Origin: an uncultured Bacilli bacterium
Lineage (GTDB): Bacteria; Bacillota_I; Bacilli_A; RF39; UBA660
Length of the DNA stretch: 64,000 nt
Direction of reading: 5' to 3'
Assembly: GCA_934089255.1 (NCBI GenBank)
Contig: CAKOJI010000001.1
Coordinates: forward strand, 14,572 to 78,571
Of the stretch, positions 1 through 64,000 are shown in pieces. How positions within the stretch are numbered: position 1 is the first letter of the stretch; each line of letters opens with the position of its first letter. The notes beneath the pieces are model-generated. The model saw only the letters and a program-made list of their open reading frames with translations. It did no database searches and was not told where the DNA came from. Both the position numbers and the translations under genes were made by a program.

Positions 1-538
1 TTTCTTTTTCTCTTTTATTTAATACATTTAAATATTTAATCAATGTTTCTACTGAATCTTTATTATGTAATTTAGTAAGTATATCTTCTTCATCACTTTT
101 AATAACATCTATTAAATTAATTTCATTACCATCTTTATCATAACCAATAGAATCATTTAAACTAACATCATTGATATGTTTTTTATTATTTCTAAAATAC
201 ATTAATATTTCATTTTGAATACATTTAGCACAATATGTAGTTAATCTAGTATTTTTATCATTTTTAAAACTATCTACACCTTTTATAAGACCTATAGTAC
301 CAATACTTATTAAATCATCTACGATATTATCTTTAGTATCATATTTTTTTACGATATGTGCTACTAATCTTAAATTATGTTCAATTAGAAGTGTTCTTGC
401 TTCTTTATTTCCTTGTTTTAATAAATTAAGAGCAACTCTCTCTTCATTGGGACTTAAAGGTTCTGGAAAAACATTTATACTATAAGATCCAGTAAAAAAA
501 TATAAGTTTTTAAATAAACTTAATAAATTTAAAATCAT
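1..538 (-). CDS. sigK: RNA polymerase sporulation sigma factor sigma-K (pro-sigma-K), C-terminus outside window
   Basis: Reverse-strand translation MILNLLSLFKNLYFFTGSYSINVFPEPLSPNEE...LIEHNLRLVAHIVKKY...DLISIGTIGLIKG...CIQNEILMYFR...DVSLNDSIGYDKDGNEINLIDVIKS matches B. subtilis SigK regions 2-3 including the pro-sequence. GGAGGAAG RBS 5 nt upstream of ATG at 538. Runs off the window edge. Confidence 0.8.
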   Translation of the reverse strand, partial: MILNLLSLFKNLYFFTGSYSINVFPEPLSPNEERVALNLLKQGNKEARTLLIEHNLRLVAHIVKKYDTKDNIVDDLISIGTIGLIKGVDSFKNDKNTRLTTYCAKCIQNEILMYFRNNKKHINDVSLNDSIGYDKDGNEINLIDVIKSDEEDILTKLHNKDSVETLIKYLNVLNKREKE

Positions 539-645
539 ATCTTCCTCCACTAAAGTATATAAAAAAAAATAATTTAAATAACAAAATTTGACAAATATTG
601 ATAAAAGTAGTAGTATATAATGCTCGTAAGAAAGGGGATTTAATA

Positions 646-1575
646 ATGGAATTACAAGATTTTAAAAGTAATTTTAAATTAGATGTAATAAGAAAATTAA
701 GTGAGTATTTATCTGATTATAATAATATTAATGGTTATAATAATCAAAAAAAGTTTACATTTTTAATAACAACTAAAGAAGCACGTGATAATGATAAAAA
801 AGTATATAGTATAGAATTATTAAGAGGAACTGTTAATAAAAAAACAATATTTAAGTTAAATGTTTTATTAGATAAAGAAGATTATAAAACATTACAAGAT
901 TTTATTTTAAAAACTACAGAATCTGATAATTTTATGTATACATCATTTACAAATGATAACGGTTCTATTAAGAGTTATAATATAAATTTAATGAATGGTG
1001 TTAGTATTTCTTATAATATAGATAATGAACATGATTTAAGTATTTGTAAAGATATCGAATCTACTTTTAAAAATAAAAAATTAATTCAAAAAGAAGAAAT
1101 TACATCTGATACAAATAAAGATGAAATTCAAAAGACTAAAGCTATAAAGATAATTGATGCTTTTAAAAATCTATTTATGTTAATTACTGAATATAATGCT
1201 AAAGAAAATTATACTAATATAAAACCATTTACATTTAATATTACTAATTATTTTAATAATGAAAAAAAATGTTACGTATATAATTTTGAAATAATAAGAG
1301 GAACATATAATAAAGATAAGATATTAGATTTAAGAGCCTCTATATATGATAAAGAATTTATGTTAAATGAATTAAACGAATTAATATTATTTATAAAAGA
1401 TATAGATACTTATGTAATTGATAGCACAACAAATGGTGATTTATATGATTCTTATAATCTAAGATGTCAAAATAATATAAATGTCAATTTTTATATAAAA
1501 GATGAAATTGATAGAGAATTTTACGAATCTAAAAAAGATAAAAATCAAGAAAAAACAATTATTTATAAAAAATAA
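646..1575 (+). CDS. hypothetical protein with two internal ~140-aa repeats
   Basis: ORF 598..1575. Likely start is ATG 646, preceded by AAAGGGG RBS. Repeated blocks KKFTFLITTKEARDNDKKVYSIELLRGTVNKK / KPFTFNITNYFNNEKKCYVYNFEIIRGTYNKDK. Divergent from sigK. Confidence 0.55.
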   Translation: MELQDFKSNFKLDVIRKLSEYLSDYNNINGYNNQKKFTFLITTKEARDNDKKVYSIELLRGTVNKKTIFKLNVLLDKEDYKTLQDFILKTTESDNFMYTSFTNDNGSIKSYNINLMNGVSISYNIDNEHDLSICKDIESTFKNKKLIQKEEITSDTNKDEIQKTKAIKIIDAFKNLFMLITEYNAKENYTNIKPFTFNITNYFNNEKKCYVYNFEIIRGTYNKDKILDLRASIYDKEFMLNELNELILFIKDIDTYVIDSTTNGDLYDSYNLRCQNNINVNFYIKDEIDREFYESKKDKNQEKTIIYKK

Positions 1576-1625
1576 TTGTTTTTTTTAATAACTTAAATTA
1601 TAATAACTACCAAGGAAGTGATTAT

Positions 1626-1976
1626 ATGAATAATTTATTATTAGATAAAAACTTCATTGCATCAATTAAATTTTTTGATAATATTATGTTTTTAGACTCT
1701 TTTTTAGAAAGTAAAAAAGTTTATAATGTATCCGTTGATTACGTTAAAAAAGATAATCATTATCTTTTAAAACTAAATATAAAAGATGGTAATAATGAAC
1801 TTTTAAAAACAGAATGTACTCTTGCAAATAAGATAAATGGAAGTTTAGTTATTAAGAATATTATTAATATGGTTACTATAAAATATAATAATGATTTAAT
1901 TGTTGATGTAAAAGAAATTGATAAAAATAATAACTGTATAAAGTTTGGAAGGAGAACATATACTAAAAAGAAATAG
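1626..1976 (+). CDS. hypothetical protein (116 aa)
   Basis: ORF with GGAAG RBS; no recognisable motifs. Confidence 0.4.
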   Translation: MNNLLLDKNFIASIKFFDNIMFLDSFLESKKVYNVSVDYVKKDNHYLLKLNIKDGNNELLKTECTLANKINGSLVIKNIINMVTIKYNNDLIVDVKEIDKNNNCIKFGRRTYTKKK

Positions 1977-1992
1977 AAATATTATATTTTTC

Positions 1993-2021
1993 TTGAAAAG
2001 TATATGTTTTTTTGATACAAT
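1993..2021 (+). promoter_or_regulatory. sigma-A type promoter upstream of rpsB-tsf
   Basis: TTGAAA (1993-1998), 17-nt spacer, TG-extended TACAAT (2016-2021), ~110 nt upstream of rpsB start. Confidence 0.5.
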
Positions 2022-2134
2022 ACATTTGGTTTTTATAAACCAATATACACATTTGCTGATTATCAAACCTAGTGGCTATTGTTGGAGAGATAAGAAGACG
2101 TAAATGGATGAATAACGAAAGGAAAGTGAAAAAT

Positions 2135-3064
2135 ATGGCTGTTGTTTCTATGAATAATTTATTAGAAGCAGGTGTTCAATTTGGACATCAAACAAAAAGA
2201 TGGAATCCAAAAATGAAGGAATACATCTTTACTTCAAGAGATGATATTTATATAATCAATCTTGAAAAGACTGTAGAATGTATAGAAAAAGCATATGCAG
2301 AAATTAAAAAAATTGCTGAAAATGGAGGAAAGTTCTTATTTGCTGGTACTAAAAAACAAGCTAGTGAAGTTTGTGTAGAAGAAGCTACTCGTAGTGAAAG
2401 TTTTTATGTAACAGAAAGATGGTTAGGTGGAACATTAACTAATTTCCGTACTATTAGAAGACGTGTAAAACGTTTAGAAGAAATAGAAAATATGGAAAAA
2501 GATGGTTCATTTGATTTACTTCCAAAAAAAGAAGTAATCGGTTTAAAGAAAGAATATGAAAAATTAAATAAAGTATTATGTGGTATACGTAATATGGATA
2601 GATTACCTAATGCCTTAATTATAGTAGATCCTAAAAAAGAAATTAATGCAATTAGAGAAGCTAGAAAATTAAATATACCAGTATTTGGTATAGTAGATAC
2701 TAACTGTGATCCAGATGATGTAGATTTTGTAATACCTGGTAATGATGATGCAGTTAGAAGTGTAAAAGTTGTTTTAGGTGTTTTAAATAACGCTATATGT
2801 GAAGCTAAAGGATTAGAAATAGTTGATTATATAACTGATGAAGAACCTAAAAAAACTAAAAAAGAAGAAGTTAAAGAAGAAGTAGCAAACACTGTTAAAA
2901 AAGTTTCTAAAAAAATTAATGATACAAAAGAAGAAATAAAAGAAGTTATAGAAGATTTATCTAAAAAAACTGTTGCTGAATTAAAAGCTATAGCTAAAGA
3001 AAAAGGTATCACAGGATACACTTCTATGAAAAAAGATGAATTATTAAGTATTTTAAAGAAATAA
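2135..3064 (+). CDS. rpsB: 30S ribosomal protein S2 with ~70-aa lysine/glutamate-rich C-terminal extension ending in a Rho_N/HeH-like motif
   Basis: [27 protein letters not shown]... is the canonical S2 N-terminus. GAAAGGAAAG RBS before ATG 2135; the track ORF begins earlier at 2072. C-terminal tail ...[31 protein letters not shown]. Confidence 0.9.
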
Positions 3065-3077
3065 AAGGAGATTTATT

Positions 3078-3947
3078 ATGATAAGTGCAAAACAAGTAAG
3101 TGAATTAAGAACTTTAACTGGTGCAGGAATGATGGACTGTAAAAAAGCTTTAACTGAAACTAATGGTGATATGGATAATGCTGTTGATTATTTAAGAGAA
3201 AAAGGTATCGCTAAAAGTGCTAAAAAAGCTAGTCGTATTGCTGCAGAGGGTTTATCAAATATTTATATAAAAGATAATAAAGCTGTTATTTTAGAAGTAA
3301 ATAGTGAAACAGACTTTGTTAGTAAAAATGAAGAATTTACAAGTATGTTAGATACTATTGGTGAAACTATTTTAAATAGTGAAGCTAAAACTTTAGAAAG
3401 TGCTTTAGAACTTAATACTGGTGATGGTACTATCAACGATTTAATAGTTGCAAAAACTGCTAAAATTGGAGAAAAATTATCTTTAAGAAGATTTGAATTA
3501 GTAGAAAAAACTGATGATGAAGTTTTCGGAAGTTATTTACATATGGGTGGAAAAATTTCTGTTTTAACAGTATTAAAAGGCGCTAATAGCGATGTTGCAA
3601 GAGATGTAGCAATGCAAGCAGCTGCTATGAAACCAGGATACTTAAAAAGCGATGAAATACCTGCTGATGTATTAGAACGTGAAAAAGAAGTATTTAAAAC
3701 TCAAGCAATGGAAGAAGGAAAACCTGCTGATATTGCAGAAAAAATGGTAAATGGTAGAATTAAAAAATTCTATAAAGAAGTTTGTTTATTAAATCAAGCA
3801 TTCATAAAAGACGGAGATATCGATGTTGAAACATACGTTAAAAATAACGGCGGAGAAGTTTTAAAAATGATTAGATATGAAGTTGGAGAAGGAATGCAAA
3901 AACGTGAAGAAAACTTTGCAGAAGAAGTAATGAATCAAATAAAATAA
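3078..3947 (+). CDS. tsf: elongation factor Ts
   Basis: MISAKQVSELRTLTGAGMMDCKKAL is the EF-Ts UBA-like N-terminus; 289 aa; immediately downstream of rpsB. Confidence 0.9.
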   Translation: MISAKQVSELRTLTGAGMMDCKKALTETNGDMDNAVDYLREKGIAKSAKKASRIAAEGLSNIYIKDNKAVILEVNSETDFVSKNEEFTSMLDTIGETILNSEAKTLESALELNTGDGTINDLIVAKTAKIGEKLSLRRFELVEKTDDEVFGSYLHMGGKISVLTVLKGANSDVARDVAMQAAAMKPGYLKSDEIPADVLEREKEVFKTQAMEEGKPADIAEKMVNGRIKKFYKEVCLLNQAFIKDGDIDVETYVKNNGGEVLKMIRYEVGEGMQKREENFAEEVMNQIK

Positions 3948-3970
3948 GTACAATTTATTGTACTTTTTTT
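3948..3970 (+). terminator. rho-independent terminator after tsf
   Basis: GTACAATTTATTGTAC hairpin followed by TTTTTTT. Confidence 0.6.
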
Positions 3971-4075
3971 GTGCCTAAAAATATCTAATATCATAAAGCA
4001 CTCGAAAAGGTACTTTTTTGTATATATTTTTTATAATTTATGATAAAATTAAATATAAGAATAGAGGGTATATTA

Positions 4076-5301
4076 TGAATATTATTGATATTATAGATAA
4101 AAAAAGACTAGGTAAAGAATTGTCTTATAAAGAATTAGATTTTGCTTTTACTGGTTATTTAAAAAAATATATTGAAGATTATCAAATGTCTAGTTTATTA
4201 ATGGCTATAGTAATTAATGGAATGACTTTAGAAGAAACAATTAATTTAACAGATATTTTTATAAAAAGTGGTAAAGTTTATGATTTAAGTAGTGTTAGTG
4301 ATGTTATAGTAGATAAACATTCTACTGGTGGAATAGGAGATACTACTACATTAGTTGTTGGGCCAATAGTTGCTGCAAGTGGTTGCTATATGGCTAAAAT
4401 AAGTGGTAGAGGTCTTGGTATAACTGGTGGGACAATTGATAAGTTAGAAAGCATTCCTAAATTTAATGTTAATTTAAATAAAAAAGAATTTATAAATAAT
4501 TTACGCAAAGTTGGTTTTGTAGATTGTAGCCAAACTAAAGATTTAGTTCCGCTTGATAAAGTTATTTATAATTTAAGAAATAATAGTGGAACAACAGAAT
4601 CTTTACCATTAATTGCTTCAAGTATAATGTCTAAAAAAATTGCAAGTGGTGCCAATATTATATTAATAGATATAAAAGTAGGTAGTGGTGCATTAATAAA
4701 AACTAAAAAAGATGCTAAATTACTTAGTACTTGGATGAAAGAAATAGGTAAACGTTATAACAAAAAAATAGTTACTATAATAACTGATATGAATGTTCCA
4801 TTATCAAATAGTATTGGAAATAAATTAGAAGTAGAAGAAGCAATAAATGTATTAAAGGGTAGCAAAACTAGACTTTATACAGTTTCTAAAGAAATAGCTA
4901 GTATGCTTATTTCACTTGCTAAAAAAATTACAATTAAAGAAGCAGAAGAATTAGTAGATACTTTAATAAAAAATGGTAAAGCTTATCAAAAGTTTGAAGA
5001 ATTTGTAAAATGTCAATCAGGTGATATTAGTAAATTAAAAATTAAAGCTAAAATAAAAGTTATAAAAAGTGAAAAAAATGGTGTTTTAACCAAAATAGAT
5101 GCTTATAAAATTGGAGAATTATCTTTAAAACTTGGTGCTGGCAAAATAAATGATCACGAAGTTATTGATTATGATGCTGGTATTAAATTATTTAAAGATA
5201 TAGGTGATAAAGTAAAAAAAGGTGATATATTAGCAACACTTTATACTAATAAAAATATTAAGTTGACTAACGATGATGTAAACTGTTTTATAATAAAATA
5301 A
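4076..5301 (+). CDS. pdp: pyrimidine-nucleoside (thymidine) phosphorylase
   Basis: MNIIDIIDKKRLGKELSYKEL...HSTGGIGDTTTLVVGPIVAASG...SGRGLGITGGTIDKLESIPKF are family hallmarks. AGAGGGTA RBS before ATG 4076. Confidence 0.85.
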
Positions 5302-5351
5302 AAATAACATAAAAGTATGATATAATTTTAATAGAAATAGAGGGTGTAACA

Positions 5352-7106
5352 ATGTTTGGAAAAATAAAAAATATAACTGATTCAAGTGTTGAAGTAGAAT
5401 TAATTAAAACTAGTGAAATAATACCTAATTTAATGAATATGCACGTTGTATTTGTAGATGAAGATAAAAAAATATTAGGAGAAGTTAGAACTGTCTTAGA
5501 AAATAGTATACATATAGATTTAAAAGGACAATTTATTGGAGATAAGTTTATAGCAGGTACTATAAGAAAACCAACACTAAATAGTGTAGTTAGAGTAATT
5601 AATGAAGATGAACTTAATATTATATTAGGTAGTGATATTGAAACTAATATTTATGTTGGTAAAAGTCCAATATATCCAACAAAAAATATATATGTTAATA
5701 TAAATGATTTATTTTCAAACCATTTAGCTATATTCGGAAATTCTGGTAGTGGTAAAAGTTGTAGTGTATCTAGAATAATACAAAATGTATTCTTAAATAA
5801 AAACTTTTTAACATATAACGCTAATTTATTTTTCTTTGATGCTTATGGTGAATATAAAAATGCTTTTAAAGATTTATCAAATATAAATCCTAATTATCAG
5901 TACAAGTTTTTAACTACAAATCCGGTAGATAATACTGATGGAAGCTTATTAATACCAATTTATTTATTAAGTATAGATGATATTGCTCTTTTATTAGAAG
6001 CAACTAATCACTCTCAAATGACTATTATAGAAAGAATGTATAAGTTAGTTAGAATTTTTTCTAGAAATGATGATAATACAAAAAAATTAAAAAATCATTT
6101 AATAGCTAAAGCAATAATGAATGTATTGTTTTCTAATCAAAGTTCTAGTGCTAAAAAAAGTGAAATATTTGAGATAGTAACTAATTGTTCTACTGATGAA
6201 TTTAATTTAAAAGCTGAATTACAAGGTGTAGGTTATACAAGAGTTTTTACTGAATGTTTTGGGATTGATAGAAACGGTGAGTTTGGAGAATCGGTATTAA
6301 TAAATGAATATTTAAATAAATATATTAATGATGATTTAGAAAGTACTATAACAGTACCTGATCAAGCATATTTTACTTTAAAAGATTTAAGTAATGCTTT
6401 AAACTTTACATTAGTAGGTGAAGGTTTTCAACAAAACAAAACTATACAAGATAGTGCAATTATTTTAAAAGTTAGATTAAATTCTTTAATAAATAGTAGT
6501 AATAGTATAATATTTGATGCTAAAGAGTATATGAATTTAGAAACATATATATCTAGTTTAATAATGAATAATAATAAAAGAAGTCAAATAGTAAATATAA
6601 ATTTAGAAGGTATAGACGATAACCTTGCTAAAGTATTAGTTAAAATATTATCTAAAATGTTATTTGATTTTGCTAAGTCTAGAACCGATAGAGCAAGTAT
6701 ACCATTCCATTTATTTATCGAAGAAGCACATAGATACGTTGTTAAAGATAATGATGTATTCTTACTTGGATATAATATATTTGAACGTATTGCTAAAGAA
6801 GGTAGAAAATACGGTGTAATATTAGATTTGGTAAGTCAAAGACCAGTTGAAATAAGTGATACTGTTGTATCGCAAATGTCTAATTTCTTAATATTAAAAA
6901 TGACACACCCTAAAGATTTAGAATATATAGAAAAAATGTTACCCAATATTAGTGGAGATGTTATAGACAAATTAAATTCATTAGAACCTGGTACTTTAGT
7001 AGCGTTTGGTAATGCATTTAAAATACCTATACTTATAAAAATGGATATGCCAAACCCAACACCATATTCATCTAACTGTGATATTATTAATAGGTGGAAA
7101 GGATAA
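5352..7106 (+). CDS. HerA/FtsK-superfamily ATPase (HAS-barrel + DUF87 'helicase HerA central domain'-like)
   Basis: N-terminal barrel-like segment, Walker A GNSGSGKSCS, Walker B-like HLFIEEAHRYV, 584 aa. TGATATAAT -10-like box ~25 nt upstream; AGAGGGTG RBS. Confidence 0.65.
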   Translation: MFGKIKNITDSSVEVELIKTSEIIPNLMNMHVVFVDEDKKILGEVRTVLENSIHIDLKGQFIGDKFIAGTIRKPTLNSVVRVINEDELNIILGSDIETNIYVGKSPIYPTKNIYVNINDLFSNHLAIFGNSGSGKSCSVSRIIQNVFLNKNFLTYNANLFFFDAYGEYKNAFKDLSNINPNYQYKFLTTNPVDNTDGSLLIPIYLLSIDDIALLLEATNHSQMTIIERMYKLVRIFSRNDDNTKKLKNHLIAKAIMNVLFSNQSSSAKKSEIFEIVTNCSTDEFNLKAELQGVGYTRVFTECFGIDRNGEFGESVLINEYLNKYINDDLESTITVPDQAYFTLKDLSNALNFTLVGEGFQQNKTIQDSAIILKVRLNSLINSSNSIIFDAKEYMNLETYISSLIMNNNKRSQIVNINLEGIDDNLAKVLVKILSKMLFDFAKSRTDRASIPFHLFIEEAHRYVVKDNDVFLLGYNIFERIAKEGRKYGVILDLVSQRPVEISDTVVSQMSNFLILKMTHPKDLEYIEKMLPNISGDVIDKLNSLEPGTLVAFGNAFKIPILIKMDMPNPTPYSSNCDIINRWKG

Positions 7107-7107
7107 T

Positions 7108-9261
7108 ATGAAAAACAAGAAAGGTTTTACAATAATAGAAATAATTGTTTGTATTGCTTTAATAGTATCAATTGCTGCTATTTCAATAATTACTATTAAT
7201 AAAAATAATGAAAATGCTAAAAAGGAATCAAAACTTGTTAATGAAGTAATTAATAGTAGTTTAGTTTATTATGATAAACATACAATAAATGAAAATGATC
7301 TTATTGAAAAAAATGGATATACAACTATATACATAGATAATTTAATAAATGATGGACTAATAGATGAAAAATATTATAATTCAATAGAGAAAACAACTAA
7401 TTTTGATTTTGGAAGAATTCTTATTTCCTATGATTTTTCAACAGGTATGAGAAATGTTTACTATCCTTATTCTGATAATGAAAAAAATAGCACTATTTTT
7501 AAAACTATATATTTACAAAATGGAGAAGAATTTGATTGTAATGCTAAAGATATAATTGAAAATAAAATTTTAGGAGATCAGCAATATTTACAGTCTGTTG
7601 ATATTAATTCTTGCGATTCTAGTAAAATAGATTATACTAATACTAGTAACACACAATATGTTTATTTTAATTATACAGTTACAGAAACCGATGTAAAAGG
7701 TAAAACAATTTCAGTTACTAAAAAAGCAAAATTACCAGTTCAAATACTTAAACAGTTTGATGCAAATGATTTTGAATGTAATTTATATGATACAAATTAC
7801 AATTTAATAAATATTTTAAATGAAAATGAAACAAAACTATTAAATCAAAGTAGCATTAAATATTCATTTACTTTAAAAGAAGAAGATAATGATAATTTAA
7901 ATGATTACAGTAATAATTTAAATATTGAATATAAAAGTGATGATGAACCTGCTGAAAATTATAAAGGTACGTTTATAAAAAAATTAATAACTGAAGAGTT
8001 TGACAAAGAATATAATTGGACTCCGAATGTAAAAGCAATTATATATCCTAATTATTTTCCTAAAAATAAATCTGATAATATGGATATTTATGAGGAAAAT
8101 TTAAAAAGCATTGAATTATATGATATAGATTTAATTGGAAGCAAAATAAAATATATGAATGAAACACATACATATAATTTAAATTTTTACATTAATAAAT
8201 CTAATTATTCATCTATTAAAAATGATTTGGAAAGTATTGAGAAGAATTTAAATAGTCTTAAAAATGGTAAAAAATATAATTTTAATTATAATTCAATTGA
8301 TGATAAAAAAGAATTTAATTTAGAATCTTTCAAAATAAGTTGGGCTAAAGATGATGTGACCGATGTTGATACCATTGGAACTCTAGGAAACTTAATGATA
8401 TTGAATGTAACTACTAATGACGGAGATGAAAATAGCTATCATACTATACTGTATAATATGGTTGATAATTCTTATGATATTTTATTTCCACAATACTATA
8501 AACGACCACTAAAGAATTTTAAATATGATGATAACTATTTATATGCATATTATATTTATTCATATCGTAATTATAATGCGATTTATAATAATAAAAAATG
8601 TAATGGAACTACAAGACATTTTACTCAATATTTTTATGATAAATTTAAATTATTGAAAGATAATGGCTATTATTCTGGAATTGATTTAGATGATGTTGAA
8701 AGAGTTGATGATCTTAATGAAACATCATGTGGTGGATCACATGCTTATAGTCCGAATTTTAAAAAATATAATGAATTAAAAACAATTTACAATAATGAAA
8801 ATTTAAATAAAATTGGTTCTAAAGTATCTGATTTTATAAAAACTGTTAGTGATAATGACACAAAAGATATAAAAGGTGAAATACATGATAAATACAAATA
8901 TGTGATATGTAACCAAGGAAAAAATTATTGTGATGGTGGACGGTATTATCTATCAAAATCTGAAATTTATAAGAGTTACTATATGAAATATTATTATAAA
9001 TTAAACAATAGAGAGAATTATATTTTTGTATTAAATGATGATAGTGAATATATGAAAATTTATAAATATAGTTTTGGACATGATGATAATTATGATTTAA
9101 CTAATATACCTGATAATGAAGCTGATTATAATTTTGTTGTCATACCTAATGAATCATCTGATAAAGTAAAATTTTCTTCAGATATAAAAAATAACAAAAA
9201 TAATTATGTAATAACTGAATATAATATAGAGGATATAAAAAATAAAATTAATAATTTATAA
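7108..9261 (+). CDS. giant type IV prepilin-like (class III signal) protein, 717 aa
   Basis: Likely start MKNKKG|FTIIEIIVCIALIVSIAAISIITI: short basic leader, G-F cleavage site, Glu at +5, 20-aa hydrophobic helix. GGAAAGGA RBS. ATG sits 1 nt after the HerA-like stop (translational coupling). Asn/Tyr-rich body with multiple Cys pairs. Confidence 0.7.
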   Translation: MKNKKGFTIIEIIVCIALIVSIAAISIITINKNNENAKKESKLVNEVINSSLVYYDKHTINENDLIEKNGYTTIYIDNLINDGLIDEKYYNSIEKTTNFDFGRILISYDFSTGMRNVYYPYSDNEKNSTIFKTIYLQNGEEFDCNAKDIIENKILGDQQYLQSVDINSCDSSKIDYTNTSNTQYVYFNYTVTETDVKGKTISVTKKAKLPVQILKQFDANDFECNLYDTNYNLINILNENETKLLNQSSIKYSFTLKEEDNDNLNDYSNNLNIEYKSDDEPAENYKGTFIKKLITEEFDKEYNWTPNVKAIIYPNYFPKNKSDNMDIYEENLKSIELYDIDLIGSKIKYMNETHTYNLNFYINKSNYSSIKNDLESIEKNLNSLKNGKKYNFNYNSIDDKKEFNLESFKISWAKDDVTDVDTIGTLGNLMILNVTTNDGDENSYHTILYNMVDNSYDILFPQYYKRPLKNFKYDDNYLYAYYIYSYRNYNAIYNNKKCNGTTRHFTQYFYDKFKLLKDNGYYSGIDLDDVERVDDLNETSCGGSHAYSPNFKKYNELKTIYNNENLNKIGSKVSDFIKTVSDNDTKDIKGEIHDKYKYVICNQGKNYCDGGRYYLSKSEIYKSYYMKYYYKLNNRENYIFVLNDDSEYMKIYKYSFGHDDNYDLTNIPDNEADYNFVVIPNESSDKVKFSSDIKNNKNNYVITEYNIEDIKNKINNL

Positions 9262-9337
9262 AGAATATTTGTAATTAAATGTTCTTTTTTTCTTGTTTTA
9301 ATATAAAATATGTTATACTTATATTAGGAGGTATAAT

Positions 9338-10420
9338 ATGAAGTCAATGTATATTCACATACCTTTTTGTAAGTCTATCTGTACTTATTGTGATTTTTGT
9401 AAACAGTTATATAATGAAACTAATATAAAAAAGTATTTAATATCTTTAAGAAATGAAATAGAAGATAGATATAATGATGAAGAATTAGATACATTATATA
9501 TTGGTGGTGGTACTCCTAGTGCCCTTAATATAAATGAATTAAAAGATTTATTTGATATATTAAATGTATTAAAATTAAATAATTTAAAAGAATTTACCTT
9601 TGAATGTAACGTTAATGATATTACAGAATAATTAATTAAATTACTAAAATTAAATAAAGTTAATAGAATTAGTATAGGAGTAGAATCATTTGATAAAAAT
9701 AAATTACAGTTTATGGAAAGATTTGCTAATTTTGAAGATGTTAAAAATAAGATAGAATTAATTAAAATGAATGGAATAAATAATATAAATATAGATTTAA
9801 TGTATGGAATACCTGGAGAAACACTTAAAGTATTAAAGCGAGATCTTGATTTAATATTAAAACTAAAACCAACTCACATAAGTACATATTCTCTTATTTT
9901 AGAAGAATATACGAAATTAGCTATAAATAACGTAACTCCTATAGATGAAGAACTAGAACTAGAAATGTATAACTACATAAGAAAAAAATTAGGTAAAAAG
10001 AAATATATTCACTATGAAATATCTAATTTTGCATTAGAAAATTATGAATCAATACATAATTTAAATTATTGGAATAACGATGAATATTATGGCTTTGGTT
10101 TAGGAGCTCATGGTTATATAGATGGTATTCGTTATGAAAATACTAAAAATTTTAATAAATATATAGAAAATAATTTTGTTGCTAAAGAAGAAATAGTTGG
10201 TATAAAAGAAAAACAAGAGAATGAATTAATGTTAGGTTTTAGAAAAATTAATGGTATTAATTTAGAAAAATTTTATAATAAATATGGTGTTAATATGCAG
10301 AGTGTATTTCCAATTAAACCTTTATTAAAAAATAAAGATTTAATATATAAAGATGGTAATATATTTATAAATCCTGATAGATTGTATGTTATGAATGAAA
10401 TTTTACTAAAATTAATTTAG
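9338..10420 (+). pseudogene. hemW: hemW/hemN-like radical SAM heme chaperone interrupted by a single in-frame TAA (9632-9634)
   Basis: ORFs 9338..9631 and 9713..10420 are in the same frame. The gap translates as LIKLLKLNKVNRISIGVESFDKNKLQF, the conserved radical-SAM core, directly after the TAA. N-terminus IHIPFCKSICTYCDF is the CxxxCxxC motif. Confidence 0.75.
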
Positions 10421-10430
10421 GAGGGTTAAA

Positions 10431-10781
10431 ATGGAAAATATTAAAAAAGTAAAGGAATATGATGTAAGAATTATCGCTTCTATTATTGAAAATGCATTTT
10501 TATGTAATAATGAAAATGAAATATTTAATTGTGCAAAAGATATTATTAATGAAGAGGTAGATATTTTAAATTATAGAGAAAAGAGTACTAAAGTTATAGA
10601 GGAAATCAAAAGACAATGTCCTTACATAAAAAGAATAACACCATATCCAATGGACAATTTAAATTCAGCTTTAATTAATGAAGTATGTAATTTTTATATA
10701 AAAAGCTACGGGGAAACAATATTTTTAAAAGTTTATCCAATAAAAAGAAAAAAATTGATTCCATTTCATTTTAAATACTAG
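10431..10781 (+). CDS. hypothetical protein (116 aa)
   Basis: ORF with GGAGGG RBS directly after hemW. Confidence 0.4.
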   Translation: MENIKKVKEYDVRIIASIIENAFLCNNENEIFNCAKDIINEEVDILNYREKSTKVIEEIKRQCPYIKRITPYPMDNLNSALINEVCNFYIKSYGETIFLKVYPIKRKKLIPFHFKY

Positions 10782-10847
10782 TTTATAAAAAACTTGTATT
10801 TTTTTTTATATGTGATAAAATGATATTAGAATTTATAAAATAAGGAT

Positions 10848-12239
10848 GTGTTAATTTTGAAAAATTTTAAATATTTTTTAGTTGGTATTAGTTTATTTTC
10901 TCTGCCAATACTTGTTAATGCAGCAAGCATTACTTTAGAGGGAACGCCTGATGGAAATACTGCTATTTATGATGTAAAATATAATCCAGAAAGTAATCCT
11001 ACTGATACAATTAGTTTAAAAATAAATAAAACAAATGATGATTTAGTTTATGAATTAAAAAGTGATTACGGTACTTGTGATAAAAACTTAGAATGTACTT
11101 TAATTACTACAACTATAGAAAGTGAAGCAACACTTGCAAAATTAACTATAAAAAACAGTACTGCAGAAAGTAAAGAAACTACAATAACTGTAGGCGGAAC
11201 TATTTCAGGTGCAACAAAGACATTTACATTAAAAGCTGGACAAACAACAACAAAAGCATTAAAAGATACTACCGATGTATCCAACATAACATTTTCGGTT
11301 GGTACTTTAGATAAAACATTTAGTAAAGATGTTTCAGATTATACAGTAACTGGTATAAAAGATACAATTAATTCTGTTACTGTTACTCCAAATTGTACTA
11401 ATAACTGTAGTTGGTCTTTAAATAATCAAGAAAAAACACAAAGTGGTATAAGAGTTCCATTACAAACTGGTGCTAATGAAACTGAAATAAAAATATATGC
11501 TGAAAATGGTAATTTAGTTAAAACTTATAAATTTAATATTTATAGGGGTGAAATTACCACTAGTTCTGCATACTTAGAATCAATAAAAATAAAAGATGGT
11601 GTAATAAGTCCAACTTTTAGTTCAATGGTAAACGATTATACAGCTAAAATAAAGTTTAAAAAGAATGAAAAATTAAATAAATTAGATATTACAACTGTTA
11701 CTGAAGATCCAACTGCTAAAGTAGAAATAAAGGGTAATGAAAATTTAAAAGAAGGAGAAAATACTATTACTATAACAGTAACAAGTAGTGATGGCGAAAA
11801 TAAACAAGTTTATACAATTATTGCAACATTAGAAGAAGAAAAAGAAGATATAAAAAAAGTTACTACTAATAAAGTTGCAAAGAAAAAAAATAATACTTGG
11901 TTAATTATATTATTATCTGTATTAGGTTTAGGTGTAATTATAACTTCATTTATACTAATCTTTAAAAAGAAAAAGAATAAAAATAAAGATAATAACCATA
12001 AAGATGATAATAATGGTATAAAAGAAACTAAAGAAGAAGAAAATATACAAGATGAGTCTCAAGAAGATGATCTATTAGATATGGAAATGTCTGATATAGA
12101 AAAAGAAAATACAGATACTCTAAGAATATTAGAAAAAACTAAGCAAGAATTAAGAGAAGAGCCAAAACAAGACGTTGATGAAGCTTTAGATGATTTAATG
12201 AAAACTAAAAAGTTAGAACTTGGAGATTTAGACTTTTAA
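10848..12239 (+). CDS. secreted type I membrane protein with cadherin-like beta-sandwich repeats and an acidic cytoplasmic tail
   Basis: Signal peptide ...SLPILVNA|AS. Repeats such as SAYLESIKIKDGVISPTFSSMVNDYTAKI resemble cadherin-like beta-sandwich domains. TM WLIILLSVLGLGVIITSFILIF followed by KKKKNKNK and a D/E-rich tail. Start may be TTG 10857 (AAGGA RBS) rather than GTG 10848. Confidence 0.6.
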   Translation: MLILKNFKYFLVGISLFSLPILVNAASITLEGTPDGNTAIYDVKYNPESNPTDTISLKINKTNDDLVYELKSDYGTCDKNLECTLITTTIESEATLAKLTIKNSTAESKETTITVGGTISGATKTFTLKAGQTTTKALKDTTDVSNITFSVGTLDKTFSKDVSDYTVTGIKDTINSVTVTPNCTNNCSWSLNNQEKTQSGIRVPLQTGANETEIKIYAENGNLVKTYKFNIYRGEITTSSAYLESIKIKDGVISPTFSSMVNDYTAKIKFKKNEKLNKLDITTVTEDPTAKVEIKGNENLKEGENTITITVTSSDGENKQVYTIIATLEEEKEDIKKVTTNKVAKKKNNTWLIILLSVLGLGVIITSFILIFKKKKNKNKDNNHKDDNNGIKETKEEENIQDESQEDDLLDMEMSDIEKENTDTLRILEKTKQELREEPKQDVDEALDDLMKTKKLELGDLDF

Positions 12240-12243
12240 GATA

Positions 12244-12276
12244 ATCACCTGAATATAATTATTTAGGTGATTTTTT
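12244..12276 (+). terminator. rho-independent terminator
   Basis: ATCACCTGAATATAATTATTTAGGTGAT hairpin + TTTTTT. Confidence 0.55.
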
Positions 12277-12909
12277 ATGCATTTAATTGCTCACAGAGGA
12301 CTAACTAGTAAAGATATAAAAGAAAATACGTTAGAAGCATTTAAAAATGCTATTAATAATGGATACTTAGGTATAGAATTAGATATAAGAAAAACTAAAG
12401 ATAATAAAATAGTTGTAATTCATGATAAATATATTAATAGAACTAGTAATGGTAGTGGTAATATAAATAAATTATTATATAAAGAATTATTAAAATACAA
12501 TTTTGGTTCTAAGAAAAAACATTCTAAAATACCTCTTTTAAAAGATATAGTAAAAAATATTAATAATACTAATATATTTATTGAATTAAAAGAAAAAATA
12601 AATAGAGATGAATTAGATAGTATATTAAAAAAAAATAATACTAATAAATATTATATAATGAGTTTTAATAAAGAATATATAGATAATTTATTAGGTATAG
12701 AATATAATTTAGGTTTAATAAATTATGTTTTTAATAGTATTATAGATTATAATAAATATAATTTTATATTAGTATTAGAAGATTTATTTAATAAAGATAT
12801 ATATAATTATTTTAAAGAAAAAAATATAGAAATTATACTATATAATTTAAGAGGGAATATTAATATTAAAAATAAAGATATTATTAATGAAATAAAGTAT
12901 ATTATTTAA
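12277..12909 (+). CDS. glycerophosphodiester phosphodiesterase family protein
   Basis: MHLIAHRGLTSKDIKENTLEAFKNAINNGYLGIELDIRKTKDNKIVVIHD is the GDPD catalytic N-terminus (HR..E.D..H). Confidence 0.75.
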   Translation: MHLIAHRGLTSKDIKENTLEAFKNAINNGYLGIELDIRKTKDNKIVVIHDKYINRTSNGSGNINKLLYKELLKYNFGSKKKHSKIPLLKDIVKNINNTNIFIELKEKINRDELDSILKKNNTNKYYIMSFNKEYIDNLLGIEYNLGLINYVFNSIIDYNKYNFILVLEDLFNKDIYNYFKEKNIEIILYNLRGNINIKNKDIINEIKYII

Positions 12910-12995
12910 ATAAAAGTGCAAAAAAACTAGATAATTATTGCACATAAATAAATTTCTTGCTATAATAATTTAGGAAATGAAGGGAGGGAAAGTAA

Positions 12996-13184
12996 ATGAC
13001 TAAAGTAGAAGTAAGAAATGGTAATGTAGATAGTGCTTTAAAAAGATTTAAAATTAAAGTTGCAAAAAGCGGAGTCCCTTCTGAATTGAAAAAACACAAA
13101 GAATATAAAAAACCAGGCGTTAAGAGACGTGAAGCTAAAAAAGAAATGATTAAAAATTCACGTAAGAGAAATAAAAATAGATAA
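12996..13184 (+). CDS. rpsU: 30S ribosomal protein S21
   Basis: MTKVEVRNGNVDSALKRFKIKVAKSGVPSELKKHKEYKKPGVKRREAKKE; GGGAGGG RBS. Confidence 0.9.
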   Translation: MTKVEVRNGNVDSALKRFKIKVAKSGVPSELKKHKEYKKPGVKRREAKKEMIKNSRKRNKNR

Positions 13185-13187
13185 TTA

Positions 13188-13210
13188 AAGTGCTTTCGTT
13201 AGCACTTTTT
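13188..13210 (+). terminator. rho-independent terminator after rpsU
   Basis: AAAGTGCTTTCGTTAGCACTTTTT. Confidence 0.6.
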
Positions 13211-13231
13211 ATATAAAGAAAGAGGGATAAT

Positions 13232-13675
13232 ATGTTTGATAAAATTAAAAAAGATTTAATGACTGCTATGAAAGAACAAGATAAATTTAAATTATCAGTA
13301 TTACGTATGCTAAAAAGTGCATTACAAGCTGAAGAGATAAGTAAGAAAAGTGAATTAACTGACGATGAAGTTTTAAATATAATAAAAAAACAAGTTAAAG
13401 TTAGAAATGCTTCTTTAGAAGAATATAAAGAATATGGTAGATACGACTTAGCTAATGATTTAGCTCAAGAAATAGAGATACTAAAATCATATTTGCCAGA
13501 AGAATTATCTAATGAAGAATTAATTAGAATTATTGATGAACAATTTAATATAATTAATCCTACAAGCATAAAAGATATGGGTAAAGTTATTAAAGCCATA
13601 TCAAATGTTGTTGGTACTCGTGCTGATATGGGTGTAGTTAGTAAAATAGTAAAAGAAAAAATTAATAATTTATAA
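13232..13675 (+). CDS. yqeY: GatB/YqeY domain protein
   Basis: MFDKIKKDLMTAMKEQDKFKLSVLRMLKSALQAEEI... matches the YqeY family and the typical rpsU-yqeY context. Confidence 0.8.
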   Translation: MFDKIKKDLMTAMKEQDKFKLSVLRMLKSALQAEEISKKSELTDDEVLNIIKKQVKVRNASLEEYKEYGRYDLANDLAQEIEILKSYLPEELSNEELIRIIDEQFNIINPTSIKDMGKVIKAISNVVGTRADMGVVSKIVKEKINNL

Positions 13676-13693
13676 AATTATTATAGGGTTAGT

Positions 13694-13978
13694 ATGAAAG
13701 AAAAATTCAAAAAAATATTAAACGATTTTGAAATCTATAAAACATATAATGATAATAATAATAATATGAATGAATATTATAGTTGGTATGATTTAAAAAT
13801 ATATTTAGTTGATGACTTTGTTGTTATTAAATCAACTAATGGTTTAAATTTAATATTAGATAAAACAAGTTATTTAAAATGTTTTATAGAAGAATATAGG
13901 TATTTTCAGTTGGAAAAAGAAAATATTATTGAAAAAGATATTGAAAAAATTTATAACTTAAAAAGTGAACAAAAATAA
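13694..13978 (+). CDS. hypothetical protein (94 aa)
   Basis: ORF only. Confidence 0.35.
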   Translation: MKEKFKKILNDFEIYKTYNDNNNNMNEYYSWYDLKIYLVDDFVVIKSTNGLNLILDKTSYLKCFIEEYRYFQLEKENIIEKDIEKIYNLKSEQK

Positions 13979-13992
13979 ATGTTCACTTTTAT

Positions 13993-14105
13993 TAATTTAT
14001 AAAATAAATTAATAGACTTGCTATCATACTACCCACCATAGCAATTAACATAACCCATACTAGTATTTTAGCAGCAATATTTTTATTCTTTTTATTTTTA
14101 GCCAT
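13993..14105 (-). CDS. small hydrophobic protein (37 aa) with strong RBS
   Basis: Reverse strand MAKNKKNKNIAAKILVWVMLIAMVGSMIASLLIYFIN. GAGGTGA RBS 5 nt upstream. Basic N-terminus plus one TM helix. Not in the ORF track (<60 aa). Confidence 0.45.
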
Positions 14106-14184
14106 TATTTCACCTCAACATATTAATTATACTAAATAATGAATAATAAATAAAGTATTTTAATAATATTAAATAGGTGAAATT

Positions 14185-14778
14185 ATGAAATATATTAAGG
14201 GTAGTTATATGAATCATAGTAAAGTATATAATATAATTTTTATAGGTATATCTCTAAGTATTACTCTAGGTTTAGTATTAGCATTATCTATAGATAAAAA
14301 TTTATCTAATAATATTTATAGTTATTTTATAGATCATATTAATAATTATAATTTAAATAAATTAAGTAATATATTATATCCAATAATAATATATTTTATT
14401 TTATTTATCATATCATTAACTATAATTGGCTCTTTTATGCCATTTTTAACGCTTTTTATAGAAAATATAAGTATAGGGTTAATATTAGGAATAAGTCTTA
14501 GAAATAATGGTTTAAATGGCTTATTATTTAGTATAATATATTTTACTATAACTAAATTATTATATATACTTTTATTAATATATTTAACTATTAATATATA
14601 TAAGTTTATAAAGAAAATAATTAATTTAATTAAAACAAAAGAAACAGATAATATATATAATTTATATTCAAAAATAATATATAAAACTTTATTTTGTATA
14701 GGACTAATAACTATATATAATATTATTAATATATTTATAGCACCTAAACTAATTAGATTCTTTATTTTTCTTATTTAA
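14185..14778 (+). CDS. polytopic membrane protein (possibly SpoIIM-like)
   Basis: 197 aa, ~5 hydrophobic segments. Size and topology are reminiscent of SpoIIM, but no diagnostic motif. Confidence 0.45.
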   Translation: MKYIKGSYMNHSKVYNIIFIGISLSITLGLVLALSIDKNLSNNIYSYFIDHINNYNLNKLSNILYPIIIYFILFIISLTIIGSFMPFLTLFIENISIGLILGISLRNNGLNGLLFSIIYFTITKLLYILLLIYLTINIYKFIKKIINLIKTKETDNIYNLYSKIIYKTLFCIGLITIYNIINIFIAPKLIRFFIFLI

Positions 14779-14805
14779 TTTGATACAATATTTTTGGTGA
14801 TTTAA

Positions 14806-15912
14806 ATGTCAAAAGTAGTAATTGGAATGAGTGGAGGAGTAGATTCTTCTGTTGCAGCTTATTTATTAAAACAACAAGGTTATGAAGTAATTGGTTTATT
14901 TATGCGTAATTGGGATAGTATGATTAATAATGATATTAATGGTAATCCTAATATAAATAATAACATATGTCCTCAAGAACAAGATTATAATGATGCGTTA
15001 GATGTATGTAATAAACTAGGAATAGAATTACATAGAATAGATTTTATAAAAGAATATTGGGATAACGTATTCACTTATTTTTTAAATGAACTTAAGCTAG
15101 GTAGAACTCCTAATCCTGATTTAATGTGTAATAAATATATTAAATTTGATTTATTTATTAAAGAAGCTAAAAGATTAGGAGCAGATTATATTGCAACTGG
15201 ACATTATGCTAAAATAGAAGGAAATAAGTTGTTAAGAGCAAAAGATTTAAATAAAGATCAAACTTATTTTTTAGCACAAGTTAGTAGTGAACACTTTAAA
15301 AACGTTATTTTTCCTTTAGGTGAAATAACAAAACCTGAAGTAAGAGAAATTGCATTACGTGAAAACTTAAGTATTGCTAAAAAGAAAGATTCTACTGGAA
15401 TATGTTTCATAGGTGAAAGAAATTATCAAAAATTTATACAAAATTATTTAAAACCAAATCCTGGTAATATTCTTGATGTTGATACCGGTAATGTTATAGG
15501 CCGTCATACTGGACTTATGAATTATACAATTGGTCAAAGAAGAAATGTTGGTATTAGTGGAAATCCAGAAAAACATTTTGTTGTTGGTAAAAATGTAAAA
15601 GAAAATATTTTGTATGTTGCTTTTGGTGATAATCCTAAAACACTATATAGCAACTCTTGCATAATCGATAACATTAACTTTATATCTTCAACTCATCCTA
15701 CTTTCTGTACTGCAAAATTTAGATATAGGGGTCCAGATTATGAAGTACAATTAGAATATCTTGATAACAACGAAATATTAGTAAAATATCCTGAAAAAGT
15801 TGCTGCAGTAACACCTGGACAAGCTTGCGTACTTTATTTAGGTAGAGAATGTTTAGGTAGTGGTATTATAAAAGAAGTTAGACTTGATGATAAAAAATTA
15901 TGGTATTTATAA
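14806..15912 (+). CDS. mnmA: tRNA-specific 2-thiouridylase
   Basis: MSKVVIGMSGGVDSSVAAYLLKQQGYEVIGLFMRNWD PP-loop plus conserved downstream blocks. Confidence 0.9.
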   Translation: MSKVVIGMSGGVDSSVAAYLLKQQGYEVIGLFMRNWDSMINNDINGNPNINNNICPQEQDYNDALDVCNKLGIELHRIDFIKEYWDNVFTYFLNELKLGRTPNPDLMCNKYIKFDLFIKEAKRLGADYIATGHYAKIEGNKLLRAKDLNKDQTYFLAQVSSEHFKNVIFPLGEITKPEVREIALRENLSIAKKKDSTGICFIGERNYQKFIQNYLKPNPGNILDVDTGNVIGRHTGLMNYTIGQRRNVGISGNPEKHFVVGKNVKENILYVAFGDNPKTLYSNSCIIDNINFISSTHPTFCTAKFRYRGPDYEVQLEYLDNNEILVKYPEKVAAVTPGQACVLYLGRECLGSGIIKEVRLDDKKLWYL

Positions 15913-16084
15913 ACAAAATATAATATAATTTCTATAGAAAGAGAAGATTTTTTATGGAAGATATCGAACACTAAAGTTCAGGAGATATTAATTTATCTTC
16001 TTTTTCTTTACTTTTACTTGACAAATTTATGTCTAATAAGTTACAATTATTATGTAAATATAGTTAAAGAGAGTAGGTTAATAT

Positions 16085-16852
16085 ATGGAAACTTTAAAAG
16101 AAATATTAAATAATTTAGGAATATCTAAAGTAAAATTAGCAAAGTATTTAGGTGTATCTAGACAAATGGTTTATAACTATTTAGAATTAGATAGTATTGA
16201 TAAATGGCCAAAAGAGAAAAAAATACTATTATTTAAATTATTAAATGTAGAAGATGGAGAAGAATCTACTTTAAAGAAAATTAAAATAAATGCAGATTAT
16301 ATGGAAATGGTAGAAAATAGATTAAAATCTAATAATAAAAATAATTCTTATGAATTAATAGATATTAAAGGATTAGATAAAAGATCTCAAGTATTATTAT
16401 CTGATTTTACATTTTTATTAAAAGAAAAATTAACTGAAGGTTATGGTGAAGAAAATTATTATATAATAGAGTACTTGTATCATTTACTTCAATCAGTTGA
16501 TAATATACCTGAATTTAAATATCTTTTAGGATACGTTAGTAAAGCAACTGGATTTACAAAACCTAATGAATTTAAATTTAATGAAGATAAACAATTTATG
16601 TTTGAAGGTATAATACACTCTGCTTTTACCTTATATAATAGTGGGGGAGCATCAAAGAGTAAAGTTATAGTTTCAAGAGATAGATTTGTTCAAGAAATTG
16701 AAGCTAGAAATGAAGAAAAATTATCTAGAACTCAACAATTAAATACAGTAAGAATTCAAGCTTTAAGAGAACTTGGATATGATGAAATTAATGCATCAAA
16801 TGCTGCTGAAGTATTTGAAAAAATTGCTGAAATACAAACACGTGGTGTTTAA
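16085..16852 (+). CDS. XRE-family HTH DNA-binding protein
   Basis: N-terminus LGISKVKLAKYLGVSRQMVYNYLE helix-turn-helix. Confidence 0.55.
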   Translation: METLKEILNNLGISKVKLAKYLGVSRQMVYNYLELDSIDKWPKEKKILLFKLLNVEDGEESTLKKIKINADYMEMVENRLKSNNKNNSYELIDIKGLDKRSQVLLSDFTFLLKEKLTEGYGEENYYIIEYLYHLLQSVDNIPEFKYLLGYVSKATGFTKPNEFKFNEDKQFMFEGIIHSAFTLYNSGGASKSKVIVSRDRFVQEIEARNEEKLSRTQQLNTVRIQALRELGYDEINASNAAEVFEKIAEIQTRGV

Positions 16853-16861
16853 TAAAGTAAG

Positions 16862-16905
16862 TCCCCTATCTTTATTTTAAAGAAGAATAGGGGTTCTATT
16901 TTTAT
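16862..16905 (+). terminator. rho-independent terminator
   Basis: CCCCTAT...ATAGGGG stem + TTCTATTTTT. Confidence 0.55.
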
Positions 16906-17255
16906 AAATATATATATATAATATTTAGTATTATTATACTTAGTATTATATTTATATTAATTAAAAAGATTACGTAGAAAAATAACACCCTATATTACAT
17001 ATAAAAAAGTAATTATTAAATAAAAATATTATTAGTATAAAATTAATATATAATAATAAATATGAAGATTTAAGTAATATAATATAACGTTAAACGTATA
17101 AATTCTTTATCTATTATGTTAAATTAAGAACTTCATATAATATATATTATGTTAACTTCTATATTTTAAATAAAAAGATGATTAGTTGATAATTAAAACT
17201 ACACCATCTTTTTTTATTTATAATTAATAAGTTTTATAACCTGTACAATATTAAA

Positions 17256-18011
17256 TTACATAACTGCTACACTTAATAGGAAAAATATAATACCTATAAT
17301 AAATCCTATATAAATATATTTATTATTTTTATTAGAATATTTTATTGATTCTTTTAAAATATCATTTATTGATAAACTTATCATTATACCAGCTACTAAA
17401 ATAAATATTAAATTTAATATAGTATCATTTACAAATTTGTATAAAAATAAATATGCAAGAATCGCACCTAACGGTTCAGATAAACCACTAATTAAAGTAG
17501 TTTTAATTGCCTTCCCTACTTTTAAAGTAGAGTAGTAGATTGGAACACCAATGCATATTCCTTCAGGTATATTGTGTAATGTTATTGCAACAGCAACTTT
17601 TAATCCAACTTTTAAATCATTAGTACTAGTTAGAAACGTTATAATTCCTTCTGGTATATTATGTAACATAAGTACTATAGCACTTATTATACCTAATTTA
17701 TAAAGACTACTCCCCTTCTCTTCTAATCTATTTATTATTTTATTTGAAATCTTAATTAAACTTATACCTAATAAAAATATTAAAATAGATATTAAAAAAC
17801 CTAATAATTTATATTTTAATAATAAGTAAAAAAAAGAATGTGGTATTAAATCAAAAATACTAATTAGCATCATTACAATAGCACTAAAACTTAAACTTAT
17901 ACTTAAGAATCTATTAACGTTTTTTACCTTAATAAATATAAATAAACATCCTAAGATAGTTGATAACCCTGCTAATGTACTTATTAAAAAAGCATAATAA
18001 AAATTATTCAT
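17256..18011 (-). CDS. zupT: ZIP-family zinc transporter
   Basis: Two HNIPEG motifs (LHNIPEGIITF, LHNIPEGICIG), 8 TM segments. Confidence 0.8.
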   Translation of the reverse strand: MNNFYYAFLISTLAGLSTILGCLFIFIKVKNVNRFLSISLSFSAIVMMLISIFDLIPHSFFYLLLKYKLLGFLISILIFLLGISLIKISNKIINRLEEKGSSLYKLGIISAIVLMLHNIPEGIITFLTSTNDLKVGLKVAVAITLHNIPEGICIGVPIYYSTLKVGKAIKTTLISGLSEPLGAILAYLFLYKFVNDTILNLIFILVAGIMISLSINDILKESIKYSNKNNKYIYIGFIIGIIFFLLSVAVM

Positions 18012-18043
18012 AATTAATCACAATAAATTATATGTTTTTATAG

Positions 18044-18697
18044 TTATTTTATTATCTTTTTTAACTTTTTAATATCTTCTACTTTATTTATATCTGTTTT
18101 ATAAAATTCTTCTAAATTATAAATTTTATTTTCTATTTCATTAATAATATCATCAATAGTTAAAATATTTTTTATTTCATAGTTAAGTGATAAATAATTT
18201 AAAATAATATATGCTATACTTAATATATTATATATTCTTAATGTTTCTTTATCTTTATATAAATATCCGTACTCACTAGTATCAATAACACTAATAACAT
18301 TTTTATTACTATCATACATAATATTTTCATCGTGTAAATCTAATATTCTTATATTATTTTCTGATAATATAAATATATCTCTTTCTAATTTTTTTAAAGC
18401 ATCTAATAAATTATCTATTAATATATTATCACTTAAATTTGCGAAAGAAATTCCAGTTTTTAATAACATAGTATGCCCTTTTAATCTATTTTTAATATAT
18501 ATATTTTCTATTGGAAATGCGAAATAATCAGTTTTTATTCTAGATAGAATATTAAATCTATCTTCGTCAAAAGCAGATAAATTAAGATAAAATATTTTTA
18601 AGGCAGTAAGTATGTCATATTTATATATTTGTGCAGTTGCACCACAACCAATTAAATCATAATTTTTTTCTATTTTACTTATGCTTTTAAAGTTCAT
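18044..18697 (-). CDS. protein-kinase-like fold protein (CotS/phosphotransferase-like)
   Basis: GCGATAQIYKY glycine-rich loop-like and LDLHDENIMYD catalytic-loop-like segments. Confidence 0.4.
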   Translation of the reverse strand: MNFKSISKIEKNYDLIGCGATAQIYKYDILTALKIFYLNLSAFDEDRFNILSRIKTDYFAFPIENIYIKNRLKGHTMLLKTGISFANLSDNILIDNLLDALKKLERDIFILSENNIRILDLHDENIMYDSNKNVISVIDTSEYGYLYKDKETLRIYNILSIAYIILNYLSLNYEIKNILTIDDIINEIENKIYNLEEFYKTDINKVEDIKKLKKIIK

Positions 18698-18781
18698 AAA
18701 ACACCACCATAATATTAGCCAAATATTACCATTATATATATTAGTTATAGTTACATAATAATAGTGGGAGGTAAATAATTT

Positions 18782-18895
18782 ATGGCTAAAAATTCTGCTA
18801 GAAATAAAGCTAGAGAAACTGAAAAAAATTCAAGTTGTAAAAACAGTGAAAGAGCAAAAAATAATGCTAGATGTTCTAAAAATAGTGCTCGTTAA
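18782..18895 (+). CDS. small basic protein (37 aa), possible spore protein
   Basis: GGGAGG RBS 8 nt before ATG. MAKNSARNKARETEKNSSCKNSERAKNNARCSKNSAR. Followed by a terminator hairpin. Confidence 0.45.
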   Translation: MAKNSARNKARETEKNSSCKNSERAKNNARCSKNSAR

Positions 18896-18916
18896 TTAAC
18901 TCTAGTTAAATTCCTA

Positions 18917-18952
18917 AAGAACTATTGATTTAATAATAGTTCTTTTATTTTT
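18917..18952 (+). terminator. rho-independent terminator
   Basis: AAGAACTATTGATTTAATAATAGTTCTT + TTATTTTTT. Confidence 0.55.
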
Positions 18953-18987
18953 TATAATATCATAAACATTCAAATTTGCAAGAAAAA

Positions 18988-19854
18988 CTAATTTCTAGGA
19001 AAATATTCCATATAATCACTTTTTAACTTTTGATTAGATAAATGAGTATATATTTGAGTAGTACTTATACTTTCATGGCCTAAAAATTCTTGTATAATTC
19101 TTAAATCTGCACCATTTTCTAACATATGAGTTGCAATACTATGTCTTAATGTATGAGGAGAAACATCTTTTTTTATATTAGCTTCTAACGTCCTTTTTTT
19201 TAACATTTTAAAAACGCCTTGCCTAGTCATTTTTTTACCATGATTATTTAAATAGACATAATTATTTTGTTCTTTTTTAACTAAACAATGTCTATAATCT
19301 TTTACATATATTTTTAAGTATTTAATTGCAGTATCGTTAATAGGGACAATTCTTTCTTTACTACCCTTCCCCATTATTCTAACAATACAATCGTTTAAAT
19401 CAATATTTTTAAATTCTAAATTTACAAGTTCACTTATTCTTAATCCTGTTGCATATAATAGTTCTAATAATGATTTATTTCTAGCGCTGAATGCATCTTT
19501 AATTTCAATATTTAATAATTTATCTATTTCATCTATAGTTAGATAAGTGGGTAAATGTTTTTTTAACTTAGGACTATCAATTAATAATATAGGATTTTCT
19601 TTTAACATTCCAATTTTTATATAATAATTATAAAATGTTTTAAAACTACTTAGGTAATTGCTAATACTACTTGATTCTAAATTTAAACTAGAAATAAAAT
19701 GCTCTATATCTTTGCTACTTAATTTTAATAAATCTTTATTTATATTATTTGATAAAATACTTAAATTATTTTGATAAGTATTAATAGTATTTTTAGAATA
19801 ATTTAAATCCATTTCTAAATATAATAAAAAATCATTTATATAATTGTCATTCAT
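18988..19854 (-). CDS. tyrosine recombinase XerC/XerD family
   Basis: C-terminal HTLRHSIATHMLENGADLRIIQEFLGHESISTTQIYTHL (R-H-R-Y catalytic core), 288 aa. Confidence 0.8.
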   Translation of the reverse strand: MNDNYINDFLLYLEMDLNYSKNTINTYQNNLSILSNNINKDLLKLSSKDIEHFISSLNLESSSISNYLSSFKTFYNYYIKIGMLKENPILLIDSPKLKKHLPTYLTIDEIDKLLNIEIKDAFSARNKSLLELLYATGLRISELVNLEFKNIDLNDCIVRIMGKGSKERIVPINDTAIKYLKIYVKDYRHCLVKKEQNNYVYLNNHGKKMTRQGVFKMLKKRTLEANIKKDVSPHTLRHSIATHMLENGADLRIIQEFLGHESISTTQIYTHLSNQKLKSDYMEYFPRN

Positions 19855-20086
19855 AGTATCATCTTCTTTAACTTATTAAAATTATACCAAATGACTTTCT
19901 TTTAAACAAGATATTGGACAATATTATTATTCAAACAAAAAAATATAAAACAATCATCATTAAAGATTTAAATACCTGTGAATTACTTTTATTATACATA
20001 GAAGTCTGATAATTTTACATAAACATAAATAAATGAATGACTTTTAATAATAAAATTGATAAAATAAATATAGAAAGTGTGATTAT

Positions 20087-21286
20087 ATGGAATTACTTGC
20101 TAATAAAATAAGGCCTACTAAATTAGATGAAGTTATTGGACAAACTCATTTAGTTGGAGAAAATAAAATATTATATAATTTAATAAAAAATAAACGTATT
20201 TATTCTATGATACTTTATGGTAAACCTGGCATAGGTAAGACTACTATTGCAAACGTTATTGTAAATGAAATTAATAAACCGTATAGATTTTTAAATGCAA
20301 CAACTAGTAAAATAAATGATTTTAATATAATAATAGAAGAAGCTAAAATGAATGGTGAAATGATAGTAATAATAGATGAAATACATCGTATGAATAAAGA
20401 TAAACAAGATATATTATTACCTTACTTAGAAAACGGTTTAATTATTCTTATAGGACTTACTACGTCAAATCCGTATCATAAAATAAATCCTGCTATAAGA
20501 AGCAGATGTCAAATATTTGAACTTAAGGAATTAACTAGTGAAGATATTGTTAAAGGATTAACTAGAGCTTGTACATTCTTACCAGATATTAAAATAGATG
20601 ACGAATCTTTAAGAATAATTGCAAATACTAGTAGTGGCGATTTTAGATCTGCTATTAATTTACTTGAAGTTGCTTACTACTCTACTAATGATAAAATCGT
20701 AACAATAGATATATTGAAATCTATAAATAGAAAAACGGTACTTTTTGCTGATAAGAACGAAGATGGTCACTATGATTTATTGAGTGCATTTCAAAAAAGT
20801 ATAAGAGGTAGTGATCCTGATGCTGCAGTTTATTACCTAGGGAGATTAATTGAAATTGGGGATTTAGATAGTATTTATAGAAGAATGAGCGTAATAGCAT
20901 ATGAAGATATAGGACTTGCAAACCCTTCAGTTGGACCAAAAGTTATGGCTGCAATTCATGCAAGTGAACTTGTTGGACTTCCAGAAGCTAGAATTCCCCT
21001 TTCAGTAATTGTTATTGAACTTGCATTATCACCTAAAAGTAATAGTGCTATTTCTGCTATTGATATGGCATTAAATGATATTAGAAAAGGAAATACCGGT
21101 AATGTACCAAATCATATAAAAACAAATTCAAAAGATTATAAATATCCCCATATATATCCAAAATATTGGGTTAAACAACAATACTTACCAGATAACATAA
21201 AAAATAGAAAATATTATAATCAAAAAATAAATAATTATGAAAATAATTTAAATAAAATTAATAAAGAAATGAGGAATGAAAATTGA
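20087..21286 (+). CDS. rarA: replication-associated recombination protein A (AAA+ ATPase)
   Basis: MELLANKIRPTKLDEVIGQTHLVG...ILYGKPGIGKTTIANVI. Confidence 0.85.
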   Translation: MELLANKIRPTKLDEVIGQTHLVGENKILYNLIKNKRIYSMILYGKPGIGKTTIANVIVNEINKPYRFLNATTSKINDFNIIIEEAKMNGEMIVIIDEIHRMNKDKQDILLPYLENGLIILIGLTTSNPYHKINPAIRSRCQIFELKELTSEDIVKGLTRACTFLPDIKIDDESLRIIANTSSGDFRSAINLLEVAYYSTNDKIVTIDILKSINRKTVLFADKNEDGHYDLLSAFQKSIRGSDPDAAVYYLGRLIEIGDLDSIYRRMSVIAYEDIGLANPSVGPKVMAAIHASELVGLPEARIPLSVIVIELALSPKSNSAISAIDMALNDIRKGNTGNVPNHIKTNSKDYKYPHIYPKYWVKQQYLPDNIKNRKYYNQKINNYENNLNKINKEMRNEN

Positions 21287-22260
21287 AAACTATAGGAATT
21301 ATAGGAACAGGGGCATATGGTTTAGGAATTTCTTTATCACTACTAAAAAAATGTGATAATATACATATGTGGGTAGAAAGTAAAGAAAGATGCGAATTTT
21401 TAAATAATAATAAAAAAAGTGCTAATATACTACCAAATATAGAAATACCAGATAATATTGATTTTAGTACTGATTATGAGTATATTTTAAAAAGTTCAAA
21501 CATTATATTCATAGCAGTTAGTGCAAAATTTATAGATCCAGTAACTAAAGAAATTGCAAAATACAATATTAAAAATAAACACTTCTGTATACTAAGTAAA
21601 GGTATTGAACAAAATAGTTGTGCCTTTGTAACTGATGTATTTAAAAGAAATATAAAAACTAAAAATGTTTCTGTGATATCTGGTCCATCTTTTGCAATAG
21701 ATGTTGCTAATAATATGCCAATAGGACTTTCTTTAGCTAGTAAAAATAATAAAACAATGTCAATTATTAAAAGAGTATTATCAAATGATAGAATTAAACT
21801 TAGAACTACAACTGATGTAATTGGTGTGGAACTTTGTGGTAGCATTAAAAATGTTATTGCAATAGCAAGTGGTATTTTAGAAGGATTAGGTTATACTGAA
21901 TCAACAAGAAGTTTCTTAATTACAGAATCTTTACACGATATTAAATCTTTAATATATGGATTAGGTGGTAATAAAAAAACTATACTTTCTTTTGCAGGAG
22001 TTGGAGATTTATTATTAACAGCAACTAGTACTAAATCAAGAAACTATTCTTATGGAATATTAGTTGGAAAAAAAGAATTTGATAAAGCTAAAAAATACTT
22101 AGAAACTAATACTGTTGAAGGTTATTATACACTACATTCAATATATCAATTAATTAAGAAAAAGAAAATAGATATGCCTATTATTAATTTAATATATGAT
22201 ATAATAATAAATAATAAAGAACCAGAAAAATTAGCAGAATTTTTAATAAAAAAAGACTAG
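21283..22260 (+). CDS. gpsA: NAD(P)H-dependent glycerol-3-phosphate dehydrogenase
   Basis: MKTIGIIGTGAYG Rossmann motif plus GSIKNVIAIASGILEGLG; TTG start overlapping the rarA stop. Confidence 0.85.
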   Translation: MKTIGIIGTGAYGLGISLSLLKKCDNIHMWVESKERCEFLNNNKKSANILPNIEIPDNIDFSTDYEYILKSSNIIFIAVSAKFIDPVTKEIAKYNIKNKHFCILSKGIEQNSCAFVTDVFKRNIKTKNVSVISGPSFAIDVANNMPIGLSLASKNNKTMSIIKRVLSNDRIKLRTTTDVIGVELCGSIKNVIAIASGILEGLGYTESTRSFLITESLHDIKSLIYGLGGNKKTILSFAGVGDLLLTATSTKSRNYSYGILVGKKEFDKAKKYLETNTVEGYYTLHSIYQLIKKKKIDMPIINLIYDIIINNKEPEKLAEFLIKKD

Positions 22261-22274
22261 AAACGTAAAAATTT

Positions 22275-23519
22275 CTAGTTTTTTCTTTTTAACATACTAA
22301 TATTATAATTACTAAAATCAAAATTTAATATCATATTTTTATATTTATTAAAGTCTATTTTTTCTGTATCATTTATAGTATCTATTCCTTCATAATTATA
22401 TGTTACTATATTTTCTATTAAAGGATCTATAGTTCTATAAATATCATCACTTCTAACAACTAAATCTATAATATAATTTTTTTTACAAAGATTAAAAAAA
22501 TCTTCATCAAATACAAACTTTTTATTCTTAAAATAATCTATTATAATACTATTAAATTCATTCATTCTTTTTGTATTTGCTTCTACTCTAATAACTAAAT
22601 AATCTTCTATTTCATTACTAGAATAATAAGTATTACCAATTATAATATCGTTATCAACTAAATAATTATTTAAATTACTAGTAACACCAAAATTGTTTTT
22701 TAAAAAATAATATAAATAGTTATCCAACATAATTTTTTCATATGGTTTCATATTATGTGTATCTATTTTAAAAGATATAATACTTTTTTCTAAAGTAACG
22801 TCTTCATATACTGTACATTTTCTTTTATTAACTTTACTTTTAAAAATACTTTTATTTATTTTAATTGGATATTTTGTAAATTTAATATCAGAATATATAT
22901 TTTTTATAGTATTTATTACTTCTTCTTTATCAAATCTTCCACCTATTACAATAATTTCATTTTCAGGTCTATAAAATGTATTAAATGCAGTAACTAAATC
23001 AAATTCATTAATACTTTCTATATCTTCTAAATCACCTAATATACTTTTAAAACCTTTATTATTTAATACACTACTTAAACTAGTATTATATATATTACTA
23101 CTATTTTTGTTATCTAAACTTCTTCTTTTTTCTTCTAATATAGGACCTTTAATTTTATTAATTACATTTTTATTTATTATTGGACTATGTATACCTTTTA
23201 ACAATAAAGATAAATATTTTGTCACATCATATACAGTATCTATATAAAATTGTGTCCTATCTATAGAAGTAAAACCGTTACTTCCTACTCCATTAGCACT
23301 AAAAATACTCATAATATCTCCACACTCATTACTTTCTAAAACTAAATGTTCTAAGAAGTGTGCAGTACCACTTTTAATATTATGTTTTTTATTATTATAA
23401 ATTATTTTATTATTTATTCCACCAAATTTTACAATTAAATTGATGTATGCAGTATGTTTATTTGGATCATTTATTAAATATATTTTTAAACCATTTTCTA
23501 ATTCTATTTTTTCTAGCAT
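22275..23519 (-). CDS. M16 (insulinase) family zinc peptidase, active subunit
   Basis: GTAHFLEHLVLE HxxEH zinc motif. ATG overlaps the upstream partner's stop (TAATG). Confidence 0.75.
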   Translation of the reverse strand: MLEKIELENGLKIYLINDPNKHTAYINLIVKFGGINNKIIYNNKKHNIKSGTAHFLEHLVLESNECGDIMSIFSANGVGSNGFTSIDRTQFYIDTVYDVTKYLSLLLKGIHSPIINKNVINKIKGPILEEKRRSLDNKNSSNIYNTSLSSVLNNKGFKSILGDLEDIESINEFDLVTAFNTFYRPENEIIVIGGRFDKEEVINTIKNIYSDIKFTKYPIKINKSIFKSKVNKRKCTVYEDVTLEKSIISFKIDTHNMKPYEKIMLDNYLYYFLKNNFGVTSNLNNYLVDNDIIIGNTYYSSNEIEDYLVIRVEANTKRMNEFNSIIIDYFKNKKFVFDEDFFNLCKKNYIIDLVVRSDDIYRTIDPLIENIVTYNYEGIDTINDTEKIDFNKYKNMILNFDFSNYNISMLKRKN

Positions 23520-24736
23520 TATAAATCCCCCTTTAATACATACTGACATACTATATTTAATCTAGTAGCAAAATCTTTTAATTCATCTAAACTAATATGT
23601 TTGATTATATCTATTTCATCACTTGTTTTTATATCAGTTTTAAAATACTCGTTTACTACATCATTTGATGTTATATAAAAATTATCAAGTTCTCTTTCTT
23701 TTTCTAGTTCTAATTTAGTAACTATATTATTTATATTTTCTTTATATTTATCTATATTATTTAAATCATTTATTAATTCTTTAATCATAAGTAAACATAA
23801 ATCTATATTTCTTTTTTCTGTACTTGCTTTTATAAATAATAATCCATTTTTTAACATAGAGTGAGAACTAGCAGTATAAACTAAATTACTTTTTTTTCTT
23901 AAAATACTTAATAAAAGTCCACTACTACCTGATGAAAGAAGTAGATTAATTATATATAATTTATAAAAATCTTTTTCTTTATAATCTTTAACATTACAAA
24001 CTACATATATTATACTTTGATAATATTTAGAAATATCTTTTTTTTCTATAAAATCGTTATTTATATAAAATTTATTATATTTTTGTATTATTTTATATGG
24101 TTTTAAATTTAAATCACTAATATAATCACTTATAATATTTGCACACTCTTTTATGTCAATATTACCATTTATAAATATTTTAGGCATTATATTTTTTATA
24201 AATTTATTATAAGAATTAATAACATCTAATTTGTTTAATCTTTGTATATTTTCTATATCTTTATATTTAATTTTATTAAATAAACATTCATCATCTAATA
24301 TGTCTAATACTTCTTTTTCAGCAATAAAATCTATGTTTTTATAATTATTTAGAAGCACTTCTATATATAATTTCTTTTCTTTATTAAATAAAATATCATC
24401 ATTTAAATTAATATTATATATAGTATCTAATAAAAATAATATTTGTTTTTTTAAATTAGAATCATCTATTATATTATTATTAGGTATTAAAAGAGAAAAA
24501 TTAATAAAATATACATCATTTATACTTTGTAAAGAACATTTATAATTTATTATGTATCTATTTAGTTTTTCTTTTTGAAATATACTTTCTTCTTTATATA
24601 AACTATTTGTTTTATTTAATAATTTAGATAGTATTGTTATAGACATTAACTCTTGTTTATCACATTTAAATTGGTATATAAAATTAATTAATGTTGTATG
24701 AAATTTTTCGTTTTTTACATATTTTATATCTTGCAT
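23519..24736 (-). CDS. M16-family peptidase-like protein lacking HxxEH (non-catalytic partner)
   Basis: 405 aa, same operon, translationally coupled to the active M16 gene; no zinc motif. Confidence 0.55.
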   Translation of the reverse strand: MQDIKYVKNEKFHTTLINFIYQFKCDKQELMSITILSKLLNKTNSLYKEESIFQKEKLNRYIINYKCSLQSINDVYFINFSLLIPNNNIIDDSNLKKQILFLLDTIYNINLNDDILFNKEKKLYIEVLLNNYKNIDFIAEKEVLDILDDECLFNKIKYKDIENIQRLNKLDVINSYNKFIKNIMPKIFINGNIDIKECANIISDYISDLNLKPYKIIQKYNKFYINNDFIEKKDISKYYQSIIYVVCNVKDYKEKDFYKLYIINLLLSSGSSGLLLSILRKKSNLVYTASSHSMLKNGLLFIKASTEKRNIDLCLLMIKELINDLNNIDKYKENINNIVTKLELEKERELDNFYITSNDVVNEYFKTDIKTSDEIDIIKHISLDELKDFATRLNIVCQYVLKGDL

Positions 24737-24778
24737 ATCTTAACTCCTATAAATATTATACTATATTTTTATAAAAGT

Positions 24779-24805
24779 AAAAAGCCAAACAAGTTGGCTT
24801 TTGGT
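24779..24805 (-). terminator. rho-independent terminator after flippase gene
   Basis: AAAGCCAA...TTGGCTTT hairpin flanked by T/A runs. Confidence 0.55.
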
Positions 24806-24937
24806 TAATAGTTTATATAATTTACTAGAAAACAGTTTAATTTGTTAATTTTTTATTAATTATTATCTATCTCCTTTCCTATTTTAAATTATAATTATTA
24901 AATATGAAAGAACAATGAATTAATTAAGAATATTTTA

Positions 24938-26338
24938 TTAAATTTTATTTTTAGTTTTAGTAAAATAAATAAGACAAAGAGTTACATAAACAATAATTCC
25001 AGTAAGTATTTCCACTATAGTTTTATATATTAAGGACATGTTAATAGTAGCAACTAAACTAACTATAGAATACATAATAATACCAAATATAATATATATT
25101 ATTAGATTTTTAATAATGTTATGTAAATTTAAATTGTTTTTAATTTTTAATATTTGATATATTAAAACGAATAGTTCAGTAAGTACAGTACTAATAACTG
25201 CTCCCATAGCATTATATTTACTTATCAATATATAATTTAATATAATATTTAAAATTGTTCCATATATAACTGAGTTTGTATAAATTTTATCTTTCTCTTT
25301 AGGTATTAAATATAATAATTTAAGTGAATTAGAAAAAGATACAAATAATAATGATACAGCTAAACCAATTGTAAGATTAATAGAACTTTTATATGAACTT
25401 CCAAAAAATAATGGTACAAATTCTTTAGAAATACTAATTATTCCAAACGATATTGCAGTTGCTAAACATAATATATAATTAATAGAATTATTGAATAATT
25501 TTTTTGAATCATCATCTTTTTTTCTTGAAATAAGATTAGACATTTTAGGACTAATTACAGTTAAAACGGCAGATACTAAACCAAGCGTTATTGTAATTAG
25601 TTTTGATGCACACTCGTAATAACCCACTTCTGTTTTATTAACTAGTATTCCTATCATTACTTTGTCAGTTTGTTGATATATTGTTGTAGCGAGTGCTGGT
25701 ATAAATAATAACAGACACGGTTTTAAATTATTTTTAACACTTGTTTTAGAAATATTATTAAATTTAATATATTTTATGGAAAAAATAAACAGTATTATAT
25801 TAAATATTAGATCACTTGAACACTTTAATAATGAATATAATATCAATGAATTTTCATTTTTTACAAACACAAAAATCAATATTGTAATTAATGTTTTTAT
25901 TATAAGTTGAGTAAAAATAACTGGTTTAAATTTTTCTTGACCAAAATAAAACCAATTTATATTAAATAAAGATGTTAATATATTCATAATCATTATAATT
26001 GATATAATTTTATTTTTACTTATTAATATAAATATTAAATATAATAATAAAGATATTATTGATGCGATAAATTGTAAAACATAAATATTAGTAAATACTT
26101 TTTTTAGAGTTTTGTCATTTTCTTTTACCTGTGCTATAGCACGATTACCATATATATTAATACCAAGCATTGCTAAATAAGAAAAATATATAGAAATTGA
26201 GTAATAAAAAGAATATATTCCAAGTGACTTTACACCTAATACTCTAGAAATATAGGGTGTAAGTATTAATGGAAAAATAAATAATATAATTTGATGTAGA
26301 ATTTTATAGGTTATATTCTTTGTTAAAGTTTTATACAT
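24938..26338 (-). CDS. MOP-superfamily oligosaccharide flippase (Wzx/SpoVB-like)
   Basis: 466 aa, ~12-14 TM segments, N-terminus typical of polysaccharide biosynthesis/export proteins. Confidence 0.65.
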   Translation of the reverse strand: MYKTLTKNITYKILHQIILFIFPLILTPYISRVLGVKSLGIYSFYYSISIYFSYLAMLGINIYGNRAIAQVKENDKTLKKVFTNIYVLQFIASIISLLLYLIFILISKNKIISIIMIMNILTSLFNINWFYFGQEKFKPVIFTQLIIKTLITILIFVFVKNENSLILYSLLKCSSDLIFNIILFIFSIKYIKFNNISKTSVKNNLKPCLLLFIPALATTIYQQTDKVMIGILVNKTEVGYYECASKLITITLGLVSAVLTVISPKMSNLISRKKDDDSKKLFNNSINYILCLATAISFGIISISKEFVPLFFGSSYKSSINLTIGLAVSLLFVSFSNSLKLLYLIPKEKDKIYTNSVIYGTILNIILNYILISKYNAMGAVISTVLTELFVLIYQILKIKNNLNLHNIIKNLIIYIIFGIIMYSIVSLVATINMSLIYKTIVEILTGIIVYVTLCLIYFTKTKNKI

Positions 26339-26742
26339 TTATCTCACCATACATAATTATAACATATGAAACACTATTATTGTAATTTCTTCCAATAATA
26401 TAACTTATTTTAATATTATCATACTTTAACAAAAGTATATTCAGCATTAATAAGCAATTATAGGCTAAGTTTTTATATATATATTTTTATAATCTGAATA
26501 ATCATAATTTGCCATTTTATCTCTACAATTTAGATGAACTTGATCCAAATAATCTTTATCTATAGACGCAATATAATCTTATAATTCAACTAATAAATCC
26601 TTTATATCTTTTATCTTTCAACAGCAATATCTAAAATTTTAATTCTTTTCTATCTAGGATTATTGTATCAAACAGGACTCAAAATGTCACTGTATTTATT
26701 TTGTAGATTTTAATAAAAAAAACTTAGACTCATCTAAGCATT

Positions 26743-27867
26743 TTACACATTACCACTAACTATATATTTAAAATTCTTTTTATATAAATCCCAGATATTA
26801 GCTTTTTCTATACTTTCTTTAACTGTTATATCGAAAGTACTAACTTTTTTCCCATCTTTATATAACTCTAATACTCCAACCTTATCTCCTACATATATAG
26901 GTGCTTTTATTTCATTAATTTTTAATTTATGATCATATTTTCCTTCATCATTTACATCTACTAAATCTACTACATCGTTTATAAGTTTTAAATCTACATA
27001 ATCTTTTTTACCATTATTTACTTTTACTTTACCTAATTTTATATCACGTTTAAATATAGTTTTTAATTTATAATTATTATATCCATAGTCTAATAGTTCT
27101 ACAGTATCTTTACTTCGTATCTCACTAGTTTCTTCTCCCATTACAACGCTTATTAATCTCATATCATTTCTTTTAGCAGTTGCTGTTAGACAATATCCAG
27201 CTTTATCAGTAAAACCAGTTTTTAATCCATCTAAGCCTTTATAATATCTTATAAGCTTATTTGTATTAACCATCCACACGCTTGATCCATCATTCTTTTT
27301 TAAATATTCTTCATATATACTAGAATAATCTAAAATCTTTTGATGTTTTAAAAGTTCTCTAGCTATAACAGCCATATCGTTTGGACAACTATAATGATTA
27401 TCACTATGTAATCCATGAACATTTTCAAAATTAGTATTAACAAGTCCTAATTCTTTTACTTTTTTATTCATAAGTGATACAAACTTTTCTTCTGTACCCG
27501 CTATAAATTCTGCTAAAGCAACAGCTGAGTCATTAGCACTTGCAATACAAATACTTTTTATTAAATCATCAACAGTCATAACTTCTCCAACATTTAAATA
27601 TACTTGGCTTCCACCCATTTTTGAAGCATTTTCACTTACTGTTACTTTATCAGTTAATTTTATCTTACCATTATCAATACTTTCCATTATTAATAAAAGT
27701 GTCATCATTTTTGTCATACTAGCTGGATACATATGTTCAAAAGAATTTTCTTCCATTAATATTTTACCAGTATTATATTCCATTAAAATACTTCCTTTTG
27801 CATTTGTTGCAAAAACATTTATACTAAGCATAAAAAAACTTAATACCAGTACTACTATTTTTTTCAT
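26743..27867 (-). CDS. dacB: D-alanyl-D-alanine carboxypeptidase (PBP5 family)
   Basis: Signal peptide, SMTK (PASMTKMMT) active-site motif and SAND (SxN) motif. Confidence 0.8.
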   Translation of the reverse strand: MKKIVVLVLSFFMLSINVFATNAKGSILMEYNTGKILMEENSFEHMYPASMTKMMTLLLIMESIDNGKIKLTDKVTVSENASKMGGSQVYLNVGEVMTVDDLIKSICIASANDSAVALAEFIAGTEEKFVSLMNKKVKELGLVNTNFENVHGLHSDNHYSCPNDMAVIARELLKHQKILDYSSIYEEYLKKNDGSSVWMVNTNKLIRYYKGLDGLKTGFTDKAGYCLTATAKRNDMRLISVVMGEETSEIRSKDTVELLDYGYNNYKLKTIFKRDIKLGKVKVNNGKKDYVDLKLINDVVDLVDVNDEGKYDHKLKINEIKAPIYVGDKVGVLELYKDGKKVSTFDITVKESIEKANIWDLYKKNFKYIVSGNV

Positions 27868-27913
27868 ATTTCACCTCTAATAAATTATATAAATTAAAAA
27901 AAATATTATGAAT

Positions 27914-29032
27914 TTATAATATTTTATTTTTTGTTTTATTATTTACATCTTTTACAAATATTGCATAAAATATACTTGCTAAAGGTAAACCAATCAACAT
28001 ACCTACTATACCAAATAAACTACCACCAACTGTAACAGCAAGTAATGTCCATATAGGTGATAAACCAACAGATTTTCCAACTACCTTAGGATATATTAAA
28101 TTACCTTCTATTTGTTGTATAACTACAAAGATTATAATAAATAATAATGCTTTTATAGGACTAACAGTCGCAATTAATATTGCACCAATAACCATTGCTA
28201 TCAAAGCACCAAATATAGGTATTAAGGCAGTTATAGTTGTTAGTAAAGAAATTAATAAAGCATAAGGAAATCTAAATAAGCTTAATACTACAAAAAATAT
28301 CAAACCTAATAATAATGCTTCTAAACATTGTCCACTTACAAACTTAGAAAAAGTAACATTACTTAATGATGCAATACTAAATATTTTCTCACATTTCTTT
28401 TTAGGTAAGTAAGCATTTAAAACTTTTCTTAAACCATTAATTAAATATTCTTTTTGACTTAACATATATATAGCAAAAACTAATGCAGTAAATATAGTAA
28501 TTATACTACTAATAAAGTTAGTTATAATATTAATAGATCCATTAACTAAATAATTTAACATATTCATTAATAGTTTATTTAAATTTGTACTATCATTAAA
28601 TACATCTATTATTTTAGTTTGTATTTCAGGATAATTAGATAATATTTTCAAAAGATATTCTTCTATATTATTAATCATAATTGGTATATTTTTTATTAAT
28701 GCTTCAATATTATTTACAAGTTCTGGAACTAATTCTAATAATATAAAAACTATTACTAATATAAATAATACTAAAGTAATTGTTATTGATAATAACCTAT
28801 TAGCTCTATCGTTTATTTTATTTTTTGTAAGTTTCTTTATAAATTTTTCTATTTTAACCATAAATATATTTAAAACAAAAGCTAAAACTATGCCTAATAG
28901 AAATGGTAGTAATGCTTTAAAAACTTTACCTAATATTAAAGAAACAAATTTAAAATTAGAAATAATTAAATATGAAACTATTAATATTATTCCTAATACT
29001 ATTATTTTATTTATATCATTTTTCTTATTCAT
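27914..29032 (-). CDS. AI-2E family transporter (PerM/UPF0118)
   Basis: Polytopic membrane protein with the typical AI-2E profile. Likely start MNKKNDINK, with GGGGTG RBS. Confidence 0.65.
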   Translation of the reverse strand: MNKKNDINKIIVLGIILIVSYLIISNFKFVSLILGKVFKALLPFLLGIVLAFVLNIFMVKIEKFIKKLTKNKINDRANRLLSITITLVLFILVIVFILLELVPELVNNIEALIKNIPIMINNIEEYLLKILSNYPEIQTKIIDVFNDSTNLNKLLMNMLNYLVNGSINIITNFISSIITIFTALVFAIYMLSQKEYLINGLRKVLNAYLPKKKCEKIFSIASLSNVTFSKFVSGQCLEALLLGLIFFVVLSLFRFPYALLISLLTTITALIPIFGALIAMVIGAILIATVSPIKALLFIIIFVVIQQIEGNLIYPKVVGKSVGLSPIWTLLAVTVGGSLFGIVGMLIGLPLASIFYAIFVKDVNNKTKNKIL

Positions 29033-29087
29033 ATAGTACACCCCATAAAAATTATAACACATAAAAAAAATAAGTTAAATATTTAAG

Positions 29088-30086
29088 CTATTTATTATTT
29101 ATAACATAATTATATGCACTTTTTACCATATCATCTAATGTCTTTTCTGTTTTCCAATTTAATAACTCATATGCTTTAGATGGATCAGCATAACATTCTT
29201 CAATATCTCCTTCTCTTCTATCAACTATTTTATACGGTATTTCTATATTATTAACTTTTTCATATGATTTAACTATATCAAGTACACTATAACCTACTCC
29301 AGTACCTAAATTAACTGCAATAGAGCCTTTATTATTATTTATATATTCTAAAGCCTTTAAATGTCCTTTAGCTAAATCAACTACGTGAATATAATCTCTA
29401 ACACCTGTACCATCTTTAGTATTATAATCATTTCCAAATACATTTAAATATGGAAGTTCTTTAGTAGCAACTTTACTTATATATGGCATCAAGTTATTTG
29501 GTATACCATTTGGATCTTCTCCAATTATGCCACTAACGTGTGCACCTACTGGATTAAAATATCTTAATTTAATAATACTCCATTCATTATCACTTTTATA
29601 AATATCATCTAATATATATTCTATAAATAATTTAGTAGATCCATATGGATTAGTTGTACTTAAACTAGCTGTTTCTTTTATAGGTAAAACTTTTTGACTA
29701 CCATAAACAGTAGCACTAGAAGAAAACACTAATTTTTTTACATTATATTCGTTCATTACTTCACATAAAGTAAGTGTACTATCTAAATTATTTCTATAAT
29801 ATAATAATGGTTTTTTTACGCTTTCTCCAACTGCTTTTAATCCTGCAAAATGAATTACAGCATCAATTTTATTTTCTTTAAAAATATTACTTAATTTATC
29901 TTTATCTCTCAAATCTATTTGATAAAATTTAAAATCTTTTCCAGTTATTTGTTTTATTTTATCTACTACTTCAATCTTAGAATTAGATAAATTATCTACT
30001 ATAATTATTTCATAATTACTATTTAGTAATTCTACTGCTGTATGACTCCCAATATAACCAGTACCACCTGTAACTAATATTTTCAT
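29088..30086 (-). CDS. galE: UDP-glucose 4-epimerase
   Basis: MKILVTGGTGYIGSH Rossmann motif plus YxxxK; 332 aa. Confidence 0.85.
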   Translation of the reverse strand: MKILVTGGTGYIGSHTAVELLNSNYEIIIVDNLSNSKIEVVDKIKQITGKDFKFYQIDLRDKDKLSNIFKENKIDAVIHFAGLKAVGESVKKPLLYYRNNLDSTLTLCEVMNEYNVKKLVFSSSATVYGSQKVLPIKETASLSTTNPYGSTKLFIEYILDDIYKSDNEWSIIKLRYFNPVGAHVSGIIGEDPNGIPNNLMPYISKVATKELPYLNVFGNDYNTKDGTGVRDYIHVVDLAKGHLKALEYINNNKGSIAVNLGTGVGYSVLDIVKSYEKVNNIEIPYKIVDRREGDIEECYADPSKAYELLNWKTEKTLDDMVKSAYNYVINNK

Positions 30087-30099
30087 AAAATCCTTCTTT

Positions 30100-31299
30100 C
30101 TATAAATTTCTTATTTCATTTCTTAATTTTATATTCTTATTTTCAGCACTTACTCTTAATGTCATAAACATTAATATAATAAGATTAAATGCAAAACTAC
30201 CACCACTACTTAAGAATGGAAGTGGAACTCCAGTAAGTGGAATTATTGCAAGTACTCCTAATAAATTAACAAGTAAATGTGCTAGTATTAAAGAAAACGT
30301 ACCATATGCAATTAAAGAGCCTACCAGTGTTTCAGAATTTCTAGCTATTTTTAAAATAAGATATAACATTATTAAGAATCCAATTAATATTATTGATGCT
30401 GCTACACTACCTAATTCTTCTACTACAATAGGAAATATAAAATCAGTATATGCCTCTGGTAAATATAAATATTTTTGTTTGCTATTACCAAGGCCAACCC
30501 CAAATAGTCCACCGTTATTTATTGCAATAAAACCATTACATACTTGATATCCAGTTTTCTCACTATACCTTGTACAAGGATTAGTATATGTTAATCTACT
30601 TAATTGTTCTTCATTTAAAATATTAGTATTTTTAAGTATTTCTTCTCCAAAAAAGAACATACAAGCTCCAATAACTGCAATACTACCAGCAACTATTTTT
30701 AATTTAGTATAATTTTTATCTTTTAAAGGTAAACTTAAAAATATTAAAAAGCACATTATTGCAAGTATCATAGCAGTTCCTAAATCAGGTTGAGCCGCTA
30801 TTAAAAATATACATATAACTGCATAAATAAATGGAATTAAAAATCTATAACCATTAAACACTTTTCTTGGATTATTAAACGAAAATGCTATATAAAGTAT
30901 AGTCATTGTTTTAACAAATTCACTAGGCTGTATTTGTATCGGTCCAATTTGTAACCAACTTGTTGCACCATTAATATGTTCTCCAAATGTAATAGTTAGT
31001 ATTAATAAACCAATAGAAATATATGCTAATAACTTAGATGTTTTCTTTATAACTTTTATCAAATTATAAGGCATAAATAGTATAACAAATCCCACTATAT
31101 ATGCTCCTATTACAAAAACTAATTGACGTATAAAAAAGTATGATTCACTCTGACCATATTGTAAAACAGCAGTCATACTAGAAGCACTAAAAACCATAAC
31201 AAGTCCTAAAACTGTATATACGATTAACAATAAAAATAAAAATTTATCCATATTTTTAAATTTACTTTTCATACCTTCACCATAACTTAATAATATCAT
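30100..31299 (-). CDS. FtsW/RodA/SpoVE family peptidoglycan glycosyltransferase
   Basis: SEDS family profile (…PDLGTAM…, C-terminal LPFLSSGGS). Exact start uncertain. Confidence 0.8.
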   Translation of the reverse strand: MILLSYGEGMKSKFKNMDKFLFLLLIVYTVLGLVMVFSASSMTAVLQYGQSESYFFIRQLVFVIGAYIVGFVILFMPYNLIKVIKKTSKLLAYISIGLLILTITFGEHINGATSWLQIGPIQIQPSEFVKTMTILYIAFSFNNPRKVFNGYRFLIPFIYAVICIFLIAAQPDLGTAMILAIMCFLIFLSLPLKDKNYTKLKIVAGSIAVIGACMFFFGEEILKNTNILNEEQLSRLTYTNPCTRYSEKTGYQVCNGFIAINNGGLFGVGLGNSKQKYLYLPEAYTDFIFPIVVEELGSVAASIILIGFLIMLYLILKIARNSETLVGSLIAYGTFSLILAHLLVNLLGVLAIIPLTGVPLPFLSSGGSFAFNLIILMFMTLRVSAENKNIKLRNEIRNL

Positions 31300-31300
31300 A

Positions 31301-31328
31301 AAAAAAACATATAATAAATATGTTTTTA
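31301..31328 (-). terminator. rho-independent terminator after 31350..33503 gene
   Basis: AAACATAT..ATATGTTT hairpin + T-run on the minus strand. Confidence 0.5.
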
Positions 31329-31349
31329 AACTGTTACAAAATATTTACA

Positions 31350-33503
31350 TTATTTTATAGTGTAAGGATTTGTTTTTGTTCCATTTCCACTAGAAATTTG
31401 TATTCCTGATTTTAAATTTATTGTAGGTCTAAAAGTAGCTTCAGATTGAACAGAATATCCCAAAGATACATCAAAATTACCTTCATCCCCATATGTAAAT
31501 ACATAATCGTTCCAAGCAATATCAAGATAAACATTAGGAGAAATAGACCACCAAATTAATTTATTATTTTTCGCATAATTATTCAGCAAATAATGAGTGT
31601 AATTAGGTGCATCAGTAGTGCCTGCAAAAGACATTTCATCTGCTGTTAATGTTCCTACATATATTTCAGTATTATCATTATATTTATTTATTTTTGTTCC
31701 TGTACAGATTAGTGACGGCTTCTTATTTGTATAAATTCGTGTATTTGTTGCATAACAATAATCAGTATTCTCATTATAAAAACTACAAGAAGCGCCATTG
31801 TCATCAAAACATAAATTATTTGTTTTTAAATAATTGCTTACTGATTTACCAGTTCCTACTTTTGTTCCTAACATGGTTTGGAAATTTTTTAATGAATCAA
31901 AAAGTCCAACAAATCCATCTTCCTTTCCACCTGTATTATTTAAAAAGTCAAGAGATTTACAATCACTAGCTCCTTCATAACCATATACAATAGTATTTCC
32001 ATCACTCCAGTTACCAGTGTATGAAGAACTATTACATTCTGCACTTCTATCTTCTAATATTAACTTTGTAGAACCATCACCTTCAATTCTTACAATTTTC
32101 CAACACATTCCTGCAAAATTTACATAATTATCTTTAACGTCGCCTCTATAATAATAACTTGTTCCATTATCGTCTGGAGTTATACTTAAGGTACTCTCTC
32201 TAGATTCTGTTTTTAATGAACTACTACTTATTGTTGAATATTTTATAGTAGTTGTTATATCAGAAACATTAGTTGATATTTTATATATAAAATTTTGATT
32301 TTGAGTATCTGATAAAGTTGGTTTATCATAACTCCGTACTGCATATTTTCCTACTAAATTACTAACCATTGATGTTGTATATTTACTAGTTGCAACTATT
32401 GGATTTACCAAAGTAAATTTGCCAGTATTTTCATCAACTGTATAATCATCTGCATATGAAATATAATAATTGGTTGCACTACTCCATGATGAAGTGAATG
32501 ATGTTGGATCAGTTCCTTTTAAAACTTTTGAGGAAGATTCTTCAGCAGGTTTAGTTTTAGGTGTTTTTAAAAACTCTGTTCCATTTGTTTTATTTTTTGC
32601 ATTAGTTAATATATTATAAGCAAGTGTTCCTTCTTCAAATGGCATATAATCTTTTACATCACCTATATCAGTTGTTAATGTACTTGATATATTTGTTATA
32701 TTTATACTTATTGTTTGTGTATCACTTGTTACTGTTATCACATCTCCATTTACACTAGATGTAGAACCTTTATTGATTGTTATTTGTTTACTTCCTTTTA
32801 TTGTTCCTTTAGAATCTTTTACATATAAAGTATGAACTCCTGGTTCTACTGCTGGTATAAAATATTTGTTATCTCTTATTTGACTTGTTTTTGGATTACT
32901 TTGCATTTCTACATAGTCTCCGCTTGTTGCATTTGTAACATTACCAGTTATATCAACTATATCTGCTAAGTTATATATTTGTACTTTTGCAGATATGGTT
33001 TTATTCATATCTTCACTTTGATCTATATTCATTTCTTTATAGACTACTTTTAATTCATAACTTTGTGTTTCATTTACATCTATATTATTTGTTACAAGCA
33101 TTCCATTTTGTGTTGGAAATGATGTTTCAGTTTTACCATTACAAGTCTTTCCACTCACACTACTTGTACAAGTTAAAGTATATACCATATCACTTGTTCT
33201 ACTTAGTGTATTTACTAATTCTTCTAAATATACTGCATAGTTGTTTACAGTTGCATTTCCTTCATTTTTAACTGTAAACGTTTTAGTATCTATTGTTGTA
33301 CCAGGCTGTATTTTTTCTGCAGTTATATCCCCGTTTCCATCTCCGTATGTTAATTTTAAATCTGCTGTTGTAACACTTATAGATTTAGTATTTGTGTTAC
33401 CTTGTATTCTAGTTAAAAAGTATGCATATGTTAATCCTACAAGTATTAGTAACACTATAAATATTCCTGTTACACTTATTATAATCTTTTGTTTTCTATT
33501 CAT
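31350..33503 (-). CDS. large secreted protein: SipW-cognate-type signal, TasA/camelysin-like N-domain, shared C-terminal module (paralog P1)
   Basis: MNRKQKIIISVTGIFIVLLILVGLTYAYF resembles the SipW-cognate class signal (GGGT[FW]A[AF]F pattern). Following segment LKLTYGDGNGDITAEKIQPGTTIDTKTFTVKNEGNATVNNYAV is TasA-like. C-terminus YYYRGDVKDNYVNFAGMCWKIVRIEGDG...GNGTKTNPYTIK. GGAAGGTGAG RBS. Confidence 0.7.
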   Translation of the reverse strand: MNRKQKIIISVTGIFIVLLILVGLTYAYFLTRIQGNTNTKSISVTTADLKLTYGDGNGDITAEKIQPGTTIDTKTFTVKNEGNATVNNYAVYLEELVNTLSRTSDMVYTLTCTSSVSGKTCNGKTETSFPTQNGMLVTNNIDVNETQSYELKVVYKEMNIDQSEDMNKTISAKVQIYNLADIVDITGNVTNATSGDYVEMQSNPKTSQIRDNKYFIPAVEPGVHTLYVKDSKGTIKGSKQITINKGSTSSVNGDVITVTSDTQTISINITNISSTLTTDIGDVKDYMPFEEGTLAYNILTNAKNKTNGTEFLKTPKTKPAEESSSKVLKGTDPTSFTSSWSSATNYYISYADDYTVDENTGKFTLVNPIVATSKYTTSMVSNLVGKYAVRSYDKPTLSDTQNQNFIYKISTNVSDITTTIKYSTISSSSLKTESRESTLSITPDDNGTSYYYRGDVKDNYVNFAGMCWKIVRIEGDGSTKLILEDRSAECNSSSYTGNWSDGNTIVYGYEGASDCKSLDFLNNTGGKEDGFVGLFDSLKNFQTMLGTKVGTGKSVSNYLKTNNLCFDDNGASCSFYNENTDYCYATNTRIYTNKKPSLICTGTKINKYNDNTEIYVGTLTADEMSFAGTTDAPNYTHYLLNNYAKNNKLIWWSISPNVYLDIAWNDYVFTYGDEGNFDVSLGYSVQSEATFRPTINLKSGIQISSGNGTKTNPYTIK

Positions 33504-33700
33504 TGTATCTCACCTTCCTAAACACAAAAAATTATATTATATATATCCTCTTTAAAAGCGATCTAAAAGGTTGACAAATTTCTATGAGAGGAAAGTTATA
33601 TAATTTTTTATAATAAATAGATTTTTTTATTTTGCTAACGTTGAGTAGTTTGCTACCCTAGTAAAAATATATCATTATTTAATTATTTTTTAAATATATT

Positions 33701-35089
33701 TTATTCTATAACGTAAGGATCTTCTTTAGTACCTAACCCTGTAACTGTAACATTATTTTTTATATTTATTACAGGTCTAACATTTAATTCGTTTTCTACA
33801 TCACTTGCTTCTATACCCGTCTTACTATTAAATCCTACTACTTTAGCACAATTATTATCAAAACTATATGGTGTCATAGTCCACCAATTAGTACCATTAT
33901 TTAAATAAGTTTCTGTTTTATTTGAAGTAGCATAATACAATTCTTCAGCACTTAATAATCCAATATTAAGTTCATATTTAGAAAAATCTAAATCATTACA
34001 AATTAATATTTTATCATTAGAAGTGTATTTGTATAATGTTTCATTTTTACCATACCCTAAATAAGTTTCTATAATACCTTTATTACCACAATAACTATTT
34101 TTTACAATACTATTATAATTAATAAGTTCTGTACTATAAAAATTATCTAACGTATTCTTTATAACACTATTATTAACATTTTTATGTGTTAATTCATAAC
34201 TACTACTATTTACATCCCCATACGTATAACCAACATAAGCATTATCATTATTTAATGAATTAAATTTACTTAATCCAATAGTATCATCTAATATTAAACG
34301 TACAGTATCATTACCATTAATTCTAACTATTCTCCATAACTTATCAGCTATCAAAACATAATTATTATTAACGTTTCCCTTATAATAATAAGTTACTCCA
34401 TAATTATCTTCTATTTTATATAAATTAGATTCAATATTACTATCAATATCTAATTCAGGATTAATTGGTAATTCTACTATATTTCTTGATTTTAATATAG
34501 TTTCAATAGTAGGTAAAATATTTGTTTTATTATAATTTATTTCATTAATATATTTATTTATAATTTTATATTGTAAAGATTCTTTATTATTTTCATATAA
34601 TTCATTACTATATTCTATATCATATTTATTAACACTATTTATATTATTTATTTTTAAATAGTTATCTATATCATAATTTAATGTAGTATAATTACTATCT
34701 AATTTAAAATCAACTACTATATCTTTATCACTTAAATTACTTACTTTTAAATATATATCTTTTTCTTCTGATTCATTTAAAGAACCATATATATTGTTAT
34801 TAGTAGTATTAACTACTGATACAGAAAAATTATCATTAGATGTAGCAATTAAGCCATAATTAATACTAACTTTACTTGTATTTTTTATTTTTTCTTTAAT
34901 AACGTATTCTTTATTAGCTTCCAAATTTAAACTAGTAATACTTAAATCAGTAGTTATAGTAGGTACTGTAGACGTTACTACATCTTTTTCTTCAGTTTGG
35001 ACAAATAAACTATAACTTAAATTTAATACATAACAACCTAATATCATAACAATTGCACTTAGAAAATATATTTTTTTAGTCTTGTTCAT
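33701..35089 (-). CDS. secreted protein with SipW-cognate-like signal and the shared C-terminal module (P3)
   Basis: MNKTKKIYFLSAIVMILGCYVLNLSYSLF..., then YYYKGNVNNNYVLIADKLWRIVRINGND...GLGTKEDPYVIE at the C-terminus. AGGAG RBS. Confidence 0.65.
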   Translation of the reverse strand: MNKTKKIYFLSAIVMILGCYVLNLSYSLFVQTEEKDVVTSTVPTITTDLSITSLNLEANKEYVIKEKIKNTSKVSINYGLIATSNDNFSVSVVNTTNNNIYGSLNESEEKDIYLKVSNLSDKDIVVDFKLDSNYTTLNYDIDNYLKINNINSVNKYDIEYSNELYENNKESLQYKIINKYINEINYNKTNILPTIETILKSRNIVELPINPELDIDSNIESNLYKIEDNYGVTYYYKGNVNNNYVLIADKLWRIVRINGNDTVRLILDDTIGLSKFNSLNNDNAYVGYTYGDVNSSSYELTHKNVNNSVIKNTLDNFYSTELINYNSIVKNSYCGNKGIIETYLGYGKNETLYKYTSNDKILICNDLDFSKYELNIGLLSAEELYYATSNKTETYLNNGTNWWTMTPYSFDNNCAKVVGFNSKTGIEASDVENELNVRPVINIKNNVTVTGLGTKEDPYVIE

Positions 35090-35164
35090 TTAAACTCCTA
35101 CTCTCTATAATTTAGTATAAAATAAATTTTATATTTTTTCAAGAAAAAACTAGAATAAATCTAG

Positions 35165-36592
35165 TTAATATTGTTTTCCAAAATATATTTTAGTTTTAGC
35201 ATCTTTACCACATACAATACAAGCACTATCTGGATCACTTATATTTTCAGGAATACAACGTGATTTTAAACCTAATTCTTCTTTTATTTTATCTTCACAT
35301 TCAACATTACCACACCAATTAACTAGTGCAAAACCAGGTTTATTTAATGCAATGTCTCTTAATTCTTCATAAGTTTTAACATCATTATATAACATAGAAT
35401 TACGTCTTTCCAATGCTCTATTATATAAATTATGTTGTATTTCAATAAGTAATTCATTTATTTTATTAATTGCATCACTTTTTTCTATACTTAATTTTTC
35501 TCTAGTATCACGTCTTACAAGTGTAACTAAATTATTTTCTAAATCTCTAGGTCCAATTTCAATTCTAATTGGATATCCTTTTACTTCACTATTTGCAAAT
35601 TTAAATCCAGGAGATTTATCACTTCTATCAGTTACAAAAGATATATTGTTTGCTCTTAATCCATCTTCAAAATATTTAACAGCATTAAGTACTTCTTCAG
35701 ATTCTTTAATTGGAATAATTGATACTTTTATAGGAGCAATATTTGGTGGTAAAACAAGACCATAATCATCACTGTGTGTCATAATTAATCCACCCACCAT
35801 ACGAGTAGAACATCCCCAACTAGTTTGATGAGGTATTTCTAGTTTATTTTCTTTATTTAAAAACTTAATATCAAATGCTTTTGCAAAACCTTGCCCAAAA
35901 TAATGACTAGTTCCATTTTGAAGTGCTACCCCATTATACATCATTGCTTCTATTGTATAAGTTTCTTCTGCACCAGCAAATTTTTCTTTATCACTTTTTT
36001 TACCAACAATTACTGGCATTGCTAAATAATTTTTTTGAAAATCTTCATACACTTTTAACATACGAATAGTTTCTTCTCTCGCTTCTTTTTCTGTTGCATG
36101 CATAGTATGACCTTCTTGCCATAATATTTCACGACTACGTAAAAATGGTCTAGTTTCTTTTTCCCATCTAACTATAGTACACCATTGATTATATAAAACA
36201 GGCAAATCTCTGTAACTCTTAATAATCTTTTTATAGTGATCACAAAATAATACTTCACTAGTAGGTCTTACACACATTCTTTCATCTAACTTATTAACTC
36301 CACCTTCTGTTACCCAAGCAACTTCTGGAGCAAAACCTTCTACATGATCTTTTTCTATATTTAATAAAGATTCAGGAATAAACATTGGCATTTGTACATT
36401 AACATGTCCAGTTTCTTTAAACTTTTTATCTAGTACTTCAACCATTTTTTCCCATATTGCATAACCATACGGTCTTATAATCATACTACCTTTAACACTA
36501 GAATAATCAACTAAATCAGCTTCTCTTATAATATCATTATACCATTTAGCAAAATCTACATCTCTACTTGTAATATTTTTATTATCTTTCAT
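35165..36592 (-). CDS. proS: proline--tRNA ligase (archaeal/eukaryotic-type class II)
   Basis: MKDNKNITSRDVDFAKWYNDIIREADL... and class II motifs; GAGGAG RBS before the second ATG. Confidence 0.85.
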   Translation of the reverse strand: MKDNKNITSRDVDFAKWYNDIIREADLVDYSSVKGSMIIRPYGYAIWEKMVEVLDKKFKETGHVNVQMPMFIPESLLNIEKDHVEGFAPEVAWVTEGGVNKLDERMCVRPTSEVLFCDHYKKIIKSYRDLPVLYNQWCTIVRWEKETRPFLRSREILWQEGHTMHATEKEAREETIRMLKVYEDFQKNYLAMPVIVGKKSDKEKFAGAEETYTIEAMMYNGVALQNGTSHYFGQGFAKAFDIKFLNKENKLEIPHQTSWGCSTRMVGGLIMTHSDDYGLVLPPNIAPIKVSIIPIKESEEVLNAVKYFEDGLRANNISFVTDRSDKSPGFKFANSEVKGYPIRIEIGPRDLENNLVTLVRRDTREKLSIEKSDAINKINELLIEIQHNLYNRALERRNSMLYNDVKTYEELRDIALNKPGFALVNWCGNVECEDKIKEELGLKSRCIPENISDPDSACIVCGKDAKTKIYFGKQY

Positions 36593-36662
36593 ACATAATC
36601 TCCTCAATACACCTAATTATATCATAAAAACATAAAAAAAATATACTTTTTATATAAGTATA

Positions 36663-37493
36663 TTATTTTTTATAACTATTTTTAAAATTTTTCTTCAACA
36701 CATTAATTTCTTCTTTATCTATTGGTAAACCATAATTAACTTTATCTTCAATCGAAATATTATCACAACTATTCTTTTTCATAATTTTATTATATTTATC
36801 TATCATATATATCTTAGAAAAAGTTTCTTTTATAGGACAATATTCATTACTATAACCTAATAATTTATATCCATTATATAAATCATTTAAAATATTATTA
36901 CATTCTTCATCTTTATTAATAATAGATAGTTTAACTAACGGTTCTAACGCTTCTATATTAGCATTTCTTTCTACAAAATAAATATCTTGATTTAACTTAT
37001 AAAATATAAGAGCAATTATTCTTCTAATTTCTTTTATAGGTCTAGGGAAAACATATTCTTTACTATTCACTATTTCAAATATTATTTTATAAAATTGTTT
37101 CATAACTTCAAAACCCTCAACTTTATTATTATAAAGCAAATATTGATAAGAGTGTTCTATCTCATGTAAAAGTGTAAACAAAGTTAAATACGTTCTTAAA
37201 CTTTTCAAATCATTAACTTTATAACTTCCTGATAAATCATTTAAATTAACATCCAACCATTCATTAAATTTATTTAATGAAATAATGATTTTTTCATATT
37301 TAGGTATAAAAACTGGAGTTCTATTACCCCTTTCATTAATATTACTATTAATTAATATTTCTCCATTTTCTCTAGGAATAATTTTTTCTACTAAAGAAAC
37401 TATATTTTTTATACTTAAACCATTATTTTTAATATCATCAAAATAATATTTTAACATATCATAATCTTTACTATTCTTTATAATATTTGACAT
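36663..37493 (-). CDS. hypothetical protein with HExxH motif (putative metallopeptidase-like)
   Basis: LLHEIEHSYQY; otherwise no match recognised. Confidence 0.4.
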   Translation of the reverse strand: MSNIIKNSKDYDMLKYYFDDIKNNGLSIKNIVSLVEKIIPRENGEILINSNINERGNRTPVFIPKYEKIIISLNKFNEWLDVNLNDLSGSYKVNDLKSLRTYLTLFTLLHEIEHSYQYLLYNNKVEGFEVMKQFYKIIFEIVNSKEYVFPRPIKEIRRIIALIFYKLNQDIYFVERNANIEALEPLVKLSIINKDEECNNILNDLYNGYKLLGYSNEYCPIKETFSKIYMIDKYNKIMKKNSCDNISIEDKVNYGLPIDKEEINVLKKNFKNSYKK

Positions 37494-37570
37494 AACAAAC
37501 CACCTATTTAGTTATTTATTGTATAACAAATAACATTTATTATCAAGAAAAAAACACAATTTATATGTGT

Positions 37571-37702
37571 TTATTTTTCATAATTATAAGTCATTTTTAT
37601 TTGATTTAATGCTTTTTTATTATTTTTTAAATAAAAATATGCTCCTGTACCAAGTCCAGCCATAATTCCCATAGTCATCATAGTTTTACCAAATGCTTTC
37701 AT
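37571..37702 (-). CDS. small membrane protein (43 aa)
   Basis: MKAFGKTMMTMGIMAGLGTGAYFYLKNNKKALNQIKMTYNYEK; AAAGGAGAG RBS; sits between recD2 and the HExxH gene. Confidence 0.45.
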   Translation of the reverse strand: MKAFGKTMMTMGIMAGLGTGAYFYLKNNKKALNQIKMTYNYEK

Positions 37703-37737
37703 AATATCTCTCCTTTAACTTTATTATGTACACATTT

Positions 37738-39909
37738 TTATATATTATTCATAACTAAGTCTTTTAAATTAGTCTTTCTAATCTCACTATAATCATTATT
37801 TACTGAATAAATAAATGCTTCACTACTACCAATTATTATTAAACTTTTCTTAGCACGTGATACACCAGTATATATTAATTTATTATATAACATTTTATTA
37901 TACGTTTTACTTATAGGCATAATAACATGATCAAACTCACTACCCTGCGCTTTATGTATAGTTATAGCATACGCATGCTTTATACTAGATAATTCTTCCT
38001 TTTTAAAAGAAACAATATTATTATCAAAATTAACTTTAATAAAATCACTCTTACTATTTATATCTATATCATATATAAAACCAATATCTCCATTATAAAT
38101 ACCCTTATCTACATCATTTACTAAGTTTAATACTTTATCATTTACTCTATATATTATAGGTCCAATAACAACTTCTTTTAAATGATTACTATGTGGATTA
38201 AATATATTTTGTAATATAATATTTAAATTATCTATACCAATCTCACCCTTATACATAGGTGCAAGTATTTGAATATTATTTTCATCTAAACCTTTATTAA
38301 TAGACTTATTAGCAATATCAACTATTAAATCTTTAATACTTCTAGTATTACATTCTATAAAATTATAATCATCTTTTTTATCTAAATAATCAGTTACATT
38401 TTTATTTTTAATTTCACTAGCTAAAACAGGTATATAAGAATTCTTACTTTGTCTATATATATTATTTAATTTTATATGATTAAATTTATTAGAATTTATT
38501 AAATCATTTAATATTAATCCAGGAGATACACTTGGTAATTGATGTTCATCACCTACTAAAACTAACTTTATATTCTTTCTTATACCTTTTAATAAACTAT
38601 CAAAAAGAACAGTATCTATCATACTAGTTTCATCTACTATAATAAGTTCTTCATTAGTTTTATTAAATTCATTTATCCCAAACGTATTATTATCTTTATT
38701 CCATTTTAAATATCTATGTATAGTAGAAGAACCATACCCAGTAGTCTCACTCATTCTTTTACTAGCCCTACCAGTAGGAGCAATCAAAGCAAGTTTCATA
38801 TTTAAAGCATCATCACTATATTTATAAACACTTTTATATAAATTAATTATACCTTTTATTATAGTAGTCTTACCAGTACCAGGTCCACCAGTAATTATTA
38901 CTATATTATCATGAAATATGCTCTTTATAGCATTTTTCTGTTCTGTATTATAAGTAATATCTAAACTACTTTCTAAATCTTTTATCTTTTTATCTAAATT
39001 TTTTTCTAAATGTATAGGAGATAATTTAATTTCTTTTAACCTATCAACTATATCTATTTCAGCATCATAATATTCTTTTAAATAATATTTATCATTATCT
39101 ATAACAATTTTATATTCATTAGATAACATGCTAAAATATTCATCACTACTTATTTTAATATTAAATTCATCATTTAATGCACGTATTATTTCTTCTTTAT
39201 AAGAATACGTATCTCCTGTATTAAAAGTTATTCTTTTCATAGTTTCTACAATACAAGCTAATATTCTTAAATTAGTAGTTTCTTTATAAATACTTAAATA
39301 TATTCTATCTAAAGTTTTAAAATCTATATCATTTATTAAACTATATATATTATTTTCTACTATATTAAGTATTCCATTACCATATATATTAATAAGTTTT
39401 AAACTATCTTTAATACTAAAACCATATTCTTTTAATTTAATAATAGTCTCATTAGACTCATAATATTTTAATATTGAATTATAAATACTTTTCTTTTTAG
39501 TTTCTGATAATTTTGGTATTAAATCTAAATTATTTATATTATCCTTTATTTTTTCAATAGCATTATCTCCTAGTATCTCAACAATTTTAATTGCAGTTTT
39601 TTCACCACATCCTTTAATTAAAGAACTAGTTAAAAATTCTATAATTGCATCTTTTCCAGAAGGTAAAACTTTTTCATAACTAGCAACACTATATTGATAT
39701 CCATATCTGTCGTGATATACTAAAGAACCATATAATATATAAGTATCATCATTATTTAATGTATCAAAATAACCAGTAAAAGTTATAGTTTTTTTTATAA
39801 AGTTTTCCATCTCTGGATCATCAGTTACACTTATTTTAAATAAACCAACATTATATCCAGTATCACTTTTAAATATAGATTGTTTAAATTTACCTTTTAT
39901 ATAGTTCAT
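37738..39909 (-). CDS. recD2: ATP-dependent RecD-like DNA helicase (RecD2)
   Basis: 723 aa; Walker A ITGGPGTGKTT; SF1 helicase motifs. Confidence 0.85.
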   Translation of the reverse strand: MNYIKGKFKQSIFKSDTGYNVGLFKISVTDDPEMENFIKKTITFTGYFDTLNNDDTYILYGSLVYHDRYGYQYSVASYEKVLPSGKDAIIEFLTSSLIKGCGEKTAIKIVEILGDNAIEKIKDNINNLDLIPKLSETKKKSIYNSILKYYESNETIIKLKEYGFSIKDSLKLINIYGNGILNIVENNIYSLINDIDFKTLDRIYLSIYKETTNLRILACIVETMKRITFNTGDTYSYKEEIIRALNDEFNIKISSDEYFSMLSNEYKIVIDNDKYYLKEYYDAEIDIVDRLKEIKLSPIHLEKNLDKKIKDLESSLDITYNTEQKNAIKSIFHDNIVIITGGPGTGKTTIIKGIINLYKSVYKYSDDALNMKLALIAPTGRASKRMSETTGYGSSTIHRYLKWNKDNNTFGINEFNKTNEELIIVDETSMIDTVLFDSLLKGIRKNIKLVLVGDEHQLPSVSPGLILNDLINSNKFNHIKLNNIYRQSKNSYIPVLASEIKNKNVTDYLDKKDDYNFIECNTRSIKDLIVDIANKSINKGLDENNIQILAPMYKGEIGIDNLNIILQNIFNPHSNHLKEVVIGPIIYRVNDKVLNLVNDVDKGIYNGDIGFIYDIDINSKSDFIKVNFDNNIVSFKKEELSSIKHAYAITIHKAQGSEFDHVIMPISKTYNKMLYNKLIYTGVSRAKKSLIIIGSSEAFIYSVNNDYSEIRKTNLKDLVMNNI

Positions 39910-40007
39910 ATGATCACCTAATTATATATTATAAATAATTTTTCTTTCTAAATCAATATAACATACATTTGTTCTTATGACAATATCATTTTAAAAAAAA
40001 ATATAGA

Positions 40008-40442
40008 TTAATCATCTATATCTAATTTATCTATATCATCAACTAAATCTAATTGTGTTTCTAAAATATCTCTTAATCTTTTCTTAAATGTAATTATATT
40101 TCTTCTTAATTTTTCAGCATCTCTTCTAGCATTACTAGCTTCTAACAAAGCATTATTTACTATTCTATCAGCATTTCTTTTTGCATCTTCTATTAAATTC
40201 TTAGATTCACTTCTTGCAGAATTTCTTATTTGTTGTCCTGCATCTTCTGCAACTAACAATGCTCTATTAAATGTACTTTCTAGATTCTTATAATGTTCTA
40301 ATTCTGCTTTTAATTTATCTATTTCTAAATCTTTAGCTTTCATATTATTAATCATAGTTTCAACTTGTTTAATAACATCATCTAAAAATTTATTAACTTC
40401 TTCTTTTTTATACCCAGTAAAAGAAGTACTAAATTTTTCCAT
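40008..40442 (-). CDS. divIVA: cell-division initiation protein DivIVA
   Basis: FTGYKKEEVNKFLDDV N-terminus and coiled coil. Confidence 0.8.
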   Translation of the reverse strand: MEKFSTSFTGYKKEEVNKFLDDVIKQVETMINNMKAKDLEIDKLKAELEHYKNLESTFNRALLVAEDAGQQIRNSARSESKNLIEDAKRNADRIVNNALLEASNARRDAEKLRRNIITFKKRLRDILETQLDLVDDIDKLDIDD

Positions 40443-40462
40443 ATAATCACATCCTAATTATT

Positions 40463-40879
40463 TTAGAAATCTATTTCATTATCATAATTTGTTTCGTTTT
40501 TTTCTTTTTTTTCGTTCTCACTCATTTTACCTTGAATATTTACATTATTAGGTGTACACAAATAAATACCATTACCTAGTTTTTGTAAAGAACCACCAAT
40601 TGCATAAATACAACCAGTTAAAAAATCTATTAACCTCTTTGCTTGATCTGATGTAACTCTTTTCAAATTAACTACAACAGTATTTCTATTTTTTAAATAA
40701 TCCGCTATTTGTTGACTTTCAGAATAAGCTCTTGGTTCTACAAGTATCATCTTACTACCATTTTTGCTTTCTTCTTCTTTTAATTGTTTATTACTCATTG
40801 TATAAAAACTATTTTCTACATTTTCATTATTATTATCATCACCAGTAAATAGTGCTTTTTTTATGCCTTCAAACGCCAT
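40463..40879 (-). CDS. sepF: cell division protein SepF
   Basis: ILVEPRAYSESQQIADYLKNRNTVVVNLKRV...AIGGSLQKLGNGIYLCTPNNV matches SepF. Confidence 0.85.
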   Translation of the reverse strand: MAFEGIKKALFTGDDNNNENVENSFYTMSNKQLKEEESKNGSKMILVEPRAYSESQQIADYLKNRNTVVVNLKRVTSDQAKRLIDFLTGCIYAIGGSLQKLGNGIYLCTPNNVNIQGKMSENEKKEKNETNYDNEIDF

Positions 40880-40965
40880 AATTATATCCTCCTATGATTT
40901 ACTATTTAAGTATATCACAAGTTATTATCGATAGCAAATAAAATTTTAAAAAAGAAATACACTAA

Positions 40966-41559
40966 TTATTCATATTCATTATTTAATTTAGGTATTTCAA
41001 TTCGAGGTGTTAAAAATAATTTTATTATATTTATTATTATATTAGTAACTATCCATACTATAAAAACCATACTAGATAATTCAAATATACTTAATAATAA
41101 ATCCTGTTCATATATTTTTGTAATAGTACTTAAATCAACAGTAATATCTTTCATAGCAATAACATTTGTTATAAATAAGAATTCTATAAAAATAGCAACC
41201 CATATATTTATATTTTTTTGTACACCTTCATATTTTTTAATAGAATATATTTGAAAAAATATAGTAATTAATATCATAGTAAAATACTCTATTAAAGAAG
41301 GAAAATAAGCTAGTTTAACTAAATTAGTTATATAAGTATCAACTATATTAAGTAACGGTTTATAATATTCAAAAGTACCATATAAAAGTATTAATATAAT
41401 TGTTATAGCATATAACCTCTTAGTACTTTTACTATTATTACCATATATTAAATCTATTAATATTATTAAAACTAATAATAATATCATAAATATAAAAGAA
41501 TTATCTTTTATAAAACTATATATTAAATTAATTTTATTTAATATAGTAGTATCAACCAT
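40966..41559 (-). CDS. polytopic membrane protein, unknown function
   Basis: 197 aa, 5-6 TM segments. Confidence 0.45.
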   Translation of the reverse strand: MVDTTILNKINLIYSFIKDNSFIFMILLLVLIILIDLIYGNNSKSTKRLYAITIILILLYGTFEYYKPLLNIVDTYITNLVKLAYFPSLIEYFTMILITIFFQIYSIKKYEGVQKNINIWVAIFIEFLFITNVIAMKDITVDLSTITKIYEQDLLLSIFELSSMVFIVWIVTNIIINIIKLFLTPRIEIPKLNNEYE

Positions 41560-41573
41560 AATATCACCCCATT

Positions 41574-42197
41574 TTATTCTTTATTTATTAATACACCAAC
41601 ATAAACCGTTTGTGTTTCATTATTATTTTTTGTGCACGTAATTAACGTTACATTAGATTTATCTTTATATCTTTTTATTTCTACTTCTCCAGTTTTTGGT
41701 ACTTCATAGATATTCCCTATTTGATAAGTATATTTAATATTATTATATTCTATAATAACTACATCCCCAACAGATAAATTATGTAATTTATTAAAATATG
41801 AAACACTAGAATTACCAGAATGTGCTGCAAATATAACATTACCATTTTCTGTATCAGGATAATCTGATGCACTTAATATACTTATATTTTTATTTATAGT
41901 ATTATATGGACTATCTTTTTTAGTAAAACCTTTTTTTAAATTTATTTTAGGTATAGATAGATACCCAATATAAACACTCTCATTATTTTCATTAAAACTA
42001 TAACTAGTATCTGGTTTATCCCCTGAATTATTCTCATTTAATGATATATCATCATTACTAATTGGTTCATTATAATATAATTCATTCATATAGTCATATA
42101 CCATAATTTTCTTCTCTTTAAAATACTCAGAACCAAAAATTACTATTCCAACTATAAGAATTATAAAACTAAATATTATTTTTAGATTTCTTGACAT
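41574..42197 (-). CDS. sortase-fold transpeptidase-like protein (His and TLITC Cys present, canonical Arg not evident)
   Basis: N-terminal TM anchor; YIGYLSIPKINLKKGF beta-strand; FAAHSG His; VTLITC catalytic Cys motif. Overlaps upstream substrate gene by 29 nt. Confidence 0.6.
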   Translation of the reverse strand: MSRNLKIIFSFIILIVGIVIFGSEYFKEKKIMVYDYMNELYYNEPISNDDISLNENNSGDKPDTSYSFNENNESVYIGYLSIPKINLKKGFTKKDSPYNTINKNISILSASDYPDTENGNVIFAAHSGNSSVSYFNKLHNLSVGDVVIIEYNNIKYTYQIGNIYEVPKTGEVEIKRYKDKSNVTLITCTKNNNETQTVYVGVLINKE

Positions 42198-43848
42198 TTA
42201 ATATTACCAAATATAAACCAGTACTTATTACTATAGCTCCTACAATATATTTTAAAGTTGCATTTAAACTAGTTATAGGACAATCAATAACATTACTTAA
42301 CCACTCTACAGTAGTTGTAGTATTAACTTCATTAGTTATTTCTATATCTTCATCATCTACATAATATGTATTATTTTCTTCATCATATTTTATATCATTA
42401 TTATTATCATCAATAATAGTATCTTGATAATTCTTTTTAGATAAACTTATACTATTTGCAAACACATAATCATCTTCATATTTTACTAATAAAGAGCCAT
42501 TATTAGTTACTTTAAAATATAATTTATCTATTTTATTTTTAGTATCAATAATATAATAAATTCCTTCTGTTAATTCAATTTCATAATTAGTATTATTACT
42601 TCTATAACTATTAACTAAAACTCCAGAATTAGAATAAATTTTTATAATATTAGCACTATCATCTAAATCATTATATATGTTAATTTTTCTTTTTTTATCT
42701 TCTTCATTATTATTTATATTACTATTTTCTTTAACATCAACATATTGAATACTATTTGTATCTTTTACTTCAAATTTTGTCTTAGTTGGTAAATTATAAT
42801 TATTAGTATTAGTTTTATTTACTAAAGTATAAACTCCTTTACCTAATACATTTTTTAATTCTACATAATTATTTCTAGTAGTAAAAGTTTGTACTAAATT
42901 ATCACTATAACAAGTACTATTAGTACAGTCACCACTATATATATTGTATGTTAAACCACTTATAAAATTTTCATTATCATTTAGAATACTAATTCTAACA
43001 TTAGTACTACCAATTCCTTTTATATTAGCAGGGATACTTGCTTCCACGTTATTATAATTATTAGTATAGACTCTACCATATATTACACTATCATTACCAT
43101 AATTTGAATAACTATAAGTAGTATTATTATAAGCACTTCCGCTACTATAAATTTCAAAATCTTTTTCATTTATAGTAGTTAAACTTGAAACAGGTATTCT
43201 AACTTGGAATGATCCTTCTCCGTTACTACTTACTGTATTATTAATTATTGAACTACTTGTTGGAGCATTGTATAGACTAACACTTGGAGTATTTCTTAAA
43301 TTATTTGTTCTAACATTAATTACATTTGAATAATAATAGTTTCCATTTTTCGTAAATGTTACATCTTTATTTATGAAATCAATAGTACTATTATTTTTTC
43401 CATATATTTTAGCATCATTAAATAACTTATTTATAAAATAACAAAAAGTATCTGTAGTATTAGAAGAAATAGTTTCTTTTAAAGTACTACTTATATTATT
43501 AGTTCCCTTTAAATAATCTTGATACATAAGTATAGCAGCTTGTGCTATATAATAATTTTTGTAACTACTATTTGTTACATTACTATTATTGATTATATAA
43601 GTAAATCCTGGATCTGTTACTACTGCATTAGTTAATGTAGTGCTTGTATTAAAATATGTACCATAATTTAATACATAAACATTATAACCACTAGCTTGAT
43701 TATAATAAATAGGTAACCCACTTATATACTCATAACTATTACCTGTATTATAAACAGATATACTATTTGGATAACTTGCCGCATTTACTGAAGTTGCAAA
43801 ACATATTATAGATAATATGCTTAATAAAATTTTAGAAAATCTTTTCAT
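42169..43848 (-). CDS. secreted Asn/Tyr/Ser/Thr-rich surface protein with C-terminal TM + KKSK tail
   Basis: Sec signal ...ATSVNA|AS. C-terminus ...CPITSLNATLKYIVGAIVISTGLYLVILNVKKSKNNI has sorting-signal architecture but no LPXTG. AGAGGTG RBS before MKRFSKILL. Confidence 0.6.
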   Translation of the reverse strand: MKRFSKILLSILSIICFATSVNAASYPNSISVYNTGNSYEYISGLPIYYNQASGYNVYVLNYGTYFNTSTTLTNAVVTDPGFTYIINNSNVTNSSYKNYYIAQAAILMYQDYLKGTNNISSTLKETISSNTTDTFCYFINKLFNDAKIYGKNNSTIDFINKDVTFTKNGNYYYSNVINVRTNNLRNTPSVSLYNAPTSSSIINNTVSSNGEGSFQVRIPVSSLTTINEKDFEIYSSGSAYNNTTYSYSNYGNDSVIYGRVYTNNYNNVEASIPANIKGIGSTNVRISILNDNENFISGLTYNIYSGDCTNSTCYSDNLVQTFTTRNNYVELKNVLGKGVYTLVNKTNTNNYNLPTKTKFEVKDTNSIQYVDVKENSNINNNEEDKKRKINIYNDLDDSANIIKIYSNSGVLVNSYRSNNTNYEIELTEGIYYIIDTKNKIDKLYFKVTNNGSLLVKYEDDYVFANSISLSKKNYQDTIIDDNNNDIKYDEENNTYYVDDEDIEITNEVNTTTTVEWLSNVIDCPITSLNATLKYIVGAIVISTGLYLVILNVKKSKNNI

Positions 43849-43877
43849 ATCACACCTCTTTTTTCTATTTGGCACCT

Positions 43878-43905
43878 ATTATACACGTTTTTTATAAAAA
43901 TGCAA
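43878..43905 (-). promoter_or_regulatory. sigma-A-like promoter for surface-protein/sortase operon
   Basis: Minus strand TTGCAT-16nt-TG-TATAAT, ~30 nt upstream of the start. Confidence 0.4.
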
Positions 43906-44351
43906 GTTTTTCCATATACTCAAGAATTTAAATAAATTTTAGAATTAAATAATAATATTAAAAGAAAACTTCATCGTTTTATGAAACTATTCTACATTTT
44001 CAACTTGAATCATTTATTATTCACCATCCAAAAGCAAAAAACATTTTCACTACTTTTGTGTTCTTAACTTTATAACGACTTGTATCGCAATTTATTTTAA
44101 AATGTTTTAATATATTTTCCAATCAATTAACTCAATATTTTTTTAAGTATTTTTTAAAATAGGGCTCTATCCGAAAATAGACCCCTTACAAAAATGATTT
44201 AACATTTTTTTCTTACATAGATAATATATTATAAATATATTTCTATATCAAAAATTGTTCAGAACCCTACTGATAAATTTAACAAATCAGATACGATATT
44301 TAACATAAAATTTCTCCATTTCTTCATCGCACAATATCTATTTTTATAGTT

Positions 44352-44396
44352 AAAAAAAGATTAAGACATAAATTTTTACATTTTTTCTTAATCTTT
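44352..44396 (-). terminator. rho-independent terminator after ppdK
   Basis: AAGATTAAGA...TCTTAATCTT hairpin + T-run. Confidence 0.55.
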
Positions 44397-44475
44397 TTAC
44401 TTTTGTTAAATATCATTAACAGAAAATGTATCGAATATTACTAATAAATAGTGATATTTTTAATATTTCATTAAA

Positions 44476-47109
44476 TTACTTTTGACTATTTAACTTTATA
44501 GCAGCTTGAGCAGCAGCAAGTCTAGCAATTGGAACTCTAAATGGAGAACAAGATACATAATCAAGTCCTATATTATGACAGAATTCAACACTTGCTGGAT
44601 CTCCACCATGTTCACCACATATACCAACATGTAAGTTTTCATTAACTGGTTTACCTAACTTAATAGCCATTTCCATTAATTTACCTACACCTTTTTGATC
44701 TAATTTAGCAAATGGATCATTTTCAAAGATTTTAGTATCATAGTAAGCTCCTAAGAATTTACCAGCATCATCTCTTGAAAAACCATAAGTCATTTGAGTT
44801 AAATCATTTGTACCAAAGCAGAAGAAATCAGCGTCTTTAGCAATTTCATCAGCAGTAAGTGCAGCACGTGGTATTTCGATCATAGTACCAACTTTATAAT
44901 CTAATTTAACATTAGCATCTTTAATTTCTTTATCAGCAGTTTCAACTACTATATCTTTAACATATTTTAATTCTTTTTCTTCACAAACAAGTGGAATCAT
45001 TATTTCTGGAACAACTTTCCAATCAGAATGTTTCTTTTGAACATTAATTGCAGCACGAATAACTGCTTTTGTTTGCATTTTTGCAATTTCTGGATAAGTT
45101 ACTGCTAATCTACATCCACGATGTCCCATCATTGGATTTACTTCGTGTAATGAAGATATTAAATTTTTAATATATTCAACACTCTTGCCTTGAGTTTTTG
45201 CAAGTTTTTCTATATCTTCTTCAGTTGTTGGAACAAATTCATGTAGAGGTGGATCTAAGTATCTAATAGTTACTGGACATCCTTCTAATGCTTCGTATAA
45301 TTCTTCAAAATCACCTTGTTGATATGGAAGAATTTTATCTAATGCGGCTTCTCTTTCCTCAACAGTATCAGCACAAATCATTTCTCTACATGCAGCAATT
45401 CTATCACTTTCAAAGAACATGTGTTCTGTACGACAAAGCCCAATTCCTTCAGCACCTAATTCACGAGCTTTTTTAGCATCTTTTGGAGTATCAGCATTTG
45501 TTTTAACTTTTAATGTTCTGAATTCATCAGCCCAAGCCATAACTCTACCAAATTCTCCTGCAATTTTTGCATCAACAGTTTTAATTAAACCATCATAGAT
45601 ATTTCCAGTTGTACCATCTAATGAAATACAGTCACCTTCATGATAAGTTTTACCAGCTAAAGTAAACTTTTTATTTTCTTCATCCATAACTATTTCGCCA
45701 CAACCAGATACACAACAAGTACCCATACCACGAGCAACAACTGCAGCATGACTTGTCATTCCTCCACGAACAGTTAGAATACCTTGACTCGCTTTCATAC
45801 CTGTAATATCCTCTGGAGATGTTTCTAAACGAACTAGAACAACTTTTTCTCCTCTTTCATGCCATACCTCAGCATCTTCAGCAGTAAATACAATCTTACC
45901 ACAAGCAGCACCTGGGGATGCACCTAAACCTTTACCAATAGGAGTAGCTTTCTTTAATTCTGTTGCATCAAATTGTGGATGTAATAATGTATCTAAATTT
46001 CTTGGATCTATCATTGAAACAGCTTCTTCAGGAGTACGCATTCCTTCATCAACTAAATCACAAGCAATTTTTAAAGCAGCTTGAGCAGTTCTTTTACCGT
46101 TTCTTGTTTGTAACATATAAAGTTTTCCATGTTCAACAGTAAATTCCATATCTTGCATATCTCTATAATGACTTTCTAAAGTCTTGCAAACTTCTTTAAA
46201 TTCTTTAAATGCTTCTGGAAATTTTTGTTCCATTTCAGCTATATGCATTGGAGTTCTAACTCCCGCAACAACATCTTCACCTTGCGCATTAGTTAAGAAT
46301 TCACCAAATAAACCTTTTTCTCCAGTTGCAGGATCTCTTGTAAATGCAACACCTGTTCCACAATCATCACCCATGTTACCGAATGCCATTGATTGTACAT
46401 TTACTGCAGTTCCCCATGAATAAGGAATATCATTATCTCTTCTATAAACATTTGCACGAGGATTATCCCAAGATCTAAATACAGCTTTTACAGCACCCAT
46501 TAATTGTTCTTTTGGATCAGTTGGGAACTCACTACCGATTTTAGATTTGTATTCTTCTTTAAATAAACGAGCTAATTCTTTTAAGTCATCAGCATCAAGT
46601 TCAATATCTTGAGTAACTCCTTTTTTCTCTTTCATTTCATCAATAAGTTGTTCAAAGTATTTTTTACCAACTTCCATAACAACATCTGAATACATTTGAA
46701 TAAATCTTCTATAACAATCCCATGCCCATCTTGGATTATTAGATTTTGTAGCAATAGCTTCTACAACTTCTTCATTTAAACCTAAATTAAGAATTGTATC
46801 CATCATACCAGGCATACTAGCTCTAGCACCACTACGAACAGATACTAATAATGGATTTTCTTTATCTCCAAATTTCTTTCCAGTTGTTTCTTCTAATTTT
46901 GTAATGTATTCATTGATTTGTCCTTGAATTTCATCACTAATTTCTCTACCGTCATCATAGTACTTAGTACAAGCTTCAGTAGTAATAGTAAAACCTTGAG
47001 GTACAGGTAAACCAATACTAGTCATTTCTGCTAAATTAGCACCCTTTCCACCTAAAAGGTTTCTCATATCTTTATTTCCTTCTTTAAAGGAATATACATA
47101 TTTTGTCAT
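44476..47109 (-). CDS. ppdK: pyruvate, phosphate dikinase
   Basis: Full-length PPDK (GGKGANLAEM, ...TSHAAVVARGMG... phospho-His region, C-terminal PEP-utilising domain). Higher GC than surroundings, consistent with a highly expressed gene. Confidence 0.9.
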   Translation of the reverse strand: MTKYVYSFKEGNKDMRNLLGGKGANLAEMTSIGLPVPQGFTITTEACTKYYDDGREISDEIQGQINEYITKLEETTGKKFGDKENPLLVSVRSGARASMPGMMDTILNLGLNEEVVEAIATKSNNPRWAWDCYRRFIQMYSDVVMEVGKKYFEQLIDEMKEKKGVTQDIELDADDLKELARLFKEEYKSKIGSEFPTDPKEQLMGAVKAVFRSWDNPRANVYRRDNDIPYSWGTAVNVQSMAFGNMGDDCGTGVAFTRDPATGEKGLFGEFLTNAQGEDVVAGVRTPMHIAEMEQKFPEAFKEFKEVCKTLESHYRDMQDMEFTVEHGKLYMLQTRNGKRTAQAALKIACDLVDEGMRTPEEAVSMIDPRNLDTLLHPQFDATELKKATPIGKGLGASPGAACGKIVFTAEDAEVWHERGEKVVLVRLETSPEDITGMKASQGILTVRGGMTSHAAVVARGMGTCCVSGCGEIVMDEENKKFTLAGKTYHEGDCISLDGTTGNIYDGLIKTVDAKIAGEFGRVMAWADEFRTLKVKTNADTPKDAKKARELGAEGIGLCRTEHMFFESDRIAACREMICADTVEEREAALDKILPYQQGDFEELYEALEGCPVTIRYLDPPLHEFVPTTEEDIEKLAKTQGKSVEYIKNLISSLHEVNPMMGHRGCRLAVTYPEIAKMQTKAVIRAAINVQKKHSDWKVVPEIMIPLVCEEKELKYVKDIVVETADKEIKDANVKLDYKVGTMIEIPRAALTADEIAKDADFFCFGTNDLTQMTYGFSRDDAGKFLGAYYDTKIFENDPFAKLDQKGVGKLMEMAIKLGKPVNENLHVGICGEHGGDPASVEFCHNIGLDYVSCSPFRVPIARLAAAQAAIKLNSQK

Positions 47110-47223
47110 ATCTCTACCCTCCATATTTATCTGACTTATTTAGTATAACAAAACATCAAAAAAAATACAACGATTTAACCCTTTAAATTTTATTTTATAT
47201 AAATCATAGTTCAATAAACTATA

Positions 47224-47256
47224 TATAAAATAAAAATACTGTATTTAAATACAGTT
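47224..47256 (-). terminator. rho-independent terminator after pilin-like gene P4
   Basis: Perfect palindrome ACTGTATTTAAATACAGT followed by T-run on the minus strand. Confidence 0.6.
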
Positions 47257-47263
47257 TTTAATT

Positions 47264-48481
47264 TTAAGAACAATTATTGATTAACTCATAAGGCTCATCT
47301 TTAGTACCTTCACTATTTGTAAAATTATAACAATTTTTCAATTTAATAATTGGCACTATATATAACTTAACATCTTTACAAACGCTATATTCAAACCTTC
47401 TATCTACATTATGTGGATTCACAAATAATAAATCATCATTACCTTCTTCAGCAGATGCAATGTATTGAAATAATGCGTAAGTTCCCACTGATAAAATATA
47501 TTCATCATCATTTTTTGTATATTTACTAAGTAAATCTATTATATAATTTCCATCATTACTATTAGCATTTTTAAGTGTTTCTACATCAATTAGTCCAATA
47601 TTCGTTTCATAAGTTTGATATCTAGTATAAGATGATTTATCTGGCATATATGTTTCAAATACTTTTTGTCTAAATTTTTCAGGATAATTTGAATACTCAT
47701 TTATATATGTATGCCAATTATTATTATAATCAAAATAGGTATCACCAGCTTTGAAAACATCTATACCAGTAACATATTTTATATTTAATTTACTATCATT
47801 TATACTCATATTTGTACATTCTCCTAAAACACTCCAATCATTACTTGTACAACTTTTACTTACAAGTTCTTTGGGAGTTAATTTTATTACACTTTCTTTA
47901 TCATTTGCTATTAAAAAGACATTTCCATTAGTAATTTCTACTATACGCCATAATCTTTCATTTAATTTCACAAAATTTTTAGGATTTTCTCCTTTTGCTA
48001 CATAGTCTTCCTTATTTGTTATAGCATTATTAGAAGAAACGCCATTATCTCTAGGACATATATATATTACTTTGCTACCATCTAGTTCTTTTAAATCCCA
48101 TTTTTTAAACACTTCTATTCCTATAACATTATTTTCACAATCAAATTTTCCAGCTGTTGCTAATACTGCATTAGATAACATAAAGTAATTTTCTTTATAA
48201 TCTACTTTCATATCATCTTTTATTAACCCTTCATTTTTTAATGTTTCCAAAGTTACTAAAGCAGCTTTCGCATTTTTATTTAAATTAGTTGTGATTTCTT
48301 TATGATTTGAAACATAAACTTGTAATGCATTTTCTAACTTTTTTTCATTTGCTTTCAATATATTAATTTCTCTTGTTTTATTAGTTTTTAAAACTACAAC
48401 GGTTACGGAAACACCTATAATTACAATTAAACTAATACATATAATAATTTCAATTAATGTAAAACCTCTTTTATTCTTCAT
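47264..48481 (-). CDS. type IV prepilin-like protein with shared C-terminal module (P4, 405 aa)
   Basis: MKNKRG|FTLIEIIICISLI class III signal. Later ...LNERLWRIVEITNGNVFLIANDKE...EGTKDEPYELINNCS. Confidence 0.7.
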   Translation of the reverse strand: MKNKRGFTLIEIIICISLIVIIGVSVTVVVLKTNKTREINILKANEKKLENALQVYVSNHKEITTNLNKNAKAALVTLETLKNEGLIKDDMKVDYKENYFMLSNAVLATAGKFDCENNVIGIEVFKKWDLKELDGSKVIYICPRDNGVSSNNAITNKEDYVAKGENPKNFVKLNERLWRIVEITNGNVFLIANDKESVIKLTPKELVSKSCTSNDWSVLGECTNMSINDSKLNIKYVTGIDVFKAGDTYFDYNNNWHTYINEYSNYPEKFRQKVFETYMPDKSSYTRYQTYETNIGLIDVETLKNANSNDGNYIIDLLSKYTKNDDEYILSVGTYALFQYIASAEEGNDDLLFVNPHNVDRRFEYSVCKDVKLYIVPIIKLKNCYNFTNSEGTKDEPYELINNCS

Positions 48482-48488
48482 AGTATCC

Positions 48489-48674
48489 CTACTTACTTAT
48501 TTTATTATTTTTTTCTTCAAAATTTATTTCTTTATTTTCTATCTTTTCCTTAACATCAGTAAGTTCTTCTTTATCCATTTCATCTATTACTTCATCTTCT
48601 TTATGTTCTTTTGCTTTTTTTAAAAACAATTCTTTTTCTTCTTCACTTAATATACCATCTTTAAAATTTATCAT
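48489..48674 (-). CDS. acidic 61-aa protein (copy A)
   Basis: MINFKDGILSEEEKELFLKKAKEHKEDEVIDEMDKEELTDVKEKIENKEINFEEKNNKISK; AGAAGGAGAA RBS; 100% identical to 50354..50539. Confidence 0.55.
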   Translation of the reverse strand: MINFKDGILSEEEKELFLKKAKEHKEDEVIDEMDKEELTDVKEKIENKEINFEEKNNKISK

Positions 48675-48714
48675 ACCTATTCTCCTTCTAAAATAATTAT
48701 ACTATATTTATTAT

Positions 48715-48829
48715 TTATTTTCTAGGTATAGTATGTAAATATACTCTTTTTAATTCTTCATTGGACACATGAGTATATATACTAGTAGTAGATAAAGATA
48801 CATGACTTAAAAGTTCTTGAACACTTTTT
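48715..48829 (-). pseudogene. 3'-terminal remnant (38 codons) of tyrosine recombinase gene within a direct repeat
   Basis: Identical (1 mismatch) to the 3' end of the recombinase at 50580..50694; similarity ends abruptly at 48830. Confidence 0.7.
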
Positions 48830-48915
48830 TATTAAAAAATACATATTTCGTAATAGTACGCAAGTATAAAATGATAAAAAAATAAGGTTTTACCTAGGAC
48901 AGCATTTTACTTATT

Positions 48916-50346
48916 TTATTCACTTATGATATATGGATCAGTTTTAGTTCCATTCCCACTTAGAACTTTTATATTATCATTAATAACATAGGCAACTCTA
49001 ACGTATGTATACTGAAGAGCACTATGAACACCATCTTCTCCTGGACTTTCTGCTATATCCACATCGAAAGTTAATTCATCTTCAATACTACCATAATCAA
49101 ATAAATTTAAATAATCAACTTCATATTTTATATGTTTGGGATTATATATACCAGATCTTAAATATTCTTGATATGTAAGTAGTCCAAAATCAGATGATAC
49201 TTTAGTTTCGCTATTGCATTTAAAATTTGTTAAATTATTTTTATTAATATTAGTGTCATAACTATCGCCACACCATTTATAATTTTTATTTATATATTTT
49301 GTTAACATATTTTGTATATTATCTTCATAATGAGTTTTAAGTGGTTTATAAACATATTCATATACAGGACTACTTAATGTTACAGTTTCTTGACAATATT
49401 CCCTACTACTAGTAGTTTCACATACTAAAACTTGTTCTGTACTGTCACTCCAACTTTCTATCTCCTTTGTATCATTGTTTGCTTTACAAGAACATCTCGT
49501 TGATTTATTAGGATAAAGATGAGTTATTGAATATTTAGAAGTATCAATTCTACCATAATTTGAATTTCCACTGTAACTAGTAAAAAAATATACAGAAGCA
49601 CCATTAGTAAGAACATTATTATTAGATAAAAGAATTTTTTCATCTTCAATAATCTTAATACCATCATTCTCAGTAGTTCTAACTATTCTAAATAACTTAT
49701 CTAATCCTTCAAATTTAATATAGTTATTATCAACTTTTCCCTTAAAATAATAAATATCTTCTAAATTTTCATCATCACTAATATTTTTTCCATGTGATAA
49801 ACACAAACTATTAGTTTCTAAACTATTTTCACAGTTAGTATTATATCCTTGTTTTAACATCTTATTAATTAAAAGTGATTCATCACTACTACCACTTTTA
49901 TTAGAATTATAAGGACATAAATAAACTACATTATCTTTTTTTGTTTCCCAATTAACTGTATACTCAAGCACATTAGCTCCACATTCTTTATCTGTAGAAC
50001 CTTTTATAGAATTAGTAATCCAAACTAAATAAGATTTATCATCTTCTAATTTATATTCTTTTTCTAAAGTTTTATATAATTTTTCATCTACATAACCTTT
50101 ATTTACTAATTCACTTACATTAATTCTAGCACCTTTACCACCATTATTTATTCCATACTCATATGTATTTCCTTGATCATCTTTTTCAGTAGCAATATAA
50201 ACATTTGCTGCTTCTAATATTTTCTTAGTTATATTACTATAATCTTTATTTTTAGTAAAAATTACTATACTTATGGTAGATATAATAGCAATTAAACTAA
50301 TACATATAATAATTTCAATTAATGTAAAACCTCTTTTATTCTTCAT
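48916..50346 (-). CDS. type IV prepilin-like protein with shared C-terminal module (P5, 476 aa)
   Basis: MKNKRG|FTLIEIIICISLI; C-terminus YYFKGKVDNNYIKFEGLDKLFRIVRTTENDG...GNGTKTDPYIISE. Confidence 0.7.
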   Translation of the reverse strand: MKNKRGFTLIEIIICISLIAIISTISIVIFTKNKDYSNITKKILEAANVYIATEKDDQGNTYEYGINNGGKGARINVSELVNKGYVDEKLYKTLEKEYKLEDDKSYLVWITNSIKGSTDKECGANVLEYTVNWETKKDNVVYLCPYNSNKSGSSDESLLINKMLKQGYNTNCENSLETNSLCLSHGKNISDDENLEDIYYFKGKVDNNYIKFEGLDKLFRIVRTTENDGIKIIEDEKILLSNNNVLTNGASVYFFTSYSGNSNYGRIDTSKYSITHLYPNKSTRCSCKANNDTKEIESWSDSTEQVLVCETTSSREYCQETVTLSSPVYEYVYKPLKTHYEDNIQNMLTKYINKNYKWCGDSYDTNINKNNLTNFKCNSETKVSSDFGLLTYQEYLRSGIYNPKHIKYEVDYLNLFDYGSIEDELTFDVDIAESPGEDGVHSALQYTYVRVAYVINDNIKVLSGNGTKTDPYIISE

Positions 50347-50694
50347 AGTATCCCTACTTACTTATTTTATTATTTTTTTCTTCAAAATTTATTTCTTTAT
50401 TTTCTATCTTTTCCTTAACATCAGTAAGTTCTTCTTTATCCATTTCATCTATTACTTCATCTTCTTTATGTTCTTTTGCTTTTTTTAAAAACAATTCTTT
50501 TTCTTCTTCACTTAATATACCATCTTTAAAATTTATCATACCTATTCTCCTTCTAAAATAATTATACTATATTTATTATTTATTTTCTAGGTATAGTATG
50601 TAAATATACTCTTTTTAATTCTTCATTGGACACATGAGTATATATACTAGTAGTAGATAAAGATACATGACCTAAAAGTTCTTGAACACTTTTT
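50289..50694. repeat. 406-bp direct repeat copy B
   Basis: See copy A. Confidence 0.85.
50354..50539 (-). CDS. acidic 61-aa protein (copy B)
   Basis: Identical to 48489..48674. Confidence 0.55.
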   Translation of the reverse strand: MINFKDGILSEEEKELFLKKAKEHKEDEVIDEMDKEELTDVKEKIENKEINFEEKNNKISK

Positions 50695-51449
50695 AAATCA
50701 CATCCCTCATTTAATAACATAGTAGCAAAAGAATGTCTAAACGTATGTGGTGTAACTAATAAATCACTACTAGACTTTAATAATACCTTATCAATAATAT
50801 CTCTAACTCCTCTTGTAGTTAATTTATTACCTAAATGATTCACTAATAAATATTCACACTTTTTATTTTTTAAAATAGAATCTCTTACTCTTAAATAATT
50901 ATTCAAACTATCTATAGCATAACTTCCTAAATATACTATACGTTCTTTATTACCTTTACCAAGTACTTTAATTTCTCGATTTGTAATATCAATATTACAT
51001 AATTTTATATTAACAAGTTCATTAACTCTACACCCAGTACAAAGTAATAATTCAAATATACACCTATTCCTCATACCTAAATTACTATTAGTATCTATAC
51101 TATCTAATATCTTAACATATTCATCATATTTAAAATAATTTGGTAACTTTTTTTCTTTACTCATACTATTAACTAATTTAAATGGATTATTTTTAACAGA
51201 TTTATTTTTTATTAAATAATCATAATACATTCTTAAACTACTTAAACTTCTATTTATACTAGATGGTTTATGTGTTTGTTTCAAATAAGATATATAACTT
51301 AAAACATCTTTATATTGAATACTATTATAACTCTTATTAACATTTTTTAAATATTCTTCAAACTTATTAATATCTATCTCATAATTTAATACAGTATTAT
51401 CACTATATTTTTTAATACTAGTTAAATAATTTAAAAATTCTTCTAACAT
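50580..51449 (-). CDS. tyrosine site-specific recombinase (Xer/integrase family), directly upstream of pilin cassettes
   Basis: [39 protein letters not shown] catalytic C-terminus; 289 aa. Confidence 0.8.
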   Translation of the reverse strand: MLEEFLNYLTSIKKYSDNTVLNYEIDINKFEEYLKNVNKSYNSIQYKDVLSYISYLKQTHKPSSINRSLSSLRMYYDYLIKNKSVKNNPFKLVNSMSKEKKLPNYFKYDEYVKILDSIDTNSNLGMRNRCIFELLLCTGCRVNELVNIKLCNIDITNREIKVLGKGNKERIVYLGSYAIDSLNNYLRVRDSILKNKKCEYLLVNHLGNKLTTRGVRDIIDKVLLKSSSDLLVTPHTFRHSFATMLLNEGCDLKSVQELLGHVSLSTTSIYTHVSNEELKRVYLHTIPRK

Positions 51450-51511
51450 ATAATCACTTACCTTAAAATAATTATAATTTAAAAGATAAATTTATGCAAA
51501 TTAAAAGAAAA

Positions 51512-52360
51512 CTATTTAGAGTCTTCTTTAGGTCTTTTTATTAACATTTTACCACTTTGATATAGGGTTCTTTTTAATTCGTTCTCTGTTATAGGTTTAA
51601 TATAATCATGTCCATCAACTACCCCATCACTTGTATCAAATTTATAATCCTTTAATATTTCTTTACAAGATCTTATTACATCTTCTTCAGTTAAGAATTC
51701 TTCTTCATCAAATAATACTTCTACCGTCTCTTTTCTTTTAAATACATTTTTATCATCAATATCTAAGAAAGAAAGTGGTCTATTTTCATTTATAATGCCA
51801 TTTATATACATTGTCTTAATAACAAATTCTCTTATAGCAGAATATTTTGTTTTTACTTCATTATTCTTAAGTTTTGAATAAAACTCAGCATTTATAAAAC
51901 TAGTTACTAAACTACTTAAATATTCTCTCTCATCATAACCAGAAATATCATATATATTATCAATTTTAGATACAGCATAAGTATATAATCCATTTACTTT
52001 AGGCAAAAAACCATCTTTATTTTTATATTTTTTAGCATACATTTTACTTAATATTAACAATTTTTTAGGATTATCTTTATACTCTCTAAACATTTTATTA
52101 ACGTAATCAATACTAATCTTATTTTTAGAATCACTAAATAATAATATATCTCCATCATATATAATCTTTTTTTTAGATTTATTATAAACGTACACTTTAT
52201 ATATATTATCACTTATACCATTATTAAGTTTTATATCAGCAATTAATTCTCTCTCACTATCAAATTTAGTTGTATAATTATCAATACTTTGTAAACTATC
52301 TAAATCTCCAATTAATTTAATTTCTTTATTTTTTATATAACATAAACTATATTTATTCAT
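51512..52360 (-). CDS. hypothetical protein (282 aa)
   Basis: ORF only. Confidence 0.4.
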   Translation of the reverse strand: MNKYSLCYIKNKEIKLIGDLDSLQSIDNYTTKFDSERELIADIKLNNGISDNIYKVYVYNKSKKKIIYDGDILLFSDSKNKISIDYVNKMFREYKDNPKKLLILSKMYAKKYKNKDGFLPKVNGLYTYAVSKIDNIYDISGYDEREYLSSLVTSFINAEFYSKLKNNEVKTKYSAIREFVIKTMYINGIINENRPLSFLDIDDKNVFKRKETVEVLFDEEEFLTEEDVIRSCKEILKDYKFDTSDGVVDGHDYIKPITENELKRTLYQSGKMLIKRPKEDSK

Positions 52361-52418
52361 ATATACCCCCTATTGATACTGAAATTATATCAAAAAAGTA
52401 CAATTTTGTCAAAAAAGA

Positions 52419-52437
52419 CAATAAAAAAAGTCCTTCG
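52419..52437 (-). terminator. terminator hairpin downstream of tRNA-Ala
   Basis: AAGTCC-TTCG-GGACTT (UUCG tetraloop) followed by a T-run on the minus strand. Confidence 0.55.
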
Positions 52438-52455
52438 GGACTTAATTCGTTTAAT

Positions 52456-52532
52456 TGGTGGAGAATAAGGGACTCGAACCCTTGACCCCCACGGTGCAAG
52501 CGTGATGCTCTAGCCAACTGAGCTAATTCCCC
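52456..52532 (-). tRNA. tRNA-Ala (anticodon UGC)
   Basis: Reverse complement GGGGAATTAGCTCAGTTGGCTAGAGCATCACGCTTGCACCGTGGGGGTCAAGGGTTCGAGTCCCTTATTCTCCACCA: cloverleaf with G3:U70, anticodon TGC, encoded CCA. Confidence 0.9.
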
Positions 52533-52585
52533 ATAAACGATAAATTAATTTTACAATATAATATTACCGTTGTCAATACATTTTT

Positions 52586-52909
52586 TCAAAAAGTAGTAAT
52601 TTTTAATACTTGATTAAAATATATACGATTATTATTAAAATTAAAATATTTATTCTGTACATTAATAGAATTAACATAACCTACTAATTTTAATATATTT
52701 TCTCTTTTAAATATAAATAAATTTATTTTTATATTATTAGTATATGCTTCTAATATCTTTTCATTTAAAATATTTACTTGATCTTCTGATAAAATTGGTT
52801 TATTTATTTTAAGCTTACTACTAGCTAATTCTTTTACTACACTATTACTATTAAAACATGAATTAAAAGGTATCCATTTAACCCCGCATCTATCTTGCAT
52901 TATGTCCAC
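52586..52909 (-). CDS. YolD-like protein (UmuD functional analogue)
   Basis: 107 aa, overlapping the 3' end of the Y-family polymerase gene, as in B. subtilis uvrX-yolD/yqjW-yqzH pairs. Confidence 0.55.
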   Translation of the reverse strand: MDIMQDRCGVKWIPFNSCFNSNSVVKELASSKLKINKPILSEDQVNILNEKILEAYTNNIKINLFIFKRENILKLVGYVNSINVQNKYFNFNNNRIYFNQVLKITTF

Positions 52910-54155
52910 CTATCTTATTATTTCTATCTCTTATTGTAGAATTATCAAGTAAACTAGTTGCTTTTAAAAGTGAATTACTACCATATTTTTCATTAATATT
53001 ATCAATAGTATCATTAATATTTTTTGTCTTTATTTTATCTTCTATTTTTTCAAATAAATTTAATTGCATAGCATCATCATTATCTAATTTTGATAAACTT
53101 ATACTAACTTTTCTTATAGGAGTATTTTCTTCATAATATTTATCAAATATATTTATTAAAACTTTATATAATTCTTTAGAATCATTAGTTTGATTATCTA
53201 GCCTTTTAGATACATAAAACCCATTTCCAACCACTTTAGAATATGTTATACCAAATGATACTCTTCCTGTAGTATATTTTTCTTTTCTTAATCTTTTAGT
53301 TAATTGCATTAATATTTCTTCTATTATCAAATTAATTTCATTATTATAATAATCTTTATATAATACTTGACTATTAGATATACTTTTTTCTTTTGATTCT
53401 TTATTAAAATCACTTATTTTACTTAAATCTATACCATTAGAATGATACCAAAGTTCTTCACCTATCACACCAAACTTTTCTTTTAATTTTAATTTATTAT
53501 ATTTTGCAATATCTCCGACTTTATATAGTCCTAAACTATTTAATTTCTTTTCCATTCTAGAACCTATTCCCCACATATTAGAAAGTGGTGTTATATTCCA
53601 TAATTTTGTTTCTACATCAGAATAATTCCATTCTGCAATAAAATCACTATTATGTTTTGCTTCAACGTCCATTGCTATTTTAGCAAGTAACATATTAGGT
53701 CCTATTCCAGCAGTAGCACATAATCCAGTTGCTCTATATACACTATTTAAAATATCTTTTGCTATTTCTCTCATACTTTTTTTATATAACTTCATATAAT
53801 TAGTTAAATCTAAAAAACATTCATCAATAGAATAAACGTGTAAATCTTCACTAGCAACATAATCTAAATATATATCTATAACTTCTTTGCTTTTTTCAAC
53901 GTATAAACTCATTCTAGGTCTTACTGTCATATACTTTATATTTTTAGGTATTTCATATATTCTCGATCTAGATTTGACACCCATTTTTTTCATGTAAGGA
54001 GTAACCGCAAGAGTTATAGCACCATTTCTATTTGGTTCTGCAACCACCAGCGGAGTTTTAAATGGATCTAAATTTCTTTCTACACACTCACATGATGCAA
54101 AAAAACTTTTTAAATCTATACAAACAATATTTCTATTAACTTTTAGTTCATCCAT
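52890..54155 (-). CDS. Y-family DNA polymerase (UmuC/DinB-like)
   Basis: MDELKVNRNIVCIDLKSFFASCECVERNLDP... matches the Y-family N-terminus. Confidence 0.8.
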   Translation of the reverse strand: MDELKVNRNIVCIDLKSFFASCECVERNLDPFKTPLVVAEPNRNGAITLAVTPYMKKMGVKSRSRIYEIPKNIKYMTVRPRMSLYVEKSKEVIDIYLDYVASEDLHVYSIDECFLDLTNYMKLYKKSMREIAKDILNSVYRATGLCATAGIGPNMLLAKIAMDVEAKHNSDFIAEWNYSDVETKLWNITPLSNMWGIGSRMEKKLNSLGLYKVGDIAKYNKLKLKEKFGVIGEELWYHSNGIDLSKISDFNKESKEKSISNSQVLYKDYYNNEINLIIEEILMQLTKRLRKEKYTTGRVSFGITYSKVVGNGFYVSKRLDNQTNDSKELYKVLINIFDKYYEENTPIRKVSISLSKLDNDDAMQLNLFEKIEDKIKTKNINDTIDNINEKYGSNSLLKATSLLDNSTIRDRNNKIGGHNAR

Positions 54156-54218
54156 AACTAATCACCAATTTAATTATAAGTACATTTGTTTGTACTGTCA
54201 ACTGACATTATTTACCAA

Positions 54219-54929
54219 TTAAAACATACTTAGCATTGTTAAAACACTTAAAAAATTATTCAAAAAATGTATACCAATAGTATTAAATATATTATCAGTT
54301 TTACTATATATGTAAGAAAAAAATAATCCCATTGTAACATACGAAATAGATTGAACAACTCCAACTAAAACACTAATACCTTCATCTAACGGAAACACAT
54401 GTAAAAGTCCAAATAAAGAACCACTAACTATAATATATATAAATCTATTCTTAATAACTTTTCTTATACCCATTCTAAACAAACTCTCTTCATAAAATGG
54501 AGCTAAAACTGAAGTTGAAATTATCATCAATAAAGGATACGTTTTAACATATTCTTTAATCAATTCTTGATTAACACTAGTAATACTATTAGTATCTAAC
54601 TTAAGTAACATACAAACTAATACACTTATTAATCCTACTACATATTTTACTATCATAAATATTATAAACATCTTTATTACATAAGATATACTCTTATTTG
54701 GATTAGTAAAAAAACATTTAAAATCTTTCTTTATATCTTTAAAATATACAAACAATAACAATATAAATAATATAAAAGAAAGAATAAATTGAGAAATAAC
54801 TACTCCCTTATTACTAGATAAAATATCTACATTAAATAATTCTAATATAATTTTTAATAACGTTCCTATATAGAAAAAAGAAAAGAAACATAAAATTAAT
54901 TTTAAAACATTATATATTTTCTCTCTCAT
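54219..54929 (-). CDS. CPBP (CAAX protease/Abi) family intramembrane metalloprotease
   Basis: EExxxR (YEESLFR), FxxxH (FGLLHV) and second His (HFLNN) motifs. Confidence 0.7.
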   Translation of the reverse strand: MREKIYNVLKLILCFFSFFYIGTLLKIILELFNVDILSSNKGVVISQFILSFILFILLLFVYFKDIKKDFKCFFTNPNKSISYVIKMFIIFMIVKYVVGLISVLVCMLLKLDTNSITSVNQELIKEYVKTYPLLMIISTSVLAPFYEESLFRMGIRKVIKNRFIYIIVSGSLFGLLHVFPLDEGISVLVGVVQSISYVTMGLFFSYIYSKTDNIFNTIGIHFLNNFLSVLTMLSMF

Positions 54930-54930
54930 A

Positions 54931-55638
54931 TTACCATCCTAAATAATTAATTATAATAGAACTACCTATTAAGTAACTAGAATATAATACAATACTAAAC
55001 CATATACTATTTTGTTTTTTATAAAAATAAGCAAGTGTAATAAACAACATAAATGTACTAAGTGAATTTATTATTACATAACCTAAAGTACCGCTTAAAC
55101 TAATAGCATATATAACACTTGCTAATATTCCACTTAATATAATAAACGTATCATTTCTTCTAGTTATTTTATCTATTCCTAAAAATATAATAGAACAATA
55201 TAAATATGGTTTCACTATATAATCTAATACTATCTTAACTATTAAATAAAAATCAATTCTTTTATCAAATATATTATAAAAACTTCTATCTATAATATCA
55301 ATCTTAAATATTTTACCTAAATAATCTACAACATAACTAAATAAATACATTATACCAATAACCAATACTAACGCTACTAAAAACATAAGTAAATTCTTAA
55401 AAAAATTATCATTTCTTCTATTATGTCTAAAATCTTTTTTATATATTAAATATACTATAAAACACATAAATATTTTAACTAATACATCTATTATAACTCT
55501 TGTATTATAACTATATTTATATATATTAACCCCTACACTACCTAATACTTTATAAAAATACGTTTCAAAAAATATTAACATTAAACAAGATAATATTATA
55601 CCAAATACTCCACTAAGTTTTTTATTCATTTTAATCAC
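54931..55638 (-). CDS. polytopic membrane protein, unknown
   Basis: 235 aa; 2-nt gap to the CPBP gene. Confidence 0.45.
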   Translation of the reverse strand: MIKMNKKLSGVFGIILSCLMLIFFETYFYKVLGSVGVNIYKYSYNTRVIIDVLVKIFMCFIVYLIYKKDFRHNRRNDNFFKNLLMFLVALVLVIGIMYLFSYVVDYLGKIFKIDIIDRSFYNIFDKRIDFYLIVKIVLDYIVKPYLYCSIIFLGIDKITRRNDTFIILSGILASVIYAISLSGTLGYVIINSLSTFMLFITLAYFYKKQNSIWFSIVLYSSYLIGSSIIINYLGW

Positions 55639-55689
55639 CTTCGTACTTTAATAATATAATTTTTATTAATATTTTTCAATATATTTTTA

Positions 55690-56331
55690 TTATTTATTTT
55701 TATTTATTATATATATTTTATTATTTTTATAAAATGAATAAAAAACATCATTTAAAAGTATATTTTTACTATGTAATTTATTAATTAACCATTCTTTATC
55801 TTTTTTTAAATATTTTAATGTATCCTCTTGTATAACTGTATCTATTATAAGAGCTAATGGAAAATCACTTTTAGTTTTTAAAATATTATATTTAAATACG
55901 CTAAGTTTACCATTAGGTTCTAATATTGCATACTCTACATCACTTAAAGATTTTATACCATTTTGTCTTAATTCTAATAATATATCATCTAATGAATATC
56001 TATTTTTTATTAATTCTTTAAATTTTATTTTACCATTTACAATTAATAAACTAGGTTTACCAGACATTAATTCATTAAATTTTCTAGATTTAAGAGATAA
56101 CTTAGCAAGTACAATTTCTAATACTACTAAAGCAATGATAGGTACTATAGTAAGTATTATAGAATCATCCATATTTTCAATACTAATTGCAATTAATTCA
56201 GCCATTAATATTGATACAATTAAATCTATTATTTCTAATTGACTTATTTCTCTTTTACCCATTATTCTATATGCTAACACTACTAAAAAATAAAAGAATA
56301 TAGTTCTAAATAACGCATTAAGTATATCCAT
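55690..56331 (-). CDS. DUF421 (YetF/YdfS-like) membrane protein
   Basis: N-terminus MDILNALFRTIFFYFLVVLAYRIMGKREISQLEIIDLIVSILMAE resembles DUF421. Confidence 0.6.
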   Translation of the reverse strand: MDILNALFRTIFFYFLVVLAYRIMGKREISQLEIIDLIVSILMAELIAISIENMDDSIILTIVPIIALVVLEIVLAKLSLKSRKFNELMSGKPSLLIVNGKIKFKELIKNRYSLDDILLELRQNGIKSLSDVEYAILEPNGKLSVFKYNILKTKSDFPLALIIDTVIQEDTLKYLKKDKEWLINKLHSKNILLNDVFYSFYKNNKIYIINKNK

Positions 56332-56377
56332 AAAATCACCATATATATTATGATACTAATTATTTATTTTTAAACAA

Positions 56378-56400
56378 AAAAAGTACTAAATTAATAGTAC
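56378..56400 (-). terminator. rho-independent terminator after P2
   Basis: AGTACTAAATTAATAGTACT palindrome + T-run (minus strand). Confidence 0.55.
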
Positions 56401-56406
56401 TTAATT

Positions 56407-58569
56407 CTATGATATTACGTAAGGATTTGAAATAGTTCCGTTTCCACCAGTTATTTGAACTCTAGACAAGAGAGTTACTGCGGAACGAGAATAGACATCG
56501 TCATAATTGACTGAACTGCTGCCAAGAAATCCAACTTCAGAAAGTTGATAAGCGTCACCGATACCACTATTAGCAATATAGTAAAAAGAAGAAAGCCCCC
56601 ACCACGTTAAGGGATTATTCCTTGTATAACTATTCATTAAATAATGAGTAGAATTAAGTGAACCAGTAGCACCTGCAAACGACATTTCATCTGCTGTTAG
56701 TGTTCCTACATACATATCTGAATCATCTTTATATTTATTTAATTTTGTTCCTTTACACACTAGTGATGGTTTTTTATCTACTTCTATTCTTTTATAAGCA
56801 CCATAATATTCATCAGTATACCAGCCATTTGTTGCTTCATTTTCTTCATATACAATATTATCATTATCATCGAACCCATAACTTTCAGTACTAGCCACGC
56901 TATGATCAAAACACCAGTTGTCTACTTTCAAATAATCACTTAATGATTTATTAGTTGTTAATTTAGAACTTAATGTCGTTTGAAAACTCTTTAATGAGTC
57001 TGCTAATCCTCCAGAATAATTTAAAAAGTCTGCTTTACCATTTGTATCATAACCAAATGCAACTTTTGTTCCATCACTCCAATTTCCAGTATATGACGAA
57101 CTATTACATTCTGTATTTCTATCTTCTAATATAAGTTTTGTAGAACCGTCTCCCTCAATTCTTACAATTCTCCAACACATTCCTGCAAAGTTTACATAGT
57201 TATCTTCTACTCCACCTCTATAATAATAACTTGTTCCATAATCATCTGCAGTTACGCTTAATTCTTTTTCTGTAGATTTTTGATCTGCAATTATGTTTGC
57301 ATATTTTATGTTAGAAGTTATATCAGATACATTAGTTGATATTTTATATATATAATTTTGATTTTGAGTATTTGTTATTGTTGGTTTATTAGTACTCCAT
57401 ACTGCATATTTTCCTGCTAAACTACTTGCCAGTGATGTTGTATATTTACTAGTTGCAACTGTTGGATTTACTAAAGTAAATTTACCAGTTGTTTCGTTTA
57501 CAGTATAATCATCTGCATATGAAATATAATAATTTGTTGCGTTCCATAATGTTGAGGTAAATGATGTCGGAGCAGTTCCTTTTAAATATAAAATTGAACT
57601 TGTTTCTTCCGCAGGATTTGTTTTAGGGGTTTTTAAAAACTCTGTTCCATTTGTTTTATTAATTGCATTAGTTAATATATTATAAGCAAGTGTCTCTTCT
57701 TCAAATGGCATATAATCTTTTACATCACCTATATCAGTTGTTAACGTACTTGAAATACTCGTTATATTTATGCTTATTGTTTGTGAATCACTTGTTACTG
57801 TTATCACATCTCCATTTACACTAGATGTAGAACCTTTATTTATTGTTATTTGTTTACTTCCTTTTACAGTGCCTTTAGAATCTTTTACATATAGTGTATG
57901 AACTCCTGGTTCTACTGCTGGTATAAAATATTTGTTATCTCTTATTTGACTTGTTTTTGGCGTACTTTGCATTTCTACATAATCTCCTGTTGCTGCATTT
58001 GTTACTGTTCCTGTTATATCAACTATGTCTGATAAGTTATATATTTGTACTTTTGCTCCAATAGTCTTATTCATGTCTTCACTTTGATCTATATTCATTT
58101 CTTTATAGACTACTTTTAATTCATAACTTTGTGTTTCGTTTACATCTATATTATTTGTTACTAGCATACCATTTTGTGTTGGAAATGATGTTTCAGTTTT
58201 ACCATTACAAGTTTTTCCACTTACACTACTTGTACAAGTTAAAGTATATACCATATCACTTGTACGGCTTAATGTATTTACTAACTCTTCTAAGTACACT
58301 GCATAATTATTTACAGTTGCATTTCCTTCATTTTTAACTGTAAACGTTTTAGTGTCTATTGTAGTACCTGGTTGTATCTTTTCTGCAGTAATATCACCAT
58401 TACCGTCTCCGTATGTTAGTTTAAGATCTGCTGTTGTAACACTTATAGACTTAGTATTAGTATTTCCTTGTATTCTTGTTAGAAAGTATGCATAAGTTAA
58501 TCCTACAAGTATTAGTAACACTATAAATATTCCTGTTACACTTACTATAATTTTCTGTTTACGATTCAT
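56407..58569 (-). CDS. large secreted protein, paralog P2 of 31350..33503
   Basis: Signal and TasA-like N-domain are ~95% identical to P1 over the first ~300 aa (of ~480 aa of colinear similarity) and ~80% over the remainder up to ~480. C-terminal ~230 aa diverge but keep the WRIVRIEGDG...GNGTISNPYVIS module. Confidence 0.7.
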   Translation of the reverse strand: MNRKQKIIVSVTGIFIVLLILVGLTYAYFLTRIQGNTNTKSISVTTADLKLTYGDGNGDITAEKIQPGTTIDTKTFTVKNEGNATVNNYAVYLEELVNTLSRTSDMVYTLTCTSSVSGKTCNGKTETSFPTQNGMLVTNNIDVNETQSYELKVVYKEMNIDQSEDMNKTIGAKVQIYNLSDIVDITGTVTNAATGDYVEMQSTPKTSQIRDNKYFIPAVEPGVHTLYVKDSKGTVKGSKQITINKGSTSSVNGDVITVTSDSQTISINITSISSTLTTDIGDVKDYMPFEEETLAYNILTNAINKTNGTEFLKTPKTNPAEETSSILYLKGTAPTSFTSTLWNATNYYISYADDYTVNETTGKFTLVNPTVATSKYTTSLASSLAGKYAVWSTNKPTITNTQNQNYIYKISTNVSDITSNIKYANIIADQKSTEKELSVTADDYGTSYYYRGGVEDNYVNFAGMCWRIVRIEGDGSTKLILEDRNTECNSSSYTGNWSDGTKVAFGYDTNGKADFLNYSGGLADSLKSFQTTLSSKLTTNKSLSDYLKVDNWCFDHSVASTESYGFDDNDNIVYEENEATNGWYTDEYYGAYKRIEVDKKPSLVCKGTKLNKYKDDSDMYVGTLTADEMSFAGATGSLNSTHYLMNSYTRNNPLTWWGLSSFYYIANSGIGDAYQLSEVGFLGSSSVNYDDVYSRSAVTLLSRVQITGGNGTISNPYVIS

Positions 58570-58683
58570 ATTTTTACCTCTATTCTATATTACTTATTAT
58601 AAAAAAATAATAGCACACTTAACACCAACAACTTTATTGTTTTTATCAATTTATCATAAATTTTATAAAAATATTGTAGAAAA

Positions 58684-58708
58684 AAAGTACTAAATATTAG
58701 TACTTCAT
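58684..58708 (-). terminator. rho-independent terminator after thrS
   Basis: AAGTACTAA-ATA-TTAGTACTT + T-run. Confidence 0.55.
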
Positions 58709-58709
58709 A

Positions 58710-60470
58710 TTAAAGGCTTGTTTTATTTTTAATAGCCTTATTAATTAATTCCATAAAATCATATATAGAAAGAGTAACTGTTTCTCTGTTACCAAATAAT
58801 CTATAACTAACAGTATTATTATCTAATTCATTATCACCAAGTATTAACGTAACTGGTATCTTTTTAGTTTGACTTTCTCTCATTTTATAAGATAATTTTT
58901 CATCTCTACTATCTAGTTCAACTCTTAAATTATTTTCTCTTAATAAATCATAAATTTTATTAGCATATTCTAAATGATATTCATTATTTACTGGAATTAT
59001 ATTAATTTGTGTTGGCGCTAACCATAATGGGAAATTACCTTTAGTTTCTTCAATAATAAATGCTGTAAATCTATCAAATGTTCCAAATATTGCCCTATGT
59101 AGTACTACAGGAATTTGTTTTTCACCTTTATTGTCTATATATGATAATTCAAATCTTCTAGGTAAAAGGAAATCTAATTGACAAGTAGAAAGAGTTACTT
59201 CTGGACCAACAGCAGGTTTTACTTCAACATCTAATTTTGGTCCATAAAATGCAGCTTCTCCTATTGCCTCAAAATATTCTACTCCTAATTCATTTAAAAC
59301 ATTTCTTAATTTATCTTCTGCTTCATTCCACATATCATCATCATCAAAATATTTTTCTTTATCATTTTTATCTCTTAATGATAATCTAAATTTATAATCT
59401 TTTATACCAAAGTCTTTATAAACATCTAATATTAAACTAACAACTTTTTTAAATTCTTCTCCTATTTGATCAGGTCTTACAAAAAGGTGAGCATCATTTT
59501 GACACATACATCTAACTCTTTCAAGACCTTTTACTGCACCACTAGCTTCATATCTAAAATCAGTAGCAAATTCTCCAATTCTTATTGGTAAATCTCTATA
59601 AGAATGTAATTTGTTTTTATAAACCAACATATGATGAGGACAATTCATTGGACGAAGTACAAACTCTTCATCATCTACTTTCATCATAGGAAACATATTC
59701 TCTTTATAATGATCCCAATGTCCACTAGTTTTATATAAATCAACAGTACCTACACAAGGAGTATATACATGATTATATCCTAATTTTTGTTCTTTCTCAT
59801 ATATATAATTTTCTAATTGTTTTCTAATAATAGCTCCATTAGGTAACCATAAAGGCATACCAGCACCAACTAAGTCATCAGTCATAAATATTTCCATATC
59901 TTTACCGATTTTTCTATGATCTCTTAGTTTTGCTTCTTCTAATTCATTTAAATAATCATTTAACTCTTCTTCAGTTTTAAAACATACCCCATATATTCTT
60001 TGTAATACTTTATTTTTAGAGTCACCTTTCCAGTATGCACCACTATGTTTTAATAATTTAAAATGTTTAAGTTCTTTAACAGTATCTACATGAGGTCCAC
60101 GACAAAGATCTGTAAAATCACCTTGAGTATAGCAACTAATTATAGTATTATCTTCATCCATATTATTAATTAAATCAATTTTATATGGATCATCCTTAAA
60201 CATTTCTAAAGCTTCATCTTTACTTATTTCATGTCTAACTATTCTTTTACCATCTTTACTAATTTTTTTCATTTCACGTTCTATGATAGGTAAATCTTCA
60301 GTTTTAATTACTTCATCACCTAAATCAATATCATAATAAAAACCTTCATTAATAACAGGTCCTACCCAAAATTTAGCATTTGGATATAGGTGTTTAACAG
60401 CTTGTGCCATTAAATGAGCACAAGAGTGATTTAATACATTTAATTCTTTATTTTCTTTAATATTTATCAT
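58710..60470 (-). CDS. thrS: threonine--tRNA ligase lacking the N-terminal TGS domain
   Basis: 586 aa, starts within the editing domain (…HSCAHLMAQAV…); class II motifs and C-terminal anticodon-binding domain present. Confidence 0.85.
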   Translation of the reverse strand: MINIKENKELNVLNHSCAHLMAQAVKHLYPNAKFWVGPVINEGFYYDIDLGDEVIKTEDLPIIEREMKKISKDGKRIVRHEISKDEALEMFKDDPYKIDLINNMDEDNTIISCYTQGDFTDLCRGPHVDTVKELKHFKLLKHSGAYWKGDSKNKVLQRIYGVCFKTEEELNDYLNELEEAKLRDHRKIGKDMEIFMTDDLVGAGMPLWLPNGAIIRKQLENYIYEKEQKLGYNHVYTPCVGTVDLYKTSGHWDHYKENMFPMMKVDDEEFVLRPMNCPHHMLVYKNKLHSYRDLPIRIGEFATDFRYEASGAVKGLERVRCMCQNDAHLFVRPDQIGEEFKKVVSLILDVYKDFGIKDYKFRLSLRDKNDKEKYFDDDDMWNEAEDKLRNVLNELGVEYFEAIGEAAFYGPKLDVEVKPAVGPEVTLSTCQLDFLLPRRFELSYIDNKGEKQIPVVLHRAIFGTFDRFTAFIIEETKGNFPLWLAPTQINIIPVNNEYHLEYANKIYDLLRENNLRVELDSRDEKLSYKMRESQTKKIPVTLILGDNELDNNTVSYRLFGNRETVTLSIYDFMELINKAIKNKTSL

Positions 60471-60698
60471 AATTTCATTCCTCTTTCTTCTTCTATTTCA
60501 TTTTCATATTCTTTTAGTTTAATAAATACTTTTCCTAAACGATGTTTAGTATCAATAACTTCTAAATTTAACTCTTTTAATTTTTCATCATTTTTTTTAT
60601 TCTTAAACATTTCTAATCTTATATTAAATAATTCATCTCTTATTTTCTTTTTTTCTTCTAATAACCTTTGATATTCTTCACTTTCTATATTCTTATCC
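60467..60698 (-). CDS. small coiled-coil protein (77 aa from MDKNIESEEY), overlapping thrS start (ATGA)
   Basis: GGGAGG RBS before ATG 60698; charged, heptad-like sequence; located between a T-box-like leader and thrS. Confidence 0.45.
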
Positions 60699-60745
60699 AT
60701 TTTTTCCTCCCAAAATAAAAAGGACAGTAAAGGAGTGCATAGCAC

Positions 60746-60935
60746 GGTACCATCCTTAATCTCTTAATTTAAATAACGACTAACGCCGGGATTTATTAAT
60801 CCTCTAAAAAGTAGTAACTAATATAACATTATATCCATTTACACCAAACATGAACTCTCTTTAATAATAATTATATTAATCATGTCTTTTATCACTGATT
60901 TACAAGTAAAATATTAACACAAAACTCTCACTTTT
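60746..60935 (-). promoter_or_regulatory. putative T-box riboswitch leader (threonine)
   Basis: Minus-strand AAUUAAGAGAUUAAGGAUGGUACCGUGC matches the T-box core (AAUUAGGGUGGUACCGCG) at 11/13 positions. Followed by an imperfect hairpin (AAGGA..GUGC-UAU-GCAC..UCCUU) and a U-rich tract. AGAGAG and ACU-containing segments upstream. Confidence 0.5.
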
Positions 60936-60940
60936 GCAAA

Positions 60941-61489
60941 CTATTTTTCAAACTTTATGTTCCCTATTATTTCCATTAAGTTAAGTATAGCATTAGCAGT
61001 AAAGAAAAATCCTAATATAAAACACTCATTAGAAATACCTTTTAATATATTAGTAACTACTAAAAACCCTAATAAAATAAATAAACTCATAGAAAATATA
61101 TTTATAAATACACTATAATTATATTCATTTCTTAACTCTTCTATTTTTATTAATTTAATAACAAGCATAATTACTAACCAACCAATTAATGTTATACCAA
61201 TAACCATATTAGAGGGATCATTTATATATTTTAACCCACTTACACTAGCTATTATACAAGATAAAGAAATATATAAGTGATGCATACCCGTCTTTTTTCT
61301 AGTTAATAAATAATTAGTAAATTCACATCCAAAGTATAAAAGCATTACTACATAAAATATCTCTGTTCCATCTAAAAACGTTATAAAATCATTAAAGAAA
61401 AATGATAATCCTAACATCAACGTAACAATACCAGTTATAAATAGTACAATATTCTTTGTCTTTGTTTCATCTTTATTTATATTCTTCAT
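60941..61489 (-). CDS. membrane protein, unknown (182 aa)
   Basis: 4-5 TM segments. Confidence 0.45.
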   Translation of the reverse strand: MKNINKDETKTKNIVLFITGIVTLMLGLSFFFNDFITFLDGTEIFYVVMLLYFGCEFTNYLLTRKKTGMHHLYISLSCIIASVSGLKYINDPSNMVIGITLIGWLVIMLVIKLIKIEELRNEYNYSVFINIFSMSLFILLGFLVVTNILKGISNECFILGFFFTANAILNLMEIIGNIKFEK

Positions 61490-61552
61490 ACTATCACCTA
61501 TATTAATAATAGAACATTTTATAAAAAATGTAAATTAAAAAAAGTAATAATT

Positions 61553-61867
61553 TTACTTTTTCATTTCACTAATATATTTTTTTAATTTAACTGCATTAGG
61601 TCCAAAAATAATTTTTAATTGATTATCGATTTCAACTATTCCTTTTGCACCCAATTTTTCTATAGCATTTTTATCTACAATACTTACATCTTTTAATGTT
61701 ACTTTTAATCTTGACATATTAACTTCAGTATCAAGAATATTATCTTTACCACCTAAGTATTGTACTAATTTATTTATTTCCATATTAAAGTTTTTCTTAT
61801 TTAATTTAACTATTATTAAAGAAATAATAAATAATACAAACGCTATTAATATATATTGCCAAATCAT
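61553..61867 (-). CDS. membrane-anchored PTS EIIB(Glc)-like domain protein lacking the phosphorylatable Cys
   Basis: N-terminal TM, then LVQYLGGKDNILDTEVNMSRLKVTLKD...GIVEIDNQLKIIFGP resembling the EIIB-Glc fold (LGGKENI...DACITRLRV...). Cys position occupied by V/N/M. Confidence 0.5.
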   Translation of the reverse strand: MIWQYILIAFVLFIISLIIVKLNKKNFNMEINKLVQYLGGKDNILDTEVNMSRLKVTLKDVSIVDKNAIEKLGAKGIVEIDNQLKIIFGPNAVKLKKYISEMKK

Positions 61868-61977
61868 TCTATCACCTCAACTATTATTAGTATACTATAT
61901 TTTTTATAAAAATAAAATCACTAATTTAAAAAAGTCACATAAAATATATTGAGTATAAATGAAAGGGTGAATTATAC

Positions 61978-62427
61978 ATGTGTAATGAGAAAAATACAAA
62001 TTGCATCGGAGAAATATTAAAAGTTATACTTGTTCTTCAACAAAACGCATCCCCAGAAAGTTGTTTAGATTCTTGTGACAGACCTATGCTTGGAGGAGGA
62101 CCTAGCTGTCTAGTATGCAATACTCGTCCAGTAATGTTATATACTTGCTGTGGTAATGGAACACCTTGGAGTATGCCAATAGAAAAAGATAGCACTAATG
62201 TATGTTCTAATACATCAGTAAGTGCTTGTTGTTCTGATTGTTCTAATATATTTAGAGTTGAAAAATTAGATGGAAATTGTTGTACATTTAGAGTATTAGC
62301 ACCAAACCCACAAGAAAGTTGTTGTAACTCTATTCCTTACATTGCAACAAATAGTTTCTTCACAATGGATTTATCCTGCTGTTGTGCAATTAAATGTTTA
62401 AGTGACACTTATGTAGATTGCGTTTAA
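61978..62427 (+). CDS. cysteine-rich spore coat/exosporium protein, CotZ/CotY family
   Basis: CIGEILKVILVLQQNASPESC, IFRVEKLDGNCCTFRVL and FTMDLSCCCAIKCLSD align with B. subtilis CotZ blocks (CVREAVENIEDLQNAV.., FFRVERVHGSCATLSLL, IEVDLDCFCAINCLNP). Confidence 0.75.
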   Translation: MCNEKNTNCIGEILKVILVLQQNASPESCLDSCDRPMLGGGPSCLVCNTRPVMLYTCCGNGTPWSMPIEKDSTNVCSNTSVSACCSDCSNIFRVEKLDGNCCTFRVLAPNPQESCCNSIPYIATNSFFTMDLSCCCAIKCLSDTYVDCV

Positions 62428-62460
62428 AAAAAGAGTAGAAATTGCTACTCTTTTTTATTT
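62428..62460. terminator. bidirectional terminator between cotZ-like gene and obg
   Basis: AAAAAGAGTAGAAATTGCTACTCTTTTTT. Confidence 0.6.
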
Positions 62461-62495
62461 GTGTCTCCTAAATAGGATTTCACATCAATTCTTGC

Positions 62496-63770
62496 TTAAT
62501 TTTTAAATTCAAATATATATTCATCTATTTTAACTTCGTCGCCTCTTTTAGCACCCATACGTTCTAAATCATCTTCAATACCCATACCCTTTAATTTTCT
62601 AGCAAAACGAGCTACACTTTCATCTTCAGTAAAACGAGTCATAGAAAATAATTTTTCTATTTCTTTACCCTTTATAACCCATAAATCATTTTCACGAGTA
62701 ATTGTATATGGTTTAGAATCATTAAACTTATATAAGGTATGTGACGCATAATCTTCTTCTTTATAAAGTTCTACAGTATTAGTATTTTCTACTATATCAG
62801 CCAGTCTAATAATAAGTGTTTCAAATCCTTCAAGTTTAATAGCACTAATCTCATAAATTTCTTTATCAGGATATTTCTTTCTAAATTTTTCTAAATTATC
62901 TACTGCATTTGGCAAATCCATCTTATTTGCAATTATGATACTAGGTTTATTTACTAATCTTTCATCAAAACTTTCTAATTCTTTTATTATATTCTCATAA
63001 TCATCTATAGGACTTCTTCCTTCAAAAGAACCCATATCAATTACATGTGCAATTACCTTTGTACGCATAGCATGTTTTAAAAACTTTATTCCTAAGCCTA
63101 CACCTTCACTTGCACCATTTATCAATCCAGGTAAATCTGCCATTACAAAACTTCTACCATCATTTAATTTTACAACACCTAGATTAGGACTAAGAGTTGT
63201 AAAATGATATGCACCAATCTTAGGCTTACATGAACTTATCATACTTAGTATCGTACTTTTACCAACACTAGGCATACCAACTAACCCAACATCTGCTATC
63301 ATTTTTAATTCACATTTAATAAACTTAACTTCTCCAGGCTCACCTAATTCACTCATCTTAGGAGCAGGAACCTCATGTGTAGCAAAAGCATGATTTCCTC
63401 TTCCACCTCTACCACCTTTAGCAACTACAACACTTTCATTTTCACTTGTTAAATCTGCAATAATTAAACCAGTTTCTTCATCAGTAATAGTTGTACCTAG
63501 TGGAACATCAATAACAACATCTTGAGCATTTTTACCATTTCTGTCGCTTCCCTTACCGTTGACACCTTTTTCACCCTTAATGTGTTTCATCATTTTTAAA
63601 TCTATTAAAGTTTTAAGCCCAGGATCCGTCCTAAAAATAACATCAGCACCCTTACCTCCATTACCGCCGTTAGGACCACCCATTTCAATATACTTTTCTC
63701 TTCTAAAAGATGTACAACCATCTCCACCTTTACCAGCTTCAACTTTTATTTTTATTTCATCTACAAACAT
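62496..63770 (-). CDS. obg: GTPase Obg
   Basis: MFVDEIKIKVEAGKGGDGCTSFRREKYIEMGGPNGGNGGKGADVIF Obg fold, then G-domain (GMPSVGKST) and TGS-like C-terminus. GGGAG RBS before ATG 63770. Confidence 0.9.
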   Translation of the reverse strand: MFVDEIKIKVEAGKGGDGCTSFRREKYIEMGGPNGGNGGKGADVIFRTDPGLKTLIDLKMMKHIKGEKGVNGKGSDRNGKNAQDVVIDVPLGTTITDEETGLIIADLTSENESVVVAKGGRGGRGNHAFATHEVPAPKMSELGEPGEVKFIKCELKMIADVGLVGMPSVGKSTILSMISSCKPKIGAYHFTTLSPNLGVVKLNDGRSFVMADLPGLINGASEGVGLGIKFLKHAMRTKVIAHVIDMGSFEGRSPIDDYENIIKELESFDERLVNKPSIIIANKMDLPNAVDNLEKFRKKYPDKEIYEISAIKLEGFETLIIRLADIVENTNTVELYKEEDYASHTLYKFNDSKPYTITRENDLWVIKGKEIEKLFSMTRFTEDESVARFARKLKGMGIEDDLERMGAKRGDEVKIDEYIFEFKN

Positions 63771-63809
63771 AGTTAACTCCCTTTCGAAAAACATATTCTA
63801 TCATATAAA

Positions 63810-64000
63810 CTATTTTAGTTCAATTATAGTTTCACCAATATTATCACTATCTAAATAAAAATATTTAACTCTATTATCTCTTTTTAATAAATGATGTACT
63901 TCATCTTTTATTATACCTTCACCCTTACCATGTATAACAACTATTTTCTTATTTTCTAATTTAATATTATCATTTATGAAAACATCTAACATATATTTTA
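63810..64000 (-). CDS. Smr-domain protein, 3' part (gene continues beyond window)
   Basis: ...IVVIHGKGEGIIKDEVHHLLKRDNRVKYFYL is an Smr-domain signature; ORF open to the window edge. Confidence 0.5.
   Translation of the reverse strand, partial: KYMLDVFINDNIKLENKKIVVIHGKGEGIIKDEVHHLLKRDNRVKYFYLDSDNIGETIIELK

Follow-up and report, generated by a model that had tools for sequence, protein, structure and literature searches.

Modular type IV pilins show how a simple filament gains functions through an effector domain. S. sanguinis PilB has a vWA module and PilC a concanavalin-A-like lectin module (Raynaud et al. 2021, PMC8179133; PMC9934059), and a global survey recovered more than 1,200 modular pilins in 264 architectures, several with carbohydrate-binding modules; the modular-pilin concept, lectin modules included, is established (PMC8179133). 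Fibres of the TasA family have so far been studied as biofilm scaffolds. DUF6273 domains of phage receptor-binding proteins have independently been called C-type-lectin-like (PMC10743442), and the sole biochemically studied DUF6273 domain, that of the IgA protease ThomasA, is dispensable for substrate cleavage, separate from the catalytic M64 domain and without known ligand (PMC12402451). Here, we describe five genes, A to E, from a window of 64,000 nucleotides (the whole stretch of DNA analysed) of an uncultured Bacilli bacterium. The genome has about 22% GC and its proteins are accordingly biased in composition.

Results

An ORF check located all five genes on the minus strand, A at 31350..33503 (717 aa), B at 33701..35089 (462 aa), C at 47264..48481 (405 aa), D at 48916..50346 (476 aa) and E at 56407..58569 (720 aa). 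Gene A, which has 971 homologues, encodes a putative TasA-type signal with an N-terminal beta-sandwich, two middle domains and a C-terminal lectin-fold module. E is its paralogue; the two proteins are 74% identical from end to end and 98% identical within residues 1-185. The C-terminal module corresponds to residues 431-717 of A (31353..32213), 210-462 of B (33704..34462), about 144-405 of C (47267-48052) and 184-476 of D (48919-49797), and to 56410-57285 in E, always on the minus strand.

Pairwise BLAST linked A to B (E 4e-15, A 436-717 / B 220-462) and B to D over the N-terminal part of the module (E 1.6e-8), while A and C gave an E-value of only 0.035 and the A-D match was also weak. A test profile was made from 78 modules of non-prepilin carriers only, leaving out C, D and all hits of the D search. 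D scored 45.0 bits against it (E 6e-16; profile positions 20-272 of 272, residues 196-475) and C 22.3 bits (E 5e-9; profile positions 23-270, residues 160-399), both aligning in order along the whole profile, and the best of 300 composition-preserving shuffles reached 0.1 bits for D and 5.8 bits for C. A third prepilin protein of the window, F (7108-9261), did not match the same profile (-65 bits). By these BLAST and profile scores, one homologous module of about 250-290 aa closes all five ORFs, in agreement with a preliminary description of this DNA, and the motifs quoted there are conserved columns in an alignment of 37 sequences (YYxRGxVxNNYVxFA..WRIVRI, GLLTADE, RPVINLK and the C-terminal GxGTxxxPYxI). 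That description had also raised the concern that the likeness might be N/Y/K-rich low complexity with no conserved fold. The low GC content and the weak A-C and A-D E-values could be held to favour such an artefact, but the shuffles stayed at or below 5.8 bits against 22.3 and 45.0 bits, F was not matched despite having the same composition, and the fold is confidently predicted; we rejected composition bias on the shuffle test and give it practically no chance.

The module family has about 13,000 representatives at 50% identity, many of them from giant proteins, in which the module forms tandem arrays of 2-11 copies. It is common in gut Firmicutes and also occurs in phage receptor-binding proteins and an IgA protease. 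In the 37-sequence alignment, the module combines a conserved core with a hypervariable, indel-rich middle.

The preliminary description could not name a family for the module; profile and structure searches now place it in the DUF6273 superfamily, with a C-type-lectin-like fold predicted confidently. An AF2 model of the B module (pLDDT 89.5) had the alpha/beta topology of C-type-lectin domains and shared its fold with a solved DUF6273 domain. The best structural match was a protease domain, and enzyme-type folds scored far below the DUF6273 match and lower than adhesins and lectins. On this model, the module is a C-type-lectin-like fold, a ligand-binding type of scaffold. The DUF6273 profile (PF19789) matched B with 24.2 bits for the whole protein and 25.5 bits for the module alone (cut-off 23.5), over profile positions 103-171 of 172 only, that is the C-terminal half. 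No PF19789 match was obtained for A, C, D or E individually, and 5 of the 37 family members matched at E up to 1. As judged from these scores, the module is a divergent DUF6273 subfamily with N-terminal YYxRG...WRIVRI and terminal GxGTxxxPYxI motifs of its own. Reading the B module sequence showed neither EPN/QPD nor WND, by which canonical C-type lectins bind calcium and sugar; other bacterial CLec-fold binders likewise lack them. With regard to a DGR, neither an RT-like gene among the window ORFs nor a template/variable repeat pair was found, and the direct repeats of at least 80 nt in the window reflect only the A/E paralogy and a cassette shared by C and D.

Both C and D begin with MKNKRG/FTLIEIIICISLI (here and below, the slash marks the proposed cleavage site) and show the full consensus of Gly-1, Phe+1 and Glu+5; a prepilin was recognised by a short basic leader up to a Gly, Phe or Met at +1, Glu at +5 and a hydrophobic stretch of some 20 residues. 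The two class III prepilin signals noticed earlier are borne out by curated profiles, as C and D pass the cut-offs of PF07963 (27.6 and 31.3 bits; cut-off 21.2) and TIGR02532 (22.0 and 27.6 bits; cut-off 16.3). A profile of the N-terminal 175 aa indicated, at about positions 2-62, that the alpha1 helix shares ancestry with the one in pilins that form filaments, with matches to Geobacter PilA-N (7.7e-9), S. sanguinis PilE1 (8pfb, 5.9e-8), T. thermophilus PilA and GspG. In both proteins the small pilin module (about residues 1-150/180) precedes the DUF6273-like module, which is divergent in C. The pilin part of D spans residues 1-183 (49798-50346, minus strand). By these profile matches, both proteins count as canonical modular type IV pilins as defined by Raynaud et al. 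2021.

The carrier of A (residues 1-185, 32949..33503, minus strand; 58015-58569 in E) starts with a hydrophobic N-terminus up to GLTYA/YF, followed by a conserved, poorly modelled segment (residues 35-45) and by a predicted jelly-roll beta-sandwich (residues 51-178), and the N-terminus of B runs to NLSYS/LF and continues with a domain of about 180 aa before the module. Both motifs are strongly conserved among homologues. When the non-prepilin module carriers were compared at their N-termini (152 unique sequences), position -3 was S/T in 86% and position -1 was A/S/G in 89%, and this restriction of the [ST][YF][AGS]/x[FYW] motif fits the signal-peptidase rule and the TWA/AF site of TasA. PF12389 (Peptidase_M73) gave 18.1 bits with A, under its cut-off of 22.5, and matched 11 of 16 close homologues at E up to 10 (best 1.6e-6); precomputed PF12389 matches were present on five homologues (P0112, P0115, P0116, P0256 and P0304). 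The top PDB matches of a broadened profile were TasA (5of1, 6e-4; 8aur, 1.8e-3) and archaeal AbpX, and the likeness spanned exactly the segment just after the motif. B was not matched by PF12389 and gave no direct TasA signal in Pfam or PDB profile searches, while the B-type and A-type N-termini aligned with an hhalign probability of 84% (E 8e-6, 83 columns). TIGR04088, the model of the SipW-cognate signal, matched neither A nor B at E up to 10. It gave 20.7 bits (cut-off 19) with P0304, a homologous carrier from another genome, and 41.1 bits with B. subtilis TasA, used as control. The label "SipW-cognate / TasA-like" previously attached to A, B and E is retained in part: the motifs are present and conserved and homologues match PF12389, but neither A nor B has the TIGR04088 match. 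These searches, near threshold as they are, are consistent with a TasA/camelysin-superfamily origin of the N-terminal domain of A and E, on which fold comparison does not discriminate (Foldseek returned generic jelly-rolls only for the A carrier). The B carrier probably belongs to the same superfamily, through its indirect link to the A/E type.

Most of the invariant columns of the A-type carrier fall in residues 23-53. Within them, residues 35-45 are conserved yet poorly modelled in the AF2 monomer, the look expected of a donor strand. AF2 also predicted residues 3-34 of A as one unbroken helix across the proposed cleavage site, which would also suit an uncleaved membrane anchor. The hydrophobic region, of about 18 residues, is of membrane-spanning length, and KdpC and similar N-terminal anchors were matched weakly.

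Carrier and module evolve differently. Between A and E, the carrier has a dN/dS of 0.03 and is thus strongly constrained by purifying selection, while the module evolves fast, with a dN/dS of 0.46-0.67 (0.46 for residues 431-717 of A) at a similar dS. In many A homologues, identity of 87-95% is confined to the N-terminal 42-49% of A. C and D share a duplicated 5' cassette of 407 nt, its copies about 99.5% identical and both on the minus strand: the copy upstream of C (48424..48830) comprises a recombinase 3' remnant, a 61-aa small ORF, an untranslated leader and pilin codons 1-19, and the copy upstream of D (50289..50695) overlaps the true 3' end of a xer-like recombinase gene (50580-51449). 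The cassettes end at codon 19 and C/D identity drops to about 45% directly after the class III signal; a recombination breakpoint lies at the cassette end. A-type carriers are also joined to other C-termini and exist as a stand-alone form of 177 aa, found in the same related MAG as a stand-alone 149-aa pilin. No more than 10 kb separates a pilin-type module gene from a TasA-type one in the window, and the same holds for loci L032 and L036 of two related gut Bacilli MAGs. The presence of one module on two N-terminal carrier types in one genome, put forward in the preliminary description, is confirmed for both fusions. Its view that this is unusual is not supported as worded, given that both fusions recur in other genomes and that the family has so many representatives. 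A module shared by pilin and TasA-like carriers suggests one adhesin head common to two unrelated display systems. Expanded paralogue sets, with at least 8 and at least 12 loci, were seen in two MAGs.

A motif scan of the 64-kb window and 41 related loci (about 556 kb) did not find a sipW-like gene (S26), a prepilin peptidase (A24, GxGDxK) or a GspE-type Walker-A ATPase; a check for sipW, pilD and pilB, proposed earlier, thus gave none within these sequences. No sipW or tapA adjoins the TasA-type genes, and neither a tapA-sipW-tasA-like nor a pil operon was found around the genes, between which housekeeping genes lie. The neighbours were ftsW/rodA, proS, thrS and a YetF-like gene.

Discussion

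We propose, with a probability of roughly 55%, that the five genes encode extracellular carrier-plus-head proteins, which would display adhesin heads at the cell surface on two kinds of carrier. For C and D, cleavage by a prepilin peptidase is expected behind Gly6, and the subunit would enter a type IV (or Com-like) filament through its hydrophobic alpha1 helix, with the head facing outwards, probably as a tip or low-abundance component, as for S. sanguinis PilB and PilC. For A, E and probably B, the signal would end at [ST]-[YF]-[AGS]/x-[FYW], where a type I (SipW-like) signal peptidase is expected to cut and free the highly conserved N-terminal segment, a possible donor strand. The protein would thereafter be built into a TasA-like fibre, cap it or nucleate it, or at least hold its head off the cell. 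Carriers would swap heads through recombination close to the carrier boundary, the heads would evolve rapidly, and their likely role would be to adhere to gut glycans or surfaces. More tentatively, TasA-superfamily subunits may have turned into modular carriers, a counterpart of modular pilins, in these uncultured, very low-GC, spore-forming gut Bacilli, with both filament systems drawing on one pool of recombining lectin-fold heads; we would not be surprised to see this broader view fail.

The five products might instead be monomeric surface proteins anchored in the membrane and forming no fibres, the signals of A, B and E being uncleaved anchors, the N-termini of C and D anchors or pseudopilin-like stubs, and the beta-sandwich and pilin domains stalks. 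The unbroken helix, the length of the hydrophobic region, the likeness to KdpC-type anchors together with the missing TIGR04088 match of A and B, the generic fold of the A carrier and the lack of dedicated peptidase or assembly genes near the 42 sequences scanned all fit such anchors. A simple anchor, however, need not hold -3 and -1 to S/T and A/S/G. In addition, conservation in the protein peaks in the segment after the motif, within a carrier with a dN/dS of 0.03, and it is exactly this segment that the TasA/AbpX profile likeness covers. C and D, moreover, carry the full class III consensus, made for processing and assembly, and the stand-alone short subunits of both kinds in a related MAG are as expected of major subunits. 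We therefore regard plain anchoring as unlikely, although it deserves serious consideration.

The two systems might also be coupled to each other. The C and D pilins would act as a type IV / type II-like secretion piston exporting the bulky TasA-type proteins across the cell wall, and the shared module would reflect interaction or co-evolution instead of independent display. There is a precedent in C. perfringens, where secretion of BsaC, encoded in the sipW-bsaA-bsaB-bsaC operon, depends on the pilin PilA3 (PMC11580942), and the two gene types do lie within 10 kb in the window and two related MAGs. The precedent pilin, however, lacks a cargo module, and the protein exported there bears another domain (vWA); the full heads of C and D suit display better, housekeeping genes rather than an operon lie between the genes, and machinery genes were found neither in the window nor in the 41 related loci, all of which makes a piston improbable. 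Finally, the module could be something other than an adhesin, either an enzyme-associated or catalytic C-type-lectin fold (FGE-, EgtB- or PvdO-like) or a regulatory one, comparable to what M64 IgA proteases have at their N-terminus. The best structural match is indeed a protease domain, and the calcium-sugar motifs are missing from the B module. That domain, however, lies apart from the M64 domain and is dispensable for cleavage, and enzyme-type folds ranked far below DUF6273 and lower than adhesins and lectins; a hypervariable, indel-rich middle with raised dN/dS suits a binding surface, as do the pilin/fibre fusions and tandem arrays of 2-11 copies. An enzymatic or regulatory module appears very improbable to us.

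If TasA-like subunits indeed gain functions as modular pilins do, and from the same domain family, head-on-carrier modularity would hold generally for the surface filaments of Gram-positive bacteria, with heads portable between filament types. TasA-like fibres would be adhesive organelles with exchangeable tips, a role added to that of biofilm scaffold. The very large DUF6273-like family would gain its first functional context, surface display on filaments, and the expanded paralogue sets would be candidate host- or glycan-binding adhesins of uncultured gut Bacilli.

Among known systems, the Bacteroides type V fimbrial protein BACOVA_04982 (PDB 4eps) and the chaperone-usher pilus proteins FimH and PapG also present lectin-type tip heads, in other assembly systems and phyla, so that the likeness is one of design only. 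The module itself resembles the N-terminal domain of the T. ramosa IgA protease (9qa6; PMC12402451) and the tentaclins, DGR-diversified RBPs (PMC10743442), but diverges from PF19789, and the window has no DGR reverse transcriptase or template repeat. With TasA, camelysin, BsaA and Abp (PF12389; 5of1, 8aur; PMC9674648, PMC9245690, PMC11580942), A shares a hydrophobic signal up to a small-x-small site followed by aromatics (TYA/YF in A, TWA/AF in TasA), first strands of the PG...F.v.N.G type and the conserved post-signal segment; its carrier is also predicted as a jelly-roll beta-sandwich, though of a generic kind in Foldseek. A and E, however, are three to four times longer than TasA, with two extra domains and a lectin-fold head; they score near or below the family cut-offs, have no adjoining sipW or tapA, and their polymerisation is putative. 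C and D, as predicted proteins, resemble modular type IV pilins in their class III signal, small pilin module and bulky C-terminal module predicted to bind a ligand. They differ in that this module is of the DUF6273 / C-type-lectin-fold type, which is not among the architectures given in the part of PMC8179133 drawn on here, and in that the same module also rides on a non-pilin carrier in the same genome.

Five genes encode a common C-terminal module

Five minus-strand genes, A (31350-33503, 717 aa), B (33701-35089, 462 aa), C (47264-48481, 405 aa), D (48916-50346, 476 aa) and E (56407-58569, 720 aa), were recovered where the preliminary description had placed them, with the C-terminal module that it attributed to all five, and the motifs it quoted correspond to conserved columns in a 37-sequence alignment. 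The terminal motif GxGTxxxPYxI may represent an inter-domain joint in the tandem arrays of giant proteins. A and E are 74% identical. Pairwise comparison indicated significant similarity of A and E to B over the C-terminal 250-290 residues (E 4e-15 and 1e-12) and of B to D over the initial stretch of the module (E 1.6e-8); pairwise similarity was weak for C. To exclude circularity and compositional bias, a module profile was derived from 78 module sequences, all from non-prepilin carriers (the carrier being the N-terminal part of each protein). D scored 45.0 bits, aligned to the profile from end to end, and C 22.3 bits, the best scores among 300 shuffles being 0.1 bits (D) and 5.8 bits (C), and this shuffle test ruled out a composition artefact as the source of the similarity. 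No match to the module profile was obtained with F, a third large prepilin-type protein (7108-9261).

A DUF6273-like module

B exceeds the Pfam gathering score for DUF6273 (PF19789), and the AF2 model of its residues 210-462 is confident (pLDDT 89.5, pTM 0.87). A sequence search of the PDB with the module gave no match, and its relationship to an IgA protease (9qa6) is visible at the fold level only; in that protease, DUF6273 is the annotation of the N-terminal domain, which IgA cleavage does not require (PMC12402451). DUF6273 domains have been independently described as C-type-lectin-like in DGR-targeted phage receptor-binding proteins (PMC10743442). The B module sequence contains no canonical calcium-sugar motif. 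The module has no phage family match in PHROGs, and DGR features were not found in the window. At 50% identity, the family counts 13,064 representatives at E<=1e-3 and 3,864 at E<=1e-30, often with 2-11 module copies per protein. The giant proteins P0307 (4,905 aa) and P0308 (3,528 aa), as well as other top matches, carry 7-11 copies in tandem.

Type IV pilin carriers of C and D

C and D both begin with MKNKRG|FTLIE, and the class III prepilin signal initially assigned to them passed PF07963 as well as TIGR02532. A profile of their first 175 residues matched filament-forming pilins of known structure, among them PilE1 of S. sanguinis and PilA-N of Geobacter, and the two proteins agree with the published modular-pilin definition (PMC8179133). 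Protein F (plus strand, 717 aa) begins with MKNKKG|FTIIE (PF07963, 22.5 bits), and no Pfam family matched its C-terminal region. Its gene starts 2 nt past the stop codon of a HerA/DUF87-type ATPase gene (5352-7106, plus strand; PF01935, 74 bits), a spacing suggestive of translational coupling to an ATPase of HerA-like rather than GspE type, which is unexpected for a pilin-like gene.

Putative TasA-type carriers of A, E and B

A and E begin with MNRKQK followed by 18 hydrophobic residues and GLTYA|YF. A itself scored 18.1 bits against PF12389, under the cut-off of 22.5, but this family was matched by 11 of 16 homologues, several homologues also having precomputed PF12389 matches. Once divergent carriers had been added to the profile (A5), and only then, the PDB matches were led by TasA (5of1, 8aur) and the archaeal AbpX; the narrower profile built at first for the A carrier (A2) had given spurious matches to SAM-lyase. 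The AF2 model of the A carrier (pLDDT 80.8) consists of a helix (3-34), a low-confidence stretch (35-45) and a beta-sandwich (51-178). For the A carrier, Foldseek against the PDB returned only generic jelly-rolls, neither supporting nor refuting homology to TasA. Among 152 unique non-prepilin N-termini of module carriers, we observed the motif [ST]-[YF]-[AGS]|x-[FYW], with S/T at -3 in 86% and A/S/G at -1 in 89%, in agreement with the TasA site (TWA|AF) and the signal-peptidase rule. The SipW-cognate model TIGR04088 was matched by a homologous carrier (P0304) and by the TasA control and failed to match A or B. The N-terminal domain of B alone gave no informative Pfam or PDB match, and its tie to the A type comes solely from hhalign (84% probability, 83 columns). 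Taken together, these profile, motif, model and TIGR04088 results indicate that, of the combined label of SipW-cognate and TasA-like signal proposed at the outset, the TasA-like part is reasonably supported for A and E and indirectly for B, while the SipW-cognate part is not established.

Evolution of the carriers and heads

Comparison of A with E gave a dN/dS of 0.03 for the carrier and of 0.46-0.67 for the module, dS being comparable. Many homologues are 87-95% identical to A, this identity being confined to the N-terminal 42-49%. C and D share a 407-nt segment that is ~99.5% identical (48424-48830 and 50289-50695). It takes in the 3' end of a xer-like recombinase gene and a 61-aa small ORF and stops at pilin codon 19, beyond which identity falls to ~45%. 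The small ORF (minus strand, 48489-48674 and 50354-50539) encodes a highly acidic peptide, MINFKDGILSEEEKELFLKK..., without Pfam match, is preceded by a GGAG-type ribosome-binding site and lies directly upstream of both C and D. The xer-like tyrosine recombinase gene next to D (50580-51449, minus strand) is the source of a 3'-end remnant of ~115 nt upstream of C (48716-48830, minus strand); a second xer-like gene is located at 18988-19854. Because of this remnant, a segmental duplication starting within the recombinase gene probably either gave rise to C or supplied it with a new 5' end. A Mycoplasma-style inversion switch, considered for the recombinase beside D and the duplicated segment, was rejected since the two copies are in direct rather than inverted orientation and each has its 5' end intact; phase variation is not proposed.

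Genomic setting and relatives

The window (GC ~22%) is chromosomal, with rpsB, tsf, proS, thrS, obg, ppdK, recD2, ftsW, divIVA/sepF-like, sortase and CotZ-like spore-coat genes. The nearest genomes found in a GTDB scan are uncultured gut 'Bacilli' MAGs (from Hadza gut metagenomes, a goat colon MAG, and UMGS1124, binned as 'Tenericutes'), with at most 64% identity to protein A. The CotZ match (PF10612, 51.6 bits) is a cysteine-rich 149-aa protein (61978-62427, plus strand), which points to spore formation in this gut lineage of very low GC, some of it binned as 'Tenericutes'.

The A-type carrier is found in relatives joined to unrelated C-termini too, and as a stand-alone 177-aa protein; A-type genes are expanded to at least 8 and at least 12 loci in two MAGs. 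In two other MAGs, genes combining a prepilin with the module are no more than 10 kb away from genes combining a TasA-type carrier with it, and among the best 150 module matches, 145 of which were new proteins, the latter comprised 38 with the TasA-type motif and 5 with a prepilin signal. A related locus (JAZQIU010000005.1) encodes a stand-alone TasA-like protein of 177-182 aa (5415-5963) and a stand-alone prepilin of 149 aa (8432-8881), both neighboured by housekeeping genes (rmuC, murG, ftsQ, queH-like and ltaS-like); in that relative, the two proteins are candidates for the major subunits of the two filament types.

Proposed surface display and comparison with known systems

We favour, with a probability of about 0.55, the reading that A to E present quickly evolving binding heads of lectin fold at the cell surface, on carriers of two kinds for polymerisation or export. 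Motifs of sipW-like (S26) and prepilin (A24) peptidases and of GspE-type ATPases were found neither in the 64-kb window nor in ~556 kb of related loci, in regular-expression rather than profile scans, for which absence is weak evidence; since this machinery was not found, what we propose on cleavage, on incorporation into filaments and on the ligand is inferred. The main rival reading, less probable but credible, is that their N-termini are membrane anchors only and the proteins monomeric surface lectins. Coupling of the pilin and TasA-type systems would recall C. perfringens, in which secretion of one product of the sipW/TasA-like bsa operon requires a pilin (PMC11580942); this is possible, at low probability, and fits less well.

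Besides the putative heads on two carriers, a sortase gene (PF04203; 41574-42197, minus strand) overlaps the 3' end of the gene for a secreted N/Y-rich protein of 568 aa (42169-43875, minus strand), which is without Pfam match and has a hydrophobic tail at its C-terminus; with this pair, the window may contain a third system of surface display, one dependent on sortase. Another secreted surface protein (10848-12239, plus strand) has Cadherin-like beta-sandwich domains (PF12733), a transmembrane segment near the C-terminus and an acidic tail.

In the literature searched, we found no description of a TasA-superfamily carrier with effector modules, or of a single head family common to TasA-type and pilin carriers. 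The two-carrier finding is wholly computational. Modular pilins, TasA fibres and DUF6273 were all known before, and lectin modules are on record among modular pilins (PMC8179133).

Follow-up and report, generated by a model that had tools for sequence, protein, structure and literature searches.

The 64,000-nucleotide stretch of DNA analysed here (the window), which comes from an uncultured bacterium of the gut, carries three adjacent minus-strand genes that probably form a dedicated surface-display module. Their products are a sortase, an adhesin of the TIE type and a polytopic membrane protein that bears a YFP motif. Our best explanation of this locus, which we hold jointly with that statement and with moderate confidence, is that an active Cys-His-Gln sortase cuts the adhesin, its one dedicated substrate, at CPIT|S and attaches it to the cell wall. 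Judged by sequence, the enzyme belongs to a large clade, the Gln-sortases, in which Cys and His are invariant and Gln takes the place of the catalytic Arg, and it has the look of a so far undescribed variant of sortases and not of a broken gene. Every sortase class is said to have a His-Cys-Arg triad in which the Arg is indispensable, a statement made as recently as 2026 (PMC13257024). A full-text search of the literature, with most subscription journals outside its reach, found no Arg-less sortases.

The three-gene locus and its adhesin

All features described here lie on the minus strand. The adhesin gene (42169..43848) codes for a secreted protein of 559 aa, the sortase open reading frame (41574..42197) for 207 aa, and the third gene (40966..41559) for a 197-aa membrane protein. 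A ribosome-binding site read from the sequence (AAGAGGTG, 43853..43860) lies 4 nt 5' of the adhesin ATG and supports a start at ATG 43848, which gives the 559-aa product, rather than at the upstream GTG 43875. The adhesin and sortase reading frames overlap by 29 nt, and an overlap of 23–29 nt was found in all 13 loci with both genes intact, also in distant systems. The DNA encoding the basic tail of the adhesin (NVKKSKNNI, 42172..42198) also encodes the start of the sortase (MSRNLKIIF) in another frame, and this dual coding may partly explain the unusual conservation of the tail. Only 14 nt separate the sortase stop from the start of the third gene, and in each of the 14 genome loci that were examined the three genes kept their synteny, also where their neighbours differed. 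The earlier note had described a dedicated pair of surface protein and sortase-like protein; both reading frames are real and overlap, but the unit is larger and includes the third gene.

A functional tie to the neighbouring sepF/divIVA was considered and rejected, as no more than about half of the loci have these genes downstream and the adjacency is therefore probably incidental. A wall-less host was also rejected, because the window encodes an S11 DD-carboxypeptidase, an FtsW/RodA protein and a MurJ/Wzx-type flippase, all related to peptidoglycan. A promoter and terminator scan returned 51 promoter-like sites, where 49 were expected, and 0 terminators, and is thus uninformative at the 22% GC of this DNA. 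An Rfam search of the window gave a single match, to a tRNA elsewhere in the window.

The adhesin comprises a signal peptide, a thioester-domain-like (TED-like) head, an Ig-like stalk, a disordered linker and a C-terminal sorting signal. Its Sec signal peptide (MKRFSKILLSILSIICFATSVNA, 43780..43848), modelled as a helix over residues 2–18, bears out the suggestion that the protein is of a secreted type; cleavage is expected after VNA, and A23 is invariant among homologues. The head (residues ~28–225, 43174..43767) was modelled by AF2 with a pLDDT of ~90 (76 for the whole adhesin), and the stalk (residues ~226–465, 42454..43173) is beta-rich and CnaB/SpaA-like, with an all-beta secondary structure and an invariant Cys308/Cys313 pair. 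We found 88 homologues of the adhesin and no Pfam or NCBIfam match. The best Foldseek match was the TIE protein of Bacillus anthracis (6fwv, E=2.2e-21, 480 columns), followed by the thioester domain of Enterococcus faecium TIE86 (6fwy, E=1.6e-8) and Gram-positive pilins. The stalk matched the pilins BcpA, SpaA and SpaD and the CnaB2 domain of FbaB, and one distant adhesin homologue (P0208) carries PF17802 SpaA. The combination of TED fold and Ig-like stalk was also recovered by BLASTP, which aligned the adhesin with that of locus L025 (Pfam TED and SpaA) at E=1e-10.

The adhesin thus shares its TED head, Ig-like stalk and C-terminal anchor with the TIE adhesins that carry Class II thioester domains (BaTIE, TIE86 and TIEpLS20), which are sortase-anchored and often encoded on conjugative elements (PMC6194298, PMC8092201). 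It differs from them in having CPITS in place of LPXTG and in lacking sequence-level similarity to PDB entries; its profile returned only noise and a weak CnaB2 match when searched against PDB sequences. It also differs at the residue that forms the thioester bond. This Cys, in a [YFL]C-hydrophobic-hydrophilic motif, is said to be universally conserved in TEDs, which also contain a TQxxΦW motif (PMC6194298). In our BLASTP alignment to the L025 TED, Val59 stands at the position of the Cys (YV59LN against YCLE), and column 59 is occupied by V, I, A, S, L or F in 52 homologues and never by C, with Val or Ile replacing the Cys across the clade of the window. The second motif has a counterpart in AQxAILW, where YYIAQAAILMY aligns with YYITQGAVWWY of the L025 TED. 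Other candidates for a thioester were rejected: Cys136 and Gln103 do not covary (8 sequences lack only the Gln and 8 lack only the Cys), Cys136 is in the model part of a helix that follows the TQxxΦW-like motif, and Gln215 lies opposite a Lys in the L025 TED.

The sorting signal of the adhesin

The C-terminus of the adhesin has the tripartite architecture of a cell-wall sorting signal, in which a pentapeptide precedes a hydrophobic stretch of about 17–20 aa and a basic tail. The pentapeptide C523-P-I-T-S527 (42268..42282), of the form xPxTx, is followed after six residues by a hydrophobic membrane segment, YIVGAIVISTGLYLVIL (42199..42249), and then by NVKKSKNNI at the extreme C-terminus. The hydrophobic segment and KKSK tail reported earlier are therefore as described, and residues 528–557 form a helix in the AF2 model. 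The accompanying statement that no LPXTG/NPQTN-type motif precedes them did not hold, because the very string quoted in its support contains CPITS; a cryptic LPXTG-like pentapeptide is thus present in the substrate.

P524 and T526 were conserved in 52 of 52 homologues (45–97% identity), whereas the flanking positions varied: position 523 was C in 44, T in 5, V in 2 and A in 1, and position 527 was S in 44, D in 5, N in 2 and A in 1. The sorting-signal block, with a conservation of 0.83 compared to 0.41–0.44 for the adjoining upstream stalk, ranks with the best-conserved regions of a protein that evolves rapidly, and K533, Y534, G537 and G544 are invariant in the adhesin homologues. The signal matches the L-P-x-T-G consensus (TIGR01167) at the P and the T alone, and had no NCBIfam or Pfam match. 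When the adhesin was compared by hhalign with the TED adhesin of locus L021, the sorting signal was the sole part to align (E=0.037), with CPITS falling on VPDTG.

From these features we predict that the sortase cleaves between T526 and S527. There is a precedent for Ser in the position that follows the scissile Thr: YhcR, the substrate of the Bacillus subtilis class D sortase YhcS, ends in LPDTS (PMC11231552). Similar signals were found next to related enzymes. At ten other loci encoding a sortase with Gln or Asn at the Arg position, the upstream, overlapping adhesin gene ended in VP(N/D/I)T(G/S/A/K/L), a membrane segment and a basic tail (VPNTS, VPDTL, VPNTK, VPNTG, VPDTG, VPITG and VPNTA). 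Across substrates of Gln-sortases the residue after the scissile position is therefore variable (G, S, A, D, N, K or L).

The sortase and the residue at its Arg position

The 207-aa protein has the fold signature of a sortase, as had been proposed from its motifs. It scored above the cut-offs of Pfam Sortase PF04203 (55.8 bits, cut-off 26.6, E=4.8e-15) and TIGR01076 (58.2 bits, cut-off 39.35), and consists of an N-terminal membrane helix, an unconserved linker (~44–77) and a beta-barrel catalytic domain (78–207) with the motifs IGYLSIPKINL, AAHSG (His126) and VTLITC (Cys188). Its AF2 model (pLDDT 90.8) shows the eight-stranded beta-barrel and was matched by Foldseek with probability 1.00 to more than 50 sortase chains, including classes C, A and E, with an rmsd of ~2.6 Å over ~133 residues to solved sortases. 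Against the NCBIfam class models A–F, however, it fell under the cut-off for every class. The best class score was for class C (NF033745, 69.8 bits, cut-off 160), followed by two class D models (NF058671, 48.1 bits, cut-off 140; NF033746, 38.9 bits, cut-off 165) and by the models of classes E, F and GN (34.6, 18.0 and 21.2 bits, cut-offs ~158–166).

This likeness to class C raises the possibility that the enzyme is a pilus polymerase, which would join copies of the 559-aa protein head to tail through a Lys side chain into a fibre instead of attaching monomers to the wall. Among the best PDB matches, by sequence as well as by fold, are several pilus sortases of class C (Enterococcus faecalis Ebp 24rr, Streptococcus agalactiae SrtC1 4d7w/3rbi and Clostridium perfringens SrtC 6ixz/7d6t), which, like our enzyme, have an N-terminal membrane anchor, the Cys of a TLxTC motif and the conserved His. 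Their substrates are of the SpaA/CnaB type, which the stalk of the adhesin resembles, and VPxTG-type signals, with V in the first position, are known from pilins (VPDTG, VPPTG). We nevertheless regard polymerization as improbable. The score is far below the class C cut-off, the enzyme has Gln for Arg and no DP(F/W/Y) lid, and its linker is unconserved. It also has no C-terminal membrane helix, as the protein stops 19 residues past Cys188. The module contains a single substrate gene, inspection of the substrate sequence revealed no pilin motif of the YPKN type, and the 480 columns aligned with BaTIE place its architecture closer to monomeric TIE adhesins than to pilins. A KPDTS in the linker of the sortase was considered as a pseudo-substrate or lid, but was present only in the three closest homologues, so we attribute it to chance.

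The second-best PDB match was a class D enzyme, C. perfringens SrtD (4d70), found on pCW3-like plasmids. The SrtD gene is carried by conjugative plasmids, close to a SpaA isopeptide adhesin, a setting like that of the distant Gln-sortases at loci L017–L019. Unlike the enzyme of the window, SrtD keeps the canonical Arg (..TCTNRAKQRLILKGELI) and has no YFP membrane partner.

The catalytic residues were compared in a family alignment of 117 diverse sortase relatives, 33–70% identical to the query. His126 (AAHSG, codon 41820..41822), just after the strand 120–124, and Cys188 (TLITC, codon 41634..41636), the final residue of the strand 182–188, were each present in 117 of 117. At position 196 (codon 41610..41612) the relatives had Q in 116 cases, N in one and Arg in none. 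Gln196 aligned with the catalytic Arg of B. anthracis SrtA, the C. perfringens class D sortase and Staphylococcus aureus SrtA, although HMMER alignments to class C 4d7w and class D 4d70 carry a one-residue ambiguity around the beta7/beta8 loop. In the AF2 model Cys188 ends beta7 and Gln196 lies at the start of beta8 (195–206), as do the Cys and Arg of SrtA (PMC11231552). The pattern extends beyond the family alignment: 149 of the 150 best representatives at 50% identity (E 6e-67 to 1e-27), among 1,929 representative hits, had C-x(4-8)-Q followed by a hydrophobic strand, the exception (P0317) having Asn. Across sequences this diverse, His126, Cys188 and Gln196 are under strong purifying selection.

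The absence of the catalytic Arg, noted previously from the sequence, was therefore upheld by phmmer, hmmsearch and MAFFT alignments to canonical sortases, which placed Gln196 in the Arg column, and the properly placed Arg that would have spoken against it was not found in them. By this measure the protein is a sortase variant and not a canonical member. A mis-registered Arg was rejected, since no family member had Arg in this column; a few relatives have an Arg one or two residues earlier (P0324 'PRQ', P0317 'RENT'), but it is not conserved, and none of the 19 residues after Cys188 in our enzyme is Arg. Truncation or a frameshift at the C-terminus was rejected because more than 250 homologues share the same end and beta8 is complete in the model; chance does not account for the missing Arg either. 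Lys168 (codon 41694..41696, in K-T-G170) is a signature of the clade, with K in 115 of 117 relatives and G170 in 117 of 117. Canonical sortases have Pro here (xPxD), as in the C. perfringens class D sortase and S. aureus SrtA, making Lys168 a candidate compensating basic residue.

What does loss of the Arg mean for activity? The R200A substitution abolished activity in SrtA of F. alocis (PMC13257024), and Gln is shorter than Arg, which counts against an active enzyme. One could accordingly envisage a dead or weakened pseudo-sortase that only binds or chaperones the adhesin, the latter remaining in the membrane through its C-terminal helix. In characterised sortases, replacing the Arg destroys activity; the loss of the thioester Cys from the adhesin is a further hint of degeneration, and genomes in these lineages are reduced. 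Yet at least 150 clusters at 50% identity share Cys188 and His126 without exception and Gln196 with hardly any, the Pro and Thr of the signal do not vary, and conjugative elements keep the same type of enzyme beside adhesins whose TED Cys motifs are intact and whose signals are of the VPxTG type. Together these argue for a working active site rather than decay, and we give the pseudo-sortase little credence. Of the two options offered by the earlier note, the degenerate or chaperone-like partner is thus disfavoured, by selection on the three residues and by the conserved xPxT of the substrate. The scores below every class A–F cut-off, the Gln clade and the conserved non-LPXTG signal instead favour its other option, a class of sortases that has diverged and recognises a novel motif.

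On our preferred explanation, an active Cys-His-Gln sortase, the adhesin would be exported via Sec, and the hydrophobic segment and basic tail at its C-terminus would hold it in the membrane. The membrane-anchored sortase would bind C-P-I-T-S, and the Cys188 thiolate, with His126 as its acid/base partner, would attack the T526–S527 bond. By analogy with known sortases, we assume that the acyl-enzyme would be resolved by the amine of a peptidoglycan precursor (lipid II), leaving the adhesin fixed to the wall with its thioester-less TED-like head outward. The side-chain amide of Gln196, placed at the start of beta8, may replace the Arg in hydrogen-bonding the signal and stabilising the oxyanion, possibly assisted by Lys168.

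An active Gln-sortase might also have a different outcome, in which CPIT|S is cleaved but the acceptor is a membrane or teichoic-type molecule, the YFP protein, or water, which would release the adhesin. Chromosomal Gln-sortases are accompanied by the dedicated membrane partner, the position that follows the cleavage site shows unusual variability, and related orders of gut Bacilli have been described with partial peptidoglycan pathways (PMC10868615). We consider this unlikely, given that peptidoglycan enzymes are encoded in the window, that Gln-sortases on conjugative elements lack the third gene, and that nothing in the third protein points to an acceptor or an enzyme. The third protein has four to five hydrophobic segments by hydropathy scan, an invariant Y85-F86-P87 and 123 homologues, with no name, no Pfam match and no relative of known function found. 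Homologues of its gene follow distant Gln-sortases at five loci (L015, L023, L024, L025 and L026). As the conjugative elements do without it, it is probably not needed for the core reaction, and we suggest that it acts as an accessory factor of the sortase.

The Gln-sortase clade and its wider relevance

The arrangement has parallels in better-known systems. S. aureus SrtB and IsdC (NPQTN) are a comparable case, in which a specialised sortase is encoded beside its only substrate and that substrate carries a motif variant of its own, but SrtB keeps its Arg. For a small membrane protein genetically linked to a sortase, SafA of Actinomyces oris is a precedent; the YFP protein is polytopic and without known relatives. 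We found no sequence relationship to either system, and the likeness is one of concept.

All members of the Gln-sortase clade that we found came from uncultured MAGs or metagenomes. A search of PLSDB (72,556 plasmids) for cultured or plasmid-borne members gave none, its only matches being Arg-containing class D SrtD proteins with 30–39% identity.

Taken together, these observations lead us to a broader proposal, which we offer tentatively and as a single joint claim that is more doubtful than the explanation of the locus itself. Gln-sortases may be an unrecognised, widespread sortase class (at least 149 of the 150 best clusters at 50% identity, and probably several hundred) that works free of Arg by means of an invariant Gln and the clade-specific Lys168. 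They may accept almost any residue after the scissile Thr (VPxT-G/S/A/D/N/K/L and CPIT-S), and the chromosomal form may need the YFP-motif polytopic partner, possibly with an acceptor or regulatory logic other than that of lipid II-dependent sorting. As such they could be the principal means by which uncultured low-GC gut Bacilli, and the conjugative elements of these bacteria, display TIE adhesins on the surface.

A large clade in which Gln is maintained by selection would provide a natural test of whether the Arg of sortases acts by hydrogen-bond donation or by charge. Relaxed requirements after the cleavage site, and recognition of VPxT or CPIT, could interest those who use sortases for protein ligation. 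The presence of TIE adhesins on conjugative elements would tie the enzymes to mating-pair formation and to gene spread in the gut, while the conserved YFP partner offers a lead to an accessory function in the sorting of surface proteins. Annotation by motif or profile would miss both the anchor signal and the enzyme class across this branch of gut bacteria. Accordingly, an adhesin homologue is labelled 'hypothetical protein' at NCBI, and relatives of the Gln-sortase carry merely the generic name 'sortase'.

A sortase branch with glutamine in the arginine column

The 207-aa protein (window 42197..41574, minus strand) scored 55.8 bits with Pfam Sortase and 58.2 with TIGR01076, above the respective cut-offs of 26.6 and 39.35, but fell far under that of every class model (C, 69.8 against 160; SrtD, 48.1 against 140; D, 38.9 against 165; E, 34.6 against 160; GN, 21.2 against 158; F, 18.0 against 166). 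Its AlphaFold2 model (input, 117 relatives; pLDDT 90.8) comprised an N-terminal helix (residues 3-43) joined by a poorly ordered linker to a beta-barrel (residues 78-206). Foldseek paired it at probability 1.00 with sortase structures of classes C, A and E (rmsd ~2.6 Å over ~133 residues). Every element of the sortase signature reported in an earlier note was there: the anchor, IGYLSIPKINL, AAHSG and VTLITC.

That note had also reported the catalytic Arg to be absent, as it is: the 19 residues from Cys188 to the end of the protein hold no Arg. Nor does Arg follow the Cys in any of the 120 nearest relatives in the databases (58-97% identity); these share the C-terminus ...TLITCTKxxxxTQT(V/I)Y(L/I)GELIxKE. 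We also searched 1.84 billion 50%-identity representatives exhaustively with HMMER, which produced 1,929 matches, 849 at E<=1e-10. Among the 150 best (33-63% identity), every sequence except one had C-x(4-8)-Q and then a hydrophobic strand. His126 and Cys188 were invariant in a 117-sequence alignment, where position 196 was Gln in 116 sequences and Asn in one.

Alignment to canonical sortases, proposed earlier as a check for a misplaced Arg, placed the Arg column at Gln196 and revealed no Arg there. The catalytic Arg of B. anthracis SrtA fell on Gln196 in HMMER alignments, as did those of S. aureus SrtA and of a plasmid-borne class D sortase from C. perfringens when these were added to the alignment with MAFFT. 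Alignments to 4d7w (class C) and 4d70 (class D) ended at the loop or shifted by one residue, which we put down to noise from loop length, since the strand that follows (QTVYVGVLI versus RYVVAGDLV and RLILKGELI) stays aligned as far as the C-terminus. In the model, strand 182-188 ends at Cys188 and the next strand (195-206) opens with Gln196, as has been described for Cys184 and Arg197 in SrtA (PMC11231552). The clade shares a second signature, Lys168-x-Gly170, with K in 115/117 sequences and G in all 117; canonical sortases have Pro at the Lys168 site.

The missing Arg is therefore real and conserved. In recent literature His-Cys-Arg is stated to be common to all sortases, with Arg indispensable (PMC13257024), and our full-text searches turned up no description of Arg-less sortases. 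The window enzyme is a member of a large Gln-for-Arg branch within the sortase superfamily, one that is apparently undescribed. A less likely reading of the absent Arg is a dead pseudo-enzyme, against which stand the invariant His126 and Cys188. The observation is beyond chance; reading it as an active branch depends wholly on biochemical confirmation.

A single family member, in a distant locus (L026, 3501-4190), was seen with Asn replacing Gln in the Arg position (..TCTNNSTRENTIYIAE). It is flanked by an adhesin with a thioester domain (TED) ending VPNTA and by a membrane protein with a Tyr-Phe-Pro motif.

The adhesin and its sorting signal

The sortase start overlaps by 29 nt the end of the ORF for a 559-aa adhesin (43848..42169, minus strand), which begins with ATG preceded by the RBS AAGAGGTG. 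The adhesin had no Pfam match. Its model (pLDDT 76; head ~90) had as its best match the B. anthracis TIE adhesin at full length (6fwv; E=2.2e-21, 480 columns); the TIE86 thioester domain of E. faecium came next, with several Gram-positive pilins. The pilins speak for a less likely reading of the enzyme, as a pilus polymerase, but the best match is to a TIE adhesin. TIE adhesins are known sortase substrates, and in B. subtilis pLS20 they promote conjugation (PMC8092201). BLASTP aligned the head with the adhesin of another distant locus, L025 (Pfam TED and SpaA; E=1e-10), so that Y58-V59-L60 lines up with the TED motif Y-C-L, and YYIAQAAILMY with YYITQGAVWWY (TQxxΦW), motifs as given in PMC6194298. 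Column 59 held Cys in 0/52 homologues. On these grounds the head is a TED whose thioester Cys has been lost.

In the stalk, Cys308 and Cys313 (GDCTNSTC, residues 304-313, window 42922-42939) were invariant in 52/52 homologues and probably form a disulfide, an uncommon feature in a surface protein of a presumed anaerobe.

The earlier note held that the adhesin lacks an LPXTG-like motif. This was wrong: the quoted '...CPITSLNATLK...' holds CPITS, in which P524 and T526 were invariant in 52 homologues (45-97% identity), with C44/T5/V2/A1 at position 523 and S44/D5/N2/A1 at 527. K533, Y534, G537 and G544 were likewise invariant, and conservation was 0.83 in block 521-540 versus 0.41-0.44 in the adjoining upstream stalk (461-500). 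Six spacer residues separate the pentapeptide from a hydrophobic helix of 17 residues, which the tail NVKKSKNNI follows, so that the hydrophobic segment and KKSK-type tail described earlier stand, and the C-terminus has classical cell-wall sorting signal architecture.

Eleven distant members of the Gln-sortase group, 33-43% identical to the window enzyme, were inspected. In 10/11 loci a secreted-protein gene lay immediately upstream, its end overlapping the sortase start in nine and lying 7 nt before it in L027; L023 had no adjacent substrate gene. The upstream proteins, where complete, were SpaA and/or TED adhesins, and 9/10 ended in V-P-(N/D/I)-T-X, a membrane segment and a basic tail: VPNTG (L019, L025, L027), VPNTS (L015), VPDTL (L017), VPNTK (L018), VPDTG (L021), VPITG (L022) and VPNTA (L026). 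The tenth (L024) had only an ambiguous partial signal. A distant adhesin homologue (P0208; 26% identity, SpaA domain) ended with a conventional VPPTG signal, and hhalign paired the window's IDCPITSL with VEVPDTGY of L021. CPITS therefore derives from a VPxTG-like family motif. The residue after Thr is unusually free in Gln-sortase substrates; B. subtilis YhcR, which ends LPDTS, is a precedent for Ser (PMC11231552).

Three of these loci (L017-L019, metagenome contigs) are conjugative elements, in which the sortase and SpaA/TED adhesin sit between ParA/ParB and the SSB, MobC, relaxase and TrbL/TraC/TraG genes. This suggests that their adhesins act as mating adhesins. The remaining loci appear chromosomal.

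A three-gene module and its proposed mechanism

The pair had been described as a two-gene unit. The pairing stood, but the unit is larger: the order adhesin, sortase, 197-aa membrane protein was kept in 14/14 loci of species-representative genomes, all gut MAGs (12 'Bacilli', one 'Tenericutes', one 'Muribaculaceae'; 20-29% GC). The third ORF (41559..40966, minus strand) begins 14 nt past the sortase ORF. Its product has four to five hydrophobic segments, no match in Pfam or NCBIfam, 123 unnamed homologues and invariant residues including Y85-F86-P87 and W169. Longer homologues, some with coiled-coil tails, lie behind the Gln-sortase in L015 and L023-L026, and we infer that the protein is accessory to the sortase.

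The three genes are tightly packed (window GC ~22%), with a pyruvate phosphate dikinase gene ~600 bp upstream and SepF, DivIVA and a RecD2-like helicase downstream; SepF/DivIVA followed in only about half of the 14 loci. Identity to the window was 79-96% for housekeeping neighbours and 43-69% for the three module proteins, which fits fast-evolving surface functions. Within the adhesin/sortase overlap, window 42172-42198 encodes the adhesin tail NVKKSKNNI and the sortase N-terminus MSRNLKIIF in two frames of the same 29 nt, and conservation of the tail may be partly due to this dual coding. Overlaps of 23-29 nt recur in distant systems, which suggests translational coupling.

In the mechanism that we infer, the adhesin would be exported by Sec and retained via its C-terminal helix and tail. 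Cys188, partnered by His126, would attack the T526-S527 bond, and the amine of a wall precursor would resolve the thioacyl intermediate. Gln196 would hydrogen bond to the bound signal and oxyanion, usually the job of Arg, with Lys168 as a possible source of charge. Replacing Arg197 of SrtA with citrulline, a neutral isostere, reportedly preserved activity, which would make a neutral hydrogen-bond donor plausible. The window also encodes an S11 DD-carboxypeptidase, FtsW/RodA and a MurJ/Wzx-type flippase, so a peptidoglycan acceptor is plausible. Wall synthesis is described as partly reduced in related gut orders (PMC10868615), and a further, less likely alternative is an active enzyme with an outcome other than lipid II.

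Other features of the window

Between 16000 and 22000, cumulative GC skew peaks and gene orientation flips (plus up to 16852, mostly minus from 17256 on), and a XerC/D-type tyrosine recombinase lies at 18988-19854; the region looks like a replication terminus. A second tyrosine recombinase (50580-51449) and a tRNA gene (52459-52532), near each other and adjoining a Y-family-polymerase-like ORF, may mark an integration hotspot.

Three proteins (47264-48481, 48916-50346 and 7078-9261, the last adjoining a HerA-like ATPase at 5352-7106) have a type IV pilin-like N-terminus (KRGFTLIEIIIC or KKGFTIIEIIVC) and may form a pseudopilin or competence-type system. Five large proteins (31350-33503, 33701-35089, 47264-48481, 48916-50346 and 56407-58569), of which the two scanned had no Pfam match, share a C-terminal G-x-GT-x-x-(D/N)-PY-x-I and seem to be a paralogous family of surface proteins.

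Follow-up and report, generated by a model that had tools for sequence, protein, structure and literature searches.

The locus described here lies in a 64,000-nt stretch of DNA from an uncultured Bacilli bacterium of the human gut (hereafter the window) and is, with good probability, a strain-variable pilin-like locus at which two alleles have been stacked and then homogenized by homologous recombination, the neighboring tyrosine recombinase being a bystander. The two genes, referred to by the length of their products as 405-type and 476-type, are each headed by one copy of a 406-bp direct repeat (Table 1). Read in this way, the interest of the locus lies in population variation and not in a new mechanism.

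Table 1. Features of the pilin-like locus and of the Xer/dif region in the window
Feature	Position	Strand	Basis or remark
dif site, canonical, ACTTCATATAATATATATTATGTTAACT, replication terminus	17130..17157	+	25 of 28 positions as in B. subtilis dif
Second Xer paralogue, XerD-like, 288 aa	18988..19854	-	XerD best match (316.8 bits), passes NF001399; 1.8 kb from dif
ppdK (pyruvate phosphate dikinase), conserved flank downstream of the variable slot	44476..47124	-	Pfam families, synteny
A+T-rich hairpin, then T-run, after the 405-type gene; putative terminator	47226..47259	-	read from sequence
Pilin-like gene, 405-type allele, 405 aa	47264..48481	-	N_methyl 27.6 bits
Repeat copy A, 406 bp	48424..48829	-	alignment, BLAST
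orf61 copy 2, identical to copy 1	48489..48674	-	ORF call, alignment
Non-coding remnant of the recombinase 3' end in repeat copy A	48715..48829	-	no ORF called over the remnant
69-nt filler at the illegitimate junction	48830..48898	.	identical filler in L003 and L025
17 nt of native 3' flank of the 476-type allele	48899..48915	-	homology to L023, L087, and other single-476 loci stops there
Pilin-like gene, 476-type allele, 476 aa	48916..50346	-	N_methyl 31.3 bits, TIGR02532 27.6 bits
Repeat copy B, 406 bp	50289..50694	-	recombinase 3' end, promoter-like spacer, orf61, 19 pilin codons
orf61 copy 1, small acidic protein	50354..50539	-	ORF call
XerC-like tyrosine recombinase, 289 aa, intact	50580..51449	-	final 115 nt inside repeat copy B
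Conserved 282-aa protein upstream of the recombinase	51512..52360	-	homologues likewise placed in related species

Anatomy of the 406-bp repeat and its flanks

The two copies of the repeat are offset by 1865 bp. Alignment with MAFFT and BLAST showed a single mismatch between them, which changes LGH to LSH in the recombinase remnant, and BLAST found no third copy within the 64-kb window. On the minus strand, each copy starts with the final 115 nt of the tyrosine recombinase gene (37 codons and the stop), followed by a 40-nt spacer with a promoter-like TAGAAA-17-TATAAT, an identical 61-codon ORF (orf61), 7 nt, and the initial 58 nt (19 codons) of a prepilin-type gene. The original prediction had described just such a near-perfect repeat, with copies one base apart that contain 19 prepilin codons, an identical 61-aa ORF, and the end of the recombinase gene, and it had placed the only whole recombinase gene upstream of copy B. 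These points agree with what we found, the remnant in copy A being non-coding. At the repeat edge, the alignment of copies A and B shifts abruptly from 100% identity to unalignable DNA.

The orf61 protein has no match in Pfam or NCBIfam. A protein identical to it is indexed in 86 blocks of the metagenome collection and is present in all 22 of the contigs read; the orf61 differences relative to L002, a contig discussed below, are synonymous because the protein is identical. Homologues with 41–63% identity come after the recombinase in related species. For the 282-aa protein, Pfam and NCBIfam likewise gave no family match, and its gene is preceded by a consensus promoter (positions 52412–52384; TTGACA-17-TATAAT with TG). 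The hairpin downstream of the 405-type gene was not listed by a strict terminator scan because its stem has fewer than three G–C pairs.

Alleles, locus states, and the shared junction

The slot between the recombinase gene and ppdK was compared across approximately 30 related gut-metagenome contigs. At least 13 of them hold the 405-type gene alone, with protein variants of 402–407 aa, and six (L023, L024, L085, L087, L088, and L090) hold a 476/478-type gene alone, followed by its own terminator and then ppdK. A 17-codon stub without a pilin-like gene occupies the slot in four contigs; the recombinase gene and orf61 remain intact in strains from which the pilin gene is deleted. Both alleles are stacked in three independently obtained assemblies, namely the window, L003/L011 (99.8% identical to the window), and L025 (98.9%). 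Alignments of single-cassette loci to the window are interrupted by a clean gap of 1865 bp. All of the approximately 30 loci are collinear, none having an inverted cassette or orientation variant, and no third cassette type or triple array was seen among them. The comparison of strains for alternative cassettes that had been proposed thus yielded each gene body alone at the locus in other strains. The two bodies are alternative alleles, as the earlier doubt about a simple old duplication had anticipated, and the deletion by RecA that the repeat was said to permit finds a counterpart in strains that lack exactly one 1865-bp unit, matching RecA-type deletion or insertion.

The alleles are related to each other at the protein level. 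BLASTP aligned residues 1–160 of the 405- and 476-type proteins with 33% identity, and the two share a terminal family motif, GxGTKxxPY. The original claim that the bodies are completely different past codon 19 must be given up.

A locus of this kind is known from Pseudomonas aeruginosa, where the slot between pilB and tRNA-Thr holds the allelic pilA groups I–V, whose 5' ends are conserved and whose bodies diverge. Here, too, one slot with conserved flanks receives alleles that cannot be aligned beyond their common codons for the N-terminal signal and helix; allele types are reshuffled with respect to strain background, and gene content varies by strain. Unlike in P. aeruginosa, a single strain carries two alleles in a stack, and a 406-bp flank with part of a neighboring gene is duplicated along with them; the proteins are three times larger (405–476 aa), and assembly genes are not nearby.

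The 406-bp flank is common to all loci through pilin codon 19, and hence the right repeat edge is the allele boundary. The left edge is one illegitimate junction within the 3' end of the recombinase gene, formed via the 69-nt filler and common to all stacked strains. In single-476 strains, the 17 nt of native 3' flank continue into a terminator and then ppdK. No source of the filler was found in any related locus fetched. On the plus strand (48855–48893), the filler carries a decayed inverted pilin-gene start, ATGATAAAAAAATAAGGTTTTAC, which matches the true pilin start at 28 of 39 positions; sites with at least 25 of 39 matches to that start number four in the 64-kb window, and the other three are real pilin starts. 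The filler and its inverted start hint that the history was more complex and may have involved an inversion.

Repeat positions 64 and 178 are both A in the two copies of L025, and are G and T, respectively, in both copies of the window. These lineage-private variants indicate the gene conversion between repeat copies that had been suggested from the window, a reading of the sequences that draws on two shared sites in one strain (L025) and a 5-SNP patch in L003. Homologous exchange at the locus is indicated as well, since cassette type does not follow flank haplotype. Concerted evolution of tandem or dispersed repeats by gene conversion is also seen in Neisseria pilE/pilS and in duplicated tuf genes. 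As in those cases, the duplicated segments stay near-identical within a genome even as lineages diverge, and private variants are common to the copies; in contrast to those cases, it is the conserved flank that is homogenized and not the variable part, and no promoterless silent copies that could donate variable sequence were found in the 64-kb window.

Based on these observations, the slot between a core XerC-like gene (with orf61) and ppdK would hold a gene that varies between strains and encodes a type IV pilin-like protein of large size and modular build. Within the species, this gene exists as two unrelated-looking allele families, the 405- and 476-types, with an identical upstream flank and 19 identical codons. 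One recombination event would have stacked both alleles in the lineage of the window. One end of this event would lie in the shared flank, and the other would be an illegitimate join of, in order, the 476-type gene with 17 nt of its own 3' flank, the 69-nt filler, and the recombinase gene 115 nt before its stop, such that 406 bp of flank became duplicated. Gene conversion of the RecA type may later have kept the copies nearly identical, and recombination between them could remove the 1865-bp unit and, in principle, restore it. We infer this order of events and the dependence on RecA from the arrangement of the alleles and flanks. Each pilin gene keeps a promoter-like region, orf61, an RBS, and signal-peptide codons, and both are therefore probably expressed.

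It is also conceivable, albeit unlikely, that the 1865-bp unit travels as a circle or transformed fragment and has been gained repeatedly by a Campbell-type single crossover in the 406-bp flank. In favor of this reading, the unit is exactly one repeat plus one body, and the flanks of the stacked L025 diverge from those of the window by 1.8%, which exceeds the distance of some single-cassette strains from the window. Vertical inheritance with repeated loss fits the same data, however, and neither a circle junction nor a third cassette or triple array was observed.

The adjoining recombinase and other origins of the array

The recombinase matches the Pfam families Phage_integrase (149 bits) and Phage_int_SAM_1, a SAM-like N-domain (62 bits), and its catalytic R-K-H-R-H-Y set is intact (motifs GCRVNEL, GKGNKER, HTFRHS, LLGH, and IYTH). 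Its best NCBIfam match is XerC, with 300.2 bits against a cut-off of 335.15, and it reaches 280.8 bits against the XerD cut-off of 329.6; both scores are below the equivalog threshold in this 23% G+C genome. The window encodes a second Xer paralogue, which is 39% identical to the first. The dif site coincides with the cumulative GC-skew maximum, and none of 100 shuffles gave such a match. In Bacillus subtilis, CodV/RipX and dif constitute the XerC/XerD-dif system of chromosome dimer resolution. The window has the same elements, with two Xer paralogues and a 28-bp dif, 25 of 28 positions being identical, at the GC-skew switch; it differs in that both Xer proteins fall slightly below the NCBIfam equivalog cut-offs, and their role is a predicted one.

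The recombinase occurs in 52 species, and in approximately 24 of these, it lies just upstream of ppdK; in approximately 19 of the latter, there is no pilin-like match between the two genes. The protein is most likely, as judged from these comparisons, the XerC partner of the XerD-like paralogue, the pair acting on dif 30 kb away, and it looks like a housekeeping chromosome-resolution enzyme that stands by at the pilin locus. No dif-like site above background was found in the 47–52 kb region, where the best candidate (19/28) is at a level reached 56 times across the window, and no palindromic or attC-like site was found at the cassette edges.

The original prediction had raised recombinase-mediated shuffling and a shufflon- or expression-site-like logic. 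That the recombinase drives a cassette system like a shufflon, Mycoplasma Xer1-vpma, or an integron, in which it would capture, excise, or switch pilin cassettes at a site in the conserved pilin 5' end, now seems decidedly unlikely. The recombinase gene directly adjoins the array, and the closest species, L028 and L030, share the conserved module consisting of the 282-aa protein, recombinase, orf61, and pilin gene (in L034, the order is the same but an orf61 homologue is missing); on the other hand, recombinase–ppdK synteny exists in many species without a pilin-like match, the recombinase has an XerD partner and a dif site, and other pilin paralogues occur without a recombinase. Breakpoints recur in the pilin 5' end, at the codon 19/20 allele boundary, at codon 17 in the L002 stub, and after codon 8 in the inverted stub, which could itself be an inversion scar, but the three breakpoints lie at different nucleotides. 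Moreover, the left repeat edge falls within the recombinase coding sequence, a position not expected of any site-specific system, and the edges have neither a dif-like site nor an attC-like palindrome.

The R64 shufflon (Rci) and the Mycoplasma Xer1-vpma and HvsR-vsa systems rely on short inverted sites, on alternatives that have no promoter, and on variants in orientation (PMC2268961, PMC5634654). The locus resembles them in that a tyrosine recombinase gene adjoins variable surface or pilus genes with a conserved 5' end, but it has none of these three features, and its recombinase is in a housekeeping XerC context. The cassettes are direct repeats, the sole inverted match being the decayed stub (28/39), and instead of a shared expression site, there are two complete, directly oriented units, in which each gene has its own start codon, RBS, orf61, and promoter-like site. 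The collinearity of the approximately 30 related loci points the same way, and neither shuffling nor shufflon-like logic was upheld. An integron was also considered and rejected: the IntI-type models score far below their cut-offs (TIGR02249, 124.9 versus 265; NF011946, 69.9 versus 435), neither cassette 3' end has an attC-type imperfect palindrome, and the junction is inside the recombinase coding sequence.

Given that the XerC score is below the cut-off and that the pilin-linked module is conserved, a second, pilin-related role of the recombinase is conceivable. It is very improbable that the 282-aa protein, the XerC-like recombinase, and orf61 make up a dedicated device for inserting, deleting, or inverting pilin-like genes; such a device could target a site among the conserved codons at the pilin 5' end and could be confined to a clade of uncultured gut Bacilli. 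If it existed, it would be a direct-repeat, integron-like counterpart of Mycoplasma Xer1, with the inverted stub as a scar of its activity.

There is hardly any room for an old tandem duplication of the orf61–pilin unit in which the bodies diverged in place while selection held the 5' region. The proteins are homologous across their first 160 residues, at the 33% identity given above, as in-place divergence would require, but each body is found alone in strains of the same species, with a distinct 3' flank and terminator; the non-coding remnant and the synonymous sites are identical as well, which selection on protein cannot account for; and the transition from identical to unalignable DNA is an abrupt step. 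Least credible of all, to the point of being negligible, is a false tandem joining of two co-existing single-allele strains: metagenome assemblies can chimerize strains, and both single-allele forms are common in similar samples, but the unique 69-nt filler and the recombinase remnant occur in neither form and cannot be made by joining, three samples that differ in SNPs yielded the identical junction in independent assemblies, and the stacked layout, present in two further metagenome assemblies, is therefore not an assembly artefact.

The pilin-like proteins

Both pilin-like proteins score above the PF07963 (N_methyl) cut-off of 21.2 bits (27.6 and 31.3 bits) and above the TIGR02532 cut-off of 16.3 bits (22.0 bits for the 405-type and 27.6 bits for the 476-type). 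The prepilin cleavage/methylation motif, G↓FTLxE, and a hydrophobic helix are present and could be read straight from the sequence, KRGFTLIEIIICISLI. The 476-type protein, whose family comprises 32 metagenome proteins, consists of the prepilin N-terminus, a pilin-like region of approximately 150 aa, a variable C-domain, and a terminal GNGTKTDPY. An AlphaFold2 model of the pilin-like protein has helices at residues 9–25 and 38–53, followed by strands; with this low-confidence model (mean pLDDT of 62.7), a Foldseek search of the PDB gave no match at E ≤ 0.001. Sequence and profile searches reach known pilins over the N-terminal helix only, and the C-terminal module matched no recognized fold or family apart from a weak DUF6273 match in one paralogue only. 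These features suggest that the proteins may have a surface or filament role.

Among monoderm bacteria, Streptococcus sanguinis has modular type IV pilins, namely PilB and PilC (PMC8179133, PMC9934059). The proteins of the window are similar in having a class III signal peptide, a putative N-terminal pilin module, and a bulky, variable C-terminal module in a Gram-positive host. They differ from PilB and PilC in that the C-terminal module has no recognized fold and that there is no pil operon, and they are known here from sequence alone. No type IV filament machinery was found within the 64-kb window. The pilin-like genes are dispersed round the chromosome, outside any pil operon, and the paralogues elsewhere have no adjoining recombinase. 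On contigs carrying P0015, a T2SSE ATPase is located near a pilin paralogue.

Organization of the locus and its repeat

Every gene in the locus is encoded on the minus strand, in the order of the first eight rows of the table. Alignment of the two regions gave a 406-bp direct repeat with a single mismatch and a start-to-start distance of 1865 bp, and no third copy within the window. Each copy comprises the 3′-terminal 115 nt of the recombinase gene, a 40-nt spacer, orf61 (an acidic 61-codon ORF), and the 5′-terminal 58 nt of a prepilin-type gene. The original prediction thus described the repeat and its genes accurately, apart from one point: the pilin-like proteins, said to be completely different past the shared codons, are homologous, with 33% identity over the first 160 residues.

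Features of the pilin-like locus and related elements in the window
Feature	Position	Strand	Remarks
tRNA-Ala	52456-52532	-	first in locus order
282-aa protein	51512-52360	-	no family assignment
Tyrosine recombinase	50580-51449	-	289 aa
orf61, first	50354-50539	-	
Pilin-like gene	48916-50346	-	476 aa
orf61, second	48489-48674	-	
Pilin-like gene	47264-48481	-	405 aa
ppdK	44476-47124	-	last in locus order
Repeat copy A	48424-48829		
Repeat copy B	50289-50694		
Filler	48830-48898		69 nt
Inverted pilin-gene start	48855-48893	+	ATGATAAAAAAATAAGGTTTTAC
dif site	17130-17157	+	ACTTCATATAATATATATTATGTTAACT, 28 bp; 25/28 vs B. subtilis dif; 0/100 shuffles match
Second Xer paralogue	18988-19854		
Third pilin-type paralogue	7108-9261	+	C-terminal module, pilin-type N-terminus
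C-terminal-module gene	31350-33503	-	signal-anchor N-terminus
C-terminal-module gene	33701-35089	-	signal-anchor N-terminus
C-terminal-module gene	56407-58569	-	signal-anchor N-terminus

Allelic states, stacking, and probable gene conversion

Look-ups with exact proteins found the locus in human-gut metagenomes, Hadza samples included. The nearest genomes in a scan of genome contigs, metagenome-assembled genomes labelled as uncultured Bacilli or Tenericutes, have recombinases at most 76% identical. About 30 contigs from different samples have flanks 95 to 100% identical to the window, and these contigs show four states. At least 13 carry the 405-type allele alone (402–407 aa), and the clean gap relative to the window is exactly one 1865-bp unit. 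Six carry only the 476/478-type allele, with its own hairpin terminator between the gene and ppdK. Four have neither gene and retain orf61 and a 17-codon pilin stub with a stop codon, followed by the 476-type terminator; this state is an internal deletion of the 476-type allele. Both alleles are stacked in the window, in L003/L011, and in L025 (related metagenome loci). Besides the source of the window, the samples with the stacked form are ERZ28576141 and ERZ15610011. The comparison across related strains that was suggested originally thus showed the cassettes singly, together, or not at all. In addition, two contigs from different samples (L013 and L014) stop at the same nucleotide in the 476-aa gene (codon 360, around position 49267 of the window), which may reflect an assembly-graph branch from a paralogous or strain-variable segment.

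The 406-bp flank is present in every contig that spans the region; it runs as far as codon 17 of the pilin gene in the four stub contigs and as far as codon 19 where a pilin gene is present. Throughout the species, the two allele families therefore part at the right edge of the repeat, and this edge is not a property of the duplication.

Taken together, the data make it highly probable that this is a hypervariable pilin-like locus at which alleles would be exchanged by homologous recombination in the conserved flanks. A single event combining homologous and illegitimate recombination would have stacked both alleles; gene conversion would then have homogenized the duplicated flank, and homologous recombination between the copies could remove the 1865-bp unit. 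The likely consequence of stacking is that two pilin-like variants are co-expressed, rather than switched, because each gene keeps its own promoter-like site, orf61, and ribosome-binding site. At the 23% G+C of the window, promoter and terminator scans were uninformative (54 sites vs 52.8 expected).

The junction bears on the stacking step. In strains with the 476-type allele alone, homology to the window stops 17 nt past the stop codon; beyond that point, the window has 69 nt absent from both single-allele forms, followed by the noncoding remnant of the recombinase 3′ end. This junction is identical in all three stacked assemblies, and stacking therefore appears to have arisen once. On its recombinase-gene side there is only short A-rich microhomology, which is typical of illegitimate joining. 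Within the filler is the decayed start of a pilin gene, in inverted orientation and carrying an in-frame stop; it faces the end of the 476-aa gene and agrees with the true pilin start at 28 of 39 positions. Across the window, only four sites score 25/39 or better, the other three being genuine pilin starts, and the inverted start is a real trace of a previous rearrangement. No donor for the filler emerged from short-word BLAST against the window and every fetched locus; the sole partial match was to a different pilin gene start, in reverse complement (24/28, in L019). The orf61–pilin junction sequence had 0 matches in a scan of JGI metagenomes.

Gene conversion, one of the possibilities raised originally, is indicated by the pattern of differences among the repeat copies. 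The flank haplotypes of the stacked loci in the window and in L025 differ at 31 of 1707 positions, which exceeds the divergence of several single-cassette strains from the window. Within a genome, the two copies differ at 1 position in the window, 1 in L025, and 5 in L003. Repeat positions 64 and 178 are A/A in both L025 copies and G/T in both window copies; position 64 lies in the noncoding remnant, so that protein selection cannot account for both copies being identical there. The five L003 differences cluster at positions 11 to 28, where the remnant has its left edge; two are shared with the divergent L009 lineage. The shared variants and the L003 cluster together point to gene conversion in which the tract ends vary.

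Allelic pilin loci and duplications homogenized by gene conversion are of known kinds, and no new mechanism is implied. The locus belongs to an unstudied gut lineage and involves an uncharacterized modular protein family. In natural human-gut populations of this uncultured, small-genome Bacilli lineage, a large pilin-like surface protein varies both in its presence and in its allele, and a target of phage or host selection would be expected to show such a pattern of four states (0, 1, 1′, or 2 genes). The locus is also a clean example, from nature, of stacked alleles whose duplicated flank has since evolved in concert.

The recombinase and the replication terminus

The recombinase has the full set of catalytic motifs, and its best NCBIfam match is XerC (300 bits vs a cut-off of 335). 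A second paralogue, 39% identical to it, best matches XerD (317 bits) and lies 1.8 kb from the dif site (the expected Xer target). The dif site occupies a convergent intergenic gap that coincides exactly with the maximum of the cumulative GC skew; gene orientation and GC skew change sign there (context 16000-22000), and the window therefore spans the replication terminus.

The proposal that the recombinase itself drives variation of the pilin-like genes seems very improbable to us, and the recombinase-mediated shuffling envisaged earlier was not supported. In its favor, the nearest species retain the module of 282-aa protein, recombinase, orf61, and pilin gene, and the inverted pilin start in the filler lacks an explanation. 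However, the recombinase is also intact in strains from which the pilin gene is deleted, and among 52 species with orthologues, about 24 have ppdK downstream, some 19 of these without a pilin-like match in between. Dif-like or Xer-binding sites at the cassette edges were rejected because nothing in 47–52 kb exceeds 19/28, the background level. No inverted arrangement occurs among the roughly 30 loci, and the breakpoints in the pilin 5′ end (codons 8, 17, and 19/20) fall at three different nucleotides. No attC-like palindrome marks a cassette end, and the recombinase scores far below threshold for the integron-integrase model. Given the Xer partner, the dif site, the ppdK synteny, and the lack of target sites or inversions, the best reading of the recombinase is as a housekeeping enzyme, the XerC partner, with a 3′ end that would have been caught by chance in the duplicated flank. 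A tyrosine recombinase beside variable surface genes need not drive their variation.

The 282-aa and acidic 61-aa proteins, both without a family, are kept beside the XerC-like gene across the nearest species. In one related species (L030, 4478-8421), the order is p139, recombinase, orf80 (an orf61 homologue), a 247-aa homologue of the 282-aa protein, a 531-aa pilin gene, and ppdK, and another pilin gene, of 827 aa, lies upstream; here, too, the module that surrounds the recombinase has been rearranged or partly duplicated.

The pilin-like family and its surroundings

Both pilin-like proteins pass models for prepilin N-terminal methylation. They belong to a small family of metagenome proteins only (350–750 aa), in which a pilin-type N-terminus is followed by a conserved stretch of about 150 aa and a variable C-domain that ends in GxGTxxxPY. 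Paralogues occur at unrelated loci (uvrC–pilin–mutS and HerA-like (DUF87)–pilin) with no recombinase nearby. The mosaic family member P0009 was rejected as a third cassette, being at a different locus; it directly follows an ORF that runs off the contig end, like the DUF87–pilin pair of L019. Searching the window with 32 family proteins (tblastn) recovered full-length genes only; near the locus, there were no promoterless fragments that could be silent cassettes.

Six members of the wider family lie in the window. Their shared module has YYYxGxVxNNY...WRIVR near its start and GxGTxxxPYxI at its end, and the three signal-anchor genes have a TasA/SipW-like "YAYF" motif at the N-terminus. The four members outside the locus, whose sole family match is a marginal one to DUF6273, appear from sequence to be an expanded surface-protein family with interchangeable export modules. 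This wider family, combining pilin-type or signal-anchor N-termini with a shared uncharacterized C-terminal module, may deserve structural and functional study. The AlphaFold2 model of the pilin-like protein, from a 16-sequence alignment, was poor (pLDDT 62.7) and gave no Foldseek match in the PDB at E ≤ 0.001; sequence and profile searches of the PDB matched only the N-terminal pilin helix. The best functional analogy, by resemblance only, is with the modular pilins of Streptococcus sanguinis (PMC8179133).

The genes at 31350-33503 and 56407-58569 encode 717/720-aa paralogues, 25 kb apart in the same orientation, with 87 to 96% identity over the first ~900 nt that falls towards the 3′ end. 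They are a second conserved-5′/variable-3′ case in the window, with no adjoining recombinase. Upstream of the tRNA-Ala and 282-aa genes, relatives differ: the window has YolD/DinB-like and CPBP protease genes, L002 and L007 have mutL, and L009 has phage lysis genes (holin and CHAP endolysin), which suggests a hot spot for prophage or island integration at or near the tRNA-Ala gene.

Follow-up and report, generated by a model that had tools for sequence, protein, structure and literature searches.

Two paralogous genes that are nearly identical over their 5' parts and strongly diverged over their 3' parts raise the question of what holds one half constant and lets the other one go. Such a pair, here referred to as A and B, is found in a 64,000-nucleotide stretch of DNA (the window) from an uncultured Bacilli bacterium. 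The first-pass annotation of this DNA proposed that gene conversion between the two copies homogenises a fibre- or TasA-like 5' part, with diversifying pressure on the distal module, and that the repeats are a substrate for large rearrangements. With long open reading frames called using table 11, the two copies are:

31350..33503, minus strand: copy A, 717 aa, an ORF call lying between a 462-aa DUF6273 protein (33701..35089) and FtsW/RodA (30100..31299); locus matched in L030
56407..58569, minus strand: copy B, 720 aa, an ORF call lying between ThrRS (58710..60470) and YetF/DUF421 (55690..56331); locus matched in L001, L031 and L032

Both ORFs of ~2.16 kb are therefore co-oriented, as proposed. 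In a protein-guided codon alignment their homology begins with the first base of the ATG and ends with the last base of the stop; the 300 nt 5' of each ATG and the sequence past each stop gave no alignment. Each copy is a complete ORF with its own start codon, a ribosome-binding site differing from that of the other copy, and its own end of AT-rich hairpin plus T-run. Consensus scans for promoters and terminators around A and B told little: promoter-like sites turned up more rarely than in shuffles, and the G+C-demanding terminator rule overlooks the AT-rich hairpins visible past both stops. A repeat search resolved the pair into four collinear direct-repeat blocks, ~25.06 kb apart. All sequences used here are short-read metagenome assemblies; that A and B are real genes and no assembly chimeras is borne out by exact matches in the databases (A is protein P0004 and B is P0127, NCBI+ENA) and by recovery of the same loci elsewhere: A in the independent assembly L030, in the order ProRS, 462-aa gene, A, FtsW, and B between ThrRS and YetF in L032, L001 and L031 (two cohorts). 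The nearest relatives among GTDB representative genomes are 49-65% identical.

Along the alignment, identity is far from uniform. The first 300 codons (900 nt) are 91.9% identical in nucleotides and 96.3% in amino acids (91.6% and 99.4% for codons 1-170), codons 301-450 are 82% and 73% identical, and codons 501 to the end (the last ~220 aa) 66.7% and 49%, with only 31% amino acid identity in alignment columns 651-715. Codons 451-500 form a conserved island (YYYRG...WRIVRIEGDGS; 86.7% nucleotide and 90% amino acid identity), which the first-pass annotation did not contain. Overall, nucleotide identity drops from ~92% to ~57% in the 5' to 3' direction. The pattern originally described, with more than 90% identity over ~900 nt from the exact ATG, unlike upstream regions and ribosome-binding sites, and a strongly diverged, non-uniformly decaying 3' end, is thus reproduced by measurement.

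What "near-identical" means for the 5' part requires some care, as identity does exceed 90% in nucleotides but the likeness is mostly at the protein level; 56.5 synonymous differences fall within codons 1-300. Codons 1-170 contain 39 synonymous vs 4 non-synonymous differences (dS 0.49, dN 0.010, dN/dS 0.02; dS values are Nei-Gojobori estimates, rough in a 23% GC genome). This dS is ~10 times the between-strain divergence of the species (~0.04); the value is 0.37 over codons 1-300, 0.24-0.36 in codons 171-450 and ~0.7 from 451 to the end, with an overall span of 0.24-0.76. On the other hand, dN climbs from 0.01 (codons 1-170) to 0.17 (301-450), 0.39 (501-end) and 0.60 in the hypervariable loop discussed below. 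At conserved residues A and B use the same codon in 125 of 164 cases, against 102 expected under random codon choice; for conserved residues 1-120 the figures are 85 and 70, a modest excess. These substitution counts show the identity gradient to be mainly a gradient of amino acid constraint, in which the N-terminal handle is under very strong purifying selection and its synonymous sites have drifted.

The conversion model can be judged on the same data. It holds that ongoing reciprocal A-B conversion homogenises the 5' 900-1400 nt and that selection diversifies the 3' end, which agrees with the fall in nucleotide identity and with the lower dS of codons 171-450 relative to 451-end; the latter suggests a more recent common ancestor for the 5' two-thirds of A and B than for their heads. 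The model is contradicted by the dS of the most protein-conserved 170 codons and the longest identical run between A and B, of 65 nt (P=0.20), so that no tract exceeds chance and the two copies have not converted one another in recent times. Furthermore, over codons 1-60 B is almost identical to its ortholog and A stands apart at 20 sites, almost all of them synonymous; where the B alleles disagree, A agrees with each of them about equally often and in interleaved fashion, which points to other donors. We therefore regard mutual conversion as improbable, and for the recent past as largely refuted: the pair shows no sign of a recent exchange, and the near-identity that had been put down to homogenisation is better read as protein-level purifying selection.

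Recombination is nevertheless visible once other family members are included. Housekeeping genes of the window and of its relative L001 differ by a dS of 0.03-0.06. B and its ortholog (B') differ by 0.27 in codons 1-170, 0.165 in 171-300 and 0.38 in 451-500, and by only 0.02 and 0.06 in the variable parts; the two B alleles thus diverge 4-9 times more than their flanks, exclusively in conserved segments, and in codons 61-120 they differ from each other at 22 sites, compared with 16 between A and B. B' was recovered from two cohorts, its L001 and L031 versions being 2 nt apart. Seven stalk sequences from six assemblies are about equidistant (pairwise dS 0.23-0.40), and the set includes a species whose genome-wide dS to the window is ~0.8-0.96. 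A PHI-like test on the seven stalks gave a local site incompatibility of 0.357 vs 0.462 +/- 0.013 in permutations (p<0.0005), with Rm of at least 27. Identical tracts beyond chance join A to the paralog P0006 (132-149 nt, P<=0.0002), B to P0009 (89 nt, P=0.004) and B' to P0002 (90 nt, P=0.004), never A to B. Amino acid variants form a patchwork over at least 25 cluster representatives with at least three downstream architectures. The B head is 70% identical to that of P0009 and 71% to that of P0005, vs 55% to the A head, despite A/B stalks that are 96% identical, which points to module shuffling. The conserved segments of family members are thus shown to carry a recombination signature: recombination of the conserved 5' parts does take place across the family, but not, in recent times, between A and B. 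The low dS of handles between species could reflect interspecies transfer or selection on synonymous sites.

Without any recombination, one old duplication and graded purifying selection after it would fit the A/B pair taken alone, which combines a gradient in dN with a fairly flat dS and no conversion tract. As a history of these genes it is improbable as well, given the excess divergence of the B alleles in conserved segments only, the incompatibility test and Rm, the long identical tracts with other paralogs, and a B head closer to those of P0009 and P0005 than to that of A. The mosaic might also be an artefact of short-read assembly in a multi-copy family (chimeric consensus, strain mixing). 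Many MAG contigs of relatives do stop inside the conserved leader, paralogs have exact runs of 80-150 nt in common that flank some patches, and the L030 and window versions of A are 7 nt apart, all within one 60-nt patch, with ~5 kb of flanking genes identical; some apparent conversion patches, such as this one, could accordingly be assembly cross-overs between exact runs. For the mosaic as a whole such an origin is very improbable, since B is identical in two assemblies (the window and L032), B' is near-identical in two assemblies from different cohorts, the cluster of A has 7 members, four of them full-length at 717 aa, most k-mers are paralog-specific at ~90% identity, and the recombination signal comes from seven sequences in six assemblies.

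The proteins themselves suggest why the two ends would evolve so differently. According to the proposed family plan, a constant handle (TasA/camelysin-type leader plus two beta-sandwich domains, aa 1 to ~290) would be followed by a variable middle domain and a C-terminal DUF6273 head:

58471..58569, minus strand: B leader, aa 1-33 (MNRKQKIIVS...GLTYAYFLTRI), either a signal peptide or a membrane anchor; predicted to be helical, with the "..TYAYF" motif of TasA type
33405..33503, minus strand: equivalent leader of A
58030..58437, minus strand: B aa 45-180, the stalk's constant core, a TasA/camelysin-like beta-sandwich with 99% amino acid identity to A (dS ~0.49)
57715..58023, minus strand: B aa 183-285, second beta-sandwich (fn3_3/CarboxypepD_reg-like; AF2 strands 183-285)
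57274..57702, minus strand: B aa 290-432, variable alpha/beta middle domain, 73% amino acid identity to A, dN/dS ~0.47
56410..57267, minus strand: B aa 435-720, DUF6273-type (C-type-lectin-like) head, AF2 model pLDDT 87.6
31353..32195, minus strand: equivalent head of A

The AF2 model of B (pLDDT 88) places the leader helix at residues 3-33 and, with low confidence, a linker after it at 30-44. The leader is kept in every paralog of every relative examined, and more than 1,800 cluster representatives at 50% identity have the stalk in common. The second sandwich (fn3_3 matches in 11 of 52 family members) is missing from many shorter members; in relatives, aa 183-279 are absent. The proposal of a TasA/camelysin-like N-terminal part finds support in Peptidase_M73 (PF12389) matches in 8 of the 52 aligned homologs (best E 1.3e-5), in precomputed PF12389 matches of P0111, P0113 and P0115, and in a Foldseek match of the first sandwich to the TasA fibre 8aur with probability 0.99, at a TM-score of only 0.35 and with mostly generic beta-sandwich matches for the full-length model. 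For A and B themselves TasA membership looks weak, with no match of any kind in Pfam or NCBIfam at E<=1. PDB sequence searches with both domains and the family profile returned nothing useful. Peptidase_S24/S26 (SipW-type) was absent from the scanned window ORFs and from the paralog neighbourhoods in L001 and L030-L038, and neither sipW nor tapA was among the neighbours in the window or in those loci that have annotated genes.

As for the head, the only significant PDB match of B in Foldseek is 9qa6, a T. ramosa IgA peptidase (probability 0.99, E 4e-4; a match to the entry, not placed on its DUF6273 domain), whose N-terminal domain (residues 31-322) was annotated as DUF6273 by its authors (PMC12402451), and in BFVD the leading matches (probability 1.00, E 3e-4) come from phages and are labelled "DUF6273 domain-containing". 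PF19789 directly matches 1 of 52 family members. The bridge is the 462-aa gene in tandem upstream of A (33701..35089, minus strand), which has a different N-terminal part and the same DUF6273 head, making it a distant relative by its head; it matches PF19789 at E 3.5e-5 (24.2 bits, cut-off 23.5), and hhalign joins its head to the A/B family head with a probability of 99.5% (E 3e-23). The A and B heads are accordingly assigned to DUF6273 by sequence profile, via this neighbour, and by predicted fold. Inside the 25-kb interval, two further genes have C-terminal parts weakly related to the DUF6273 head:

47264..48481, minus strand: type-IV-pilin-like (N_methyl) gene
48916..50346, minus strand: type-IV-pilin-like (N_methyl) gene

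Divergence culminates in one loop of the head, in agreement with the suggestion of a fast-evolving, ligand-binding-type distal module (dN from 0.01 to 0.60):

56479..56607, minus strand: B loop, aa 655-697 (WWGLSSFYY...VYSRS), equivalent of a DGR variable region (VR) by alignment to the L034 VR/TR
31422..31553, minus strand: A loop, aa 651-694 (WWSISPNVY...ATFRP), VR-equivalent, GC 0.33, 31% identical to the B loop in amino acids

The B loop is the family-wide entropy maximum (peak at B aa 661-690). DUF6273 is a published C-lectin-like DGR target (PMC10743442, PMC11792537). Outside the window, L007 has an intact reverse transcriptase (RT) and bAvd, together with a TR (12526-12647) and VR (11676-11797) of 122 nt, with 18 of 18 mismatches at TR adenines. 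L034 has a TR/VR pair and bAvd, with mostly adenine mismatches plus two indels, and a decayed RT: three in-frame stops within ~ten codons and the loss, by deletion, of ~30 residues that are present in the intact RT of L007. An alternative genetic code was considered for these stops and set aside, their clustering and the deletion being read as decay. The VR of the sister paralogs in both species is the same loop as B aa 655-697, so that the most divergent stretch between A and B is shown, by alignment, to correspond to a loop rewritten by DGRs in sister paralogs of related genomes.

The features of a DGR target (cognate TR, RT/Avd, strain variation) are lacking in A and B themselves. The window holds no TR-like sequence, its best tblastn hit to the L034 bAvd and RT has an E of 0.2, and no RVT was found among its ORFs in Pfam scans. 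Both loops align to the L034 and L007 TRs at the flanks only. The B loop differs by one codon among the window, L032, L001 and L031, and the A loop is identical in the window and L030. B was considered as a current trans-target of a DGR and rejected, having no TR match inside a loop that is stable among strains. It is plausible, though short of probable, that point mutations and indels of the ordinary kind, with selection relaxed or diversifying, produced the 3' divergence and that neither gene has a DGR history. Besides the empty window and the stable loops, the A/B loop differences include indels and hit all positions, and the loop dN/dS is ~0.8, not >1. Against this stand the exact coincidence with the VR of DGR-targeted sisters in two species, the VR flanks that B retains, its raised loop GC (0.41, whereas the whole gene has 0.30 and the window 0.23), and the A/B-type paralog P0002, 72% identical to a TR over 96 nt. 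Loop GC values form a series of 0.59 and 0.56 (true VRs), 0.54, 0.52, 0.48, 0.41 (B) and 0.33 (A), whole genes lying at 0.25-0.33.

Taken together, A and B are probably dispersed, independently expressed (as predicted) members of a large, fast-evolving secreted or surface protein family with patch-exchanged handles and locus-specific heads. Under this explanation, ectopic gene conversion would swap short patches of the conserved segments between many paralogs, as the recombination signature of these segments suggests. The exchange would hold the pool of handles at a shallow, reticulate divergence (dS ~0.3-0.4), the heads staying locus-specific. A common handle would give a common export and assembly route, either TasA-like donor-strand fibres or a mere membrane-anchored stalk, and the heads may confer a different ligand specificity on each paralog. 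The 3' divergence would stem from past DGR mutagenesis and/or diversifying selection, with no current hypermutation.

The genes between the copies also bear on the rearrangement proposal. Deletion or duplication is possible between co-oriented repeats; inversion is excluded, since A and B are direct repeats. Gene order is unchanged in the relatives L001, L030 and L031, and the interval includes genes expected to be essential (proS, divIVA, sepF, tRNA-Ala). The repeats are old, diverged in nucleotides and stable, rather than an active rearrangement substrate.

The pair is a variation on known themes and no new kind of system. It resembles TasA/CalY (camelysin, Peptidase_M73) of Bacillus biofilm fibres in the leader motif before the mature part, in the fibre match of the first sandwich and in the Peptidase_M73 matches within the family. 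It differs from them in being three times longer, with an extra second sandwich, a middle domain and a lectin-like head, in the lack of an HMM match for A/B and of a sipW/tapA neighbour, and in its many paralogs per genome; fibre formation is putative. TasA polymerises by donor-strand exchange (PMC9674648), and a requirement of this type would explain the extreme conservation of the handle. The head fold, the hypervariable loop at the C-terminal end of the domain and the sister paralogs with cognate TR, bAvd, RT and adenine-specific mismatches recall C-type-lectin/DUF6273 DGR variable proteins (tentaclins, Faecalibacterium prophage targets and the classic Bordetella phage Mtd). Unlike these, A and B lie in a window where TR, RT and Avd are absent, and their strain-stable loops are untemplated by known TRs; both genes belong to the cellular chromosome and encode a TasA-like handle, in contrast to those of phage tail proteins.

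Segmental gene conversion drives the evolution of surface families such as Neisseria pilE/pilS, Borrelia vlsE and the Mycoplasma variable lipoproteins. The A/B family shares with them its many paralogs, a conserved 5' and variable 3' part, and patchy, non-reciprocal exchange. All its copies examined are, in contrast, full-length, with no silent cassettes and no single expression site, and the signs of exchange come from the conserved segments rather than the variable ones. Bacteroides type V pilus tip adhesins, diversified by DGRs on type V pilins with lipoprotein processing (bioRxiv 10.1101/2024.11.15.621889), likewise form a surface family of gut commensals that combines a conserved assembly module with a DGR-diversifiable ligand-binding domain; they belong to another phylum and have no TasA-like handle, and the A/B family is known here from genomes alone. 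No paper came out of literature searches that paired DGR with TasA or camelysin, and the combination of a TasA-like assembly module with a DGR-type lectin head was not found described in these searches.

By analogy, a further reading may be drawn, although we consider it rather unlikely: the handle would be a TasA-type donor-strand module kept protein-identical across paralogs and species for co-assembly, in a fibre showing interchangeable lectin heads, one of them rewritten, now or in the past, by a chromosomal DGR, with patchy conversion, and perhaps interspecies exchange, keeping the pool compatible. If true, the DGR-diversified adhesins on the type V pili of Bacteroides would have an equivalent in Gram-positive bacteria.

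More broadly, A and B exemplify how "near-identical paralog halves" can result from protein-level selection and family-wide patchy exchange, and not from pairwise homogenisation. They open a view on surface proteins of uncultured human-gut Bacilli that form a large family, unannotated in the databases used; should the heads of this family recognise glycans of host or microbial origin, it would count among the main factors in the gut attachment of these organisms.

The two genes, A and B, are encoded in a stretch with a GC content of 23.3%, at the following positions:

31350..33503, minus strand: A, ORF of 717 aa
56407..58569, minus strand: B, ORF of 720 aa

As the first-pass annotation had described, they are co-oriented, and a repeat search of the window returned them as collinear direct repeats spaced about 25.06 kb apart. 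A protein-guided codon alignment (see table) agrees with the mosaic pair proposed there, with similar 5' and diverged 3' parts. Homology spans from ATG to stop and begins at the ATG, as had been stated, while upstream regions, ribosome-binding sites and downstream hairpins of A and B are unrelated. The pair is thus a genuine feature and its description correct overall, except that it had missed that codons 451-500 form a conserved island and that both genes lie on the minus strand.

Table. Identity and divergence between A and B (dS and dN, Nei-Gojobori counts).
Codons 1-300: nt 91.9%, aa 96.3%
Codons 1-170: nt 91.6%, aa 99.4%; dS 0.49, dN 0.010 (39 synonymous, 4 non-synonymous differences)
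Codons 171-300: dS 0.24, dN 0.042
Codons 301-450: nt 82%, aa 73%; dS 0.36, dN 0.17
Codons 451-500 (conserved island): nt 86.7%, aa 90%; dS 0.73, dN 0.056
Codons 501-end: nt 66.7%, aa 49%; dS 0.68, dN 0.39
Alignment columns 651-715 (loop): nt 57%, aa 31%; dS 0.76, dN 0.60

Neither copy is an assembly artefact. A is identical to database protein P0004 and B to P0127 (NCBI and ENA, listed on a 93,468-bp contig), and independent assemblies carry them at the same loci: A between a 462-aa gene and FtsW (L030), B between ThrRS and YetF (L032, L001, L031). The B genes of L001 and L031, assemblies from different cohorts, differ by 2 nt. The repeats had also been considered a substrate for large rearrangements; co-oriented repeats, however, are unable to invert the interval, and wherever L001 and L030 cover these 25 kb, their gene order is that of the window, with no sign of a stretch deleted, duplicated or inverted between the repeats. 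Loss of the interval by deletion would take proS, recD2, divIVA, sepF, ppdK, tRNA-Ala and dinB.

Divergence is not uniform along the alignment (dN 0.010 to 0.60), and the fall in identity is mainly a rise in dN. To allow for the strong AT-richness of the genome, we set the number of identical codons at conserved residues against random draws from the window's codon usage, and found 85 identical codons versus about 70 expected in residues 1-120, and 104 versus 71 in residues 171-300. Together with the dS of 0.49 in codons 1-170, these counts place the best protein-conserved stretch among the more synonymously diverged parts. Within the first 870 nt, A and B share no identical run longer than 65 nt, a length also reached when the same differences are placed at random (P=0.20). 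Gene conversion that homogenises A and B, previously suggested from the gradient, is therefore unsupported for the recent past: the two genes have had no recent mutual exchange, and the constant N-terminal part (aa 1 to about 290, hereafter the handle) is under strong purifying selection.

On the other hand, conserved segments are exchanged as a mosaic among members of the family. Between the window and L001 strains, dS is 0.03-0.06 in ThrRS, Obg, YetF and DinB; B versus its ortholog shows 0.27 (codons 1-170), 0.165 (171-300) and 0.38 (451-500), and only 0.02 (301-450) and 0.06 (501-720) in the remaining parts. In codons 61-120, B and its second allele B' (L001, L031) differ at 22 sites, versus 16 between A and B, and A agrees now with one and now with the other B allele, in an interleaved manner; this sequence pattern points to donors other than A for the B-allele patches. 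We compared 290 handle codons of seven sequences: A, A_L030 (A as found in L030), B, B', and the paralogs P0006 (L033, same species as the window, EF-Ts dS 0), P0009 (L034) and P0002 (L037, a different species, genome-wide dS 0.78-0.96). They form three allele groups (A and A_L030; B and B'; P0006, P0009 and P0002), with pairwise dS of 0.23-0.40 and dN of 0.02-0.07, cross-species pairs included, the near-identical A/A_L030 being the exception. A PHI-like test on 84 informative sites gave a local incompatibility of 0.357 versus 0.462 +/- 0.013 permuted (p<0.0005), Rm is at least 27, and significant identical tracts join A and P0006 (132-149 nt, P<=0.0002), B and P0009 (89 nt, P=0.004) and B' and P0002 (90 nt, P=0.004). 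A_L030 differs from the window's A only in a patch at codons 106-125, about 5 kb of flanking genes being identical; its variants at codons 123-125 ('VN') are those of P0006-type paralogs. Since the patch sits between exact runs of 80 and 132 nt, a cross-over during assembly might also explain it. More broadly, a handle at >90% aa identity is common to at least 25 cluster representatives, which have three or more downstream architectures and shared variants distributed as a patchwork, and the B head (the C-terminal DUF6273-type domain) is 70% and 71% identical to those of P0009 and P0005, versus 55% to that of A.

Two of these paralogs deserve mention of their own. P0006 (629 aa, L033 7835-9975) lies between EF-Ts and a pyrimidine-nucleoside phosphorylase gene, where the window has only a 70-nt spacer (3948-4017) and no such copy; it is a presence/absence polymorphism within the window species. 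P0002 (L037/L038 10001-12076) is an A/B-type paralog from a species at genome-wide dS about 0.8-0.96 and dN 0.09-0.18 to the window, and its 290-codon handle is far closer to the window-species copies (A, B, their alleles and P0006) and to P0009 (dS 0.28-0.40, dN 0.03-0.07) than housekeeping genes are, suggesting between-species module transfer, shared old polymorphism or synonymous constraint.

The B protein was modelled with AF2 on a 52-sequence alignment (pLDDT 88), with these parts:

Residues 3-33: N-terminal helix, followed by a disordered linker
Residues 49-178: beta-sandwich
Residues 183-285: second sandwich
Residues 294-432: alpha/beta domain
Residues 435-720: C-terminal domain

The handle matches TasA fibre 8aur (Foldseek probability 0.99, low TM-score); Peptidase_M73 matches 8/52 members and fn3_3 11/52, and A and B themselves have no match in Pfam or NCBIfam. 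A handle search returned 1,868 50%-identity cluster representatives at E<=1e-3 (356 at E<=1e-30), nearly all of the top 150 having the handle at the protein N-terminus. Each relative, a MAG of uncultured Bacilli from the human gut, has from several to ten or more copies among the loci recovered. The leader MNRKQKIIVS..GLTYAYFLTRIxGNTNxKSISVTTAxL is kept in every paralog of every relative examined, with genome-specific substitutions, and acts as an assembly-breaking repeat, so that MAG copy numbers are underestimates; many MAG contigs break off inside it, and L022, L023 and L026-L029 reach no more than 30-77 codons into a family member. For the head modelled alone (pLDDT 87.6), the PDB yields a single significant match, 9qa6, an IgA peptidase of T. 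ramosa whose N-terminal domain was annotated as DUF6273 by its authors (PMC12402451), and the best viral matches are phage DUF6273 proteins. The neighbouring gene 33701..35089 scores above the cut-off for PF19789 and aligns to the family head with 99.5% probability. This 462-aa gene adjoins A upstream and has an unrelated N-terminal half followed by the same DUF6273 head, at 26% identity to A/B; together with A, B and a pair of pilin-like genes, this makes five genes in the window with this head type, on three different N-terminal modules.

DUF6273 has been described as a C-lectin-like target of diversity-generating retroelements (DGRs) in phages (PMC10743442, PMC11792537), and pilus adhesins of gut Bacteroides are diversified by DGRs (bioRxiv 10.1101/2024.11.15.621889). 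Outside the window, DGRs lie next to family paralogs in L034 (9590-12254; also L035, L036) and L007 (11676-14476). In L007, from another species than the window, the cassette is intact, reverse transcriptase (RT) included, and template (TR, 12526-12647) and variable (VR, 11676-11797) repeats of 122 nt have 18/18 mismatches at TR adenines. Downstream of P0009 in L034 come a MutS-fragment gene, a TR, the accessory gene bAvd and an RT; the TR has many AAC codons and its mismatches to the gene 3' end are mostly at TR adenines, but two TR/VR indels and an RT with three in-frame stops and a deletion indicate that this copy has decayed. A MutS_I fragment gene lies between target and TR in both loci. 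The VR corresponds to B aa 655-697 and A aa 651-694, which is the A/B divergence maximum (31% aa) and the entropy peak of the entire family (2.8 bits); the hypervariable loop of the lectin-type head thus coincides with the DGR VR of sister genes. Loop GC is 0.59 and 0.56 in true VRs; other paralogs have 0.54, 0.52 and 0.48, B has 0.41 and A has 0.33, the overall GC of loop-bearing genes being 0.25-0.33. A DGR past of A and B is a plausible reading of these sequences. As active DGR targets they are ruled out, since no RT, Avd or TR was found in the window and the B loop is nearly invariant across four assemblies.

Two further loci of the window merit mention. A 400-nt direct repeat (48416-48815/50281-50680, 99.2% identity), near-identical in nucleotides where the A/B pair is not, takes in, in each of its copies, the 5' ~66 nt of a type-IV-pilin-like gene (47264..48481 or 48916..50346), the 233 nt upstream of that gene, and roughly 100 nt from the 3' end of a tyrosine recombinase gene (50580..51449; duplicated fragment at 48716-48815). 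L001 and L031 have a single pilin gene at this site, so the window strain gained the second cassette. The region 41574-43875 may be another surface-protein module:

41574..42197: sortase gene, overlapping the end of the 568-aa ORF
42169..43875: unannotated ORF of 568 aa
40966..41559: unannotated ORF of 197 aa, following the sortase gene

In the literature searched, a TasA-like handle joined to a DGR-type DUF6273 head appears not to have been described. The handle would be an export and assembly module common to the paralogs, maybe a TasA-like donor-strand polymer (PMC9674648) or else a membrane-anchored stalk, and the heads would confer differing ligand specificities. Homology-dependent conversion would be limited to segments that every copy must keep, and the 3' divergence would go back to an old diversification, perhaps driven by a retroelement, and a later drift toward the AT-richness of the genome. 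The reading that fits best is that A and B are two unexceptional members of a large surface-protein family that is modular and recombines.
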